64,000 nt of DNA from Alphaproteobacteria bacterium (GTDB taxonomy: Bacteria; Pseudomonadota; Alphaproteobacteria; Bin95). The stretch lies in contig OZ219785.1 in assembly GCA_964291285.2 (NCBI GenBank), positions 224,001 to 288,000 on the forward strand, written 5' to 3'. The notes below the pieces were generated by a model. It saw nothing but the letters and a program-made list of their open reading frames with translations. It had not been told where the DNA came from and searched no databases. The translations under genes and the position numbers were made by a program. The first letter of the stretch is position 1, and every line of letters starts with the position of its first letter. Below are positions 1 through 64,000 of this stretch, in pieces.

Positions 1-252
1 GACAAGACCGCCTCCAATATCCGCCAGGTGGCGGCGCGCGGCGGACGGGTGATCCTGGTGAGCGATGCGGCCGGCATCGAGGCGATGGGCGGCGATGCCG
101 AAGCCGCGGTCCGCATGCCCGAGGTCGATCCCTTCGTCGCGCCGATCCTCTACGCGGTCCCGGTCCAGCTTCTCGCCTACCACACGGCGGTGGCGAAGGG
201 CACGGATGTGGACCAGCCCCGAAACCTCGCCAAGGCGGTCACCGTCGAATAG
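1..252 (+). CDS. glmS: Glutamine--fructose-6-phosphate aminotransferase, C-terminal part (5' end outside the window)
   Basis: Frame is open from base 1 (DKTASNIRQVAARGG...) and ends in the GlmS signature QLLAYHTAVAKGTDVDQPRNLAKAVTVE. Confidence 0.95.
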   Translation, partial: DKTASNIRQVAARGGRVILVSDAAGIEAMGGDAEAAVRMPEVDPFVAPILYAVPVQLLAYHTAVAKGTDVDQPRNLAKAVTVE

Positions 253-1765
253 CGGTCCTGCCGATCAGCAGGCAGACGGGCAGCATCGGCAGGATGCAGA
301 ACACCGCCATGGCGATGAAGCCGTCCTGGAAGCCCAGCATGTTCGCCTGCGCGGTCACCATGTGGCCCAGATAGTCGAGCGCCGCCTGCTCGCGCACGCC
401 GTCGGGCAGGCCGGCGCGGCCGAGCAGCCCGCCCACCCGGCCGAGCAGCTCGCGCGTGGCGTCATTGGCCGCCGTTTGCGTCGCTGCGAAGGCGTCGCTG
501 TGGTGGCCGATGCGCCGTTCCAGCACAACGACCAGGATGTTGATGCCGCAGGACCCTCCCAGCATCAGCAGCAGGTTCACCACGCCCGCGCCGCTGTCGA
601 GCTGCCGGGGCTCCAGAGCAGCGAGCGCGGTGTTGTTGATGGCGGGCGTGACGAAGGCGACGCCGATCCGGTTCACCAGCAGGTAGCCGGCAATGGTCCA
701 GAAGGCGGTGTCGCTGTCGGCGCCTGCCATCATCACCGCGCTCGCCATCGCCGCCGCCATGCCGCCGAAGACGATCAGCGGGGCCGGGTAACGGTCGGAG
801 AGCCGGCCCGCAAGCGGCAGCAGCAACGAAGCGACAATGCAGCCGGGCAGCAGCAGCGAACCCGCCTCGGTCGCCGTCATGCCCGGCACGATCTGGCCGA
901 AGACGGGGAAGATATAGACCGTGCCGAAGGAGGCGAAGGCGAACACGAAGCTGGTCGTCCCGGCCGCGGCGAAGCGCAGGTTCCGGAAGAGGCTGAGGTC
1001 CAGCAGGCTGGCGTTCGCCCGGCATTGCGAGAGCACGAAGCCCACGGCGGCGATGAGGAACCCGCCCCAGATCGCCAGCATGTAGTCCGAGAACCAGCCC
1101 TCGCGCTGGCCGGAGGCAATGCCGGTGGTGAGCAGGAAGATGGCGGCGGCGACGAGCGCGAAGCCGAGCGCGTCGAAGGCCTCGGGCGGTGCGCGCTGCT
1201 CGCGTTCGGGGATGAAGATGAAGCCCAGCAGGAAGGCGAGCGCCGCGGCGGGAAGCGGCACGAGGAAGATATAGCGCCATTCCAGCAGGTCGATGGCGAG
1301 GCCGCCGATCGCGGGTCCGAGGCCGAGCGCGAACACCACGCCCATGCTGAACAGGCCCATGGCGAGGCCGCGCCTGTCGGGCGGGAAGACCTGGAACAGC
1401 ACTACCATGACCAGCGGCTGCACGATGCCGGAGGAGAGGCCCTGCACGATCCGCCCGAACACGATCAGGCTGAAATTCGGCGCCCACCAGCAGATCATGC
1501 TGCCGACGCCGAACAGGACGAGCGAGAGCGCGAAGGCATTCCGCTGGCCGATGCGCGCCACCAGCCAGCGGTTGAGCAGCAGGCTCGCCGTATTGGTGGC
1601 GAGGAAGGCGGTGGCGAGGAACTGCGCCCGGTCCTGCCCGATCCCGTATGCGCCCATGACATGGGGGATCGCGACATTCGCCATGGTGCTGGAGAACACC
1701 ATGGTGAAGAACGCCAGCAGCCCCGTCGCGGTGACGAGCCAGATATAGAGCGGGCTGCGGTCCAA
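239..1765 (-). CDS. DHA2 (EmrB/QacA) family MFS efflux transporter
   Basis: 508 aa with many hydrophobic segments; motifs STMANVAIP, GRIVQG, GPAIGG, WRYIF; TTG start uncertain. Confidence 0.85.
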   Translation of the reverse strand: MDRSPLYIWLVTATGLLAFFTMVFSSTMANVAIPHVMGAYGIGQDRAQFLATAFLATNTASLLLNRWLVARIGQRNAFALSLVLFGVGSMICWWAPNFSLIVFGRIVQGLSSGIVQPLVMVVLFQVFPPDRRGLAMGLFSMGVVFALGLGPAIGGLAIDLLEWRYIFLVPLPAAALAFLLGFIFIPEREQRAPPEAFDALGFALVAAAIFLLTTGIASGQREGWFSDYMLAIWGGFLIAAVGFVLSQCRANASLLDLSLFRNLRFAAAGTTSFVFAFASFGTVYIFPVFGQIVPGMTATEAGSLLLPGCIVASLLLPLAGRLSDRYPAPLIVFGGMAAAMASAVMMAGADSDTAFWTIAGYLLVNRIGVAFVTPAINNTALAALEPRQLDSGAGVVNLLLMLGGSCGINILVVVLERRIGHHSDAFAATQTAANDATRELLGRVGGLLGRAGLPDGVREQAALDYLGHMVTAQANMLGFQDGFIAMAVFCILPMLPVCLLIGRTAIRR

Positions 1766-1918
1766 GAGGCGCTCCTGCCGGAAGCCGGAGGAAGGGGATA
1801 ATAGGCCGCCCGAAGCCGGTGGAAAGGCCGGACCGGCAGCCCTGCATCGTGATAGTCTCGCTGCTTCCGGTCATGGTCCCTGTCCGGCCTGGACGGGACC
1901 CAAGCAGGGAGGACGGCG

Positions 1919-3445
1919 ATGCTGGTGACACTCGGCGAGATGCCGGCCAGGGCCGTGGCGGCGTTCGGCGACAGGCCGGCGGTGATCTTCGAGGACGTGC
2001 CCTACAGCTTCGAGGCGCTGGACCGGCGGGCCAACCGTTTCGCCAATGCGCTCGTGGCCGCCGGCATCGAGCCCGGCGACCGGGTGACGCTCTGCGCGCC
2101 GAATTCCTTCGACTGGATGGCGGCCTATTACGGCACGGCGAAGGCGGGCGCCGTGCTCAACCCCGTCACCGCCATGCTGACCGCAGGCGAGATCGGCTAT
2201 ATCGCCGGTAATTGCGGCGCGAAGCTGCTGCTGGCGGGGCCGGGCAAGGGCGAGGCCCTGTTCGAGGCGCTGGCGGGGACGGCCGTGGAACGGGTCGTGT
2301 TCGCGGCGGACGAGGCGCCGGAAGGGGCGGAGACCTACGAGGCGTTCATCGCCAACATGCCGGACGAGTTCGAGCCGCGTCCGCGCGGCCTCGATGAGCT
2401 CGGCGCCATCGGCTACACCTCGGGCACGACCGGCCATCCGAAGGGGGCGATGATGTCGGGCCGCGCCATCGCGGTCGGGACGGCGGGGACGGCGCTGATG
2501 CACGGCCGGACGGCGGCCGACACGACCGTCAGCGCGCTGCCGCTCTCGCATGTTTACGGCATGGTGGTGATGAATTGCGGCCTGCTCTGCGGCGCGACGA
2601 TGGTGCTGCTGGAACGGTTCGAGGCCGAAGCCATGCTGCGCTCGGTCGAACGCTACCGCGCGACCATGCTGGAGGCGGTGCCGACCGGTTTCATGTACAT
2701 GCTGGCCGACCCCGCCATGGGCAGATACGACCTGTCCAGCCTGGAGCGGATGACGACCGGCGGGCAGACCATTCCGCCGGCGACCGCCGCCGAGGTCGAG
2801 GAGAAGTTCGGCGCGACCCTGCTGGAGCTCTGGGGCATGACGGAACTGGCCGGCCCCGGCACGACCCATGCCGCGGCCTGCGAGCGCCGGCTCGGCTCCA
2901 TCGGCGTCGCGATACCCTATGTGGAGGCGCGCATCGGCTCCCTGGAGGACGGCAGGCAGACCGCGCCGGCGGGCGAGCCGGGCGAGCTGCTGATCCGCGG
3001 TCCCATCGTGCCCATGGGCTATTACGGCAACGAGGCGGCGACGAAGGAAGCCTTCGACGAGGACGGCTGGTTCCGCACCGGCGATGTCGCCACCCGGGAC
3101 GAGGACGGGTTCCTCTGGGTCGTGGACCGCAAGAAGGACATGATCAACACCGCCGGCTTCAACGTCTATCCGGCGGAGCTGGAGCGGGTGTTGGCGGCTC
3201 ACCCGGATGTGTCGATGGCCGCCGTCGGCGGCGTGCCGGACCGCGAGAAGGGCGAGCTTGCCAAGGCCTATATCGTGCCCCGGCCCGGCGCCGAACCGAC
3301 GGCGGACAGCATCGTGGCCCACTGCCGCAAGCACCTCGCCCCCTACAAGGTGCCGCGGCAAATCCAGTTCGTCCCGGACCTCCCGGTCAACTCCACCGGC
3401 AAGATCCTGCGCCGCGAGTTGCACACCATTGACGACGGCGGCTGA
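1919..3445 (+). CDS. AMP-binding acyl-CoA synthetase (long-chain fatty acid--CoA ligase-like)
   Basis: YTSGTTGHPKG, WGMTE, GWFRTGD, DRKKDMI and STGKILR adenylation motifs; GGAGG RBS. Confidence 0.92.
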   Translation: MLVTLGEMPARAVAAFGDRPAVIFEDVPYSFEALDRRANRFANALVAAGIEPGDRVTLCAPNSFDWMAAYYGTAKAGAVLNPVTAMLTAGEIGYIAGNCGAKLLLAGPGKGEALFEALAGTAVERVVFAADEAPEGAETYEAFIANMPDEFEPRPRGLDELGAIGYTSGTTGHPKGAMMSGRAIAVGTAGTALMHGRTAADTTVSALPLSHVYGMVVMNCGLLCGATMVLLERFEAEAMLRSVERYRATMLEAVPTGFMYMLADPAMGRYDLSSLERMTTGGQTIPPATAAEVEEKFGATLLELWGMTELAGPGTTHAAACERRLGSIGVAIPYVEARIGSLEDGRQTAPAGEPGELLIRGPIVPMGYYGNEAATKEAFDEDGWFRTGDVATRDEDGFLWVVDRKKDMINTAGFNVYPAELERVLAAHPDVSMAAVGGVPDREKGELAKAYIVPRPGAEPTADSIVAHCRKHLAPYKVPRQIQFVPDLPVNSTGKILRRELHTIDDGG

Positions 3446-3542
3446 TCCGCCGGCGGCCATTGCCCTTCCCGTGCCTCGCGGCCTTCGCCGGCCCGGTCAA
3501 GGCAGGCCCGCAAACCCCTTGCCACCGCCCTTGCGCCCCCTT

Positions 3543-3567
3543 CGTCGCCCCCGCGAAGGCAGGGACC
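3543..3567. repeat. REP-like short palindrome (CGTC-type)
   Basis: cgtcgcccccgcgaaggcagggacc, an imperfect hairpin downstream of a stop codon. Confidence 0.3.
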
Positions 3568-4055
3568 GCAGCGATGAAGAGGTGCGACATATTGTTCATG
3601 AAATTAAGGTAATATTTCTCTGTTTTGGGTCTGAAGCAGGAAAATCCGTGATATGATGGGTCCGGGGTAAGCGGCATCCGGAGCCGCTTCCCGCCCGCGC
3701 CGGCCCGGTGCGGAACGACCCCGATTCAGCCGACAGGCGAAGTGCGTCCTGTGCCTGCCTCGCGCGCGGGCAATCAGGCGCGCGAACCGCGCCGGCGCAA
3801 TGGCGCGCCCGCGCCGACGCAGGCGCGCGCAGGATACGCGCGGATAAGGGTCGCTCCCTGCCGGGACGGCATGGCCGTCGAACCGAAGCGGAATGAAGGA
3901 GCCGCCATGCCCATCATCGACCCGACCGTCGCCCTCTCCTCACGACAGGAAGCCTTCTGCCGCCACTACACAGCCTCAACCGGCTGCAGAGGGCCTGCCC
4001 CTTCAATGCGCCCCGGCAGCCGGACGGGCCCGGAGACGCGGAGTTCGCACCCGGC

Positions 4056-4084
4056 CATGACAAAACATGACATTCCATGACATC
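4056..4084 (+). repeat. Three CATGACA units at 10-bp period
   Basis: catgacaaaa catgacattc catgacatc. Confidence 0.85.
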
Positions 4085-4254
4085 CACGGTGGAGTGGGCG
4101 GTCCCGCCGCCTCGCGCGGGCGGGCGCGCACGCACGGGCAGGCGCGCATTATGCGCGGGCGAGGGACGCTCCTCCGGCAACGGGGGCGTCCGGGACCACG
4201 GACCGACCAAGGAGGCTGCAATGCCTTGCGAACGACCGGGGCGGAGACCGGCCC

Positions 4255-4284
4255 CATGACAAAACATGACATCCCATGACATAT
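4255..4284 (+). repeat. Three CATGACA units at 10-bp period
   Basis: catgacaaaa catgacatcc catgacatat. Confidence 0.85.
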
Positions 4285-4433
4285 CGCCAGGGGCCGCCGC
4301 CATTCCTCTCCTCTCCCGCCTGCAGGAGGAGAGGCCGGTGGGAGCCGCGCGGCACGGGCGGCCCTCCCTTGCCCGCTGGGGCGGTTGCTGCGAGAGTCCC
4401 GCCTGGGTCAGGCAATCGGGGGAGACGGAGGGC

Positions 4434-5102
4434 ATGGAACTCGACGAGGCGATGCGGACGACCTTCGCCTGCCGGGACTTCACGGAAGACCCGGTGTCGG
4501 ACGAGACGATCTACCGGCTGCTGGATGCGGCCCGGTTCGCGCCGAGCGGCGGCAACCGCCAGGGCAACCGGGTGATCGTGGTCCGCGACCCGGCGACGAA
4601 AGCCCGGCTGGCGGCGCTGGCAGAGCCGGCGGCGAAGCGCTACGCGGCGCAGGTCAAGCGCGGCGAGAGCCCGTGGAACACGGTGCATCCCTCCGCGGTG
4701 ACGGACGAGGAGGCTGCCGCCACCCGCCCGCCGTCGCGCCTGACCGAGCCGTTCCGGGAAGCGCCGGCGGTGCTGGTCTTCATCGTCGATCTCGGCGCCG
4801 TCGCCTCGATGGACCGCTACCTGGACCGGGTCGGCGTGATTTCCGGCGCGTCGATCTACCCCTTCGTCTGGAACACGCTGCTGGCCGCCCGCCAGGCCGG
4901 GCTCGGCGGCACCATCACCACGCTCGCCGTTGCCGAGGAGCCGGAGGTCAGGCGCCTGCTCGGCATCCCGGATGAATTCGCCGTGGCGGCCGTCGTGCCG
5001 CTCGGCAGGCCGGTCCGCCAGCTGACGAAGCTCCGCCGCCGGAGCGTCGCCGAGATCGCAACCCGCGAGCGCTTCGGCGGCGAGCCGCTGGCGGACGGCT
5101 AG
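4434..5102 (+). CDS. Nitroreductase family protein
   Basis: MELDEAMRTTFACRDF...ARFAPSGGNRQ...LLAARQAGLG; start placed at the ATG after GGAGG. Confidence 0.88.
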   Translation: MELDEAMRTTFACRDFTEDPVSDETIYRLLDAARFAPSGGNRQGNRVIVVRDPATKARLAALAEPAAKRYAAQVKRGESPWNTVHPSAVTDEEAAATRPPSRLTEPFREAPAVLVFIVDLGAVASMDRYLDRVGVISGASIYPFVWNTLLAARQAGLGGTITTLAVAEEPEVRRLLGIPDEFAVAAVVPLGRPVRQLTKLRRRSVAEIATRERFGGEPLADG

Positions 5103-5112
5103 GGAGGGGCCG

Positions 5113-6432
5113 GTGGCGCGCGGCGGGAAGATGCACTTGGCCCAGTTCCTGACCCACGGGCCCACCTACCACAGCCTCGCCATGTGGCGTCACCCGAAGA
5201 CCGACCCCTCATGGGACTGGGCGCGCCCGGGCCTCTACGAGCATATTGCGCGCACCTGCGAGCGCGGCCTGTTCGACATGGTGTTCTTCGCCGACCTCAA
5301 TTACATCTCGGACACCTACCAGGGCTCGCTGGAGCCGGCGCTGCGCTACGCCGTGCAGGCGCCCGAGCACGACCCGGTGCCGCTGCTCGGCTGGCTCGGC
5401 GCGGTGACGGAGCGCATCGGCGTCGCGGCGACCTTCTCGGTCTCCAACCAGCATCCCTTCTACGCCGCGCGCCTCTGGGCCACGCTCGACCACATGACCT
5501 CCGGCCGGGCCGGCTGGAACGTGGTGACTTCCATCAACAGCAACCAGGCCGCCAATTACGGCGTCGAGCGCGAGGCGACGGAGCGCCGCTACGAGCGCGC
5601 ACACGAATATATGCAGGTCTGCCGGAAGCTCTGGAACAGCTGGGACGAGGACGCCGTGCTGCTCGACCGCGAGGGCGCGCGCTTCGCCGACGCCTCGAAG
5701 GTGCATCGGATCGAGCATGAGGGCGAGTTCTTCCGCTCGCGCGGGCCGCTCAACGTGGTGCGCTCGCCGCAGAACGGCCCGGCGATCCTCCAGGCCGGCA
5801 CCTCGCCCGGCGGTCGCGACTTCGCCGCGCGCTACGCCGACGCCGTGTTCGCCATCCAGCCGCGGGCGGAGGACGCCGGGGCCTATCTCGCCGACATCAA
5901 GGAGCGCATGGCGGCTTTCGGCCGGCCGCCCGAAGCCTGCCGCATCCTGTTCGGCATGCAGCCCATCCTCGGCGAGACGGAGTCGGAGGCGCGCGAGAAG
6001 CAGGAGGAGCACAACGGGCTGGTGCCGGTCGAGGGCGGCAAGGCCATCCTCTCCGCCCATCTCAACATGGACCTCGCCGGGATCGGCGACGACGACACCA
6101 TGCTGGAGCGCCCGGAGCCGGAGCTGGTGCGGATGCGCACGCGCTTCCGCAAGAAGGACGGCACGCCCATGACGCTCGCGGAGGTCGCGCGCCGCCACGG
6201 CCAGAGCGTGAGCCTGCCGCAATTCGTCGGCACGCCGGAGAGCGTCGCGGACCAGATGGAGGCGTTCTTCGACAAGGCCGGCGGCGACGGCTTCATGCTC
6301 TCGTCGATCTACAGCCCCGGCGCGATCGAGGAGTTCGTGGACCATGTGGTGCCGATCCTCCAGCGCCGCGGCCGCTTCCGCACCGAATACAAGGGCCGCA
6401 CGCAGCGCGAGCTTCTGGCGCAGGAAGACTGA
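5113..6432 (+). CDS. NtaA/DmoA/SnaA family FMN-dependent monooxygenase
   Basis: ERGLFDMVFFAD, TLDHMTSGRAGWNVVTS, LQAGTSPGGRDFAARYAD, FVDHVVPILQRRG motifs. Confidence 0.9.
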   Translation: MARGGKMHLAQFLTHGPTYHSLAMWRHPKTDPSWDWARPGLYEHIARTCERGLFDMVFFADLNYISDTYQGSLEPALRYAVQAPEHDPVPLLGWLGAVTERIGVAATFSVSNQHPFYAARLWATLDHMTSGRAGWNVVTSINSNQAANYGVEREATERRYERAHEYMQVCRKLWNSWDEDAVLLDREGARFADASKVHRIEHEGEFFRSRGPLNVVRSPQNGPAILQAGTSPGGRDFAARYADAVFAIQPRAEDAGAYLADIKERMAAFGRPPEACRILFGMQPILGETESEAREKQEEHNGLVPVEGGKAILSAHLNMDLAGIGDDDTMLERPEPELVRMRTRFRKKDGTPMTLAEVARRHGQSVSLPQFVGTPESVADQMEAFFDKAGGDGFMLSSIYSPGAIEEFVDHVVPILQRRGRFRTEYKGRTQRELLAQED

Positions 6433-6445
6433 GCCGGCCCGGTCC

Positions 6446-6898
6446 ATGCCCTTCGTCGAAGCTGAGGACCTGCCGGCGTCGGGGCGGCTCATGGCGCTGG
6501 ATGTGGGGGACCGGACGGTCGGGCTGGCGGTCTCGGACCCGGACCGGCGCGTCGCCTCCCCGGCGGGAACCGTACGCCGCGCGAAGCGGTTTGCGGACAC
6601 GGCCGCGATGCTGCTGGCGGCCCTGGACGAACGGGGTGCGGCGGCGCTTGTCGTCGGCCTGCCGCTCGACCTCGACGGGCGCGAGGGGCGGCGCGCGCGG
6701 CAGGTCCGCCAGTTCGCCCTCAACCTGATGGGACACCGCGACCTGGCCGTGCTGATGTGGGACGAGCGCTTCTCCACCAACGCGGTCGAGCGCGCCATGC
6801 TCGCGGACGACGCGAGCCGCCGCCGCCGCCGCGCCGCCAAGGACACGCTCGCCGCCGTCTATATCCTCCAGGGCTTCCTCGACTCGCTGCCCGGGTGA
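6446..6898 (+). CDS. ruvX: RuvX/YqgF family nuclease (pre-16S rRNA processing)
   Basis: LMALDVGDRTVGLAVSD, VVGLP, WDERFST, D..AAVYILQGFLD. Confidence 0.92.
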   Translation: MPFVEAEDLPASGRLMALDVGDRTVGLAVSDPDRRVASPAGTVRRAKRFADTAAMLLAALDERGAAALVVGLPLDLDGREGRRARQVRQFALNLMGHRDLAVLMWDERFSTNAVERAMLADDASRRRRRAAKDTLAAVYILQGFLDSLPG

Positions 6899-6908
6899 GA
6901 AATCCGGG

Positions 6909-7673
6909 CTACGGGTCGGAAATCAGCAGGTAGCCGCGATTCTCGACGGTGTCGAAGGTCCGCATGGCGGCGATCAGGTCGGCCGCTTCCACCCAAACCC
7001 AGGGCGCCCGGTTCGGGTTCACGTCCATGATGAGGAAGGAATCGCTGGCCCGGTCATAGGCGGCGAGCGGCGAAATGTGCCCGCCGCCCGTCTGGCCGAG
7101 CGCCTTGCGGGCGTAGTTGACGAGCACATAGTCGTCGCGGGTGGCGAGGTTCCGGGCGAGTTCGTCGATCAGGGGCGCCGCCGCCACGCCGTCCTCCACG
7201 ACCCGCATCGTCACCGACAGCCCGTGCGCGCGGAGCACCTGAGCGAGCTGATGAAGCTGCAGCCCAAAGTCCTTCTTCAACTCCCCCTCGATTTCGATGG
7301 GCTTGCCGAGCACCTCGGCCACGCTCTTCGTGCCGGCGATCAGCACGTTGTTCGGCGTGTATTTGCCGAGGAACGGATCGAAGCCCTCGGGCAGCCATGC
7401 CATGTCCTCGGCGGCGATGGGGCGGCGGTCCTGCGGCAACCCCTCGCGCTTGCCGAGGCGCAGCGCGTTCAGCACGATCGCCGACGAGGCCGGGCCGCAA
7501 TAGATCCTGTTGTCCTGACTGACGAAATGATTGCTGAGGGGGAAGAAGTCCGCCTTATGCGCGGATCTTGAGAAGCGCGCCGCGCTCTCCTCCGAGGTCC
7601 ACTCGACCAGCGGGGCGGCCGCCGCCGGCGCCGCAAGCAGGACGGCAAGCGCCGAAACAATCCAGAGGCGCAT
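6909..7673 (-). CDS. Phytochelatin synthase family protein with signal peptide
   Basis: Catalytic-type motifs QDNRIYCGPAS (Cys), QTGGGHISPLAAYD (His), LIMDVN (Asp), NRGY; N-terminal signal-like MRLWIVSALAVLLAAPAAA. Confidence 0.85.
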   Translation of the reverse strand: MRLWIVSALAVLLAAPAAAAPLVEWTSEESAARFSRSAHKADFFPLSNHFVSQDNRIYCGPASSAIVLNALRLGKREGLPQDRRPIAAEDMAWLPEGFDPFLGKYTPNNVLIAGTKSVAEVLGKPIEIEGELKKDFGLQLHQLAQVLRAHGLSVTMRVVEDGVAAAPLIDELARNLATRDDYVLVNYARKALGQTGGGHISPLAAYDRASDSFLIMDVNPNRAPWVWVEAADLIAAMRTFDTVENRGYLLISDP

Positions 7674-7715
7674 CGTTCGAAATCCCCGTCCGGTTTCTGA
7701 CAAGGCGGCTTCGCC

Positions 7716-8183
7716 TTACGGGTTCTGGTCCCAGTCGGGGTCGTCGCTGGGGGACATGGGCGTTTCGGTGGCGAGCAGGCCCTTGCCGGGGACATAGTTG
7801 ACCTCCAGCCGGATGCCGTCCGGGTCCTCGAAGACGAAATAGTAGTAGCCGGGCGCGAAATCGGCCTCCAGCGGGCCGCGGTCGATCATGCCGCCGAGCG
7901 CGCGCACCTTGGCCGCCGCCGCATCCACATCCTCGCGCGAGCGCGCCCGGAAGCAGAGATGGTGCAGGCCCACCCGGTTCTGCACGAAGCGTTCCTCTTC
8001 GTATTCCGGGGCCGGGCGCTGGATGCCGAGCGCGGTCCGCCCGCCCACGTGATAGACGAAATTGTTGCCGTCATAGACCTTCTGCAGGCCAAGGAAGGGC
8101 AGGAGGCCGCAGTAGAATTCGCGCGCCTCCTCGAACCGGCTGACGGTCAGGATGACATGCGCCATGCCGTTGATCTCGATCAT
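7716..8183 (-). CDS. VOC (glyoxalase/bleomycin resistance) family protein
   Basis: GMAHVILTVS, GLHHLCFRARSREDVD, FEDPDGIRLEV; ATGA overlap with the upstream gene. Confidence 0.88.
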   Translation of the reverse strand: MIEINGMAHVILTVSRFEEAREFYCGLLPFLGLQKVYDGNNFVYHVGGRTALGIQRPAPEYEEERFVQNRVGLHHLCFRARSREDVDAAAAKVRALGGMIDRGPLEADFAPGYYYFVFEDPDGIRLEVNYVPGKGLLATETPMSPSDDPDWDQNP

Positions 8184-8881
8184 CGGGCTGCTCCGGGATT
8201 GGGATGGGCGTAGAGATTCTTGCGGGCCTCTTCGTCCCACTGGCCGGTGGGCTTGCCGAACTCGCGCCCCACCTCGTAGCCGCGCCGGAGCGCCGGGCGC
8301 TGCTGGAGGCCCTTGTACCAGCGCTTCACATTGGGGAAGCTGTCGAGATCGACCTCCTGGCGCTTGTAGGTGATGACCCAGGGCCAGCACGCCATGTCGG
8401 CGATGGAATAGTCGCCGGCGATGAACTCGCGCCCCTCCAGCCGCCGGTCGAGCACGCCGTAGAGGCGCAGCATCTCGTTGGTGTAGCGCTCGACGGCGTA
8501 GGGCAGCGTTTCCGGTGCGTAGAAGCGGAAATGGCCGGACTGCCCCAGCATCGGTCCGAGTCCGCCCATCTGCCACATCACCCACTCGATCACTTCCATG
8601 CGCCCGCGCAGGTCGGAGGGCAGGAACTTTCCGGTCTTCTCCGCGAGGTAGAGCAGGATCGCCCCGCTCTCGAACACCGAGACCGGCGCGCCGCCGCCCG
8701 GCGGGTCGTGGTCCACGATGGCGGGCATGCGGTTGTTGGGGCTGATCTTCAGGAAGTCCGGCTCGAACTGGCCGCCGCGGCCGATATTCACCGGCACGAT
8801 GCGGTAGTCGAGCTCCATCTCCTCCAGCGCGATGGAGATTTTCCAGCCGTTCGGGGTCGGCCAGTAATAGACGTCGATCAT
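8180..8881 (-). CDS. Glutathione S-transferase, YfcG/YghU-like
   Basis: YYWPTPNGWKISI, ISPNNRMPAI, FESGAILLYLAEKTG, YSIADMA. Confidence 0.92.
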   Translation of the reverse strand: MIDVYYWPTPNGWKISIALEEMELDYRIVPVNIGRGGQFEPDFLKISPNNRMPAIVDHDPPGGGAPVSVFESGAILLYLAEKTGKFLPSDLRGRMEVIEWVMWQMGGLGPMLGQSGHFRFYAPETLPYAVERYTNEMLRLYGVLDRRLEGREFIAGDYSIADMACWPWVITYKRQEVDLDSFPNVKRWYKGLQQRPALRRGYEVGREFGKPTGQWDEEARKNLYAHPNPGAAR

Positions 8882-8957
8882 GGCAAGGGCGCTCCGCCAG
8901 CGGTCCGCCACTATAGCGCGAGGCTTCGGCGCCCCGCCATGACGGCAGCGCCCCTGT

Positions 8958-9656
8958 TCAGCGGTCGAGGTCGAGCGCGTAGCCGCCGGAGCGCACGGTG
9001 CGGATCGCGTCCGGCTCGCCTTCGCCGTTCAGCGCCTTGCGCAGCCGGCGGATGTGGACGTCGACCGTGCGCTCCTCGACATAGACGTCCCGTCCCCAGA
9101 CGGCGTCGAGCAGTTGCGTGCGGCTCAGCACCCGCGTCGGCCGTTCCATGAAGGTCCGCAAAAGGCGGTATTCCTTCGGACCGAGATGCACGCCGCGACC
9201 ATCCCGCGAGACGCGGTGCCGGACAAGGTCGATGACGATGCCGCGATATTCGAGCCTCTCCTCCACCAGGGCCGGATGCGCCCGGCGCAGCACCGCCTTG
9301 AGCCGCGCCTCCAGCTCCTTCGGCGAGAACGGCTTGACGATGTAGTCGTCGGCGCCGGTATCAAGGCCGCGCACCCGGTCGGCTTCCTCGCCCCGCGCCG
9401 TCAGCAGGATGATCGGCAGCATCCGCGTCGCCGCCTTCGCGCGCAACTGCCGGCAGACCTCAATTCCAGACTTGTGCGGAAGCATCCAGTCCAGCAGCAC
9501 CGCGTCCGGCCGGTCCTCGGCCACCCGTTCGAGTGCCTCGTCGCCGTCCGCCGCCACCGATACCGAATAGCCGGACGTCTCGAGGTTGTAGCGCAGCAGT
9601 TCGACGATGGGCATTTCGTCCTCGACGACAAGGACGTGCGGCCGTTCTGTGCTCAT
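8958..9656 (-). CDS. phoB: Phosphate regulon response regulator PhoB
   Basis: REC domain (LLDWMLP, GADDYIVKPFSPKEL) plus winged helix (VWGRDVYVEERTVDVHIRRLRKAL); follows phoU. Confidence 0.95.
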   Translation of the reverse strand: MSTERPHVLVVEDEMPIVELLRYNLETSGYSVSVAADGDEALERVAEDRPDAVLLDWMLPHKSGIEVCRQLRAKAATRMLPIILLTARGEEADRVRGLDTGADDYIVKPFSPKELEARLKAVLRRAHPALVEERLEYRGIVIDLVRHRVSRDGRGVHLGPKEYRLLRTFMERPTRVLSRTQLLDAVWGRDVYVEERTVDVHIRRLRKALNGEGEPDAIRTVRSGGYALDLDR

Positions 9657-10372
9657 TGGCTGTCCGCCTCCGGAACGAGGGTGTTGGTCGGGTCGTGCGT
9701 CTGGCGCTCCTGCGGCCGGGTGCCGAGCACGGCGTAGCCGATCTGCTCGGCGATATTGGTCGTATGGTCGCCGACCCGTTCCAGGTTCTTCGCCACGAAG
9801 AGCAGATGAGTGCAGGGCCCGATATTGCGCGGGTCCTCCATCATGTAGGTCAGCAATTCGCGGAACAGGCTCGCATAGTGCTGGTCCACCTCGGCATCGC
9901 GGGCGCATACGTCGGCGGCGGCCTCGGCATCGCGCGCGGTCCAGGCGTCCAGCACCTGCTTGATCATCGTCTGCACGACCTGCGCCATGGAAGCGATGGA
10001 GACTGTTGTGGGCAATGGCGGGAAGCGGCTGACCGCGAGCGTACGTCCGGCAATGTTCTTGGCCAAGTCCCCGATCCGCTCGAGGTCGGACGAGATCTTG
10101 ATGGCGGCGAAGATGGTTCTGAGATCGGCTGCGACCGGCTGGCGCAATGCCACAAGGCGCACGCTGAAAAGGTCGATCTCGATGTCGAGCGCGTCGATCT
10201 CCTTGTCGCGGACGACGATCTGTTCCGCGAGTTCGGTATTGCTGCGGCAGAGCGCCTCCACTGCAGCGGCGAGCTGCGCCTCCGCCATGCCGCCCATCTC
10301 GGCCAACCGGTTGTCGAGTTGACGCAACTCCTCGTCGAAGGCCTTCGAGATATGTTCGACGCGGTCGTTCAT
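9653..10372 (-). CDS. phoU: Phosphate signalling protein PhoU
   Basis: ALRQPVAADLR, DLERIGDLAKNIA, KNLERVGDHTTNIAE. Confidence 0.96.
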   Translation of the reverse strand: MNDRVEHISKAFDEELRQLDNRLAEMGGMAEAQLAAAVEALCRSNTELAEQIVVRDKEIDALDIEIDLFSVRLVALRQPVAADLRTIFAAIKISSDLERIGDLAKNIAGRTLAVSRFPPLPTTVSIASMAQVVQTMIKQVLDAWTARDAEAAADVCARDAEVDQHYASLFRELLTYMMEDPRNIGPCTHLLFVAKNLERVGDHTTNIAEQIGYAVLGTRPQERQTHDPTNTLVPEADSQ

Positions 10373-10396
10373 GGGAAGCTTTCTCCTACCCTCCCC

Positions 10397-11170
10397 TCAG
10401 CCGATATGGCCGGATATATAGGATTCCGTACGCGGATCGACAGGCTGGGTGAACACCGTGTCGGTGTCGCCGACCTCGACAAGGTCGCCCAGATGGAAGA
10501 AGGCCGTGCGTTGCGAGACGCGCGCGGCCTGCTGCATCGAATGAGTCACGATAACGATGGTGAAGTTCTGCTTGAGCTCGTCCATCAGCGCCTCGATGCG
10601 TGCCGTGGCGATGGGATCGAGTGCGGAGCAGGGCTCGTCCATCAGGATGACCTCCGGGCGCACGGCGATCGCGCGCGCGATGCACAGGCGCTGCTGCTGC
10701 CCGCCCGAGAGCCCGGTCGCGGGCTCACTGAGACGGTCCTTTACCTCGTCCCAGAGCCCGGCGCGCTCGAGGCTGGATGCGACGACCTCGTCCAATTCGG
10801 CGCGGGAGCGCGTCAGCCCGTGGATCTTCGGCCCGTAGGCGACATTGTCGTAGATCGATTTCGGGAACGGATTGGGCTTCTGAAACACCATGCCTATCCG
10901 GGCGCGGAGATAGACGAGGTCCACCGCGGAGTCGTAGATATCCTCGCCGTCGAGGCGAATATCCCCGTCCACCCGGCAGATCTCGATCAGGTCGTTCATG
11001 CGGTTGAGGCAGCGCAGGAAGGTGGACTTGCCGCACCCGGACGGCCCGATCAGGGCCGTGACTTCGTGCTCACGAATGTCGAGATCGACCTGCTTCAGCG
11101 CGTGCGCGTCGCCGTAGAAGACATTGACGCCTCGCGCCGTCAGCTTGGGCATGGCATCGCTTGGGGACAT
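10397..11170 (-). CDS. pstB: Phosphate ABC transporter ATP-binding protein
   Basis: [53 protein letters not shown]; start could be 11152. Confidence 0.96.
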
Positions 11171-11190
11171 GTCCAGCAAAGTCGGTCCTC

Positions 11191-12471
11191 CTACCACCGG
11201 CGTTCGAAACGCCGGCGCAGAATGACGGCCGTCAGGTTCATGACGACCAGGAACGCCAGAAGGACAATGATAGCCGCGGCGGTCTTCTCGGCGAAGGCGC
11301 GTTCCGGGCTGTCGGCCCAGATGTAGATCTGCACCGGCAGGGCGGACGCCGGATCGAGCAGACCCTGGGGCACATCCACGATAAAGGCGACCATGCCGAT
11401 CATGATGAGCGGCGCGGACTCGCCGAGCGCCTGGGCCATGCCGATGATCGTGCCGGTCATGATGCCCGGCATGGCCAGCGGCAGCGTGTGGTGGAGCATG
11501 GCCTGCATCCGGCTGGCGCCGAGGCCGATGGCGGCCTCCCGGATCGAGGGCGGCACCGCGCGCAGCGAGGCCCGCGTGGCGATAATGATCGTCGGCAGGG
11601 TCATGAGCGCCAGCACCATGCCGCCGACCAGCGGTGCCGACCTCGTCAACCCCATGAACCCGAGGAAAATTGCAAGGCCCAGCAGTCCGAAGACGATGGA
11701 GGGCACCGCGGCGAGGTTGTTGATGTTGATCTCGATGAGGTCCGTCCACCGGTTGCGCGGCGCAAACTCCTCCAGATAGATCGCCGTCATCACGCCCAGC
11801 GGGAAGCTCAGCACGAGGCAGGTCATGAGCGCGAAGAAGGAGCCGGAGATCGCGCCGAGAATGCCGGCGAGTTCCGGTTCCCGGCTGTCGCCGCTGGAGA
11901 AGAAGCGCCAGTTGAACGTGCTGCGGATGCGGCCCTCCTCGTCCAGCCGGTCGAGCCAGGCCAACTGCTTGTCGTTGAAACGCCCGGATTCTCGGGCGGT
12001 CGCGCCCTTGAGCAGCATGTCCACTTCGTCGTCGGCCGGCACCCAGACGCGCATCGTCTGCCCGATCGCGCCGGGGTCTTCGAGGACCAGTTCGCGCAGT
12101 TCGAAACCGGCGCCCGCGCTCACCAACTCCATGAGCTTGCGCCGGTCCCGTCGCTTGCGCACCGCCTCGGGAAAGATTTCGCCGAGCGCCGCACGGACGA
12201 CGGCACGGTAGTTGGCGGTCGAAAGGGTTTCCGGGTCGCGTGTGCCGGAGGGGTCGAGAATGCTCTCGTCGAGGGTGACGTCAAGCGCGATCTCGGCCTG
12301 CGAGAAGGCGCCGATGCCCTTGGAACCGATCGCGCCGATGAGCAGGACCAGAAAGGCGAGAGCAACGCCGATGGCGGCGATGCCGTAGATGCGGAAACGC
12401 GCCTCGGCCCGCCGCCGCCGCGGCAGCGACGCCAGGATCGTTTCGGTCGGGCTCTGCCGCGGGTCAGTCAT
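11191..12471 (-). CDS. pstA: Phosphate ABC transporter permease PstA
   Basis: [33 protein letters not shown]. Confidence 0.95.
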
Positions 12472-13468
12472 AGCGTTCCTGGTAGCGGCGCACGAGCATG
12501 AGCGCGATGAGGTTCAGGATCAGCGTCGCGATGAACAGCAGCAGGCCGAGCGCGAAGGCGGCCAGCGTCTTCGGGCTGTCGAATTCCTGATCACCGGTCA
12601 GCAGGGCGACCATCTGCACCGTGATGGTGGTTACGGCCTGAAGCGGATTGACGGTCAGGTGGGCGGAGAGGCCGGCCGCCATGACCACGATCATGGTCTC
12701 CCCGATGGCGCGCGAGACGCCGAGCAGCAGCGCACCGCCGATTCCGGGAAGAGCGGCCGGGAGCACCACGTCTTTGACGGTCTCCGACTTGGTCGCGCCC
12801 AGTCCGTAAGCGCCTTCGCGCAGGGACTGCGGCACGGCCGAGATTACGTCGTCGGCGAGTGAGGAGACGATGGGCACGATCATCACGCCCATCACCATGC
12901 CGGCGGCGAGCGCGCTCTCCGAGGAGACCTCGAAGCCGATGGACTCCGAGGAGTCCCGTACGAAAGGTGCAACGACCAGCACTGCGAAGAAGCCATAGAC
13001 TACAGTCGGGATGCCGGCCAAGATTTCCAGGATCGGCTTTGCGAACGATCGGGCGCGGGGCGTTGCGTATTCCGCGAGATAAATGGCGGAAAGCAACCCT
13101 AGCGGCCCCGCGACCGTCATCGCCACGGCGGCGATGAGCCCGGTGCCGACCAGCAGCGGGATCACGCCGAACGCGCCGCTCGACCCGACCTGGTCCTCGC
13201 GTATGGCGATCTGCGGGCTCCAGTTCAGCCCGAACAGGAAGTCGAACAGCGGAACCGCTTCGAGGAACCGGATGGTCTCGAAAAGAAGCGAGAGCACGAT
13301 CCCGACGGTGGTGAGGATCGCGACAAGCGAACTGGCGATGAGGAGCCCGAGCAGGATGCGCTCGCCCAGCACCTGGCGGGCGCGCCGTCCTTCCGGCGCC
13401 GCCAGCAGCGAAGAGCGCGGCGCGCTCTCCACCGTTGCGACTGCCTGCGCCATGCCGGGCTCCACCAA
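12464..13468 (-). CDS. pstC: Phosphate ABC transporter permease PstC
   Basis: AIYLAEYA, ILAGIPTVVYGFF, SRAIGETMIV, TGDQEFDS; start uncertain (13468 GTG or 13453 ATG). Confidence 0.93.
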   Translation of the reverse strand: MVEPGMAQAVATVESAPRSSLLAAPEGRRARQVLGERILLGLLIASSLVAILTTVGIVLSLLFETIRFLEAVPLFDFLFGLNWSPQIAIREDQVGSSGAFGVIPLLVGTGLIAAVAMTVAGPLGLLSAIYLAEYATPRARSFAKPILEILAGIPTVVYGFFAVLVVAPFVRDSSESIGFEVSSESALAAGMVMGVMIVPIVSSLADDVISAVPQSLREGAYGLGATKSETVKDVVLPAALPGIGGALLLGVSRAIGETMIVVMAAGLSAHLTVNPLQAVTTITVQMVALLTGDQEFDSPKTLAAFALGLLLFIATLILNLIALMLVRRYQERYD

Positions 13469-13477
13469 CGCCCGGCC

Positions 13478-14524
13478 TTACATCGACAGGTTCTGAAGAC
13501 CGTTGGCCGCCGCGCTCCATTCCTTGCGCTCGGCGTCGGACATCGGGATCAGGCCCTTGTCGGCCAGATAGCCCTCGGGGCCCCAGGTCGCCTCGTTCGT
13601 GAACTCGGCGATGAACTCGGCGATGCCGGGCACCTGGCCGACATGCGCCTTCTTCACATAGAAGAACAGCGCGCGCGAGACAGGGTAGTTGCCGTCGGCG
13701 ATCTCTTCGAATTCCGGTGCCACGCCATTGACGGTGCTGCCCTGCAGCTTGTCGGCGTTCTGGTCGAGGAAGCTGAAGCCGAAGATGCCGAGCGCGCGCG
13801 GATTGGTCGTCAGCTTCTGCACGATCAGATTGTCGTTCTCGCCGGCCTCGATATAGGCACCGTCCTCGCGGATTGTGTGGCAGAGCTTCTTGTAGGCCTT
13901 CTTGTCCGCCTTCTTCATGGCCTTGATCCCGGCGAACTTCTTGCAGCCGCCTTCCATGGCAAGCTCGACGAAGGCGTCGCGCGTGCCGGAGGTCGCGGGC
14001 GGGCCGAGCACCTCGATGCGCACATCGGGCAGGGCCGGATTGACGTCCTTCCAGGTCTCGTAGGGGTTCGCCTTCAGCTCGCAGGCGTCCGCCTTCTCGC
14101 AAGCGCCGGCCGGCACGTCGTGCGCGAGCGCGAGGAAGACATCCTTGAGGGTCAGTGACATCTGCTTGGTGTCGCGGGAGTTCGCGAGCACGATGCCGTC
14201 ATAGCCGACCTTGACCTCGATCACGTCCGCAATGCCGTTTTCCGCGCACTTCTTCACTTCCTTGGTCTTGATGCGGCGCGAGGCGTTGGTGATGTCGGGA
14301 TGGCCTTCGCCGATCCCCGTGCAGAACAGCTTGAGCCCGCCGCCCGAGCCGGTCGACTCGACGATCGGGGTCTTGAAGGAGGTCGTCTTGCCGAACCGCT
14401 CGGCCACCGCCGTCGAGAACGGGAACACGGTCGAGGATCCGACGATGCGGATCTGGTCGCGGGCCTCTGCAGCGCCCGCAACCGCCACGCCGGCGAGCAG
14501 CCCGGCGATCAGCGTCTTTTTCAT
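13478..14524 (-). CDS. pstS: Phosphate ABC transporter substrate-binding protein
   Basis: Signal peptide followed by ARDQIRIVGSSTVFPF, ESTGSGGGLKLFC, PPATSGTRDAF. Confidence 0.95.
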   Translation of the reverse strand: MKKTLIAGLLAGVAVAGAAEARDQIRIVGSSTVFPFSTAVAERFGKTTSFKTPIVESTGSGGGLKLFCTGIGEGHPDITNASRRIKTKEVKKCAENGIADVIEVKVGYDGIVLANSRDTKQMSLTLKDVFLALAHDVPAGACEKADACELKANPYETWKDVNPALPDVRIEVLGPPATSGTRDAFVELAMEGGCKKFAGIKAMKKADKKAYKKLCHTIREDGAYIEAGENDNLIVQKLTTNPRALGIFGFSFLDQNADKLQGSTVNGVAPEFEEIADGNYPVSRALFFYVKKAHVGQVPGIAEFIAEFTNEATWGPEGYLADKGLIPMSDAERKEWSAAANGLQNLSM

Positions 14525-14649
14525 CTGGAAGCGTCCCTTGTTGACATGGTTAGGGCGGCGGTCATGCTTGTGCCCGGCCGCCTGCTGCCACCTTGCTGCG
14601 CGGCAGTGATGCGACCGTTGCAAACTCGTGTCACAGGTACTGCGTTTTC

Positions 14650-14667
14650 ATTACGGTAATGTGACGC
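14650..14667 (-). promoter_or_regulatory. Putative PHO box upstream of pstS
   Basis: Minus strand GCGTCAC-atta-CCGTAAT (7-4-7, 11-bp period); an additional TTGTCAT half-site at 14697-14691. Confidence 0.55.
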
Positions 14668-14701
14668 CGCTGGCCGCGCCCAACGGAATTATGACAAAGG
14701 C

Positions 14702-15736
14702 CTAAGGGGCGTTTGCGCCCTCGGCGGACGGCAGATAAACGGTGAAACAGCTTCCCCGGCCGACCGTGCTTGTTGCCGCTATGCGCCCGCGATGCCGGTT
14801 CACGATGTGCTTCACGATGGCGAGGCCGAGCCCGGTGCCGCCGAGTTGCCGGGAGCGGGCCTTGTCCGCGCGGTAGAAGCGCTCCGTCAGCCGCGGCAGG
14901 TCGTCCTCCTCGATTCCGGGACCGGCATCGATCACGGCGATGCGCGCGCCGGGCAGGCCGATATCGGGAATGCGGGAGACCACCGCCGCTTCCAGCCGCA
15001 CGTCGTCGCCGCCATATTTTATCGCATTGTCCAGCAGGTTCTCGAAAACCTGCGTGAGTTCGTCCGGGTCGCCGAGCACGGGCGGCAGCCCGTCCGCGAT
15101 GTCGAGGGCGACCGGCCTGTCCGAGCGCGCCGCCAACGTCTCCGCGACGCCTTTCAGCAGCGGCGCGAGTTCGAGCGCGGTCTCCGGCCGGATGTGCTCG
15201 CGCGCCTCGACGCGCGCCAGCGACAGCAGGTCGTCCACGAGCCGCGACATGCGCGCGGCCTCCGCGTCCATGATCTCGAGGAACCGGGTCCGCGCCTCCG
15301 GGTCGTTCGCCGCCGGCCCGCGCAGGGTTTCGATAAAGCCGATCAGCGTCGCCAGCGGCGAGCGGAGTTCATGACTTACATTGGAGACGAAATCGGCGCG
15401 CATCCGCTCGTTCTGCCGGAGCGCGGTGACATCGCGCATGATGACGAGGACGCCGCCCTGCCCGCCGGGAGCGGCGAGTGCCTGCAAGTCGAAGGCGCGC
15501 GCGATCGGCACCGGCAGGCTGACCTCGACGCCGTGCTGGCCGCCTTCCGTCAGCACGGCATCCACGGCACGGAGCGCATCCGGGTGGCGCAGGCTGTGGC
15601 TGAGGTCCCGGCCGAGGGCGGGATCGCCCAGCACCGCGCGCGCCGCCGGGTTGATGCGCATGACGACCCGCCCGGCGTCCAGCAGCAGGACGGGATCGGG
15701 CAAGGAGTCGAGAATGTCTGTGGCGAGATTGTTCAT
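14702..15736 (-). CDS. phoR: PAS-domain sensor histidine kinase PhoR
   Basis: RADFVSNVSHELRSPL, NLLDNAIKY, ERFYRADKARSR, GGTGLGLAIVKH; directly upstream of pstS. Confidence 0.9.
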   Translation of the reverse strand: MNNLATDILDSLPDPVLLLDAGRVVMRINPAARAVLGDPALGRDLSHSLRHPDALRAVDAVLTEGGQHGVEVSLPVPIARAFDLQALAAPGGQGGVLVIMRDVTALRQNERMRADFVSNVSHELRSPLATLIGFIETLRGPAANDPEARTRFLEIMDAEAARMSRLVDDLLSLARVEAREHIRPETALELAPLLKGVAETLAARSDRPVALDIADGLPPVLGDPDELTQVFENLLDNAIKYGGDDVRLEAAVVSRIPDIGLPGARIAVIDAGPGIEEDDLPRLTERFYRADKARSRQLGGTGLGLAIVKHIVNRHRGRIAATSTVGRGSCFTVYLPSAEGANAP

Positions 15737-15789
15737 GCGGCCCTAAAGTGCATGAAATATATGACGATTCGATGCGAGGATACCCTGCG

Positions 15790-17376
15790 ATGCGCGATTT
15801 CCACCTTCCGGGCCGGTCTCCCGTCCGCGCAGCCAACGCAATGGTTGCCACCAGCCAGCCTTCCGCGACGCTCGCCGGGGTGGAGGTGCTGCGGGCGGGC
15901 GGCAACGCCGTCGATGCCGCGGTCGCCGCCTGCGCCGTGATGTGCGTGACGGAGCCGCAGTCCACCGGAATCGGCGGGGACTGCTTCTGCCTCTATGCGC
16001 CGGCGGGCGCAGACGCGCCGATTGCGCTCAACGGATCGGGCCATGCGCCGGCGGCGCTGTCGGCGGAGTGGCTGGCGGAGCGCGGCGTGAACGCACTCGA
16101 CGAGTCGAGTCCCCATGCGGTGACCGTGCCGGGCGCCGTCGACGCCTGGGAGCAGCTTCTGGAAGACCATGGCAGCAAGGGCCTCGACGAGCTCCTGCAA
16201 CCGGCGATCCGCTACGCCGAGGAAGGCTTCGTCGTCCACGCCCGCACGGCTGCGGACTGGAGCGATTCCGCGGACCGCCTTGCCGGCGACGCCGACACGG
16301 CGGCGCGCTTCCTGCCGGGCGGCAAAGCCGTCGGGGAAGGCCGCGCATTCCGCCAGCCCGAGCTCACGGCGACGCTGAAGCGGATTGCCCGCGAAGGCCG
16401 GTCGGCGTTCTACGAGGGCGAGGTCGCGGCGGACATGGTGGGCAAGCTGCGCACGCTCGGCGGGCTGCACACGGAAGAGGATTTCGCCGCCCGCAATGCG
16501 GAATATGTCGAGCCGGTCTCGACCGACTACCGCGGCTATACCGTGTACGAATGTCCACCGAACGGCGTCGGCGTCATCGCGTTGCTCATGCTCAACATGC
16601 TGGAGGGCTTCGAGCCGGCCGACGACCCCCTTTCGGTGGACCGCATGCACCGGCTCGTCGAGGCGACGCGGCTCGCCTACCGGGACCGCAACGCCTTTGT
16701 CGCCGACCCGGCCGACGCCGATGTGCCGCTGGATATGCTGCTCTCGAAGGACTATGCAGCGGTACTCGGCGGGACGATCTGCGAAGACCGCGCCGCGCCT
16801 GCCCTGCCGCCTGCCGGCTGGCCCCGGCATGAGGACACGGTCTATCTCTCTGTGGTGGACCGGGACGGCAATGCCTGCTCCTTCATCAACTCGCTGTTCA
16901 AGTCCTTCGGCAGCGCCATCCTGGCGCCGACATCGGGCGTGATGCTGCACAATCGCGGGCTCGGCTTCTCGCTGGAACCCGGCCATCCGAACGCGGTGCG
17001 CCCGAACCGGCGCCCGATGCACACCATCATCCCGGCCATGCTGGCAAAAGACGGCCGCGCGGTCATGCCGTTCGGCGTCATGGGCGGCCACTACCAGCCG
17101 GTCGGCCAGTCCTGGGTTCTGTCCTCGATGCTGGACCACGGCATGGACCCGCAGGCGGCGCTCGACCTGCCGCGCCTCTTTGCCTATGACGGCCGGGTCG
17201 AGGTTGAGCGCGGCATTCCCGAGGCCGCCTGCGCGGAACTCCGCCGCCGGGGCCACGACCTCGCGCCGGCGGGCCGCCCGCACGGCGGCGGCCAGGCGAT
17301 CTGGATCGACCGCGACTCGGGCACGCTGGTGGCGGGCTCCGATCCGCGCAAGGACGGCCTCGCGCTCGGATACTGA
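15790..17376 (+). CDS. ggt: Gamma-glutamyltransferase family protein
   Basis: GGNAVDAAVA, GIGGDCF, DTVYLSVVD (Thr nucleophile), FGVMGG, GSDPRKDG. Confidence 0.9.
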   Translation: MRDFHLPGRSPVRAANAMVATSQPSATLAGVEVLRAGGNAVDAAVAACAVMCVTEPQSTGIGGDCFCLYAPAGADAPIALNGSGHAPAALSAEWLAERGVNALDESSPHAVTVPGAVDAWEQLLEDHGSKGLDELLQPAIRYAEEGFVVHARTAADWSDSADRLAGDADTAARFLPGGKAVGEGRAFRQPELTATLKRIAREGRSAFYEGEVAADMVGKLRTLGGLHTEEDFAARNAEYVEPVSTDYRGYTVYECPPNGVGVIALLMLNMLEGFEPADDPLSVDRMHRLVEATRLAYRDRNAFVADPADADVPLDMLLSKDYAAVLGGTICEDRAAPALPPAGWPRHEDTVYLSVVDRDGNACSFINSLFKSFGSAILAPTSGVMLHNRGLGFSLEPGHPNAVRPNRRPMHTIIPAMLAKDGRAVMPFGVMGGHYQPVGQSWVLSSMLDHGMDPQAALDLPRLFAYDGRVEVERGIPEAACAELRRRGHDLAPAGRPHGGGQAIWIDRDSGTLVAGSDPRKDGLALGY

Positions 17377-17412
17377 GCCGCGCCGGGCACGGCAGGAACG
17401 GGAGGCGGGCCT

Positions 17413-18204
17413 ATGGCCGGACGCCTGAACAGCAAGGTTGTTGTGGTCACGGGAGCGGCCTCGCGCGGCGAGGGCGTCGGCACCGGCAAGGCGATCGCCG
17501 TTCTCTCGGCGCGCGAGGGGGCGAAGGTGGTGCTGGTCAACCGCTCGGCCGAACGCGCCGAGGGGCTGGCGGAGGAAATCCGCGCGGAGGGCGGCGAGGC
17601 GTTCGTGTTCGCGGGCGACGTGACCGAGGAAGCCGACGCGGGCGCGATGGCGGAGGCGGCCGAAGCGCATTTCGGGCGCATCGACGCGCTCGTGAACAAT
17701 GTCGGCGGCTCACGTCAGCAGGGCGCGGTGATGGAGATCGGCCGCGAGGGGTGGGATGCGACGCTCGCCGTCAACCTCACCTCCACCATGCTCTGCTCGC
17801 GGGCCTGCATCCCCGCCATGCAGCGCGCGGGCGGCGGGTCGATCCTGAACATCTCCTCCGTGGTCGGCGCACGCGGCCTGCTGAGCAGCACCGGCTCCGT
17901 CGCCTACGCCTCGGCCAAGGCGGGCCTCCACGGCCTCACCATGTCGCTCGCCACCGACTACGCGAAAGACGCGATCCGCTGCAATTGCATCATCGTCGGC
18001 ACGATCTTCACGCCGATGGTCGCGCACCAGGGCCCGGAAGCACGGGCGCGGCGGGCGGCGATGGTGCCGCTCGGCACGGAGGGCACCGGCTGGGACATCG
18101 GCTGGGCCGCCGTCTATCTCACCAGCGACGAGGCGCGCTGGATCACCGGCGTGCTGCTGCCGGTCGATGCCGGCCTCCTCGCCATCCGCGACTGGCCGCG
18201 ATAG
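17413..18204 (+). CDS. Short-chain dehydrogenase/reductase
   Basis: VVTGAAS..G.G, LVNNVG, NISS, YASAK. Confidence 0.9.
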   Translation: MAGRLNSKVVVVTGAASRGEGVGTGKAIAVLSAREGAKVVLVNRSAERAEGLAEEIRAEGGEAFVFAGDVTEEADAGAMAEAAEAHFGRIDALVNNVGGSRQQGAVMEIGREGWDATLAVNLTSTMLCSRACIPAMQRAGGGSILNISSVVGARGLLSSTGSVAYASAKAGLHGLTMSLATDYAKDAIRCNCIIVGTIFTPMVAHQGPEARARRAAMVPLGTEGTGWDIGWAAVYLTSDEARWITGVLLPVDAGLLAIRDWPR

Positions 18205-18216
18205 GCGGGGCAGGCG

Positions 18217-18561
18217 TTACTGCGGGTAGAGGCGGAAGGCGACGCGAGCGCCGGACCCTTCCCGGCTGACGGTGAGCGACAGCATCTCGCCCTCCCGGCG
18301 GAACAGACCCTCTCCCGCCGGCTGCCAGCCGAGCTGCGGCAGCGCCTCCGCGTACCAGCTGCGAATGCGCGCTTCCGGCACGGTCCCGGTCGCCGCCGCC
18401 TCGACGATACGCCCGCCGGGCTTGTCGAACGCCACCGCAGAGCCAGGCTCGACCTCCAGCCCCGCCATCAGCGGCAGGGCCTCGAAGCCCGGCACATAGC
18501 GCTCCTCGGCCTGCATGCCCGAAGCGAACAGGCACAGGACGAGGATCAGCGCGAACCTCAT
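18217..18561 (-). CDS. Hypothetical exported protein
   Basis: Signal-like N-terminus MRFALILVLCLFASGMQA; protein-like LPLMAGL..FDKPGGRIV..WYAEALPQLGW. Confidence 0.7.
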   Translation of the reverse strand: MRFALILVLCLFASGMQAEERYVPGFEALPLMAGLEVEPGSAVAFDKPGGRIVEAAATGTVPEARIRSWYAEALPQLGWQPAGEGLFRREGEMLSLTVSREGSGARVAFRLYPQ

Positions 18562-18695
18562 GGCCGACAGTTCCCGGACATCGTCATGGCTGATTCGCCG
18601 CTCCTCCCTCGCACGCCGGCCGTACCCTGCGGCAAAGCCTGCCGCAGGCGGGAAAACGGTATGTCCGGCGGGCGTCCGTTGCAAGCCTTCGCCGC

Positions 18696-19512
18696 CTACC
18701 CGCCGGAGCCGCGCATCCGGCGGCCCTCGGGGTCGAAGGCGGGTGCGAAGCGCAGGCGGCCGGGACGGCGGTCCCCGGCGATGTTGATCTCGACTTCTGC
18801 GCCGTCCGACACGCCGGAGACATGGGCGAGCGCCAGCGGACGGCCGATACGGTAGCCGAACGCCGCGGAGGTCGTCTGCCCTGCTATGCGTCCGTCGAAG
18901 CAGACCGGCTCGTGGCCGAGCGGCACGGCATCCGGATCGTCGAGCACGATCGTGGCCAGGGTCCGCCGTCCCGTCTTCCGCCGTTCGGCGAGCGCGTCCG
19001 AGCCGATGAAGCTCTTCTTCCGCGAGCACAGCCGGTCGAGCCCCGCCTCGACGGGGCCGATATCACCGTCGAGCTCGTGGCCCATCGCCGCGAAGCCTTT
19101 CTCGATCCGCATCGAGGTCTGCGCATGGAGGCCCGCAGGTGCGGTGCCGGCCTCCCTGAGCGCGGCGTAGATGGCGGAGGCATCCGCCGCCCGGCAGGTC
19201 AGTTCCCATCCGGCCTCGCCCACATAGGAGAGGCGCGCGGCCTGCACCCGCCGTCCGGCGAGATTCGCGCCTGCATGCCTGAAATAGCCGAGCGCGTTCA
19301 GCTCCGGCGCGCCCAGCGCCTCCACGATCCGGGCGCTGTCGGGGCCCATCAGGCCGAGCACTGCATAGGCTTCCGTCACGTCCCGGAGCGCGACCTCGAA
19401 GCCCTCGGCATGGCGGCGGAACCAGGCGAGGTCGCGCGCGATGGCCGCCGCGCCGGTGAAGAGCCTGTACCGGTCTGCGGAGAGGCGCTGTGCTGTGAGG
19501 TCGCTCTCATAG
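18696..19512 (-). pseudogene. 5'-truncated GcvT-family (sarcosine/dimethylglycine dehydrogenase-like) gene
   Basis: C-terminal aminomethyltransferase motifs (ARLSYVGEAGWEL, SMRIEKG, GQTTSAAFGY, FDPEGRRMR); the frame runs straight into the IS end at 19513 and the N-terminal part is absent. Confidence 0.85.
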
Positions 19513-21526
19513 CCCGACTTCCGCAACTCGGGGGTCATGAGGATGCTAACTCATTGAATAGCCTTGATCGTCTCCCCGAGGGTCGGCACTACAAGGCGGC
19601 GAACGGAGAGGCGGCGCCGTGTGCCGTCAGGCGGAGATCCGGGGTGCGGGTTGCTGCGGCCAGGTCATGCCGAGCTGTTGCAGCAGTAGCTCGTGCTCCT
19701 TGTTCGGCCGGGTGTGGCGCGGCAGGACGAGGTGCCGGCCGTCGGTGGTTGGCAGATGGACGTCCACCATCTGGATGGTGGCGAAGGCCTCAAGGATGGC
19801 GCGTGGGGTGAGGCCCGGGGCGCGCGGCCGGGCGAGGTTCTTCAGGGTCACCAGCAGGCAGTAGGCGATGAACGAGACGAAGATATGCGCCTCGATGCGC
19901 TCTTGGCGCTGATGGAAGATGGGGCGGATCGCGAGGTCGTGCTTGAGTTCCTTGAACGCCTGCTCGATCTCGACGAGCTGCATGTACAGATGCCACAGCG
20001 TGGCGGGGTCTTCGGCGACCATGTTGGATCGCAGCAGGTAACGGCCCTCGCGGCGGCGGACCTGGCGCAGCCGGTCGCGCTGCAGGCGGAATGAGAAGCC
20101 GTTGGCGGCGAGTTCGCTGTCGGTCCCGGGCACGGTGATGTCGACCAGGCTCCAGGCCCGGCCGGCCTCCTTCCTGGCGGCGCCGAGCTTGAGCAACAAC
20201 TGATCCCGGCTGTTCGACTGCCCTTGCAACTCGGCCAATCGACGCCACAGCCTCTTCAGCCGGCGCCGGCGCATGCCGCGTTCCTTCACCTGCCGCCCCT
20301 CGCTGCGCACCAGGACGTAGAGCTCGCCATCCTCGACCAGAAGCTTGACAGTCACGGACTGGCGCACCTCCTGCCAGGGCAGGCCCAGGAACACCTTCTC
20401 GAGCCGCGTCAGCCGGCCCTTGGGCGTGCCCACCAGGTAGCGCACCGGCGCCTCGCCCTCGCGCATCGCGGCCAGCGTCTCCTCGGTGGGGATGCCGCGG
20501 TCCATGATCCACACCCGCTCGGAGCGGCCATACTGATCCTCGATCTTCTTGAGGAACGCCGCCAGCGTGGTGTCGTCGGAGGTGTTGCCCGGCATCACCT
20601 CATAGGCCAGCGGAAAGCCCTGCGGCGTAACGATCAGGGCGATCACCACCTGCACGCAGTCGGGCCGCTTGTCCCGGCTGTAGCCGAAGCGGCGCTTGTC
20701 ATCGAACGGCGGATCGCTCTCGAAGTAGGTCGAGGTCAGGTCGTAGAGCAGCACGTCGAAGCGCGCCTCGAACAGCGTCGCCCAGCGGTCGCGCAGAAAC
20801 GAGAAGAAGCCCTGCTTGTGCGCCAGCAGCTTGTCGAGACAGCGATAGAGTGTGTCGTCGGCGATCGCCCGCTCGCCACCCAGAAGATCGCGAAGCGCGC
20901 TGTGCTCATACCAGTGACGGTGAAGGCGCCACTCGCTGCCCGGGTCGATCAGCCGGTAGCAGACCTGGATCTTCAGGATGTCCAGCCACCGCGTGCCTTG
21001 CCGGCTCGCCGGCAGCCGCTCTTCCCAGAAGCGGTCCAGGTCCAGGCGGTCCCACAAGGACAGCGCCAGCCAGCACGCCCCCCACTGGCGCGGGTCGTGA
21101 AGCGCCACCTGCGAGAGGTCGATCTTCACCACTTCGCAAGTCAGCGCCGGCGCCTCCCGGTCCTCGGGAAACAGCGCCATCTGCCGTGATCGCGACTTGC
21201 CCTCCACCACCTCGATCGAGCGGCACCACGCCGCTCGCTGGCTGTCGTTGATCTCCCCGAGATAGAGCACCTGACGCTGAACAACCCGACCGCCGTGGAC
21301 CCGGACGTTCTCCACAACGCTCCAGTAGCGGTGCTCCTTGCCGTCCTTGAAGCGTCTCTTGCAGCGCACGAACATCAGCGCAGCGTCCGGATCTTCGCCA
21401 GCCCGATCAAGGGGGTAGGTCGGCACTACAAGCCGGTCCCGAGAGGTACTGCACCGAAATCCGACACTTCTCGCGCCGGAAAACCGTCAAATCAGTCGAT
21501 TCTCAAGCCGAGTTGCGGAAGTCGGG
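19513..21526 (-). mobile_element. IS1634-like insertion sequence, copy 1 (2014 bp)
   Basis: 19-bp terminal IRs cccgacttccgcaactcgg / ccgagttgcggaagtcggg; same length and translation as copy 2; flanks ATAG/CTAA do not form a duplication. Confidence 0.9.
19627..21375 (-). CDS. IS1634 family DDE transposase
   Basis: LLYDLTSTYFE, FGYSRDKRPDCVQV, MDRGI, IEQAFKELK, RPIFHQ...RIEAHI. Confidence 0.9.
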   Translation of the reverse strand: MFVRCKRRFKDGKEHRYWSVVENVRVHGGRVVQRQVLYLGEINDSQRAAWCRSIEVVEGKSRSRQMALFPEDREAPALTCEVVKIDLSQVALHDPRQWGACWLALSLWDRLDLDRFWEERLPASRQGTRWLDILKIQVCYRLIDPGSEWRLHRHWYEHSALRDLLGGERAIADDTLYRCLDKLLAHKQGFFSFLRDRWATLFEARFDVLLYDLTSTYFESDPPFDDKRRFGYSRDKRPDCVQVVIALIVTPQGFPLAYEVMPGNTSDDTTLAAFLKKIEDQYGRSERVWIMDRGIPTEETLAAMREGEAPVRYLVGTPKGRLTRLEKVFLGLPWQEVRQSVTVKLLVEDGELYVLVRSEGRQVKERGMRRRRLKRLWRRLAELQGQSNSRDQLLLKLGAARKEAGRAWSLVDITVPGTDSELAANGFSFRLQRDRLRQVRRREGRYLLRSNMVAEDPATLWHLYMQLVEIEQAFKELKHDLAIRPIFHQRQERIEAHIFVSFIAYCLLVTLKNLARPRAPGLTPRAILEAFATIQMVDVHLPTTDGRHLVLPRHTRPNKEHELLLQQLGMTWPQQPAPRISA

Positions 21527-21625
21527 CTAACTGCCGCGGCGATGCGGGGAGTTGAGGCTTGCCGCCTTCGTGCGTTCGGCGCGCGACTCTCGCGCACGGC
21601 ACCGACACAGTTGGGGGAAGCCAGA

Positions 21626-22657
21626 ATGGGAACCAAATCGACAATCGCCGCGGCCGCAGCGCTGTTCGTCGGACTCGGCGCATCCAGCGGGCCTGCAAGC
21701 GCAGAGCAGTGGAGCATGGCCACGCCGTGGGGCGGCGGGCCGCTGCTCGAGTACACCGCCAAGGGCATCGCCCAGGAGATCGAGTTCCTCACCAACGGTG
21801 AGATCAAGGTCGAGGTGTTCCCGGGCGGCACGCTCGGGAAGGCGCTCAAAGTGACCGACACCGTGCGCAAGGGTGTCGCAGAGATCAGCCATAACTGGGC
21901 CGGCTACGACTGGGGTGTCGACCGGACCGGCGTGCTGTTCGGCGGCTTCGCCGGCACCATGGAACACGAGAAGATGATCCACTGGATGTTCCGCGGCGGC
22001 GGCGCCGACCTGCTGATGGAATGGCGCATGGCAAAGTTCGACATCGCCTCCATTCCCTGCGGTTCCGCGCCTCCCGAGGTGTTCATGCACAGCCACAAGC
22101 GCGTGTCCTCGCTGGCGGACTATGAGGGCATGAAGGTGCGCACTTCCGGCGCCTGGGCCGAGATCGCGCAAACGCTCGGCGCATCCACGGTCATCCTGCC
22201 CGGCGCCGAAGTCTATCCGGCGCTCGAGCGCAAGGTGGTGGACGGCATCGAGTGGGGCACGCCGTGGATGAATGAGTCGGCCGGCTACGAGAAGATCGCC
22301 AAGTACATCGTGGTGCCCGGTATCCATCAGCCGACCGCGTTCCACGAATGCCAGATCAACAAGGCCGTCTGGGACAAGCTCTCCGACCGCAACAAAATGC
22401 TGCTTCGCCGTGCGGGTGAGCGCATGACGTTCAACTTCTGGATGGAAATCGGCCACCAGGACGCACCGGCCTTCCAGAACTTCCTGAAGGGGGGCAACGA
22501 GGTCGTGGATCTCGATGCGGACTTCATCGCCAAGGCCAAGACCGCCACCGACGAGTGGGCCGCCAAGCAGGCCGGCGAAAACGAATGGTTCGCACGCGTC
22601 TGGAAGAGCCAGCAGGACTACGCCGCGACGTGGTCCGAGGCCCATCGCTACCGCTAG
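21626..22657 (+). CDS. dctP: TRAP transporter substrate-binding protein (DctP/TakP-like)
   Basis: Signal peptide; GEIKVEVFPGG, GMKVRTSG, EVYPALERKVVDG, PGIHQP. Confidence 0.88.
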   Translation: MGTKSTIAAAAALFVGLGASSGPASAEQWSMATPWGGGPLLEYTAKGIAQEIEFLTNGEIKVEVFPGGTLGKALKVTDTVRKGVAEISHNWAGYDWGVDRTGVLFGGFAGTMEHEKMIHWMFRGGGADLLMEWRMAKFDIASIPCGSAPPEVFMHSHKRVSSLADYEGMKVRTSGAWAEIAQTLGASTVILPGAEVYPALERKVVDGIEWGTPWMNESAGYEKIAKYIVVPGIHQPTAFHECQINKAVWDKLSDRNKMLLRRAGERMTFNFWMEIGHQDAPAFQNFLKGGNEVVDLDADFIAKAKTATDEWAAKQAGENEWFARVWKSQQDYAATWSEAHRYR

Positions 22658-22668
22658 CGGTGGCCGAG

Positions 22669-22696
22669 CGGGCGGGCCGTCAGGTCCGCCCGGTTT
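22669..22696 (+). terminator. Intergenic stem-loop after dctP
   Basis: cgggcgggcc-gtca-ggtccgcccg followed by gttt. Confidence 0.45.
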
Positions 22697-22770
22697 CCGT
22701 CACGGTGTCCCCGGCCGCCGCAGTCGGGGCTTCACGCTCGGTTTGCCTCAGCGATGAGGAGTGACACGGC

Positions 22771-23307
22771 ATGGTTGCCCTCATCAGGGGAATAGAGCGT
22801 CTCTCCCAGTCCCTTGGCGTGGTCGGCGCCTGGGTCATGGCGCCGCTCATCCTGTCCATGGTCTACGAGGTTCTGGCGCGTCACCTGTTCGACGCGCCGA
22901 CCTTCTGGGCCTACGAGGTGGGCTACATGCTTGCAGGCACCTGCTACCTGTGCGGCATGGCGTACTGCATGAAGGAGCGCGGCCACATCCGCGTCGACTT
23001 CATCTACGACAATATCGGGCCGAAGGGCCGGGCGGCAGTGGACGTCTGCGGCTTCGTGTTCCTGATGTTGCCGGGAGCGGTCTGGGTCACCTTCGGACTC
23101 GGCGAATATGCCTACGAGGCATTCGAGAGCGGCGAGGTTTCCGGTGAATCCGCCTGGAATCCGGTGATCTGGCCGTTCAGGACGGTCTGGGTCATCGCCT
23201 TCGCGGTGCTGTGCCTGCAGGCGTTCGCCGAGCTCCTCAGGTCGGCCCGGGTGCTGCTCGGCCTGGCCGAGGAGAAAGGCTTCGAACCGCATGGAGTCGA
23301 GCTGTGA
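22771..23307 (+). CDS. dctQ: TRAP transporter small permease
   Basis: YEVLARHLFDAPTFWAYE, HIRVDFIY, four TM segments. Confidence 0.9.
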   Translation: MVALIRGIERLSQSLGVVGAWVMAPLILSMVYEVLARHLFDAPTFWAYEVGYMLAGTCYLCGMAYCMKERGHIRVDFIYDNIGPKGRAAVDVCGFVFLMLPGAVWVTFGLGEYAYEAFESGEVSGESAWNPVIWPFRTVWVIAFAVLCLQAFAELLRSARVLLGLAEEKGFEPHGVEL

Positions 23308-23935
23308 CCCTCGGCATAGGCCTCATGATGTTCCCGGCCCTGATGGTGGCCATCTTCATGGGTTTCCCCGTGGCGTGGTCGCTGATGGGAATCGCCCTCA
23401 TCTTCGGCTACTACCGCTTCGGCGACGCGCTCGTCTATCAGCTCGTGGCGAAGGTGGACGACGTCGCCTCCTACTATGTGCTGGCCGCCGTGCCGCTGTT
23501 CGTCTTCATGGGCGTGATGCTGGAGCGCTCCGGCATCGCCGAGCGCCTGTTCGAGGCCATTCACCTTTGGACCCGCCGGCTGCCGGGCGGTCTGGCGGTC
23601 GGCACCGTGCTGCTGTGCGTGGTTTTCGCTGCGGCGAGCGGCGTTGTGGGGGCGACCGAGTCGGTGGTCGGTCTGCTCGCCATTCCGATCATGCTGCGCT
23701 ACGCGTACGACAAGGGCCTCATCTCCGGCACCATCTGCGCGGGCGGTTCGCTCGGCACCATCATCCCGCCGTCGGTGGTGGTGGTCATCCTCGGTCCGGT
23801 GGCCGACGTCTCGGTGGGCGACCTGTTCGTCGGCATGCTGTTCCCGGGCCTGCTGCTCGCGCTGTCCTACGTGCTCTACATCCTGGTGCGATGCATGCTG
23901 AAGCCCGGGGACGGACCGCGCCTGCCGCCGAGTGA

Positions 23936-25369
<1,434 letters not shown>

Positions 25370-25898
25370 CCGACAACACAGTCGCTCTCCCCGACCGCGA
25401 CCATCTTCATCCTGCTGTTCATCGCCTTCATCGCCGGCTTCGTGCTCGATCTGATTTCCATCGTGCTGATCATCATCCCGGTAGCGGTCGCGGTGCTGCG
25501 CAAGATGGGCGTCGACGACGTCTGGTTCTGCATCATGTTCCTGATCGTCATCCAGACCAGCTACCTGACGCCGCCGATGGCGCCTGCCATCTTCTATCTG
25601 CGCGGCATCAGCCCGCCGGAGATCAAGCTGGCGGACATGTACCGCGGCGTGATCCCGTTCATCCTTCTGGAGCTGGTGGTGCTGGCGCTGGTGTACTGGT
25701 TCCCGGGGCTGGCGCTGTGGCTCCCGAGCGTGGTGTTCAAGACATTCTAGAGCGGTCTCCGACCGGTATGAAACGCGTTCCACACCAACGTCCCGCTTTG
25801 GAAGTTTCCATGCAGCGGGTCGCGCCGGCTCTCCCGGAGGCAGTTTGGTTCGAGGCCTCCAGGGCGCGCCGCGCCCCCGCCACAGAGTTGCGTTCCCG

Positions 25899-26903
25899 TT
25901 ACGGCGTCACCACGATCTTGCCGAAGACTTCGCGGTCTTCCAGCATGCGCACGCCTTCCGCGGCGTCTTCCAGCGGCAGTTCGACGTCGATGGGCGGATC
26001 GAGGCGGCCGGCGGCGATGTCCGCCATCATTTCCTTGAGGCCCTCCACGGTCCAGCTGTTGGAGCCGAGGATCTGGAGCTCGAAGGTCCAGATGTAGCGG
26101 ATGTCGGTCTGCGGGTCGAAACCCGCCGTCGCCCCGCAGGTCAGCATCCGGCCGCCGCGCTTGAGCGCCTTCATCGAGGGCACCCAGGTGTCGCCGCCGG
26201 TGAAGTTGACCACGACATCGACGCCACCCTCGTAGGAGCGCCGGAAGGGCTTGCCGTAGCGCTTCCAGATCTCGCGCTCGAATTGCGTCTCGACATAGTT
26301 CAGGCCCTCGTCGGCGCCGAGCGCCAGCAGGCGGTCGATCTTCTCCTGGCTGCTGGCGGCGGCGATGACATGCGCCCCGACCGCCTTGGCGAGCAGCACG
26401 CAGGCATTGCCGACGCCGCCCGAGGCGCCCAGGATCAGCACCGTCTCGCCCGCCTTCACATGCCCGTTCTCGAACATCATGCGGTGCGCCGTGCCGTAGG
26501 CGACCGGCAGCGACGCCGCCTGGGCGAAGCTCACCCCGTCCGGCATGGACACGAGCTGCCCGGCCGAGCAGAGCGCCTTCTCCGCGAGCCCGCCGTCGAG
26601 CATTTCGCCCATCAGGCCCCGCTCCGGCCAGATCGGGTCCACCAGAACCCGGTCGCCGGGAGACCAGCCCTCGACGCCATCGCCCACCGCCTCGATCTCG
26701 CCGGCGATGTCGAGGCCGGGCACCACCGGTATCGGCACCTTGATGCCCGGCATGCCGCGCCGGGTGAAGACGTCGTGGTAGTTGAGCGAGCACGCCCCGA
26801 CCCGGACGACGACCTCGCCCGGCCCCGGCTCCGGTTCCGGCCAGTCGGTGCGGAAGGCGAAGCGGTCCTGCCCGCCATGGCCTTCGAGAACGAGCGCGCG
26901 CAT
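25899..26903 (-). CDS. Zinc-binding dehydrogenase / quinone oxidoreductase (MDR family)
   Basis: LNYHDVF, PGLDIAG, AYGTAHRM, GASGGVG, TCGATAG. Confidence 0.88.
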   Translation of the reverse strand: MRALVLEGHGGQDRFAFRTDWPEPEPGPGEVVVRVGACSLNYHDVFTRRGMPGIKVPIPVVPGLDIAGEIEAVGDGVEGWSPGDRVLVDPIWPERGLMGEMLDGGLAEKALCSAGQLVSMPDGVSFAQAASLPVAYGTAHRMMFENGHVKAGETVLILGASGGVGNACVLLAKAVGAHVIAAASSQEKIDRLLALGADEGLNYVETQFEREIWKRYGKPFRRSYEGGVDVVVNFTGGDTWVPSMKALKRGGRMLTCGATAGFDPQTDIRYIWTFELQILGSNSWTVEGLKEMMADIAAGRLDPPIDVELPLEDAAEGVRMLEDREVFGKIVVTP

Positions 26904-26916
26904 GGGCCGGGTCCTC

Positions 26917-28146
26917 CTATTCGGCGGCAGCGGCTTCCTTGGCCGCCATCTTCGCCTTCAGCTGCTCGGGCGTCAGCCGCACTATGTCCTCGTTCTGGTG
27001 CGCATAGCGCCGGGCGCCCTCGACCGAGAGCTCCTCCAGTTCTATCTCGCCGGCGAGCACGCCCGCCTTCCAGGCCGCATGCTCCTCTTCCATCGCATGG
27101 AACTCCGGCATGACCTCGCGGGCGAACAGCTCCAGCGAGGCGCAGATGTCGTCATGCGTGTTCTGCCCGGCCTGGTTCAGCAGGATCACCTGGTCCACAT
27201 TGGCGGCGGCGAAGGCGCGCAGCTTCCGGCGGATGGTCTCCGGCGAGCCGATCAGCCCGGCGGTCAGCGCCTGCTGCGCCTTCTCCGTGTGGCGCCAGTC
27301 CTGGTAGAGCTTCCAGAGGTCGGTCTCGCCCGGGGCGGAGATGCCGTGCCGGCCGTAATGGCTGAGGCAGAAGATGAAGAAGGTCCACCCGGCCGCCTTC
27401 TCGACGGCTTCCTCGTCGGTCTCGCAGCACATGAAGCCCGAGACCATGGCGATGTTCGGATTGGTCGGGTAGTCGCAGATCCTGTCGAGATTGCGGGTGA
27501 GGTTGAGGTAGTAGCGGTTGACCCAGGCCCTGGCCGCCTCCGGCGAGACGAACTGGAAGCCGAGCGCCCCCATGCCCCAGCGGCCCGCGTCCTCGATGGT
27601 GTCGATATTGGAGCACGCGACCCAGAGCGGCGGATGCGGCTTCTGCAGCGGCTTCGGCACGACATTGCGCTTCGGGTAGCTGTAGAACTCGCCGCTGAAC
27701 TCGAAAGCGGTCTCGGTGAAGAGCGGGATCGTCGCCTTGACGCCCTCGATCCAGCGGTCGCGCTTGGAACGCACCTGCACGCCGAAAGGATGCAGTTCCA
27801 CCGGCCCCTGCGCCTCGCCGAGCCCGAGCTCCACCCGCCCGCCGGAGAGCAGGTCGAGGGTCGAGACCTTCTCCGCGACGCGGACCGGATGGTTGGTCGT
27901 GAGCTGGATGACGCCGTGGCCGAGGCGGATGTTGCGGGTGCGCTGGCTGGCGGCGCCAAGGAACACTTCCGGCGCGGAGGAGTGCGAATACTCCTCGAGG
28001 AAGTGGTGCTCGACTTCCCATGCATAGTCGTAGCCGAGTTCATCCGCGAGCTCGATCTGCGCCAGCGACTCGTCCAGCAGGCGCCGCTCGCTGTCCTCCG
28101 CCCAGGGGCGCGGCAACTGGTGCTCGTAAAAGATGCCGAATTTCAT
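26917..28146 (-). CDS. LLM class flavin-dependent oxidoreductase
   Basis: WEVEHHFLEEYSHSSAPE, TLDLLSGGRVELG, PKPLQKPHPPLW. Confidence 0.9.
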   Translation of the reverse strand: MKFGIFYEHQLPRPWAEDSERRLLDESLAQIELADELGYDYAWEVEHHFLEEYSHSSAPEVFLGAASQRTRNIRLGHGVIQLTTNHPVRVAEKVSTLDLLSGGRVELGLGEAQGPVELHPFGVQVRSKRDRWIEGVKATIPLFTETAFEFSGEFYSYPKRNVVPKPLQKPHPPLWVACSNIDTIEDAGRWGMGALGFQFVSPEAARAWVNRYYLNLTRNLDRICDYPTNPNIAMVSGFMCCETDEEAVEKAAGWTFFIFCLSHYGRHGISAPGETDLWKLYQDWRHTEKAQQALTAGLIGSPETIRRKLRAFAAANVDQVILLNQAGQNTHDDICASLELFAREVMPEFHAMEEEHAAWKAGVLAGEIELEELSVEGARRYAHQNEDIVRLTPEQLKAKMAAKEAAAAE

Positions 28147-28213
28147 GCGGTGGAATTCTCCGACAACCGTCCCTCCGGAATCCTAGCACGAACCGGCCGC
28201 CGGCCGGGCCGGG

Positions 28214-31200
28214 TCACTCCGCCGCTGCGGGCGCCGGCGCTTCGAGGCGTCCGCGGCGGCGTTCCTCCAGCGGGGCGAGGATCAGGCCGAGCAGCGGCGG
28301 GATGATGGTGAGCGTCAGCACCGCCGAGAGTGACAGGCCGCCCAGCACCACCGAGCCCAGCCCCCGGTAGAGCTCCGAGCCCGCGCCCGGAAACAGCACC
28401 AGCGGCGCCATGCCGAATATGCTGGTCAGCGTGGACATGTAGATCGGGCGCAGCCGGTCCCGCGTCGCCTCCCGGATGGCATCCGGCGGCGTCATGCCGC
28501 CCTCGCGGATATGGAACAGCGTCTGGTGGACCAGCAGGATGGCGTTGTTGACGACGATCCCGACCAGGATGATGAAACCCAGCAGGGTGAGCATGTCGAG
28601 CGGCTGGAAGGCGAACAGGTTCAGCACCGCAAGGCCGAGCACGCCGCCGGCCGTCGCCAGCGGCACCGAGATCATGATGACCAGCGGATAGACGAAGCTC
28701 TCGAACAGCACCGCCATGACCAGGAACACGATGGCGACGGCGATCAGCAGGTCGATGACGATGTGGTTCCAGGTGATCGTGAGCTGGTCGGCCGCCCCGG
28801 AGAGCCTGAGCTTCACCCCGGCCGGCAGGCCGTCCGCCCGGAGCGGGCCGATGACCTCGGCGCGCACGAGGTCCATCGCCTCCTCCAGCGGCATCTGCGC
28901 GCGCGGCCGGATCTGCAATGTGACCGTGCGCACCCGCTCCTTGTGCCGGATTTCGGTCGGACCGGTAGTCACCTCGATGTTGGCGAGCGAGGACGCCGGC
29001 AGGATGACGCCGTTCCGCGTCACCACCGGCAGGAAGTCGATGCCCTGCGTGGATGCGACATTGTCGGTCGGCCCCTTGAGGACGAGGTTGGTGCGCCGCC
29101 CGTCTATGGTCACCCTCGCGACCCTGAGCCCGTCATTGAAGGCGTCGATGGTGTCGGCGAACTCCCGCGCCGAGACGCCGTTGTCCGCCAGCCGGAGCCG
29201 GTCCGGCAGCACGCGCACCTCCGGCGCGCCGAGTTCGAGGCCCGGAATCGGGCGGAGCTGGTTGCCCTCGCCGCGCGGCAGCGCCTTCGCGGTCATGCCG
29301 GTCGCCCTGCCGGCGACCGCCATCACCGTTTCGAGATCGGGTCCGGAAATGTCGAGGTCGATGGCCCGCTTGCCGCCTATGCCGCGCCCGAAAATGGACG
29401 CCACGGTGAAGAAGCCGAAGGTTCCGGGCTCGCGGAATGAGGCCTGCTGGAGGACCGGCACCAGTTCTTCCGGCCTTGCGGGATCGGTGGAAGACGCGCC
29501 GACGAATGTGTAGGACGGCAGCGCCACGAAGAAGAAATTCGCGATTTTCGGCGGCTTGCCGGGCTCGGCCTCGGGGCCGGTCTCGCTCGCCCAGAGCGCG
29601 CGCGTCGCGTCTTCGATCTCCTCGGCGATTTCGCTGTTCGTCCTGAGGTTGTAGCCCGGCGGCGGCAGCACCCGGCCGAGCACGAAATTGCGGCTGCCGT
29701 CCGGCAGGTAGTCGAGCTTCGGCGTCAGCCACCAGGCGACGGCGACCGCAAGCCCCACGATGGCCGCGACGGAGACCAGGGCGGCCTTGCGGTTCCGCAC
29801 CACCGCGCCGGCATAGGCGAGCGTCGCGCGCGCATAGCGCCGCGCCAGACCGTCCAGCACCGGCACTTCGACGCGCCCGCCGGTCCAGACCCGCGCGGCG
29901 AGCAGGCGGCGCGAGAGCGCCGGGATGACCGTGACGGCGACGATGAGCGAGAGCATGACCGACACCGAGATCGCCACCGCAATGTCGCGGAACAGCTGCC
30001 CGACCTCGAGGTCCATTGCGAGGATCGGCACGAAGACCAGCACCGTGGTCAGCGCCGAGACCAGGATCGCCCCCCAGACCTGGCTGGCGCCGCGCAGCGC
30101 GGCCTCGCGCGGCGGCATGCCGCGCTCCCGCAGCCGGTAGATGTTCTCCAGCACCACGATCGCCGCATCCACAACCATGCCGACCGCAAAGGCGATGCCC
30201 GCAAGCGACACGACATTCAGCGAACGCCCGAGCATGGCCATGGCGACGAAGGAGCCCACGACCGAGACCGGGATCGCCAGCGAGACGATCAGCGTCGGCC
30301 GCCAGGAGCGCAGGAACAGCAGCAGCATGATCGCCGCCAGGATGCCGCCGACGACGATGTTCTGCCGCACCAGGTCGATGGCGGAGACGATGTAGTCGGT
30401 CTCGTCATAGACCTGGTCCATGACGAGGCCCTCGCCGGGCAGCACGGATTCGTTCAGTTCGGCGACGGCGGCGCGCACGCCCTCCATGGTCTCGATGACA
30501 TTGGCTCCGGCCTCGCGCTTGGCGTTCATCACCACGGCGCTCTTGCCGAGGCGGCGGATGCGCGCGCGCGGCTCCGAATAGCCGTAGGAGACCTCGGCGA
30601 TGTCGCCGACCGTCACGCGCCCGATCCGCCCGGTGGCGCTGTCCGACGCGGTGCGCAGCACGACCGCACGCACGGCTTCCGGCGTGTCCAGATCGCCCTC
30701 CGCGCGCACCAGGTAGCGCCGCTTGCCTTCTTCCACGTCGCCGGCCGAGACCGAAGCGTTGGCGGCCCGCAGCTTCTGGGTGATCTCCGTCACCGTCAGG
30801 CCGAATTGCGCCATCCGCTCCGGCTGCACGGTGATATGCAGTTCGCGCTTGACGCCGCCGAAGGCGTCGGTCCGGGAAACGCCCTCCACGCGTTCCAGCC
30901 GGTCCTGGATCACTTCCTCGACGAAATCGCCATAGGTGTGGACCGGCCGGGCGTTGCCCTTTGCGGTCTGGATCGAGAACCACGCGATGGCGTTGTCTTC
31001 CGCGCTCGCCGTCCGCAGGGTCGGGCGGTCGGCCTCGTCCGGATAACCGGACACGCGGTCGAGCCGGTTCGCGACCAGCAGCAGCGCCCGGTCCATATTG
31101 GTGCCGATGGCGAAGGTGAGCGTCACCCGCGCGCGCCCGTTTTCCGACCGGCTCTCGACATCCTCCAGCCCCTCGACGCCCTTCAGCACCTCCTCCTGGC

Positions 31201-31396
31201 GGTTGACGACCTCGCGCTCGACTTCCGCCGGGGCCGCGCCGGGCCAGAGCGTCTGCACGGTGATGATCGGCTTGCGCACGTCCGGCGTCAGCTGGATCGG
31301 GATCGTCTCCAGGGCCACCAGTCCGAACAGCACGACCATCAGCACCGCCGCGATTACCGCGATGGGGCGGTCTATGGCGAAGCGGACGAGGTTCAT
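28214..31396 (-). CDS. RND efflux transporter permease (AcrB family)
   Basis: 1060 aa; GMVVDAAIVVLENIYR, GIVVNNAILLV, RLRPIYMSTLT. Confidence 0.93.
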   Translation of the reverse strand: MNLVRFAIDRPIAVIAAVLMVVLFGLVALETIPIQLTPDVRKPIITVQTLWPGAAPAEVEREVVNRQEEVLKGVEGLEDVESRSENGRARVTLTFAIGTNMDRALLLVANRLDRVSGYPDEADRPTLRTASAEDNAIAWFSIQTAKGNARPVHTYGDFVEEVIQDRLERVEGVSRTDAFGGVKRELHITVQPERMAQFGLTVTEITQKLRAANASVSAGDVEEGKRRYLVRAEGDLDTPEAVRAVVLRTASDSATGRIGRVTVGDIAEVSYGYSEPRARIRRLGKSAVVMNAKREAGANVIETMEGVRAAVAELNESVLPGEGLVMDQVYDETDYIVSAIDLVRQNIVVGGILAAIMLLLFLRSWRPTLIVSLAIPVSVVGSFVAMAMLGRSLNVVSLAGIAFAVGMVVDAAIVVLENIYRLRERGMPPREAALRGASQVWGAILVSALTTVLVFVPILAMDLEVGQLFRDIAVAISVSVMLSLIVAVTVIPALSRRLLAARVWTGGRVEVPVLDGLARRYARATLAYAGAVVRNRKAALVSVAAIVGLAVAVAWWLTPKLDYLPDGSRNFVLGRVLPPPGYNLRTNSEIAEEIEDATRALWASETGPEAEPGKPPKIANFFFVALPSYTFVGASSTDPARPEELVPVLQQASFREPGTFGFFTVASIFGRGIGGKRAIDLDISGPDLETVMAVAGRATGMTAKALPRGEGNQLRPIPGLELGAPEVRVLPDRLRLADNGVSAREFADTIDAFNDGLRVARVTIDGRRTNLVLKGPTDNVASTQGIDFLPVVTRNGVILPASSLANIEVTTGPTEIRHKERVRTVTLQIRPRAQMPLEEAMDLVRAEVIGPLRADGLPAGVKLRLSGAADQLTITWNHIVIDLLIAVAIVFLVMAVLFESFVYPLVIMISVPLATAGGVLGLAVLNLFAFQPLDMLTLLGFIILVGIVVNNAILLVHQTLFHIREGGMTPPDAIREATRDRLRPIYMSTLTSIFGMAPLVLFPGAGSELYRGLGSVVLGGLSLSAVLTLTIIPPLLGLILAPLEERRRGRLEAPAPAAAE

Positions 31397-32571
31397 CCCG
31401 CCTTCGCCTTCGGCGGAGGCTTGCCGGGTTTGGCGGCCTTGGCGCCGGGCACGAGCACCGGCTGGCCGGGGCGCAGGCGCTCATTGCCGCGCACGATGGC
31501 GAGGTCGCCTTCCGTCAGCCCGTCCAGAACCTCGAAACGCGTCCCCGAGGCGCGGCCGAGGCGCACACGGCGCCGGTCCGCCTTGCCGTTATTGGCGACG
31601 AAAACGAGGGCCTGCTGGCCCTGGCGCACGATCGCATCCTTGTGGACCGTGAGCGCCGGCGCTGCGCCGCCGATCGGCAGCACCACCGTCGCGGCGGCAT
31701 TCGCGGCCAGCGGCACCGCCGTTCGCCCGAAATCCGGCGTGAAGCGCACGAGCCGGGTGCGCGTCATCGCGTTCTCGTCCGGCACCACCGCCCGCACCCT
31801 GGCGCGGTGCTTCGTGCCGTCCGGCAGCAGCACCGCCACCTCGGCGCCCGGGGCAAGCGCGGCAATGCGCGCCGCCGGCACGTCCGCCTCGATCTCCAGC
31901 TTGCGGTCATTGACCAGCGCCACCACCGCGCCGCCTTCCTTCAGATAGGAGCCGATTTCGGTGTGAAGCGCCGTCACCACGCCGTCATAAGGTGCGCGGA
32001 CCGTGCCCCGCGCCAGATCCATTTCCGCCAGCGCCAGGCCGGCCCTCGCCTGCACGAGCTGCGCGCGCGCCGCATCCAGCTCGGAGCGCAGCCAGGCCCG
32101 CTCCTGCTCCTTGTCCTGCAGGCGCGCCTTGCTGAAGGCGGCCGAGCGGCGCAGCTTCTCGTAGCGCGCGATCTCCTGCTCGACCCGCTCCAGCCGGGCC
32201 CCGGCGGCCAGGGCACGGGCGGCGACCGCGTCGGCCGTGGCGCCGCGGGCGTCGCGCTCGGAGGTGAGCCTCTCGATATCGAGCACCGCCAGCACATCGC
32301 CCTTCGCCACCCGGTCGCCCACCTGCACGCGCATTTCCGTGACCGCGCCCACGGTCTGCGCCGCCACCGAGCCGCGCATCCGCGACACGAGCCTGCCGAA
32401 CACCGGCGCAGTCTCCGCCAGCGGCTCTACGACGACCTTGTCCACCCGGACCGGCGAGGGACGCTGGGCCTCGGCTCCGGCAGGCCAGAGCGCGAGGAAC
32501 GCCAACAGCGCCGAACCGGCGGCCAGGGAAAGGAAATGCAGCGATGGAAACCGCGCCGCGATGATTGCCAT
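31393..32571 (-). CDS. RND efflux periplasmic adaptor (MFP)
   Basis: VQVGDRVAKGDVLA, coiled coil, VRAPYDGVV, GLTEGD..IVRGNERLRPG; start uncertain. Confidence 0.88.
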   Translation of the reverse strand: MAIIAARFPSLHFLSLAAGSALLAFLALWPAGAEAQRPSPVRVDKVVVEPLAETAPVFGRLVSRMRGSVAAQTVGAVTEMRVQVGDRVAKGDVLAVLDIERLTSERDARGATADAVAARALAAGARLERVEQEIARYEKLRRSAAFSKARLQDKEQERAWLRSELDAARAQLVQARAGLALAEMDLARGTVRAPYDGVVTALHTEIGSYLKEGGAVVALVNDRKLEIEADVPAARIAALAPGAEVAVLLPDGTKHRARVRAVVPDENAMTRTRLVRFTPDFGRTAVPLAANAAATVVLPIGGAAPALTVHKDAIVRQGQQALVFVANNGKADRRRVRLGRASGTRFEVLDGLTEGDLAIVRGNERLRPGQPVLVPGAKAAKPGKPPPKAKAG

Positions 32572-32722
32572 GGGCAGCTCTCTTGCCGCCGCAGGACCGA
32601 CGGACGGCGGCGCAAATTGGGGCTGGGCCCGACGGAAGTCAACGGGACGGGCCCCGCTGCCGGACGATCCGGCTATGATGGCGGGACCGGGACCCGCACG
32701 CCGCCGGGAGGCCGGATTCGAC

Positions 32723-33652
32723 ATGACCACGCTGCTGTTCGTCCACGATGCCGCTGCCGGCCACGATACCGGCCCCGGCCATCCCGAGCGCGCGGCGCGG
32801 GCCCGCGCGGTCGCCGCCGCGCTCGACGCGCCGGATTTCGACGGCCTCGAACGCCGCGAGCCGCCGGAGGCCGGGCGGGAGGCGCTGGAGCGGGTCCACT
32901 CCGGCGAATATGTGGACCTCGTGCTCTCCAACATGCCGGCGCGCGGCCATGTGCGCTTCGATGCCGACACCGTCGCCTCGCCCGGAACGAAGGAAGCGGC
33001 GCTCAGGGCCGCGGGCGCCGCGACGGCGGCGGTGGACGCGCTCATGGCGGGCGAGGCGGAGACCGCCTTCTGCGCCATGCGCCCGCCCGGCCACCATGCC
33101 GAACCCGCCCGCGCCATGGGGTTCTGCTTCTTCAACAGCGTCGCGGTCGGCGCCGCCCATGCCCGCACCGTTCACGGCGTCGGTCGCGTCGCCGTGGTCG
33201 ATTTCGACGTCCATCACGGCAACGGCACCCAGGCGGTCTTCTGGGACGAGCCCGATGTGCTGTTCGCCTCGACGCACCAGATGCCGCTCTATCCCGGCAC
33301 GGGCGCGGAGCGGGAATCCGGCGCGCACGGCCAGATCGTCAATGCGCCCCTGCCGCCGGGCGCGGACGGCGGGGCGTTCCGCCGGCGCTTCGAGGAGCGC
33401 GTGCTGCCAGCGGTGGAGGCGTTCCGCCCGGACCTTGTGCTGGTCTCGGCCGGTTTCGACGCCCACCGCGCCGACCCGCTGGCGCAGCTCGAACTCGACG
33501 CGGAGGACTTCGCCTGGGCCACGCGGCAGTTGCTGGCCGCCGCCCGGCGCCATGCCGGCGGCCGGCTCGCGGCCGTGCTCGAAGGCGGCTACGACCTCGA
33601 TGCGCTGGAGGAATGCGTCGGCGCGCATGTCGGGACGCTCGCGGGGGCCTGA
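32723..33652 (+). CDS. Histone deacetylase family protein (AcuC/AphA-like)
   Basis: GHPER, RPPGHHAE, GFCFFN, DFDVHHGNGTQ, SAGFDAH, LEGGY. Confidence 0.93.
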   Translation: MTTLLFVHDAAAGHDTGPGHPERAARARAVAAALDAPDFDGLERREPPEAGREALERVHSGEYVDLVLSNMPARGHVRFDADTVASPGTKEAALRAAGAATAAVDALMAGEAETAFCAMRPPGHHAEPARAMGFCFFNSVAVGAAHARTVHGVGRVAVVDFDVHHGNGTQAVFWDEPDVLFASTHQMPLYPGTGAERESGAHGQIVNAPLPPGADGGAFRRRFEERVLPAVEAFRPDLVLVSAGFDAHRADPLAQLELDAEDFAWATRQLLAAARRHAGGRLAAVLEGGYDLDALEECVGAHVGTLAGA

Positions 33653-33669
33653 CGCTCCGGGCCGGCCGG

Positions 33670-33955
33670 TAACAGTGGTTCATTCGCAAGAAATCAGTAA
33701 TAATTCCTTATTTATTATTGACATATCGGAATCTTGTGCTATATTGGAGCGCAGGAAGGAAGCGGCGTCCGGGGCCGCTTCGTTTCGCCGTTCGCGCCGG
33801 CGCGAAAAAAGCCCCCGATTCGGCCGACAGGCGAGGTGCGCCCTGCGTCCGCCTCGCGCGCACGGGCGCACCCGGGCAATCAGGCGCGCGAACCGCGCCG
33901 CCGCGGAACGCGCGCGGACGGGCGCGGGCACCGGCGCGCATTACGCGCGAATTAG
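33670..33955 (+). repeat. Dispersed non-coding module, copy B, left part (continues after the two IS insertions)
   Basis: Homology to 3590-3860 and 4130-4180; joining across IS1634 gives ggcgcgcattacgcgcgaattagggttccgccactccggcaa versus ggcgcgcattatgcgcgggcgagggacgctcctccggcaa in copy A. Confidence 0.7.
33718..33745 (+). promoter_or_regulatory. Near-consensus sigma70 promoter in copy B of the dispersed module
   Basis: TTGACA-16 nt-TATATT with TG extension, preceded by an AT-rich tract. Confidence 0.6.
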
Positions 33956-37183
<3,228 letters not shown>

Positions 37184-37373
37184 CCGACAACACAGTCGCT
37201 CTCCCGCCTGCGGAAGAGGCCGGGAGCGGGCCGGCGGCCGTGCGGCTCGCAAATACCTTGCCGGAACAAGAAAGGGCCTCCCGCGGTTCTCCCTTGGCCA
37301 GGCGAAGGAAGGGGATTCGCGGAAGGATCCACCTCATGCCCGAACCGGATACAGGATATGCACCTTTCGCATG

Positions 37374-37440
37374 CAAAACATGACATCTCATGACATGCCG
37401 CACGGCGCCTCACGGCAAAACATGACATTCCATGACATGC
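37374..37440 (+). repeat. Two caaaa-CATGACA-nnn-CATGACA arrays
   Basis: caaaacatgacatctcatgacatg and caaaacatgacattccatgacatg; same motif as 4056 and 4255. Confidence 0.8.
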
Positions 37441-37611
37441 CCGGCATATCCCGGCAGCCGCGCCGCCGCTGCCGGGATGCGCTCGCACGCCCGCCCGTTC
37501 CGGGCCGCGGCCAGCCGGGTCCGGCAGGCATATCGATGGATAAGCGTTGTTCCCCGATGCGCCCGTTATCCATTATCGTGATCCACGTTCGATCCCAGGT
37601 CGGAGAAGACG

Positions 37612-38709
37612 ATGCCGCAGGACACAGCAGGCCCCGACAGGCCGAAATGGTACGGCTATCTGCAACTCGTCGTCATTCTCGGCGCGATCGCCGTCGCGCT
37701 CTATCTCGCCCGGGCGCCGGAACGGGTTGAGCGCATCGACAGGTCGGCGCTGGAAACCCGGGAAAGGCGGCCTGCCGTCAATGTCATCCAGCCGACGCCC
37801 ACGGAGCAGGCGCTGACGCTTCGCCTGACCGGCTCTGTCGTGCTGAAGGAACGGGCGGCGGTGGTATCGGAAGTCGTCGGGCGCGTTGTCTGGGTCTCGC
37901 CGAAATTCGAGCCTGGCGGGTCTATAGAGGCCAATGAGGTGTTCATCCGGATCGACCCCGAGGAATACGAACTCAGGGTTGAAGAAGCGAGGCTGGAAGT
38001 AGCGGAACTCGAACATGACATAAGCGGGAAGGAAGCCCGCAACGAAAACACCGCGCGCCTGGCCCTGAAGCTGGAAAAGGCGCGCGTGGCGCTTCGGCTG
38101 GCGGAGCTGCAGCTTCGCAGGACGAACATTTCCTTTCCCTTCGATGCCCGCGTGATTTCCTCGAGCGTCGAGGTCGGCGAGCTTGCCGGCCCGGCGGAGA
38201 AGGTCGGCAAAGCCGCAATATTGGGCCGCGTCTATCGACCCCAATCCATCCGCGTGGCGGCTCCCGTCGAGCAGCGGGACCTCAGGCATCTCGCCCCGGT
38301 GGTCGGGCGAACGGCCGAAGTCCGCACCAGAACCGGGGTCTTCAGGGCGAAAGTCGCAGCGGTCTCCTCGGTGGTGGCGGCCAAGAGCCGGCTCGCCTCG
38401 CTTTTCCTGAACTTTTCCGACGACCTGCCTGCCGCCTCCCTGCCTCTTCCCCGCACCTTCGCCGAGATCGTCATTGCCGGGCCGGAACACAGCGGCGTCT
38501 ATGTGTTGCCGGACGCGGCCGCGCAGGCCGGCGACCGCGTCTGGGTCGTCAGGGACGGCGCGCTCAACTCGGTCGAGCCGCGGATTCTGGGCAGGATCGA
38601 CGGCGGATGGGTGGTGGAAGCCTTCGATGCCGGCGACGGCGTGGTTCTCGGCACCCTGCCGGCAGCCCGCGAGGGCCTTGCCGTGACCGCCGCGAAACCG
38701 CAGGCATAG
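37612..38709 (+). CDS. RND efflux periplasmic adaptor (MFP)
   Basis: N-terminal TM anchor, SEVVGRVVWVSPKF, IDPEEYE, ISFPFDARV; directly upstream of an RND permease. Confidence 0.82.
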   Translation: MPQDTAGPDRPKWYGYLQLVVILGAIAVALYLARAPERVERIDRSALETRERRPAVNVIQPTPTEQALTLRLTGSVVLKERAAVVSEVVGRVVWVSPKFEPGGSIEANEVFIRIDPEEYELRVEEARLEVAELEHDISGKEARNENTARLALKLEKARVALRLAELQLRRTNISFPFDARVISSSVEVGELAGPAEKVGKAAILGRVYRPQSIRVAAPVEQRDLRHLAPVVGRTAEVRTRTGVFRAKVAAVSSVVAAKSRLASLFLNFSDDLPAASLPLPRTFAEIVIAGPEHSGVYVLPDAAAQAGDRVWVVRDGALNSVEPRILGRIDGGWVVEAFDAGDGVVLGTLPAAREGLAVTAAKPQA

Positions 38710-38718
38710 GGGCGCGGC

Positions 38719-41700
38719 ATGAGCAACAACGACGCGGGCGGGGGCGCCGGCGGGACCGGAGCGCCTGTGCGGCGGGGCCCGATCGCCTGGTTTGCGGCGA
38801 ACCCCGTCGCCGCGAACCTCCTGATGGTCTTCCTGATCGCCGCGGGCGCGATCGCCGGCTCGCAGCTCGTGGTCCAGAACTACCCGGAATTCGACGCGCG
38901 CCGCATTGCCGTCAAGATCCCGTCGCCCGGCGCATCGCCGAGGGAAGTGCAGGAGGACGTCGTCCGCCGGGTCGAGGAAGCGATTGTCGGCATACCCGGC
39001 GTCAGCCGGGTGGTCAGCACGGCGAAGGAAGGCATCGGCCTGATCGACGTGGAGCTCGAGACCTTCGCCGATGACGAGGCGGTTCTGAACGACGTCGAAA
39101 GCGCCATCGACACCATAGAGAACTTCCCGCCTCCGAACGCGGAACGGCCCAAGGTCTCCCTTCTCAGATGGCGGAACGATGTCGTGACGATTGCGGTTTT
39201 GTCCGCCTCGGCGACGGAAGCCGGCCTTCGGCTCGCGGCGGAGGATTTGCGCGACTCGCTGCTGGCCCTGCCGAAAATCTCCCACATAGAGTTCCAGGGC
39301 GCGCGCGACCGGGAGATCACGATAGAGCTGAGCGAGGAGGACCTGCGGCGAAACCGGCTCCAGATATCCGACGTCAGGCAGGCGATCCGGCGCGCCTCGC
39401 TCAATCTGACCTTCGGCGAGCTGCGGACCGATGCGGGCGGTGTCGTGCTGCAGGTGGTGGCGAAGCGGAAATACAGCACGGAATTCAAGGACATACCGCT
39501 TATCACCCGCCTCGATGGAACGGTGGTGACGCTGGGCGATGTCGCCAGGATTCGCGACGGCTTCGTCGATGAAAATGTCCTGACCGAACTCGACGGCACA
39601 CCGGCCGTATTTCTCCGGATAAGCGCCACGGGCAGGCAATCGACCAAGGAGGTCCGGAACATTGTCGTCGGGTTTCTCGATAGCTACAGCCCGGCCGGGC
39701 ATGTTTCGGTCGAAGTCTGGGACGACAAGGTCGATCTAACGGTCGAGCGGCTGACGCTGATTCTGGGGAACGCCGTGATCGGTGCGGTCCTGGTGTTCAT
39801 CTGCCTGGTCGCGGTGTTCGACCTTCGGGTGGCTTTCTGGACGGCCTTCGGCATTCCTCTGGCCTTCGTCGGGTCGCTGGTCTTCTTCACGCCGGCCGAC
39901 CTGACCTTGAACATGGGCACCCTGTTCGCCTTCTTCCTGATGGTCGGCATCGTGGTGGACGACGCCGTTGTCGTCGGGGAGAGCATCGCGACGGAAAGAA
40001 GCCGCGGCGGGACGGCGCTTGGCGCCGCGATTGCCGGCGCACGAGCCGTTGCAGGGCCGCTGGTCGTCGGCGCGGCAACGACGATGATCGCACTGGTCCC
40101 CCTGCTGTTCATCAACGAAGGCACCTGGCAGATCATCCGGGTCATCCCCTGGGTGGCGCTGTTCGTGCTGGCGGTTTCCCTGGTGGAGGCATTCTTCATC
40201 CTGCCGGCGCATCTCTCGCATGACAGGCCCTGGAGCGCGCCGCCGCTGAGCGGTTGGCAGGGGGCGGTGCGCGGCTGGCTCGACGGCGTCCGCGACAGCG
40301 TGGTGGCTGCAACCGTTTCCTGGTCGGTGCGCCATGTCTGGATGGCGCTCGCCATCGGGATCGCCGTCGTGGCGTGCGCGGTGCTGCTTCTGCGCCAGCA
40401 CGAGGTGCGGGTGCTGTTCGCGGAGACAAGGGCGAGCGTTTCCAACATGGTGCAGGTGGAGTTGCGCCTGCCGGCCGGTTCCCCGTTCGAGGCGACGCTC
40501 GCCGCCGCCGAGCGCTTCAGGGATGCCGCTGAGGGGGTAAACGAGGACCTGGAAGGCACATCGGTCAAGTCGGTCAGCATCGTGGTCGGCAAGATCCTGT
40601 CCACCCGACCCGGTGACGCCGAGCTCTCGGGCGACCATCTGGCGACGGTAAGGGTTCATCTTTATCGCCGCCCGGTCCGCATAGCGCAGCCGAGCGAGGT
40701 GGAACGCGCCTTGCGGGCCCGCGTCGGCGATGTTTCGAGCCTCGAACATGTGGAATATGTGACCAGCCGGAGCAAGCTCAGGCCGAATCTCGCCTATTCG
40801 ATACGCCATGACGACCCGCAGGTCCTGCAGGGCGCCGCGCGGAAGCTCCGCTCCGCCCTCGCCTCGATACACGGCGTTTACGGCGTTTACGACAATCTCT
40901 CGCCCGGCAAGCGGCAGCTCGAGATAGAACTGACGCCGGCCGGCAAGGCGGCCGGGCTTTCGCCGGCGCTGCTGGGAGCGCAGTTGCGCGCCCGGCTTCA
41001 TGGCGCCGAAGCGCAGCGCATCCAGCGTGGCCGCGAGGAAATCGAGGTCGTCGTCAGATATCCCGCGGAACGCCGCCGGAGCCTGAAGGAACTGGCCGGG
41101 ATGCGCATAGACCGGCCCGGCGGGGGCGAGGTGCCGCTCTCCCTGGTCGCAACGCTCACCGAAAAGCAGGAAATGGCCGAGCTGACGCGGATCGACGGCA
41201 AGCCGGCCGTCTTCGTGGAGGCGAAGGCGGACGCCGCGGTCATCACGCCGATCCAGGCCCGCAGGCTGATCGAGGACGGCGTCGTGCGGGAGCTGCGCGC
41301 CGCGCATCCCGGAATCGCGGTGGAGAGGGACGGCGGGGCGCGAAACGAGCGGCGGGTGCTGGAAACGCTTGCCACGCTGGTGCCGCTTGCGCTGATCGCC
41401 ATGTATGCGGTCATGGCGGCGTTCCTGCGCAGCTACTGGAAGCCGCTGGTCGCCGCGGCCGGAATCCCGGCCGCCTTCGCCGGCGCGGTGCTGATGCACT
41501 GGATACTCGGCTGGGATTTCTCCTTCATGTCGGTATTCGGGATCGTCGCCGTCTCGGGCGTCGTCGTGAACGATGCGCTGGTGCTGCTCGACCGCTACAA
41601 CATCATCCGCCGGGAGAACGACGCCCTGCCGGCGGTCGCCGCCGCGGCGGCCGCCACGCGCCACCGTTTCCGCGCCGTGCTGCTCACCAGCCTGACGACG

Positions 41701-41859
41701 GTGCTCGGCCTCTCGCCCCTCCTTTACGAGCGCAGCGACGCCCTGCTCTTCCTGGTGCCGTTCGTCGCCAGCATGCTGGGCGGGCTCGTATTGGCGGGCA
41801 TGTTCGTCCTGTTCCTCCTGCCGGCGATGGTGATGATCGCCGACGGCAGGCATGAATAG
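38719..41859 (+). CDS. RND efflux transporter permease
   Basis: IAWFAANPVAANLLM, GIVVDDAVVVGE, SGVVVNDALVL, RFRAVLLTSLTT. Confidence 0.92.
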   Translation: MSNNDAGGGAGGTGAPVRRGPIAWFAANPVAANLLMVFLIAAGAIAGSQLVVQNYPEFDARRIAVKIPSPGASPREVQEDVVRRVEEAIVGIPGVSRVVSTAKEGIGLIDVELETFADDEAVLNDVESAIDTIENFPPPNAERPKVSLLRWRNDVVTIAVLSASATEAGLRLAAEDLRDSLLALPKISHIEFQGARDREITIELSEEDLRRNRLQISDVRQAIRRASLNLTFGELRTDAGGVVLQVVAKRKYSTEFKDIPLITRLDGTVVTLGDVARIRDGFVDENVLTELDGTPAVFLRISATGRQSTKEVRNIVVGFLDSYSPAGHVSVEVWDDKVDLTVERLTLILGNAVIGAVLVFICLVAVFDLRVAFWTAFGIPLAFVGSLVFFTPADLTLNMGTLFAFFLMVGIVVDDAVVVGESIATERSRGGTALGAAIAGARAVAGPLVVGAATTMIALVPLLFINEGTWQIIRVIPWVALFVLAVSLVEAFFILPAHLSHDRPWSAPPLSGWQGAVRGWLDGVRDSVVAATVSWSVRHVWMALAIGIAVVACAVLLLRQHEVRVLFAETRASVSNMVQVELRLPAGSPFEATLAAAERFRDAAEGVNEDLEGTSVKSVSIVVGKILSTRPGDAELSGDHLATVRVHLYRRPVRIAQPSEVERALRARVGDVSSLEHVEYVTSRSKLRPNLAYSIRHDDPQVLQGAARKLRSALASIHGVYGVYDNLSPGKRQLEIELTPAGKAAGLSPALLGAQLRARLHGAEAQRIQRGREEIEVVVRYPAERRRSLKELAGMRIDRPGGGEVPLSLVATLTEKQEMAELTRIDGKPAVFVEAKADAAVITPIQARRLIEDGVVRELRAAHPGIAVERDGGARNERRVLETLATLVPLALIAMYAVMAAFLRSYWKPLVAAAGIPAAFAGAVLMHWILGWDFSFMSVFGIVAVSGVVVNDALVLLDRYNIIRRENDALPAVAAAAAATRHRFRAVLLTSLTTVLGLSPLLYERSDALLFLVPFVASMLGGLVLAGMFVLFLLPAMVMIADGRHE

Positions 41860-41947
41860 GCCGGCCGGCAGCGAAACGCGGTTTGACAGCCGGCAGGCGG
41901 GGCCCTAGTTTGCCTGCCGTTCCAGTATTGCAGCGGAGGCGCATGCG

Positions 41948-42115
41948 ATGGCCAAGCCGGCAACCGTCATGGTGAAGCTCGTCAGCACGGCCGACACGGG
42001 CTATTTCTACGTCACCAAGAAGAACCCGCGGACCAAGACCGAGAAGCTCGAGATCCGCAAATTCGACCCCATCGCGCGCAAGCATGTCGTCTTCAAGGAA
42101 CAGAAGATGAAGTAG
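41948..42115 (+). CDS. rpmG: 50S ribosomal protein L33
   Basis: Manual translation (absent from the ORF track): [55 protein letters not shown]; GGAGG RBS. Confidence 0.97.
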
Positions 42116-42170
42116 CGGCGCCAGCCGCTTCGCCTGCTGCGGGCGCGGGCCGCCTATCGGACGGGATTTC

Positions 42171-43340
42171 ATGGAAGCCGGCGAGGTCGCGGCCGTTTGC
42201 CGGAATTGCGGCCGTCCCGCCGCCGCGCCCGTTCCGACACGCTGCCCGTCCTGCCGTTCTCCGCGCTTCGCCGCGCATCCCGAGATTGCCCGCGTCGGCA
42301 TCGCGCATCTCGACTGCGACGCCTTCTACGCCGCCGTCGAAAAGCGGGACGATCCGGGCCTTGCCGACCGCCCGGTTGTGATCGGCGGCGGGCGGCGCGG
42401 CGTCGTCGCCGCCGCCTGCTATGTCGCGCGGCGCTTCGGCGTGCGCTCGGCCATGGCCATGTACAAGGCGCTCGAAGCCTGCCCCCATGCGGTGGTGCTG
42501 AGGCCCGACATGGCGAAATACCGCAAGGTGGGACGCGAGGTCCGGGCCCTGATGCGCGAGGCCACGCCCCTGGTCGAGCCGATCTCCATCGACGAGGCGT
42601 TTCTCGACCTCAGCGAACACAAGCTCCCGGCCGCCGCCGCTGTCCGCCTTGTCCGGCGGATCGAGGACGAGGTCGGCATCACGGTCTCGGTGGGACTGGC
42701 GGCCAACAAGTTCCTCGCCAAGATCGCCTCGGACCTCGACAAGCCGCGCGGCTTCGCCGTGATCGGCCCGCAGGAAGCGCCGGCGTTCCTTGCCGGGAAG
42801 CCGGTCACGATCATCCCGGGCGTGGGCGCCGCAATGGCCCGGCGGCTCCGGGCCGAGGGCGTGCTTGCGGTCGCCGACCTGCGCCGCTGGACGGAAGCGG
42901 AGATGACGGCCCGGTTCGGCGCGTTCGGGCGGCGCCTCTATAACTTCGCCCGCTGTCGGGACGACCGGCCGGTCCAGCCGGTGAGCGAGACGCGCAGCAT
43001 TTCAGCCGAAACGACCTTCGAGAACGACCGCAGCGGCTATGACGACCTCGCCCGCGCCCTGCCGCCGCTGGCCCGGACGGTCGCAACCCGCCTCGACACC
43101 GCCGGACTCGCTGCCGGGTCCGTCGTGCTGAAGCTCAAGACGGCCGACTTCCGCACGCATACCCGCAGCCACGCGCTCGCCTTCGCCACGCAGCGCGCGG
43201 ACCGCCTGCTGGAAGAGGCGGAGCGGCTCCTCCGGCCCGAGGCGGACGGCCGCGCCTTCCGCCTGATCGGGCTCGGCGCGGCGGACCTCGCGCCGCCGGA
43301 CGCCGCCGACCCGCCGGAACTCTTCGCCGGCGCGTGCTGA
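42171..43340 (+). CDS. dinB: DNA polymerase IV
   Basis: AHLDCDAFYAAVE, ACYVARRFGVRSAM, SIDEAFLD, KFLAKIASDLDKPRG; N-terminal CxxC..CxxC. Confidence 0.93.
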   Translation: MEAGEVAAVCRNCGRPAAAPVPTRCPSCRSPRFAAHPEIARVGIAHLDCDAFYAAVEKRDDPGLADRPVVIGGGRRGVVAAACYVARRFGVRSAMAMYKALEACPHAVVLRPDMAKYRKVGREVRALMREATPLVEPISIDEAFLDLSEHKLPAAAAVRLVRRIEDEVGITVSVGLAANKFLAKIASDLDKPRGFAVIGPQEAPAFLAGKPVTIIPGVGAAMARRLRAEGVLAVADLRRWTEAEMTARFGAFGRRLYNFARCRDDRPVQPVSETRSISAETTFENDRSGYDDLARALPPLARTVATRLDTAGLAAGSVVLKLKTADFRTHTRSHALAFATQRADRLLEEAERLLRPEADGRAFRLIGLGAADLAPPDAADPPELFAGAC

Positions 43341-43371
43341 ACACATGTCGCGGCCTCAGGGCCGGAACAGG

Positions 43372-45717
43372 TCAGGCGGCCTGCCGGCGGCGTCGAAGCT
43401 GGGACAGTCCGACAAGGCCGAGCAACGCCATCCCGATAGGATAGACCAGCTCCTTGGGCGGCAGGCCCGTCTGCTCGATATCGACGCCGGTCACATAGTC
43501 GCCCCAATCCAGCCCGGCCCGCTCGGCCATGCCGTTGAAGGCCAGGTCGGCCACGGCATAGCGCCCGTCGTCTTCGCGCCCGATCCGGAGCCCGAAGGTT
43601 TCCGCGGGGCTGCCGGCCGGGTCTTCGGGGGTCTTCAGGGCGAACAATTTGTAGCGGTCCCCATAGTCGGTCTCGCGCGTCACATGCAGCCGGACATGCC
43701 GTTCCGGCACGGGCGCAAACCCACCCGAGACGAACGATTCGAAGTCGACCGGCTCATAGGGCGGTGCGACCTGGTCCATGAAGAAGCCGGGGCGGAACAG
43801 CATGAAGCAGGCCACGGCGAGCAGCGCTCCCTCGTACCACCTGACCCGGACCAGCATCCAGCCCTGGGTAAGCGAGCTGAATGCCAGAATGGCGAACAGC
43901 GACATGAGCACGACAAGGGCTCCGTGCCAGATGTTGTCGATGCCGATCAGCAGCAATTCGGTGTTGAACAGGAACACAAGCGGCAGGACAGCGGTGCGGA
44001 TGTCGTAGAGGAAAGACTGCACGCCGGTCTTCAACGGGTCCGCCCGGGAGATGGCGGAGGCCGCGAATGCCGCGAGGCACACGGGCGGCGTCGAATCCGC
44101 CAGCAGCCCGTAATAGAAAACGTAGAGGTGGACGGCGATCAGCGGCAGGACGAGGCCGGAAGCGCTGCCGAGCTCCACCAGCACGCCGCCGAGCAGGGAG
44201 GCGACGACCAGGTAGTTTGCGGTCGTCGGCAGCCCCATGCCGAGCACGATGCAAAGCACGGCGGTCAGTCCCAGAAGGACATAGACATTGCTGCCGGCAA
44301 TGGCCTCGACGACGCCGACCATGGCGTTGTTGAGGCCGGTCGATGACACCGCGCCCACAATGACGCCCGCGGCGGCCACGGCTACGGCAATCCCGATCAT
44401 ATTGCGGGCGCCTGCGACCATGCCGGCATAGATCTCGGCGAGCCCCTGCGCCACGGCGTCGATGACGGCGACGCCGTCTCCCCGTATTGCCCCGGCGATC
44501 CGGCGGACGAGGATGATCCCCATGAGGGAGAGGATGGAATAGAACACCGCGCTGTGCGCACTCCAGCGCTCCACCATCAACAGATAAACGAGGATCACGA
44601 TGGGGATGAGGTAGTGCAGGCCGCTCAGGAAGGTCGTCCGGAGCGGCGGGACCTCGGCGGCGGGCAGCCCGGAAAGCCCCAGCTTCTGCGCCTCGAGGTG
44701 GGAAATGTAGAACAGCGCGATATAGCTGAGGGCAGCCGGGATTGCCGCCGCTATCACCACATCGACATAGGAGATGCCGATGAACTCGGCGATGATGAAC
44801 GCCGCCGCGCCCATGATCGGCGGCATGATCTGGCCGTTCGTCGATGCCGCGACCTCGATGGCGCCCGCCTTGACCGCCGGCATGCCGATCCGGCGCATGA
44901 CGGGAATCGTGAAGGTGCCCGTGGTGACGACGTTGGCGATCGACGAGCCCGAAATCATGCCCGTCATGCCCGAGGCGAGGATCGCCCCCTTGGCCGGGCC
45001 GCCGCTGTATCGGCCCACCATGGCGAAGGAAAGCGCGAGGAAATACTGCCCGGCCCCTGCCTTGTCGAGCAGCGCACCGAACAGCACGAACAGGAAAACG
45101 AAACTGACCGAGACGCTCAACGGGATGCCGAAAACGGCCTCTCCAGTCAGCCACTGGTAGCCGATCAGCCGGTTCAGGCTGAGCCCCTTGTGCGAGACGA
45201 TGTCTGGCATCACCTGGCCGAAGATCGAATAGACCAGGAAGACGAGGCAGACGATGACCAGCGGCGTGCCGACCGCCCGGCGCGCGGCCTCGAGCAGCAG
45301 CACGATGCCGATGCCGCCGAGAATCGCCTCGACCGGCACGCCGTTCCAGACATGGAGCACGCCCTGCCGGGCAACGAGGCCGTCCCATCCGAAGAACAGG
45401 TAAAGGGCGGCGAGGCAGCCGAGAAGGGCGCAGGCGACGTCATGGAAGGGCAGGTCGTGCCCTGCCCGGCCGCGCGACGCCGGGTAGATCAGGAAGCACA
45501 GCAACAGGGCGAAAGACAGATGAATGCCGCGGGCGGGAACATCGCCAATGACCGCGAAGTCGAGCATGAACGGGAAAGGAGAGGCGATCCACAGCTGGTA
45601 GATCGACCAGGCGAAACAGATTGCGCTGACCGCTACGGCGAGCCGCGGTCCTTGCCGGCGGCCCTGGAATTCCACGTCCTCCAGGGTCTTGTCGGTATCG
45701 GCAGGCGGCTTCGCCAT
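43372..45717 (-). CDS. TRAP transporter fused permease (4TM/12TM)
   Basis: GGPAKGAI, SGSSIANVVTTG, GQIMPPIMGAAAF, GMGLPTTANY, TPPVCLAAFAA. Confidence 0.93.
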   Translation of the reverse strand: MAKPPADTDKTLEDVEFQGRRQGPRLAVAVSAICFAWSIYQLWIASPFPFMLDFAVIGDVPARGIHLSFALLLCFLIYPASRGRAGHDLPFHDVACALLGCLAALYLFFGWDGLVARQGVLHVWNGVPVEAILGGIGIVLLLEAARRAVGTPLVIVCLVFLVYSIFGQVMPDIVSHKGLSLNRLIGYQWLTGEAVFGIPLSVSVSFVFLFVLFGALLDKAGAGQYFLALSFAMVGRYSGGPAKGAILASGMTGMISGSSIANVVTTGTFTIPVMRRIGMPAVKAGAIEVAASTNGQIMPPIMGAAAFIIAEFIGISYVDVVIAAAIPAALSYIALFYISHLEAQKLGLSGLPAAEVPPLRTTFLSGLHYLIPIVILVYLLMVERWSAHSAVFYSILSLMGIILVRRIAGAIRGDGVAVIDAVAQGLAEIYAGMVAGARNMIGIAVAVAAAGVIVGAVSSTGLNNAMVGVVEAIAGSNVYVLLGLTAVLCIVLGMGLPTTANYLVVASLLGGVLVELGSASGLVLPLIAVHLYVFYYGLLADSTPPVCLAAFAASAISRADPLKTGVQSFLYDIRTAVLPLVFLFNTELLLIGIDNIWHGALVVLMSLFAILAFSSLTQGWMLVRVRWYEGALLAVACFMLFRPGFFMDQVAPPYEPVDFESFVSGGFAPVPERHVRLHVTRETDYGDRYKLFALKTPEDPAGSPAETFGLRIGREDDGRYAVADLAFNGMAERAGLDWGDYVTGVDIEQTGLPPKELVYPIGMALLGLVGLSQLRRRRQAA

Positions 45718-45791
45718 GATCGGACCGCCGTTTCCCGCTGCCGCAAGGCTGGAGCGCGCCCGGCCGCTGCCCTGCGGGGCGACAGATGGTC

Positions 45792-45829
45792 AAAAAGAGA
45801 CGGCCGGCGCCCGCTCGGGGCGCCGGCCG
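45792..45829 (-). terminator. Rho-independent terminator/attenuator between the TAXI gene and the permease
   Basis: 12-bp stem cggccggcgccc/gggcgccggccg followed on the minus strand by tctcttttt. Confidence 0.65.
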
Positions 45830-45842
45830 CCAGAGGCTGAGG

Positions 45843-46841
45843 CTATTTCACCAGGCCTTTTTCCTTGTAGTACTTCTCGGCGCCGGAATGCAGGGGCGCG
45901 GAGAGTCCGTCCATCGTCATGTTCGCCGGATCGAGATTGGCGAAGGCGGGATGCAGGGACCGGAAGTCGTCGAGGTTCTCCATCACCGCGCGGGTAACCT
46001 CATAGACCACCTGCTCGGGCACATTCTCATGCGTGACAAAGGTTGCCATGACGCCGAAGGTCGTCACGTCCTCGGCGGTCGTCTTGTAGGTGCCCGCCGG
46101 GATCGTCGCGAACGCATAGTAGGGATTCTCCGCGACCAGCTTCTTCTCGACATCGCTGTTGAGGTTGACGATGTAGGCTCCGCACCCGTCGGTTGCCACG
46201 GCAACGCCCGCATTCGGCACGCCGACCGTGTAGCCGTAGGCGTCGATCTTGCCGTCGCAGAGCGCCTGGGACTGTTCGGACGAGGTCAGCTCGGTTGCCA
46301 CCGCCAGGTCATCCGCGCTCATGCCGTGGCCTTCCATCAGCACCTCGGTCGTGCCGCGCTGGCCCGAGCCGGGATTGCCGATATTCATCCGCTTGCCCTT
46401 GGCGTCGGTGAAGGAGCCGATGCCGGAGCCGTCGGCGGCGATCAGGTGGAAGGGCTCGGGATGGACCGAGAAGACAGCCCGCAGGCCGGGGCAATTCGTG
46501 ACCTTCTCCGAACTGCCGTTGACCGCGTGGAACTGCCAGTCGGACTGGGCGACGCCGAATTCGAGCTCGCCCGCGCAGATCTGGCCGATATTGTAAGTCG
46601 AACCGCCGGTGGACGGGGCGGCGCAGCGGATACCGTGCTTGCGGCCCTTCTTCCGGCCTTCCGCGGCTTCCTTGTGGACCATGCGGCATACGGAGTTGCC
46701 GACCACGAAATAGACGCCCGTCGGGCCGCCCGTGCCGATGGAGATGAATTGTTTGTCCTGGGCCGCGGCATCACCCGCGGCGAAGCTGGCGCCAACCAGG
46801 GCGGCGGCCGCCAGCGCAGTTGTGGGGATGAACTTTCTCAT
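45843..46841 (-). CDS. TAXI family TRAP solute-binding protein
   Basis: ISIGTGGPTGVYF, STGGSTYN, VAQSDWQFHA, NIGNPGSGQR, APLHSGAEKYYKE. Confidence 0.93.
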   Translation of the reverse strand: MRKFIPTTALAAAALVGASFAAGDAAAQDKQFISIGTGGPTGVYFVVGNSVCRMVHKEAAEGRKKGRKHGIRCAAPSTGGSTYNIGQICAGELEFGVAQSDWQFHAVNGSSEKVTNCPGLRAVFSVHPEPFHLIAADGSGIGSFTDAKGKRMNIGNPGSGQRGTTEVLMEGHGMSADDLAVATELTSSEQSQALCDGKIDAYGYTVGVPNAGVAVATDGCGAYIVNLNSDVEKKLVAENPYYAFATIPAGTYKTTAEDVTTFGVMATFVTHENVPEQVVYEVTRAVMENLDDFRSLHPAFANLDPANMTMDGLSAPLHSGAEKYYKEKGLVK

Positions 46842-47486
46842 GGCATCTGCTCCTCTGCAGTGTCGTCTGCACAACGGTAAACGCGGAATGCGACAGATCT
46901 CTTTCGGTCTTGCCTCGCTTGTCGGCGCAGGGCGTACTCCCGGAACATCAGGAGCAACACGTCTTCGGGTCGAGTGAGCCTTCGCCGGGGATTCGGGAAA
47001 AGGCGGAAGTCACGTCGCCGGCTCGCGTCGCAATGACCGTCGGTATCATAGTTAGGCATAGCGGTATGAAAAAGGGGGCGGCCGTGCGGTGCAGTCCAAC
47101 CGGCCTTGCCGTCGGTGCCTATCCGGTGCGAACACCGCCTCCTCTTTGTCGGCGCGCCGGCCGATCAGCAGGTTCATGCCGTCGCCGGCACCCTCCGGCG
47201 GGAAAACCTCCTCCCGCTCGTTCTCCCCGAAGTCATCTCCGGTGCTCCTCGTCACTGATGCGTTCGTGACCGGGCAGCATGGAGGAGGACGAGGGGGTAT
47301 TCATCTCTCGTGACAGGCCGCGGCGGGCGACATGACAGACTCTACTGTCGTTAAGCACCCGGCTCTGACCCTTCATGATTGAATGCAATCAATCGCTTAT
47401 GGCGCTGATCGGCGTCCAAGCACCGCGCCGGGCAACACCTTTGGGCGATTTCGAACGCCAAGGTGTTGTTGGACCGAGTCGATGCT

Positions 47487-47711
47487 CTAGAGAACCGCCC
47501 GAAACGCCGCCGCGTCACCCATTCCGGGCTGCGATTGCCCATCCCGGACGACCCGGAAGAGGGGTGCCCCGGTGAGCGCGCGGGCACTCTCCTCCGCTTC
47601 GCTGAGCACGGTGTCGAGGGTGGCGTTGATGCGCGGGATGGCCACGTTTAGGGTGGAGATGGGCCCGCACAGCGTCCGGTTCTCCCGCCTCGCGTCGTCG
47701 GACTGCGTCAG
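47487..47711 (-). pseudogene. Possible remnant of a GAF-domain sensor protein N-terminus
   Basis: Minus-strand translation ...IPRINATLDTVLSEAEESARALTGA... resembles the helix that opens GAF domains; no proper start codon, early stop. Confidence 0.3.
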
Positions 47712-47734
47712 GGCACCTCCCTTTCCGATCTAGC

Positions 47735-48031
47735 TCATTTTTATTGAAACGACATCATAAAATCGATTGCTCACACGTACATTTTACACATGATGTTCTA
47801 CAGTCGAGCAGAATTGGCTTGCTGGTTCGACGAAACGGAATGCTGCGGGGTCGGCAGCCGGTGCATGTCGTGCTGGATACTGCGCCAGCGCGGCTTCCTT
47901 GAGGCGGCGGAACCGGATGCTTCGCCGCTGGCGTTGCAACTGCGTGAGGTTCCCATATTCGCAGACAATCTCGGCAACGAGCCACGAACCGGGGTGGCTC
48001 CCGGCCCCGCGTCGCCTCCGACCGCCGCAAG
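47735..48031 (+). repeat. Left arm of the 297-bp inverted repeat enclosing the RiPP island
   Basis: Reverse complement of 61945-62241 with three mismatches found by eye; AT-rich outer end. Confidence 0.93.
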
Positions 48032-48052
48032 CAAGTCGGGCGAGGCGCCGTC

Positions 48053-49171
48053 ATGAACTTCGAAGAGGGACTGGTTGTCACGCAGGAGCGCCTTTCCCGC
48101 GAGGCAGGTTCCCTGGGGGAATTGCTTGCACGGCTGCGCGGCCGTATTTCCTCCGTGCTGATCGGAGACCGGGAATGGGAGCAGCTCCTGGAACGCGCCC
48201 GGGAGCTCCCCGCCGCCATGGCCGCCTTGCCCTTCGGCTTCGAACTGCCGCTGCACGAACGCCGTCCGGGAGCCGACCTCGGCGTATCGGTAGTCGGCGG
48301 AACCGGATCGGCCGTGTATTTCGAAAACATGGTCCGGTCCGGAAACGAAGATCCGGTCGTCTCCGGAATCGTAGGGCTGCTGCGCGAGACGGAGCGGGAT
48401 GACTCTCATCTCGGTCAGGTCATCGGCCGCAAGATGATGCTCGAATACGACGTCTGGTCAGCGCCAGGCGGCACGCGCCCGGCCCCGGGGATCTTCCTGC
48501 GGCCGGCCGAACGGCCCATCGCGGGCGATGGCGATGCGGGGCGGATTCGGGATATCGGTGTCGTGCTGGCGGCCTTGGCCTCCGCCGCGGGGTGGAACCT
48601 CGATGCTGCCGAGCGCCGGTTGACCGAGCGCGTTCACCTGGCGCAGCCGGCGGATACGCGCATCGATTCCTTCGGCGTGTTTCCCGCGCGCGAACAAGCC
48701 ATCCGGCTGGCGGTAACCGGTTTTCGGTCTCTGCACGACGTCGCGGCGTTTCTGGAGCGCGCCGGCTGGCGCGGGGGAACGGTCCTCTCCACTGCGTCCG
48801 GTCTCGAACAACGCGGCGGCTTTGCGAGCCTCGGGGCCCACATCGACGTACGGGCCGACGGCCCGGGTCCTTCGCTCGGGCTGAGTTTCCTCGCGAAGCA
48901 CCGAATAGCCAACGACCCGAGCTATTGGCTGGACTGCCCCGATCAGTGGACAACCTTCCTGGATGGGTTGCGTCGGGAAGAACTTGCCGTCCCGGAGAAA
49001 CTGGATGCGCTGGCCGCATGGTCGCCGGGTCCGACGACATTGTTCGGTGCGTCCGGGGCATTCGTGCTGGTGCGGGGCATTCACCATATAAAGCTCGTGC
49101 TGACCGGGGACCGGGTCGCGCAAGTCAAGGCCTACCTTTTCATGGCGATGACCGCCGCGCCACCCCCCTAG
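48053..49171 (+). CDS. Uncharacterised 372-aa protein; candidate ABBA-fold peptide/aromatic prenyltransferase
   Basis: Clean ORF; spaced motifs FGFELPL, ADLGVS, MLEYD, IRLAV, LGLSF, W..FLD.L, HHIKLV, VKAYL; functional call is inference from motifs only. Confidence 0.45.
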   Translation: MNFEEGLVVTQERLSREAGSLGELLARLRGRISSVLIGDREWEQLLERARELPAAMAALPFGFELPLHERRPGADLGVSVVGGTGSAVYFENMVRSGNEDPVVSGIVGLLRETERDDSHLGQVIGRKMMLEYDVWSAPGGTRPAPGIFLRPAERPIAGDGDAGRIRDIGVVLAALASAAGWNLDAAERRLTERVHLAQPADTRIDSFGVFPAREQAIRLAVTGFRSLHDVAAFLERAGWRGGTVLSTASGLEQRGGFASLGAHIDVRADGPGPSLGLSFLAKHRIANDPSYWLDCPDQWTTFLDGLRREELAVPEKLDALAAWSPGPTTLFGASGAFVLVRGIHHIKLVLTGDRVAQVKAYLFMAMTAAPPP

Positions 49172-49216
49172 ACGAGTATCGGCCGGGCGTCACCCGCACC
49201 CGATATCCACAGCCGG

Positions 49217-50107
49217 ATGGAGAGCAAATTGCCCCGACCGCACGATGTCGATCACATGCGCGCCGTCGAGCGCCACTACACCAGCATGACCGAGAAGTTC
49301 TATCTGAACGGCTGGAACCGGGACCATAATCATCTCGGGCTGTTCGAGCCGGGAGAACTGCCCCCGCCGGGCCAGAAGCCCCGGCATTCGGCAGGAGTAG
49401 CAAGGGCGGTGGAACGCATGATCGACGTCGTGGCCGGACCTGCCGCGATTGCGGAACACCATCATGTGGTGGATGCCGGATGCGGCGTTGGCGGTACCGC
49501 CATTCATCTCGCAAAAGCACATGGTTGCAGGGTCACCGGCGTGAACATCAACCGGCTCCAACTGGAGATCGCGCAGAAGAAAGCGATGGATGCGGGCGTT
49601 GCCGACCGGGTCGGCCTCGAATATGCGGACTGCTGCCGGAGCCTGCCCTTTGCCGACAATACAATCGACGTCGTGGTCAACATCGAAAGCGCCTGCCACT
49701 ACAGCGACCGGGAACGATTTCTCCGCGAGGTCCATAGAATCCTCAAGCCCGGCGGAAAAATCGTTGCGATGGACTGGATGGCGCGGGACCGTCTGTCGAC
49801 CGAACAGTACGACCGGTTCATCCGGCCGGTCTGCCAGTCATGGGCGATGGTCAGTCTGGAATGCCAGGCCACCTACACCGCCAAGCTGCAGGAGGCGGGC
49901 CTGGAGATCGTGGAGTTCGAGGGTTTCGGCGGGAAGGAAATGGACAACCTGAAAATCATCGAGAACGACTATCGCAACCTTACGCTCATGTATTTCGGCG
50001 GATTCGGGACGCCGCCGTTTCTTGAGCTGATGGAGGGGATCGGCAGACTGTACGCGGCCTGGCGAGACGGTTATTTCGAGATCAGGCGCTATTGTGCGCA
50101 GAAGTGA
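49217..50107 (+). CDS. SAM-dependent methyltransferase (sterol/tocopherol/prenyl C-methyltransferase-like)
   Basis: HNHLGLF, VVDAGCGVGGTA, VTGVNIN, LPFADNTIDVV.NIESACHY, RILKPGG. Confidence 0.88.
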   Translation: MESKLPRPHDVDHMRAVERHYTSMTEKFYLNGWNRDHNHLGLFEPGELPPPGQKPRHSAGVARAVERMIDVVAGPAAIAEHHHVVDAGCGVGGTAIHLAKAHGCRVTGVNINRLQLEIAQKKAMDAGVADRVGLEYADCCRSLPFADNTIDVVVNIESACHYSDRERFLREVHRILKPGGKIVAMDWMARDRLSTEQYDRFIRPVCQSWAMVSLECQATYTAKLQEAGLEIVEFEGFGGKEMDNLKIIENDYRNLTLMYFGGFGTPPFLELMEGIGRLYAAWRDGYFEIRRYCAQK

Positions 50108-50196
50108 GAAACCGTCCGCCGGCCCTGCGCAACCGGCTTTCCATCTGCGTGCGACCGCGAAGACGGACGCCGAGGGCTCCGTGACGCAGATCCGAT

Positions 50197-51066
50197 CTAG
50201 GGAGCCCTCCGGCCCGACAGGAGCCGGTAGGTGAACGCGCCGCGGCGCAGCCCCTCATCGAAATCCAGCGCTGCCTGCATGAAGTCGAGCCATGGTCGCC
50301 GCTCCTCGCCCGGGTGAGGATTCGCAAACCGGTACAGAAGCCAGCTTGCCCTGGTTGCCTGCGCCGATGGCGCCACCTCCGCATCCAGCTTCCTTGCCTC
50401 CCCGCCCTCAAGTTCCGCTTTTTCGAGGTCTGCAAGCGCCTGGCGCCATGTGACGAGCGGCGGCATGCGGAAGCCCTGCTGCATCCTTGCGTGGACCTCT
50501 TCCAGTTTCGGAGAAAGCGGCCGGCCGCTCAGCAACCCTTCCAGGGCCTGCCACCGCCCCCCGGGCTTGAGCACCCGGCGGACGCCTCGAAGATACGCAA
50601 CCTTGTCGGGCGCGTAGCAGAAGGACTCGTGGTTGATCACGGCGTCGAAACTCGCATCGGCGAACGGCAGGTCCATGAAGTCCCCGTGGAGAAACTCGAC
50701 CAGATGGCCGACCCCTCGTCGCTCCGCCTGCTTTGCCGCTACGGCGACATGCGGTTCGCAGTTGGTCAATCCCGTGACGTTGACCCCGTGCGTTTCAGCC
50801 AGGTAGATCGCCGTACCCCCCACGCCGCAGCCGGCATCCAGCCAATGCGCTCCCGGCTCCAGGTTGCATCCCTCGGCCAGCACCCGGTTGGCCCGCAACA
50901 GGGCTTCGCGGTCCGTCCCGGTGTCCGGGCCCCAAAGCCCGAAATGGCACGCCAGCAGGTCCCCGTTCGACACAATCATCGCCGGCGTTATTGCCGTGTA
51001 GAGGTCGGGGACGGACAGCTCCGTCTGCGCCTCCCCGGACGATCGGCTGGAAGCGCCGCCGGTCAT
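50197..51066 (-). CDS. SAM-dependent methyltransferase (second copy of the same class)
   Basis: CHFGLW, WLDAGCGVGGTAIYLA, LPFADASFDAVINHESFCY, RVLKPGG; ATGA overlap with the MMPL stop. Confidence 0.88.
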   Translation of the reverse strand: MTGGASSRSSGEAQTELSVPDLYTAITPAMIVSNGDLLACHFGLWGPDTGTDREALLRANRVLAEGCNLEPGAHWLDAGCGVGGTAIYLAETHGVNVTGLTNCEPHVAVAAKQAERRGVGHLVEFLHGDFMDLPFADASFDAVINHESFCYAPDKVAYLRGVRRVLKPGGRWQALEGLLSGRPLSPKLEEVHARMQQGFRMPPLVTWRQALADLEKAELEGGEARKLDAEVAPSAQATRASWLLYRFANPHPGEERRPWLDFMQAALDFDEGLRRGAFTYRLLSGRRAP

Positions 51067-53435
51067 GCTTCGGGCCGATGCCGGCGCTTCGACTTCAGGG
51101 AAGGGCTTTCGCCGCCGGCGCCGCGATCGACGGCCATGAGCAGCGACGGCAGGTGCGTCAGGTCGGCGAGCAGCGCGAACCCGATGATCATTGCGATGAG
51201 CAGGCCGACCTGAGCGGTGGGGATGAATGGTGAGAGCACCAGAATGAGGAATCCCGCCACAAATATGACCGTGGTCGTCGCGAGCGCCTGTCCAACCGAC
51301 CGGAACGCGCAACGGACGGCGTCTTCCGCCGTGCAGTCGCGCTCGCGCCGGGCGCGCTGGTATTTGCTCAGGAAGTGCACCGTGTCATCGACCACAATCC
51401 CGATCGTGATGGCCACCACCACGGATAATGCGAGCCCGACCTGCCCCACCGCCAGGCCCCAGACGCCAAACGCCAGGATTGCGGGGGCGAAGTTGGGCAC
51501 GAGGCTGACGATGCCCAGCCGGAACGAACGCAATGCAAACAGAAGAACAATGGAAATGCCGAGAAGGGCAACCGAGGTTCCAAGCAGCATCGCCCGGATG
51601 CTCCGCTGGCCGATATGCCCGAACAGGAGCGCCGGGCCGGAACTGTCAACATGCACGATGCGGGATGCATTGGCTTGCAGCCAGGCCTCGGCGCGCCCGT
51701 TCAATTCAATGACATCCTGCGACGACAGCGTCTGCGTCGTCACCGTCATCCGGGTCGCAGACCGGTCGGGGTCGATCCGGTCGTTCAGGTTGCGGCCCTG
51801 TGGAAGCGAAAACTCGTAGAGCAGGAGGTATTGGGTGGCGAGTTCCCGATTCGCGGGCAGGCGATAGGCCTCCGGATCGTCGCCATGCATGCTCTTGTTG
51901 AGTTGCCGAAAGGTATCGGTGATGACTTCGACGTGCCGCGTCTCCGGCTGTTCGCGATACCAGTCGGCGAAGGCGGCCACTTCGGCCAGAAAGGCCGGGT
52001 CGGTCACATCTCCCGGTCGGCCCGCCGCCAGCGAATACTCGAATTGCGTGGTGCCGCTCAGCCGCTTGTCCAGGAAATCGGTATCTTTACGGACCTGAGT
52101 GCTCTCATCGAAAGAGTGCACCAATACGTCGTTCAGTTCATTGCGCGGAACTGCTGCCAGCAAGGCGAGCACGACCGCCGCCGATCCCCACATCAGGATC
52201 TTCCGTCGGCCGACCACGAATTCGGCCATGGCCGTCATCACCCGACTGTCGCGTTCCCTGGCGGCCGGTGTGCTTCGCAACGGCAGAAGCGACAGCAAAG
52301 CCGGCAGAAAGGCGATCGAGAGCGGGAACGCGGCGACGATGCCGAACGCCACGAAGTTCCCGAGATCGCGGTGGGGCGGAACCTCGGAGAAGTTCAGGCT
52401 CAGAAAACCGAGTGCGGTAGTCAGGTTGGTCAGAAAGATCGGATGCAGGTTGATCCTTACGGCTTCGATGATTGCCGCGCGCCTGGCATCGCCGGCGCGC
52501 AGGCGCTGTCGCAAGGCAACCAGCAGATGCACACAGTTGGCGACCACGATCATCATTACGATGCTCGGCGCCGGAGTAGCGGTAGGCGAGAGGGGCAGGC
52601 CGGTCCAGCCGCCCAGCCCCATCGATACGATGACCGAAAAGACAATCGCAAGCACTGTCGCCGCAACTCCCGCAATACTCCGGGTCAGGAGTCCGAGGAT
52701 CACGACCATGACCGCGAGGCTTGCAGGCAGAAAGACCTTGTGGTCGTTGACCGATGCTTCCGAAAAGGCGTGGTTGATGACGACCGTCCCAACCGCTCGG
52801 AACCCGATGCCGGGGAACCGTTCCTCCGCTTCCGCAACCACGCCGTCAGCAAATGCGGCGATCTCGGGCACCCGAACCGCCTGATCTTCTTCGACCAGCT
52901 CGACGGTTACGTTGACGGCGCTGACGCTTCCGTCCCGGGACACCAGACTTCCTGCGAGGCCGAGGTCGGCCAGGGCAATGTCACGGACCCGGATACGCTC
53001 CCGTTCCTGGCCCAACAGCGCCGGATCCACGAGGTTCCGTACGGATAACTCATCTCCATCTGCGGTAATGCGCTGGAAATTCGCCATCGAATCGACGCGC
53101 TTGGAGTATGGCGTCTGCCACGCACGCTCAGTGAGCCAAACCAAAGCTTCGAGCGCCTGTTCCGACGTGGCGTCGCCACCATCCGGAACGATCATGAAGA
53201 GGATGTTGTCAGTTTTCCCGTAGGTGCTTTCCAGCGCTTCGTACGCCAGAAGTTCAGGATTGTCCTTGCTGAAGAATATGCGGTAGTCGGTCGTGAAATT
53301 CAGAAACAGGCAGCCGCTTCCGGCCAACAGAACCAAAATCGTACCGACTGCGATGACAGGCCAGCGGAAAGCGACCGCCCACCGGGCGCACCGTTCTTCG
53401 AGCTTGAGGGTCCGGACATCGGGCGTCTCTGCCAT
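51063..53435 (-). CDS. MMPL/RND family transporter
   Basis: TTDYRIFFSKDNPEL, PIFLTNLTTALGFLSL, GIVVDDTVHFLSKY; two repeated TM halves. Confidence 0.88.
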   Translation of the reverse strand: MAETPDVRTLKLEERCARWAVAFRWPVIAVGTILVLLAGSGCLFLNFTTDYRIFFSKDNPELLAYEALESTYGKTDNILFMIVPDGGDATSEQALEALVWLTERAWQTPYSKRVDSMANFQRITADGDELSVRNLVDPALLGQERERIRVRDIALADLGLAGSLVSRDGSVSAVNVTVELVEEDQAVRVPEIAAFADGVVAEAEERFPGIGFRAVGTVVINHAFSEASVNDHKVFLPASLAVMVVILGLLTRSIAGVAATVLAIVFSVIVSMGLGGWTGLPLSPTATPAPSIVMMIVVANCVHLLVALRQRLRAGDARRAAIIEAVRINLHPIFLTNLTTALGFLSLNFSEVPPHRDLGNFVAFGIVAAFPLSIAFLPALLSLLPLRSTPAARERDSRVMTAMAEFVVGRRKILMWGSAAVVLALLAAVPRNELNDVLVHSFDESTQVRKDTDFLDKRLSGTTQFEYSLAAGRPGDVTDPAFLAEVAAFADWYREQPETRHVEVITDTFRQLNKSMHGDDPEAYRLPANRELATQYLLLYEFSLPQGRNLNDRIDPDRSATRMTVTTQTLSSQDVIELNGRAEAWLQANASRIVHVDSSGPALLFGHIGQRSIRAMLLGTSVALLGISIVLLFALRSFRLGIVSLVPNFAPAILAFGVWGLAVGQVGLALSVVVAITIGIVVDDTVHFLSKYQRARRERDCTAEDAVRCAFRSVGQALATTTVIFVAGFLILVLSPFIPTAQVGLLIAMIIGFALLADLTHLPSLLMAVDRGAGGESPSLKSKRRHRPEA

Positions 53436-53645
53436 GCTCACGCCCACCGCAAGCGAACGCCCCGCAAACGGGCACGACCGCCCGTCTTCAACATTGCTGC
53501 AACGCGGCGGTGGAAATCGCGGCCGGACGGGCAATCGGCGGCTTGCGCCATGCGGCGTCGGCGCTCACCGTTCACGCCCGCAAGCGCCGATAGTCTGGAG
53601 CCGCCCCGAGTTCGGCTTCACCGGCCCCGGGGCAGCAAGACTGCG

Positions 53646-53900
53646 TCAAGTTCCGCAGCAGCACCAACCGGCGGAGATTGCCTCAAGCTGTTCTTCATTC
53701 AGCACCGGCGTCGGCGGCAGTGCAAGATGAACGGTCTGCATGTCGCTCTCATGCACCTTGATCTCGGTGCTGTCCGGAACGGTGATCCCGAACTCTTGAC
53801 TCAGGACACCTTTGGGATCGGACACAAGCTGGGCTCGGAAGTCTGCATCTTCAACGGCTTTCTGAGTCAACAGCGAAAGCGTTTCCTCTGCAGTTTGCAT
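53646..53900 (-). CDS. NHLP-leader RiPP precursor; predicted core WCCCGT
   Basis: Leader KAVEDADFRAQLVSDPKGVL...IKVHE...HLALP and double-Gly-type LNEEQLEAISAG; strong RBS aaggagaaggagg. Confidence 0.92.
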   Translation of the reverse strand: MQTAEETLSLLTQKAVEDADFRAQLVSDPKGVLSQEFGITVPDSTEIKVHESDMQTVHLALPPTPVLNEEQLEAISAGWCCCGT

Positions 53901-53932
53901 AGCTGGCCTCCTTCTCCTTTACGGTCACGCTC

Positions 53933-55384
53933 GGTCGTGTCCCCAGGGGTGGTGTAGGAGCTGAAGCTTCCGGTGGTAGCTGTGGGTAAGTGGCCCGCCG
54001 CCGCGACCGTCTGGAGTCAGGCGGCGGCGGGCCACTTACCCACAGCGGAGGCCATCGCGGTGCCGGTTAGGGTTGGGCTGTCACAGTCCACCTGACCGGA
54101 GGAGTACCACGATGACCACCACCGACATGATGACCCTGCGGGCGCTGTTGGAGAAGAGTTCCGACGCCGACCTGCTTCGCGAGATGATCGGGTTCACGGC
54201 CGCGCGTCTGATGGCGCTTGAGGTTGAGGGCCTTGCGGGCGCCGCGCACGGCGAGCGCTCGCCGGACCGGATCACGCAGCGCAACGGCTACCGGGACCGG
54301 GTCTGGGAGACGCGGGCCGGCACGGTCGAACTGAAGATCCCGAAGCTGCGCAAGGGGAGCTACTTCCCGGGCTTCCTTGAACCGCGGCGGATGGCGGAGA
54401 AGGCGCTGACGGCGGTGATCCAGGAGGCCTACATCAAGGGCGTATCGACCCGCTCGGTGGACGACCTGGTGCAGGCGATGGGCATGTCGGGCATCTCCAA
54501 GAGCCAGGTGTCGCGGCTGTGCGGCGAGATCGACGACAAGATCCGCGACTTCCTCGACCGGCCGCTGGAGGGCGACTGGCCGTATCTCTGGCTTGACGCG
54601 ACCTATGTGAAGATGCGCGAGGCCGGGCGCGTCGTCTCGGTCGCGGTCACCATCGCGGTGGCGGTCAACGATCAGGGCCGGCGCGAGGTGCTCGGCATGG
54701 CGATCGGCGCGTCCGAGGCCGAGACCTTCTGGACCGACTTCCTGCGCTCGCTCGCCCGCCGCGGCCTGCGCGGCGTCAAGCTGGTGATCTCCGACGACCA
54801 CAAGGGCCTGAAGGCCGCCGCCACCCGCATCTTCGGCGCCACCTGGCAGAGATGCCGCGTCCACTTCATGCGCAACCTGCTCGCCCATGCCGGCAAGCAG
54901 GGCCGGCGCGTCGTCTCCGCCTTCGTCACTACCGCCTTCGCCCAGGAGGATGCAGACAGCGCCTCCGCCCAGTGGCGCCAGGTCGCCGACCAGCTCAGGC
55001 CCAAGGCGCCAAAGCTCGCCGCCATCATGGACGAGGCCGAGCACGATGTTCTCGCCTACATGACCTTCCCGGCCGCGCACCGCGCCAAGCTGCACTCGAC
55101 AAACCCGCTCGAACGCCTCCACGGCGAGATCAAGCGGCGCACAAACACCGTCGGCATCTTCCCCAACGAGGACGCCATCACCCGGCTGATCGGCGCAATC
55201 CTGCTCGAGCAGAACGATGAATGGGCAGTCCAGAGAGCCAGATACATGACACTGGAATCCATCGCTCCCGTGAGCGACAATACAACCGTCAAGTTGCCCG
55301 CCGTGGCAGCCTGAGCGTTCCGGCCCTACCCGCCGGACACCGCTACGGACGCCAGGCTCTTACACCACCCGCGGGGGCACGATC
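53933..55384 (+). mobile_element. IS256 family element with 8-bp target duplication TCACGCTC
   Basis: Imperfect IRs ggtcgtgtccccaggggtggtgtaggagc / gctcttacaccacccgcgggggcacgatc; tcacgctc at 53925-53932 and 55385-55392. Confidence 0.93.
54112..55314 (+). CDS. IS256 family transposase
   Basis: [59 protein letters not shown]. Confidence 0.95.
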
Positions 55385-55595
55385 TCACGCTCGGGATATC
55401 TGGCGCATGCCGCCAGTCAGCAACCGATATAACAGCGTATCGGATGATGACGTAAGTTGCAATCTGTTATCCCGATATCATCCAATCGACAGCGATGACC
55501 GAGAGTGCGAACGCCGCGACGCGCCCGGCGGCGACCTGGGCTCGATGATGGTCACGGCCGTGGTCGAGGGTTGGACGCTCGGTCCCGACCGCGTT

Positions 55596-58517
55596 TCAGG
55601 CCAGTTGTCGGCGAACCAGAGTCTGAAAGACGCCTTCAGTCGCCATCAGTTCCGCAAAGGATCCCTCCTGGACGACCTTGCCTGCCCGCATCACGTAGAT
55701 GCGATCCGCCTGACGCAGCGTGGAAAGGCGGTGCGCGATAACGATCCGTGTCGAGGTCATGGATGCGAGGTTCTGCATGACCGTGGCTTGGCTGTCGTTG
55801 TCGAGCCAGTTCGTCGCTTCATCAAGCAGAAGAATGCGGGGATTGCGAAGCAGCGCATGGGCGATCACGATGCGCTGGCTCTCGCCTCCCGAAGTGACGC
55901 CGGCGCTAGTGCCAACGCGCGTCAGCATGCCCATGGGCATCGCCGATATCGCGCGATCGACGGCCGCAAGCCGTGCGGCCCGCCACACATCCTCTTCGGT
56001 TGCATCCTCGTTATCGTCGACGATGTTGTCCCACACGTCCTCCGGATGGAGCCGCACATCCTGAGGTACCACGCCAATTCGCCGGCGCACCTGCTTGATG
56101 TTGAGGTGATTCAGGTCGCGACCATCGTAGTACACCGAGCCGGAAGACGGCCGGTCCAACCCAAGCGCGAGACGGAAAAGCGTGCTCTTGCCGGCTCCCG
56201 ATTCGCCGGCAATGGCTACGAACTCCCCGGGTCGGGCGTGGATCGACACGTCGTCGAGGATCATCGGGCCCTCCGGATCGTAGCGGAAGTTGACGTGGTC
56301 GAACACGATGTCGCCGCCCAAAGTCTCGACCATCTCTCCATCAACACTCGTCTCCGGGGGCTCCGCCAGGAGCGGCCGAACCTGATTCAGCGCCGGCATG
56401 ACGGCGGCCACGGCGCCGAAGGACGCGCCGAGGCGGGTCACCGCCGTCTGGAACACGAGGAACACCGTATAGACGACGAGAAAGTCCCCTACCTTGAGGG
56501 CCTCGCGGTCCGGCAGCGTCGCGGCGGCGAACAGCACGGCACCGGCGAGGAAAGGCAATGCGGCGCTGAGCGCCTGCAGACGATCTTCGATGGCGTCCCG
56601 TTTCAACTCGGCCTGTTTCTGCTCGCGATAGTCCCGTGCCCAGACCGCGAACGCCGACCCTTCCGCGCCCTCGACCCGCAATGCGGAAATCCCGTTGATG
56701 AGCTGGAACAGCCGACCGGCCAGGCGCCGCACGGCCCGGATCACTCTGCCATGGGGTGTTATCTGCCGCACGCCGAGCGCCACGGTCGCGACGAGCGAGA
56801 CGAGCCCGAAGGCGACGGTCACGCAACCCAACGTGACGTCGTAGAAGAAGATGAGGATGAAGGCAGGGGACAGGAAGACAATCGACAGCACGGCGTTGGC
56901 GACCACGCCCTGAACGGTATCGCGAAGAGTCTGGAACGTCATGCCCCTCATGGCGAGGTCGCCGGCCGGATAGCGTTGGAGGAAACTCGGAGGCAACCGG
57001 AGCAGACGATCCCAGAACGCAGCCTCGACCCGTGATGCAACGCGTCCTTCGAGGCGCATCAGCGCCATTCCCTGGAGGACGTGGAGCAGCGCCCCGAGCA
57101 GGGCGACCACGGCCAGCGTCGCGGTCGCCACATACAGCAGACCAGGCTCTCGACCAGCGATCACCTCGTCCGCGACGAAGCCCAGCATCAGCGCCGGCAG
57201 CAGCGTGACCAGACCGCCGAACAGCCCGGCCACGACGAAACGCGCGAGGTCGATGTTCAGTCCCGTTCCGGCGAGCCGCAGCAGAGCCCCCAGCCCTACA
57301 CCGGTGGACGGGAGTGGACGATAGAACAGCCATGCGTCGGTGCGGAGCGTTTCGGCGCGCCCGGCCGTAACCCTGATGCTGCGCCGCGCACCGGGATCCA
57401 CTTCCCGATAGCGCCCTGACATACCCGGCAACAACACCACGGACCGGCCGTCGTCCGCCCGGAACGCCAGCATCACGCCGGAGTTTCCGATCCACCACTT
57501 GTCGCGGCGGGCCAGCCGCACCCGGCGGGCGCGCACGCCGGAAGCATCCAGCACATTGCCGAGGATGGCCGAGGTATTGGAGGCTTCCATCCGGGCCGGC
57601 CACCTGAAGTCGATTCCTTCGTGACGACCGATGATCTCCAGTGCCTTGAGCAACGCCGTCTCGCCAGCGTCGGCATTTGCCTCTTCAGCGAGACCGTACA
57701 GGTCGAACAGGCGATGCCGGGCGCTGTCCTCGTCGATGCGGCGGCTGGTCGCCCGCGCCCGCTCCAGATTCGCCTCGTCGACGACCGCGAGGCTCCGGTT
57801 GAGGCGCTCCAGAGAGAACGCTGCGGCATGGAAATCCGCCAGGGCGGATAACAGACGGCCCTCCTCGGCGAGGGTGTCGGAGGACCGGGCGGAGAGCAGC
57901 ACCTCTTCCGTCAGTGATAGCCATGTCGCCGGCGTGAGCGGCACCGCGCCCGACCCGCCGCCGCCATCCGGCCCGCTCTCCACCGGATCGATCAGGCCCA
58001 GGAACAGGCCCGCGCCTTTCGCCACCGACACCCACTCCACGCCGCGCCGGGTACTGACCGTGCCGGCACTTGTCTTCGGGACCTCCCCGGCTTCGACCAG
58101 GACATCCGGGCGTGGCCGATAAGCGACATCCCGGGAGAGCATGGCGGAAACCGCCATGAGCCACGCATCGACATGCTCCGCCAGTTCCGCACTGCCGACC
58201 GCCGCCAGATCGTCAGCCGGGATGCGCCGCAGCACCGTACCCGGCAAGCCCTTGGCGACAAGGCTCAGAGTGGTGTGTTCCACCTGCGGTGCGACACCGG
58301 GCAAGAAGCGCCCGGAAGCGGCCCGAAGCAGGTGTTGCGGCACCGATTGCTCTACCCCGTCCCGGTGTTCCACCAGGAACAGGTCCACCGCGCCTTCGTC
58401 GACAAACCAGGCGAACTGCGGATCGCTCATGTCCAGCGGCAGGTTACCGGCGCAGGGCACGGGCACCCCCGCTTCAGCGGCAAGCTGGGCAAGCGGGCGG
58501 CGTTGCGGCAGCGCCAT
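55596..58517 (-). CDS. NHLP bacteriocin system ABC transporter, permease/ATP-binding subunit (TIGR03797-like)
   Basis: N-terminal WFVDEGAVDLFLV segment, RARRVRL...WW, AAFWDRLLRLP, GESGAGKST, SGGESQR, LLDEATNWLD. Confidence 0.88.
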   Translation of the reverse strand: MALPQRRPLAQLAAEAGVPVPCAGNLPLDMSDPQFAWFVDEGAVDLFLVEHRDGVEQSVPQHLLRAASGRFLPGVAPQVEHTTLSLVAKGLPGTVLRRIPADDLAAVGSAELAEHVDAWLMAVSAMLSRDVAYRPRPDVLVEAGEVPKTSAGTVSTRRGVEWVSVAKGAGLFLGLIDPVESGPDGGGGSGAVPLTPATWLSLTEEVLLSARSSDTLAEEGRLLSALADFHAAAFSLERLNRSLAVVDEANLERARATSRRIDEDSARHRLFDLYGLAEEANADAGETALLKALEIIGRHEGIDFRWPARMEASNTSAILGNVLDASGVRARRVRLARRDKWWIGNSGVMLAFRADDGRSVVLLPGMSGRYREVDPGARRSIRVTAGRAETLRTDAWLFYRPLPSTGVGLGALLRLAGTGLNIDLARFVVAGLFGGLVTLLPALMLGFVADEVIAGREPGLLYVATATLAVVALLGALLHVLQGMALMRLEGRVASRVEAAFWDRLLRLPPSFLQRYPAGDLAMRGMTFQTLRDTVQGVVANAVLSIVFLSPAFILIFFYDVTLGCVTVAFGLVSLVATVALGVRQITPHGRVIRAVRRLAGRLFQLINGISALRVEGAEGSAFAVWARDYREQKQAELKRDAIEDRLQALSAALPFLAGAVLFAAATLPDREALKVGDFLVVYTVFLVFQTAVTRLGASFGAVAAVMPALNQVRPLLAEPPETSVDGEMVETLGGDIVFDHVNFRYDPEGPMILDDVSIHARPGEFVAIAGESGAGKSTLFRLALGLDRPSSGSVYYDGRDLNHLNIKQVRRRIGVVPQDVRLHPEDVWDNIVDDNEDATEEDVWRAARLAAVDRAISAMPMGMLTRVGTSAGVTSGGESQRIVIAHALLRNPRILLLDEATNWLDNDSQATVMQNLASMTSTRIVIAHRLSTLRQADRIYVMRAGKVVQEGSFAELMATEGVFQTLVRRQLA

Positions 58518-58521
58518 TGGG

Positions 58522-60744
58522 CTAGCCCGCCTTGACGAGCCGGTAGTAGGCCCCGTCCTCGTCCGCCATCAACTCGTCGTGGGTGCCGCGCTGCGCCTCC
58601 GTGCCCTTCTCGAGCACGATGATCTGGTCGCAATCCCGGATCGTACTCAGCCGGTGCGCGACAATCAGGCAGCTCACCCCGCGGCGGCGCAGCGCGTCGT
58701 TCACTTCCTCTTCGGTGGCGGCGTCGAGAGCGCTCGTCGCCTCGTCAAGCACCAGCACCGTCGGGCTGCCTACCAACGCACGGGCGATTTCGAGCCGCTG
58801 CCGCTGGCCGCCGCTGAAGTTGCCCCCGTCCTCATCCACCAGCGTCGCATAGCCGAGCGGCCGGGCGAGGATCTCATCGTGGATGCAGGCGTCCCTGGCC
58901 GCCGCTGTCACGGCGTCGTCGGGAACGGAGTGATTCCACAGGGTGATGTTGTCGCGCACGGTCGCGGAGAAGAGGACAATGTGCTGTTCCACCGTCGAGA
59001 GCGAGCGCGACAGCACGTCGCCGGGAATCTCGTTTCGCGGACGTCCGTCGAACAGAATCTCGCCGGACCAGGGCTCGCAAACGCCGGAAACCAGGCGTGA
59101 CAAGGTGGATTTTCCGGACCCGCTCGGGCCGACCACCGCGATCCGCTGTCCCGGCTTGATCGTCAGATTGAAATCTTCGATCAGGGGCGGCCGGGCGCGA
59201 TTGTAGCCGAAGGTGACGTTGCGCAGTTCCACATGGCCGGCCAGTTGCAGCCGACCGTCCAACGTCGCGATGGCCTCCGACGACGGGGCCTCATCCGCCG
59301 CCTCTCCGTCTTCCGGCGCTTCCATGATGTCATCCAGGCGCTGCATGTCGGCCTCGAGCGCCTGCCGCTCATCGGCGAACTCGACGAAGCGTCCCACCGG
59401 TGCGAGGAACATGGCGGCCACGATGTAGAACCCCGCGAGCGCGCCGAGCGTCAACTCGCCGGCGATGACCTGGATTGCCCCGAAGGTCAGCACCACCGCG
59501 TTCCCGAGCACCATGAAAAAGCCCGGCAACGCTGAATTGACATGGCCGAGCTCAGCGACGCGCTGGCGTGCGACGAGCTCGCGAGCCTGATGGCCGCTCC
59601 ACCGGGAGAAAAAGCCATCGTCTGCGGCGGTCATGCGCCGGGTATCCGTGTGGTGCAGCATCAGCGTGCCGACACCCGCCAAGAGCCCCTGCTCGCGGCG
59701 CAAGATGTGGCTCCTGTCGGTCCGGAGGCGCGCGATGACGCGCACGAACGCCGCGTTCAGTACCGCCAAGCCAAGCACGATCAACGCCAGGACAGGCTCG
59801 TAGGCGAGCATCACCGCCAGAAACACCGCACTCATCACGAGCTCGGCCAGGAACGCGGGAAAATGCTCCGACATGCCTCTGGCGATCCTCTCGATGGAAA
59901 GGACGCGCGCGGTCAGTTCGCCGCCGAGCTGTTGACTGAAGAAATCCACCGGCATCCGCAGCAGTTGCGACATGCAACGGTTTCCCGCAATGACCGAAAC
60001 CCGTGCAGCCAGCCGCCGCAAGCAGCACTGCTTGAGCCTGGTGAGGCCATAGGCCAGAACGGCGGCCGCAGCCATGATGGCGGCCACGAACTCCCCCCAG
60101 GGCTCGTTCTCCAGCAGCACCCGATCCACGAAAACCGCGAGCAGTGCCGGGGTCACTAGGGCCAGCGCGGCCAGCATCAGCCCACAGGCGATCGTGTAGG
60201 TTAGAGCACCTTTGGCACCGCCGAGCCACTGCGGGATCCGTTTCAGGAAGTTGGGACGCGCACCGCCGCGTTCGAACGCCGGGCCGGGTGCGAATTCCAG
60301 TGCAATTCCTGTGAAGCCGATGCTGAATTCTTCGGTCGAGAGCGTACGGCGGCCCGAGGACGGGTCGTTGAGAAAGAACCGATGGCGGTCGAAGCCTTCC
60401 AGGATGAGGAAGTGGTTGAATTCCCAAAACAGAATGAGCGGTAGCGGCAGCTTTCTGAGCTGGTTCAGCTTCACGCTGCGGCCAGTGCATTCCAGACCGT
60501 AGTGTCTGGCGGCACGCGAGATGCCGGCGGCGCTGGAGCCGTCCCGGCTGACCTCGCATCTGACGCGCAACTCGTTGAGCGGTACCCATCGCCCGAAATA
60601 GGCGAGCACGCTACCAAGGCATACGGCGCCGCACTCGGTGGCGTGCATCTGCAGCAGGAGGGGCGTGGTGACCCGCTTCTTCACGAGCTCCGTTGGGGCT
60701 TCGTCGCGCGCTTCCACGGATGCGTTCCGGCCGCGCCCGAGCAT
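58522..60744 (-). CDS. NHLP bacteriocin system ABC transporter with C39 peptidase domain (TIGR03796-like)
   Basis: TPLLLQMHATECGAVCL (Cys), CEVSRDGS, FWEFNHF (His), LNDP (Asp); GPSGSGKST, FSGGQRQRLEIARAL. Confidence 0.92.
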   Translation of the reverse strand: MLGRGRNASVEARDEAPTELVKKRVTTPLLLQMHATECGAVCLGSVLAYFGRWVPLNELRVRCEVSRDGSSAAGISRAARHYGLECTGRSVKLNQLRKLPLPLILFWEFNHFLILEGFDRHRFFLNDPSSGRRTLSTEEFSIGFTGIALEFAPGPAFERGGARPNFLKRIPQWLGGAKGALTYTIACGLMLAALALVTPALLAVFVDRVLLENEPWGEFVAAIMAAAAVLAYGLTRLKQCCLRRLAARVSVIAGNRCMSQLLRMPVDFFSQQLGGELTARVLSIERIARGMSEHFPAFLAELVMSAVFLAVMLAYEPVLALIVLGLAVLNAAFVRVIARLRTDRSHILRREQGLLAGVGTLMLHHTDTRRMTAADDGFFSRWSGHQARELVARQRVAELGHVNSALPGFFMVLGNAVVLTFGAIQVIAGELTLGALAGFYIVAAMFLAPVGRFVEFADERQALEADMQRLDDIMEAPEDGEAADEAPSSEAIATLDGRLQLAGHVELRNVTFGYNRARPPLIEDFNLTIKPGQRIAVVGPSGSGKSTLSRLVSGVCEPWSGEILFDGRPRNEIPGDVLSRSLSTVEQHIVLFSATVRDNITLWNHSVPDDAVTAAARDACIHDEILARPLGYATLVDEDGGNFSGGQRQRLEIARALVGSPTVLVLDEATSALDAATEEEVNDALRRRGVSCLIVAHRLSTIRDCDQIIVLEKGTEAQRGTHDELMADEDGAYYRLVKAG

Positions 60745-61635
60745 TCAGGATTGTCCGTGGACGAGAAGCGCTGCCGGCGTGCTCCGGCCAAGTTCGATCC
60801 GTACGCGGCAAGGGGCACCGTCGGGCACGGAGAGAGCTGGTTCGTGCGCAAGGACGACATCGATCCGGTGTCCTGATTCCGCGGTTGCGGGCAGCATCGC
60901 TGCCAACCAGTGGGGCAACGGCCCGGCGGCCACTAAAGCGACCTCGCCTTGCAGGTGCCGAATCGCACCGTCCGACATTGTGACCTCGACGGACGCCCCC
61001 ATGCCGGGCCGGATGCGTTGCGCCATGTCGGGAGCGGCGCGGAGCACCGCTTGCAGCGGACGATCGTCCGCCTCCCGGAGCAGAGCCACCGGCGCACCCG
61101 CCGGCAGATAGTCTCCCGCAGCGGCGTACAGGTTCACGACCTCGCCTCCGATCCGGCTGACGACCAACGCCCGCGCGGCACGACGGGCTTCCATCTGCAA
61201 CAAGGCGGCATGAGCCGAGGCCAGCAACGAACGCAATGCGTCGCCCCCTCCGCCGGCCTCCCGGATTTCCGCCTCCAGAAAGTCCACGCGCTCGCGCAGG
61301 ATCCCTATCTCCCGATCCAGTTGCGGCACGCTCTGCCGGGCGATCGGGTCACCGGCCGCGATGCGGCTTCCGGGAACGACCAGGAGCTCCACGAGGTGAC
61401 CGGATTCGGACGAAACCACGTTGTGGCGGGCGCCCGGCTCGATCAGGACCCCGTCGAAGGCGACGCTGCGAGCGATACTGCCGAACAGCGCCCATGCCAC
61501 AAACCCTGCCAAGACCAGGCCGATGCCGGCCAGTATGACGCGTTCGTGGGGCGCGGTTATCCGCAGCAGACGGTCGAGTTGCTGGCGCTCGTTCCTGCTG
61601 ACGGCGGCTTCCTCGCGAAACGGGTTGCTGAACAC
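60745..61635 (-). CDS. NHLP bacteriocin system HlyD-type secretion protein (short; TIGR03794-like)
   Basis: PFREEA...QQLDRLLRIT, TM ending WALFGSI, DGVLI, C-terminal TPAALL; GTG start. Confidence 0.8.
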   Translation of the reverse strand: MFSNPFREEAAVSRNERQQLDRLLRITAPHERVILAGIGLVLAGFVAWALFGSIARSVAFDGVLIEPGARHNVVSSESGHLVELLVVPGSRIAAGDPIARQSVPQLDREIGILRERVDFLEAEIREAGGGGDALRSLLASAHAALLQMEARRAARALVVSRIGGEVVNLYAAAGDYLPAGAPVALLREADDRPLQAVLRAAPDMAQRIRPGMGASVEVTMSDGAIRHLQGEVALVAAGPLPHWLAAMLPATAESGHRIDVVLAHEPALSVPDGAPCRVRIELGRSTPAALLVHGQS

Positions 61636-61944
61636 CGGCTATCGCTCTCCAATCGTCCGGTCGCGGCTATAGGCAAGGCGGCGCGATTGTGTGGCGGAGG
61701 CCGCGCCCTCGAAGCGAGGCGAGGTGCCGTGCATCGCCCACCCCTCGCGATGACCGGGATCGCTCCGCATGTAGGCCCAGGCACCGCATCCCGGTCCGTG
61801 GCTTTGCCGCGGCTCACCGTCCGCCGTCCCGGCAAGCGCCGCCTGGAGGCACGCTGCAGACGGCTTCACCACCACGCGTTCAGCCGGAGCCGGGTCACGT
61901 CGACCTCGATCTCCGCCGGGCTGTCGACCTTCCCCGAGCACGCA

Positions 61945-62241
61945 CTTGCAGCGGTCGGAGGCGACGCGGGGCCGGGAGCCGCCCCGGTTCGTGGCTCGTT
62001 GCCGAGATTGTCTGCGAATATGGGAACCTCACGCAGTTGCAACGCCAGCGGCGAAGCATCCGGTTCCGCCGCTTCAAGGAAGCCGCGCTGGCGCAGTATC
62101 CAGCACGACATGCACCGGCTGCCGACCCCGCAGCATTCCGTTTCGTCGAACCAGCAAGCCAATTCTGCTCGACTGTAGAACATCATGTGTAAAATGTACG
62201 TGTGAGCAATCGATTTTATGATGTCGTTTCAATAAAAATGA
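61945..62241 (-). repeat. Right arm of the 297-bp inverted repeat
   Basis: Reverse complement of 47735-48031. Confidence 0.93.
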
Positions 62242-62242
62242 T

Positions 62243-62766
62243 CCGATCTTCCCTGCGGCATGGCGCACCGCGGTCCCGCCGCCCGGACCCGGGTCCAGAA
62301 GCGATCCAGCCAACCGGAGGTTGGCGGCCGGTCCGTGTGCGCCGCCCCGAACACCCACCGGCCCTTGCGGTCCAGCGCATTCAGGATGTTGCGGGCGGGC
62401 GTGGACAGCCAGACGGTTTTCGATCCCGTCTTGCCGTCTCGGAGGAACAGATGGCCTTCCCGGCAGTCGCGCCATTGCAGGGTGAGGAGTTCGCCCTTGC
62501 GGCAGCCGGTCGGCAGAAGAAGCCGGATGACCGCGACCTGCCGCGGCCGCCGAGGCGCGCGCCTCGTCGATGCTCATGGCGCCGGCATCGCCGACAATCT
62601 TCCAGACACGCTCGCCGCGATGCTGGCACTGGATGAAGAACCGCTTCCTGCCGGTGGGCATCACCCGGACGCCGAAGCCCTTGAGTCTGGCGTCCCGGAT
62701 GTCGTAGGGTGACCTGCGAGGTTTGAGCGCCTCGATGCGGGCGGCGGTAAGGGTAACCTTGGGCAT
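62243..62766 (-). pseudogene. Degenerate tyrosine integrase (arm-binding domain fused out of frame to part of the catalytic domain)
   Basis: MPKVTLTAARIEALKP...DARLKGFGVRVMPTGRKRF...SIDEAR, then in another frame IRLLLPTGCRKGELLTLQW...LRDGKTG...FWTRVR; core-binding domain and HxxR C-terminus missing. Confidence 0.82.
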
Positions 62767-62942
62767 GTCGCTCTCCCGGTTCCAGTTGCTGACGGGGAAG
62801 CGCCAGTGGTGGCATTTGTTCCCCGGTTGCAGTTTTTCGGGAGAAAAAAGCGATGCCATATCAGATAGTTGGTACCACAAGGTGCGTATCCGGTGTCTTC
62901 TTCCGCAAAACCGACGACGATCAGGGAAAGGAACCCCATCCG

Positions 62943-63710
62943 ATGGACCTGCGACTGGCCGGGAAAACCGTGCTCATCACCGGCGCCTCGAAAGGCATCG
63001 GGCTTGCCTGCGCCGAACTCTTCGCGGAGGAAGGCTGCAACCTGCACCTGGTGGCGCGCACCGGGGCCGACCTCGAAGGCGCGCGCGACGCCATCCGCGG
63101 CCGGCACAATGTCGCCGTCACGATCCATCCGCTCGACCTTTCGGACGGCGGCAATGTCAAACGCCTGGTCGCCGAGACCGGCGGAAGCCTGGACATTGTC
63201 GTCAACAATGCGGGCGCCATTCCCGGCGGGCCGATCCACATGATCGACGAGGAGCGCTGGCGCGAGGCCTGGGACCTCAAGGTGTTCGGCTACATCAACA
63301 TGTGCCGTGAGTTCTACCCGGTCTTCAAGGAGAAGGGCGCGGGCGTCATCGTCAATGTCGTGGGCACCGGCGGCGAGCGGCCGAGCGCGGGCTATATCGC
63401 GGGCGCGGGCGGCAATGCCGGGTTGATCGCGTTCACCCGCGCGCTCGGCGGCAAGAGCCCCGATGACGGCTTCCGCATCGTCGGCGTCAATCCGGGCCCG
63501 ATCCTGACCGAGCGCCTCACCACCATCATGCGCGCCCAGGCGCTCGACCAATTGGGCGACGAGGAACGCTGGCAGGAATGCATGCCGACCAACCCGCCGC
63601 CCGGCGAGCCGGAGGACTGCGCCGACCTGGTGGTCTTCCTCGCATCCGACCGCGCGAAGCACATTTCGGGCACCGTCGTCACCATCGACGGCGGCGCCGT
63701 CTCCCGCTAG
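62943..63710 (+). CDS. Short-chain dehydrogenase/reductase
   Basis: LITGASKGIG, VVNNAGAIPGG, WDLKVFGY, VNPGPILTER. Confidence 0.9.
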   Translation: MDLRLAGKTVLITGASKGIGLACAELFAEEGCNLHLVARTGADLEGARDAIRGRHNVAVTIHPLDLSDGGNVKRLVAETGGSLDIVVNNAGAIPGGPIHMIDEERWREAWDLKVFGYINMCREFYPVFKEKGAGVIVNVVGTGGERPSAGYIAGAGGNAGLIAFTRALGGKSPDDGFRIVGVNPGPILTERLTTIMRAQALDQLGDEERWQECMPTNPPPGEPEDCADLVVFLASDRAKHISGTVVTIDGGAVSR

Positions 63711-63725
63711 GAGCCCCGTGACGCC

Positions 63726-64000
63726 ATGAGCAGCAAACTAGAGTTCTTCTTCGACGTCTCCAGCCCGTGGACCTATCTGGCCTTCCACCGCATCGAGGAC
63801 TTCTGCGACGAGCTGGAGCTGGATCTTGTCTGGAAGCCGTTCCTGGTCGGCGGCGTCTTCAACAAGGTCAATCCCAGCGTCTATCAGCGCCGCGAGAATC
63901 CGGTCCCGCCCAAGGACGCCTACTACCGCAAGGACATGGACGACTGGGCCCGCTACGAGGGCATCGAGATCGGCAAGCCCTCGGTCTTCCCGGTCAACTC
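63726..64000 (+). CDS. 2-hydroxychromene-2-carboxylate isomerase / DsbA family protein (3' end outside the window)
   Basis: MSSKLEFFFDVSSPWTYLAF...WKPFLVGGVFN...FPVN. Confidence 0.85.
   Translation, partial: MSSKLEFFFDVSSPWTYLAFHRIEDFCDELELDLVWKPFLVGGVFNKVNPSVYQRRENPVPPKDAYYRKDMDDWARYEGIEIGKPSVFPVN

Follow-up and report, generated by a model that had tools for sequence, protein, structure and literature searches.

A long inverted repeat around a peptide gene cluster of a sponge-associated bacterium is best read as two copies of a promoter-and-leader unit shared with unrelated sponge bacteria

Regulons of the OmpR family, such as that of PhoB with its pho boxes, combine an autoregulated divergent promoter with a site that recurs upstream of scattered targets, and activator-dependent promoters present a -10 element while a -35 element is absent. 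Integrase-type genomic islands, in turn, carry an integrase at their edge, are flanked by direct repeats and correspond to empty sites in relatives. Also close to the present case are the putative mobile promoters described by Matus-Garcia, Nijveen and van Passel. As a commentary defines them, these are upstream regions that share 80% identity or more over 50 nt or longer, precede coding sequences that are not paralogous, and have their similarity at -150 to -50 relative to the start codon (PMC3575422). The commentary also names mobile insertion cassettes and MITE-like elements such as Correia, which are cargo-carrying non-autonomous elements (PMC3575422).

The locus studied here lies in a window of 64,000 nucleotides (the whole stretch of DNA analysed) from a sponge-associated alphaproteobacterium, genome G000, in which the two arms of a long inverted repeat face each other across a gene cluster (Table 1). 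As in the putative mobile promoters, non-coding upstream regions of high similarity precede unrelated genes, within the genome and in distant taxa (here two classes), with neither an Rfam match nor a known means of spread. The arms are 99% identical to each other over 297 nt, and the arm is 90% identical to a further copy at C3:1764887 over 124 nt (positions 5-128); the genes downstream are not paralogous, namely a prenyltransferase-like gene, HlyD and one encoding a 127-aa protein without a family. The left arm, at -318 to -22 of its start codon, falls within the positional definition, and the right arm, at -606 to -310 from HlyD, outside it. Unlike the putative mobile promoters, however, the present family has a candidate cognate regulator that travels with the module, is tied to islands and IS debris, and includes two inversely oriented copies, one on either side of a single gene cluster.

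The likeness to an OmpR-family regulon resides in a wHTH regulator gene standing divergently beside a recurring site and in a putative promoter with a -10 but without a -35. In contrast to the PhoB type, where an operator of 20 bp is shared, the similarity extends over 130-340 bp; the regulator unites sensor, kinase, receiver and DNA-binding parts in one polypeptide; and there are no recognisable direct-repeat half-sites, none of the OmpR type being evident by eye in an 18-row alignment, whose box holds ATGA-CA-TCAT. Composite transposons likewise enclose cargo between long inverted repeats, and Correia-type repeats can carry promoters, but here the inserted DNA extends beyond the arms, no target duplication abuts them, the other copies are solo and there is no transposase for the arms. 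P4-like integrase islands are matched by a 15.8-kb unit with an edge integrase (dead here), 9-bp direct repeats and empty sites, at a site shared with a 34-kb island of the congener G015; this likeness concerns the container and not the repeat.

Table 1. Features of the locus, in window coordinates
Feature	Position	Strand	Basis or detail
9-bp direct repeat TATCCGGTG, left copy, at island boundary	47120..47128		X4 record 25 joint, sequence comparison
Patchwork of decayed older-island fragments	47129..47564		comparison with G015
51-codon N-terminal regulator remnant, divergent from left arm	47565..47711	-	tblastn, 37/51 identical to 785-aa protein
Left arm, promoter/leader-like module facing right towards 48053	47735..48031	+	repeat search, alignments
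Most conserved family box, TTTTATTGAAACGACATCATAAAAT here, consensus TTTTATgGAAAtGACATCaTAaA	47739..47763	+	alignments of 6 copies and of 18 rows
-10-like hexamer TACAGT	47799..47804	+	read by eye
Leader hairpin H1 (47819-47829 pairs with 47846-47857)	47819..47857	+	6-copy alignment
372-aa prenyltransferase-like protein	48053..49171	+	no Pfam or NCBIfam match
Class I SAM methyltransferase	49217..50107	+	Methyltransf_11, 7.8e-23
Second SAM methyltransferase	50197..51312	-	ORF as listed overlaps MMPL gene end
MMPL/RND-type transporter	51063..53534	-	domain matches
NHLP-type precursor peptide, ...LEAISAG then WCCCGT	53646..53900	-	NHase_alpha, 1.5e-9
IS256-family element (transposase 54073-55314)	53935..55384	+	27-nt inverted repeats
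NHLP bacteriocin export ABC permease/ATPase	55596..58517	-	TIGR03797, 9.9e-206; 685 bits vs 709 cut-off
NHLP export ABC transporter with C39 peptidase	58522..60744	-	TIGR03796, 1.3e-260, above cut-off
HlyD-type secretion adaptor	60745..61635	-	TIGR03794-like, below cut-off
Right arm, same module facing left towards HlyD	61945..62241	-	repeat search, alignment
Upstream extension of family unit, right arm only	62242..62288	-	colinear with paralogue C1_626 (CGGTGCGCCATGC ... CGCAGGnAA box)
Decayed P4-like tyrosine integrase	62281..62766	-	Arm-DNA-bind_3 domain; internal deletion of ~430 bp; 3' half absent
9-bp direct repeat TATCCGGTG, right copy	62887..62895		empty-site comparison

The repeat consists of two genuine copies. 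Our repeat search recovered it as a sequence-only reading of this DNA had described it: the left arm is the reverse complement of the right with three mismatches in 297 nt (47903/62073, G vs A; 47995/61981, T vs C; 48026/61950, C vs T), 99% complementary, with 13,913 nt between the two and an identity that ends sharply at both edges. Its distances from the arms to the genes are also borne out, with 21 nt from the left arm to the ATG at 48053 and 309 nt (there given as ~310 bp) from the right arm to the HlyD start at 61635. The dyad ACATCAT...ATGATGT to which it drew attention is present at 47749-55 and 47790-96 but is kept in only some paralogues; considered as an operator, it was set aside, being conserved in A, C3_1764 and C2_936 only.

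A genome-wide search with the arm (blastn and nhmmer), which the same reading had proposed, yields exactly seven copies with E-values from 7e-48 to 3e-38, the next match having an E-value of 1.3. One of these, C1:626175 (C1_626), aligns to the whole arm with 71% identity over positions 5-295. A pattern search of genome contigs gave 34 matches, of which four can be extended against the profile over 95-140 positions, with E-values from 6e-16 to 1.4e-12, the remaining 30 having E-values of 1e-4 or worse; the four lie in a gammaproteobacterial MAG (G041), a Ca. Poriferihabitaceae genome (G042) and an Albidovulum MAG (G043), and two of 64 matches in metagenomes extend likewise. The family thereby totals 19 copies: seven in G000 and 12 in these three sponge-symbiont genomes (four, four and two, respectively) and two metagenome contigs. 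All are oriented towards downstream genes, many with an RBS-preceded ORF 90-180 nt past the box, and the products encoded there include an FN3 repeat protein, an SRCR protein, an FN3/LapA protein, an OEP fragment, small proteins and 49-aa peptides. The 17 copies other than the arms (five in G000 and 12 elsewhere) are all solo, without an inverted partner. In a sample of 40 relatives the arm was not found, save for three short weak matches of 22-63 nt (E ~1e-4) in G006 and G027, nor was it found among 120 sampled order-mates of G042. Our literature search found no paper carrying any of four 16-nt words of the box, nor, in titles and the beginnings of abstracts of the papers listed, a shared promoter of sponge-symbiont eukaryotic-like proteins.

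In inward order, the unit comprises an AT-rich box (TTTTATnGAAAyGACATCATAAA), CCACAC and ATTTAAC elements, a -10-like hexamer (TAnAAT) and a GC-rich leader. The hexamer stands at a fixed distance of ~59 nt from the box and reads TAAAAT, TAGAAT, TATGAT or TACAAT in most other copies. A sigma-70 consensus scan of 47500-48200 returned no promoter, and no -35 is recognisable; compared by eye with consensus sequences, Fur box, pho box, sigma-54, sigma-28, ECF and phage-polymerase promoters all fail to fit the spacing. We also considered whether the arm might be coding, since an ORF of 88 or 106 aa opens at 47790/62186. This was rejected: the ORF has no Pfam or NCBIfam match, the differences between the arm and C1_626 fall mostly at second codon positions (by eye), and in the closest paralogue, 90% identical to the arm, the 88-aa ORF is closed after five codons; the arm is therefore non-coding.

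The only protein with a consistent link to the family is a regulator, encoded intact in this genome at G000:C2:934361-936715 as a 785-aa GAF-PAS-HisKA-HATPase-REC-wHTH protein. Seven of the 19 copies sit divergently next to one orthologous regulator gene, whose products share 63-71% identity across genomes; at the left arm the 51-codon remnant of it occupies the same place. This divergent adjacency, at 30-140 nt, is seen in G000 (C2_936), G042 (L051), G041 (C208/L054) and G043 (L145), and also on metagenome contigs L074/L114 (66% over aa 1-98). The remnant has CTG at the position of the start codon. Upstream of regulator paralogues with 58-63% identity the block is present in none of the six regions examined, and upstream of congener paralogues in none of nine. 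A 49-aa peptide (...WCSLFAM) is encoded beside the regulator.

Between the arms lies the export set of NHLP-type RiPP clusters (a C39-ABC, a second ABC and HlyD) together with an NHase_alpha-like precursor, whose homologues terminate in LCCCW. The prenyltransferase-like gene has GAGG upstream of its start; homologues of its product with 47-50% identity occur in G041, G042 and a second G000 cluster, and in none of a sample of 300 class-mates. Given the overlap of its listed ORF with the end of the MMPL gene, the true start of the second methyltransferase is probably further in. The IS256-family element, flanked by the direct repeat TCACGCTCGG at 53925-34 and 55385-94, interrupts the right-hand operon immediately upstream of the precursor gene. 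The sequence-only reading had proposed to check whether relatives have a single copy of the arm upstream of a colinear operon. We examined three homologous clusters, those of G041 and G042 and the second one of G000: in each, the prenyltransferase-like gene is colinear with the ABC genes, and the 1.5 kb around it hold no block. This rules out the block as a fixed part of the cluster; the module is therefore not intrinsic to it. The convergent split into two units with a module heading each is seen only in this cluster among those examined.

We propose, as the on balance probable explanation, that the arms represent two copies of the regulator's target promoter and leader, one recently copied or converted from the other, which drive both convergent NHLP-type operons. 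Of the two options offered by the sequence-only reading, a duplicated promoter/leader co-regulating the two halves or the termini of a cargo element, we thus favour the former, and the latter finds no support in the empty sites, the solo copies and the colinear flanks. The promoter/leader reading draws on family membership, constant orientation, the fixed-distance TAnAAT and the conserved linkage to the regulator gene; from such comparisons we infer that the arms act as promoters, that the regulator binds them, that the two operons are co-regulated and which arm was copied onto the other. Briefly, each arm would be a promoter-plus-5'-leader module of ~300-340 bp, most likely the target promoter of the hybrid sensor-regulator (GAF-PAS-histidine kinase-receiver-OmpR-type wHTH). 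The left arm would drive the prenyltransferase-like gene and the methyltransferase following it, whereas the right arm would drive HlyD and both ABC transporters of the NHLP export set; until IS256 inserted, it would probably also have driven the precursor, the MMPL transporter and the second methyltransferase. With both arms as target promoters of one regulator, the two convergent halves would therefore answer to the same signal. The 309 nt that separate HlyD from the right arm could, however, harbour another promoter. The 99% identity of the arms may stem from a recent copy or gene conversion, probably from right to left, with the copy landing on a pre-existing regulator-plus-block locus whose regulator gene would since have decayed. 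The outer flank of the right arm is colinear with C1_626 for ~47 nt, and at the outer edge of the left arm a 21-nt gap in the alignment with C2_936 removes the family's upstream box.

The unit that was inserted is a 15.8-kb integrase-type island extending well beyond the arms, because empty sites join 47120 to 62888 across the 9-bp direct repeat. One such site, on a contig of a sponge metagenome (X4 record 25), shares eight letters at the joint; in the congeners G002 and G016 TATCCGGTG is single, with the flanks overlapping by 9 nt. The island thus ends ~615 and 646 bp outside the left and right arm, respectively. At its left margin lie decayed fragments of an older island: 47122-47343 is ~71% identical to G015:C1:1281792-1282007, and 47346-47437 is 96% identical to G015:C1:1304742-1304833, within the 34-kb island of G015 at the same site. 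On the right, the integrase remnant begins 120 bp from the island boundary, and N-terminal parts of the integrase at the same site are 95% identical in G015 and 91% in G010, where the 5' parts adjoin the same SDR gene; for the integrase region of the 34-kb G015 island the identity is 92-95%. A segment bounded roughly by the arms has replaced the 3' half of this integrase; the arm-bracketed cluster took the place of part of an older island, and the integrase is dead.

Among the alternatives, we consider an RNA-centred one unlikely: the conserved unit would act mainly as RNA, either in cis as a regulatory leader or attenuator or, at some of the copies, as a free-standing small RNA. Both operons would then be controlled by the arms after initiation, and the AT-rich box would be no more than the promoter of this RNA. 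Consistent with this, the GC-rich part past the -10 is also conserved within the genome, the arm and C1_626 being alignable across ~230 nt of leader, and G-U pairs preserve the hairpin H1 on this strand only. By eye, the C2_936 block is followed ~165 nt in by a stem and GGTTTTTTT, without an ORF, and weaker U-tracts occupy the same place in the arm and C1_626; in the minimum-energy fold of the arm, the 3' strand of H1 enters a longer hairpin ending in UUCCUU. However, GC-rich sequence readily folds by chance, and covariation support is wanting: 88% of 59 cells are paired in six copies of H1, no better than in shuffles, and a two-sequence fold has compensatory changes in only three of 57 pairs. 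Searches against Rfam 15 gave no match at E up to 1 in seven G000 loci, and in ten further loci only an unrelated CcsR1 match (E 0.73) away from the block. Further, it is the AT-rich DNA box that is conserved across classes, while the leader differs between G000-type and MAG-type copies. A hammerhead-like CUGAUGA...GAAAC in the MAG-type leaders was rejected, having no room for stem II and no Rfam match.

A comparably improbable alternative is that the arms are a neutral by-product of island assembly, with an inverted segmental duplication or template switch having copied 297 bp and the operons using other promoters. The interior of the island is a patchwork (the regulator remnant, the integrase with its 430-bp deletion, older-island fragments), CAAG/CAAG microhomology is visible by eye at the inner junction of the left arm, and repeats and IS elements are very abundant in the genome. 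With only three mismatches the event is recent, and the 99% identity of the arms could be merely young and neutral. Against this, the copy sits in the right orientation exactly at the family block's usual place beside the regulator gene, and 21 nt before a gene start with GAGG upstream; a weak further point is that the promoter part is free of mismatches, the three being confined to the inner 129 nt (chance ~0.08).

It is very unlikely that the cluster arrived on a composite or non-autonomous cargo transposon with the arms as its terminal inverted repeats, even though the near-perfect repeat encloses the whole cluster and the segment roughly between its arms displaced half an integrase. The 8-nt word TCCGATCT does occur on the + strand just outside both arms, at 47725-32 (3 nt off the arm) and 62242-49, but the offset on the left speaks against a target duplication and paralogy explains the word: its right copy is part of the family's upstream box and its left copy aligns with the 5' region of the C2_936 regulator. 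No target-site duplication directly abuts both arms. The outer flank of each arm continues its homology to a different paralogue (left C2_936, right C1_626), so that the arm edge is not an element edge; the empty sites in the metagenome contig, G002 and G016 lie outside the arms; and the 17 other copies have no inverted partner. As had been noted from the sequence, the repeat owns no transposase, the sole one within it belonging to the independent IS256-family element with inverted and direct repeats of its own. Hence, a role as mobile-element termini is not supported.

The idea that the second arm is an assembly artefact has a negligible probability: while short-read graphs may collapse or misjoin repeats and all runs examined are contigs, the shared unitig 47735-47994 in run X3 is twice as deep as its flanks (285 vs 145-157), four distinct unique flanks each connect to arm sequence in three runs (with one contig, run X2 record 9, bridging 46800-47994), an independent sponge metagenome contig (X4 record 26) crosses the whole left arm from 47613 to 48101 with three differences, and the three arm-specific mismatches are recovered where expected, the X1/X3 contigs that reach into the right arm from either side ending ~30 nt beyond each mismatch or boundary, as 31-mer unitigs should.

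Little is known of the control of eukaryote-like surface proteins and peptide natural products in uncultured sponge symbionts, and the box precedes exactly these types of genes. The family thus offers a testable handle: one recognisable promoter box, tied to one sensor-regulator and common to two bacterial classes. It is predicted that co-expression of the regulator at G000:C2:934361-936715 may switch on both operons of the silent cluster in a surrogate host. In terms of genome evolution, it presents a clean case of promoter reuse, likely with the regulator travelling with the promoter, and illustrates that a gene cluster enclosed by a long inverted repeat is not necessarily a transposon. A more far-reaching and doubtful extension is that regulator and promoter block form a portable 'plug-in regulon' moving horizontally among unrelated alpha- and gammaproteobacterial sponge symbionts, in which new copies of the block would place secreted eukaryote-like proteins (FN3, SRCR), small Trp-Cys peptides and both halves of the prenylated-peptide cluster under a single GAF/PAS sensor; the signal could then be either the cluster's own peptide product, with the core WCCCGT or LCCCW, or the 49-aa peptide encoded next to the regulator, which, if true, would amount to a ComX-like autoinduction loop inside the sponge.

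The arms in principle allow inversion of the inner segment, as the sequence-only reading had remarked. Among the joints listed for the runs, whose contigs all break at the arms, none changes strand. By geometry, such an inversion would be functionally silent, because both promoters are in the outer part of identical arms and face inward, so that like would be swapped for like and the facing of the promoters would be unchanged. As for the IS256-family element within that segment, its depth in X1 is ~70-fold that of its flanks.

We propose that the two arms of the inverted repeat are copies of one regulon's promoter/leader lying in a decayed genomic island, a reading for which no new kind of element appears to be needed. 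In the 45-64 kb part of the window (G000:C1:224001-288000; source genome G000, 6.13 Mb, 5 contigs, 68% G+C), a repeat search recovered this single long inverted repeat, whose 297-nt arms are 99% complementary with 13,913 nt between them; by a script comparison, mismatches occur at three sites only (47903/62073, 47995/61981 and 48026/61950), and the same comparison found arm similarity to end abruptly on both sides. The geometry described in the sequence-only reading is thereby borne out, as are the distances to the first genes: the ATG at 48053 lies 21 nt past the end of the left arm, and the HlyD start codon (GTG, 61635) lies 309 nt past that of the right arm. Both arm copies are real, and an assembly artefact as the source of the second is ruled out by unitig depth and by contigs of runs X1-X4 that join the arm to its flanks. 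Specifically, the X3 unitig common to both arms (47735-47994) has a depth of 285 versus 145-157 in adjacent unique contigs; X2 record 9 extends from 46800 into the left arm as far as 47994; the sponge-metagenome contig X4 record 26 covers 47613-48101 with 3 differences; and contigs of X1 and X3 enter the right arm from either side, ending ~30 nt past each boundary or mismatch because 31-mer unitigs must end so. Inversion of the intervening 13.9 kb by recombination across the two arms is possible, and this would be a like-for-like exchange rather than a switch.

Since the genes after the left arm lie on the + strand and those after the right arm on the - strand, the arms head the two convergent units of one peptide (RiPP) cluster, as previously suggested. 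The right-hand unit is split by a complete IS256 element, 34 bp upstream of the precursor gene and antisense to the operon. It is the sole transposase inside the cluster and has inverted repeats of its own, in agreement with the earlier statement that none belongs to the arm repeat. The depth of its contig in X1 is ~70x that of the flanks, implying many copies in the genome, and the element holds a perfect 26-nt palindrome at 53979-54046.

Features of the repeat, the peptide cluster, the block family and the linked regulator (plain coordinates are window positions)
Feature	Location	Strand	Remarks
Regulator remnant, 51 codons	47711-47565	-	left of left arm
Left arm	47735-48031	+	block copy
Prenyltransferase-like protein, 372 aa	48053-49171	+	no Pfam or NCBIfam match
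SAM methyltransferase	49217-50107	+	
NHLP-type precursor, 84 aa	53900-53646	-	end ...EEQLEAISAG then WCCCGT
IS256-family element	53935-55384	opposite to right-hand unit	own 27-nt inverted repeats and 10-nt direct repeat TCACGCTCGG (span with repeats 53925-55394)
NHLP export ABC transporter with C39 peptidase		-	TIGR03796, 866.6 bits, over cut-off
Second NHLP ABC subunit		-	TIGR03797, 685 bits vs cut-off 709
MMPL transporter		-	right-hand unit
Second methyltransferase		-	right-hand unit
HlyD	61635-60745	-	
Right arm	61945-62241	-	block copy
Integrase remnant	62281-62766		
SDR ORF as listed	62853-63710	+	
Other G000 block copies	C1:626175, C3:1764887, C3:839489, C3:885356, C2:936765		
Regulator, 785 aa	G000:C2:934361-936715		
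Regulator homologue	G042:C1:3924231		71% identity
Regulator homologue	G043:C12:22863-25181		71% identity
Regulator homologue	G041:C208		71% identity; cut by contig end
Regulator homologues	metagenome contigs L074/L114		66% over aa 1-98

Searches with blastn and an nhmmer profile found exactly seven copies of the block in the source genome (E 7e-48 to 3e-38; next match E 1.3), including one 71% identical to the arm over arm positions 5-295 (C1:626175) and one 90% identical over positions 5-128 (C3:1764887); the family similarity continues beyond the outer end of the arm for another 45-60 nt upstream. A search of 40 relatives, including 16 congeners, did not recover the arm; three short weak matches in two of these genomes were the only hits. 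In a wider search, scanning one genome per species with a degenerate 22-nt pattern of the box, the most conserved AT-rich part of the block, yielded 34 loci; in 30 the match is confined to the pattern's surroundings (E 1e-4 or worse), and in four it reaches 95-140 profile positions (E 6e-16 to 1.4e-12). These last four loci are from sponge symbionts, namely a Gammaproteobacteria MAG (G041, two loci), a Candidatus Poriferihabitaceae chromosome (G042) and an Albidovulum MAG (G043), the latter two lineages being placed by the NCBI taxonomy in Gammaproteobacteria and Alphaproteobacteria, respectively. G041 and G042 each carry four copies, G043 has a second one, and 2 of 64 pattern matches in the metagenome collection extend (L074, L114), giving a family of 19 copies with those of G000; a sample of 120 order-mates of G042 yielded none. 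The family is associated with debris of mobile elements. In G000 the right arm and the C3:839489 copy come after truncated integrases and one more copy is 2.7 kb from an integrase fragment; in G041 and G042 a truncated IS5-type transposase N-terminus (L014/L016, 698-1147, +; DUF772, 1.1e-13) lies ~330 nt upstream of a block copy. The block at G000:C3:1764770-1765050 (L003) has a ~40-nt direct repeat on both sides (CCGGTCGCCGCGACAA.CGGATT...AGATATCGCCA, by eye), as though by insertion or tandem copying of the block.

The container of the cluster is a 15.8-kb integrase-type island with a dead integrase, as indicated by empty sites, 9-nt repeats and an integrase at the same site. In the sponge-metagenome contig X4 record 25 (4,001 bp, depth 59, flank identity ~93%), 47120 adjoins 62888 without the intervening 15,767 bp, 8 letters being common to both sides, and the direct repeat TATCCGGTG occurs at 47120-47128 and 62887-62895. 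The same site is empty in the congeners G002 (L058) and G016 (L061), where the two flanks meet with an overlap of exactly 9 nt. In G015 and G010 it holds an integrase, adjoining the same SDR gene, with a 5' part that matches the window remnant at 95% and 91% identity, respectively; that remnant has a ~430-bp internal deletion and lacks its 3' half. The arms sit 615 and 646 bp inside the island ends. Thus, the alternative that they are termini of a non-autonomous cargo element falls: the inserted DNA ends at 47120/62888, not at the arms, and four defining tests of terminal inverted repeats came out negative. The island at this site in G015 spans 34 kb (G015:C1:1273199-1307246; L069, L070), shares with that of the window only the integrase and the fragments 47346-47437 (96%) and 47122-47343 (71%), and holds neither peptide cluster nor arm copy; the cluster and arms have replaced part of an older island. 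The left-terminal fragment of the window island matches a place 8.6 kb inside the G015 island, suggesting two islands in tandem there. The integrase remnant has some 25-30 paralogous loci of 70-80% DNA identity on all five G000 contigs, several with further integrase-like matches in tandem. The SDR ORF as listed begins within the island boundary; its true start is likely the ATG at 62943 (MDLRLAGKTVLITGAS, by eye), which would put the island upstream of the gene.

An 18-row alignment gave the consensus TTTTATgGAAAtGACATCaTAaA. Ctg. aT. tccACACg. ACATTTaAc ... and, ~59 nt after the box start, a TAnAAT hexamer, which is TACAGT in the arms (47799-47804 in the left) and TAAAAT, TAGAAT, TATGAT or TACAAT in most other copies. 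The block has no -35-like hexamer, and a consensus sigma-70 scan was negative. A GC-rich leader comes after the hexamer, and in many copies an RBS-preceded ORF begins 90-180 nt past the box; in the left arm the putative leader would be ~245 nt, and at C2:936765 a stem and GGTTTTTTT come after the block, with no ORF. A leader hairpin (47819-29 with 47846-57) remains paired in 88% of cells across six copies, partly via G-U pairs, a conservation not above shuffled controls; 3 of 57 pairs in a two-sequence consensus fold are compensatory, and the block has no Rfam match. A coding role is rejected, as the arm's ORF is closed in its closest paralogue and the arm is therefore non-coding.

The remnant left of the left arm is identical at 37/51 positions to the N-terminus of a 785-aa regulator (tblastn), a single chain of GAF, PAS, HisKA, HATPase_c, Response_reg and Trans_reg_C domains (Pfam). 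Its gene, the one intact copy in G000 at E 1e-30 or better, is divergent from the C2:936765 block, 50 nt apart. The closest homologues are likewise each divergent from an adjoining block copy, at 30-140 nt; counting C2:936765 and the remnant, 7 of the 19 copies have the regulator gene or its remnant beside them. No block lies upstream of the 58-63% identical paralogues in G041, G042 and G002 (0/6 regions) or at congener paralogues of 49-59% identity (0/9). The occurrence in different classes of a 71% identical protein with a common non-coding block suggests that the pair has spread horizontally.

In G041, G042 and a second G000 cluster (C1 ~40-52 kb), precursor homologues (L139, L140, L141; 58-65% identical) end ...EEQLEAISAG then LCCCW, the prenyltransferase-like gene is colinear with the ABC genes, and no block lies within 1.5 kb. 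The two-unit convergent split with module copies is therefore specific to the window cluster, where the module's presence looks like promoter recruitment. The precursor cores are very short, tri-cysteine and tryptophan-containing, and adjoin the prenyltransferase-like gene. The second G000 cluster (C1:39900-52000, L140), outside the window, has MMPL, precursor, prenyltransferase-like (49% identical) and ABC2 genes in a different order and without the block. In all three loci (L139 9458-, L140 18142-, L141 12288-) an NHLP-leader-like N-terminus is fused to a ~450-aa domain (...GSWPELLAFGDQSL...), for which tblastn found no counterpart in the window cluster.

The outer flank of the right arm is colinear with C1:626175 for ~47 nt (CGGTGCGCCATGC ... 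CGCAGGnAA), with which the whole arm can be aligned as far as its inner end. That of the left arm is colinear with the C2:936765 regulator locus, relative to which a 21-nt gap just outside the arm removes the family's upstream box; CAAG/CAAG microhomology marks the left arm's inner junction (by eye). The simplest history would begin with a block and its regulator gene on the left and with a long-form module like C1:626175 on the right, after which 297 bp would have been copied or converted from right to left, with later decay of the left regulator gene; we infer both the direction and the mechanism of copying. We regard the following mode of action as most likely: each arm would be an activator-dependent promoter, the two would have a leader in common, and both would respond to the sensor-regulator encoded on C2, such that the prenyltransferase/methyltransferase unit would be switched together with the export/precursor unit. 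Of the earlier proposal of a duplicated promoter/leader co-regulating both halves, the two module copies, one per unit, stand; the block's function and the co-regulation we infer solely from comparative anatomy.

Among described categories, promoter reuse ('putative mobile promoters', PMC3575422) comes closest, and the block agrees with it by the identity and non-paralogy criteria, and by the positional criterion for the left arm only. In the parts of the literature seen, nothing was found on the box or on a promoter common to sponge-symbiont secreted proteins, and the family appears not to have been described before, being a promoter module that is shared horizontally together with a sensor-regulator that travels with it. 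The noteworthy part is the family as such, which fronts eukaryote-like secreted protein and peptide genes in sponge symbionts. Downstream of its copies are an FN3 repeat protein (C1:626175), an SRCR protein (L053), an FN3/LapA protein (L055), an OEP fragment (C3:839489) and small family-less proteins with signal-like N-termini by eye (C3:1764887, C3:885356, L032). Directly after the regulator-adjoining block in G042 (L051) and G041 (L054), ~170 nt past the box and with an AGGAG-type RBS, lie 49-aa peptides ending WCSLFAM (...GSWCSLFAM or ...GCWCSLFAM), which are possible signal or RiPP precursors.
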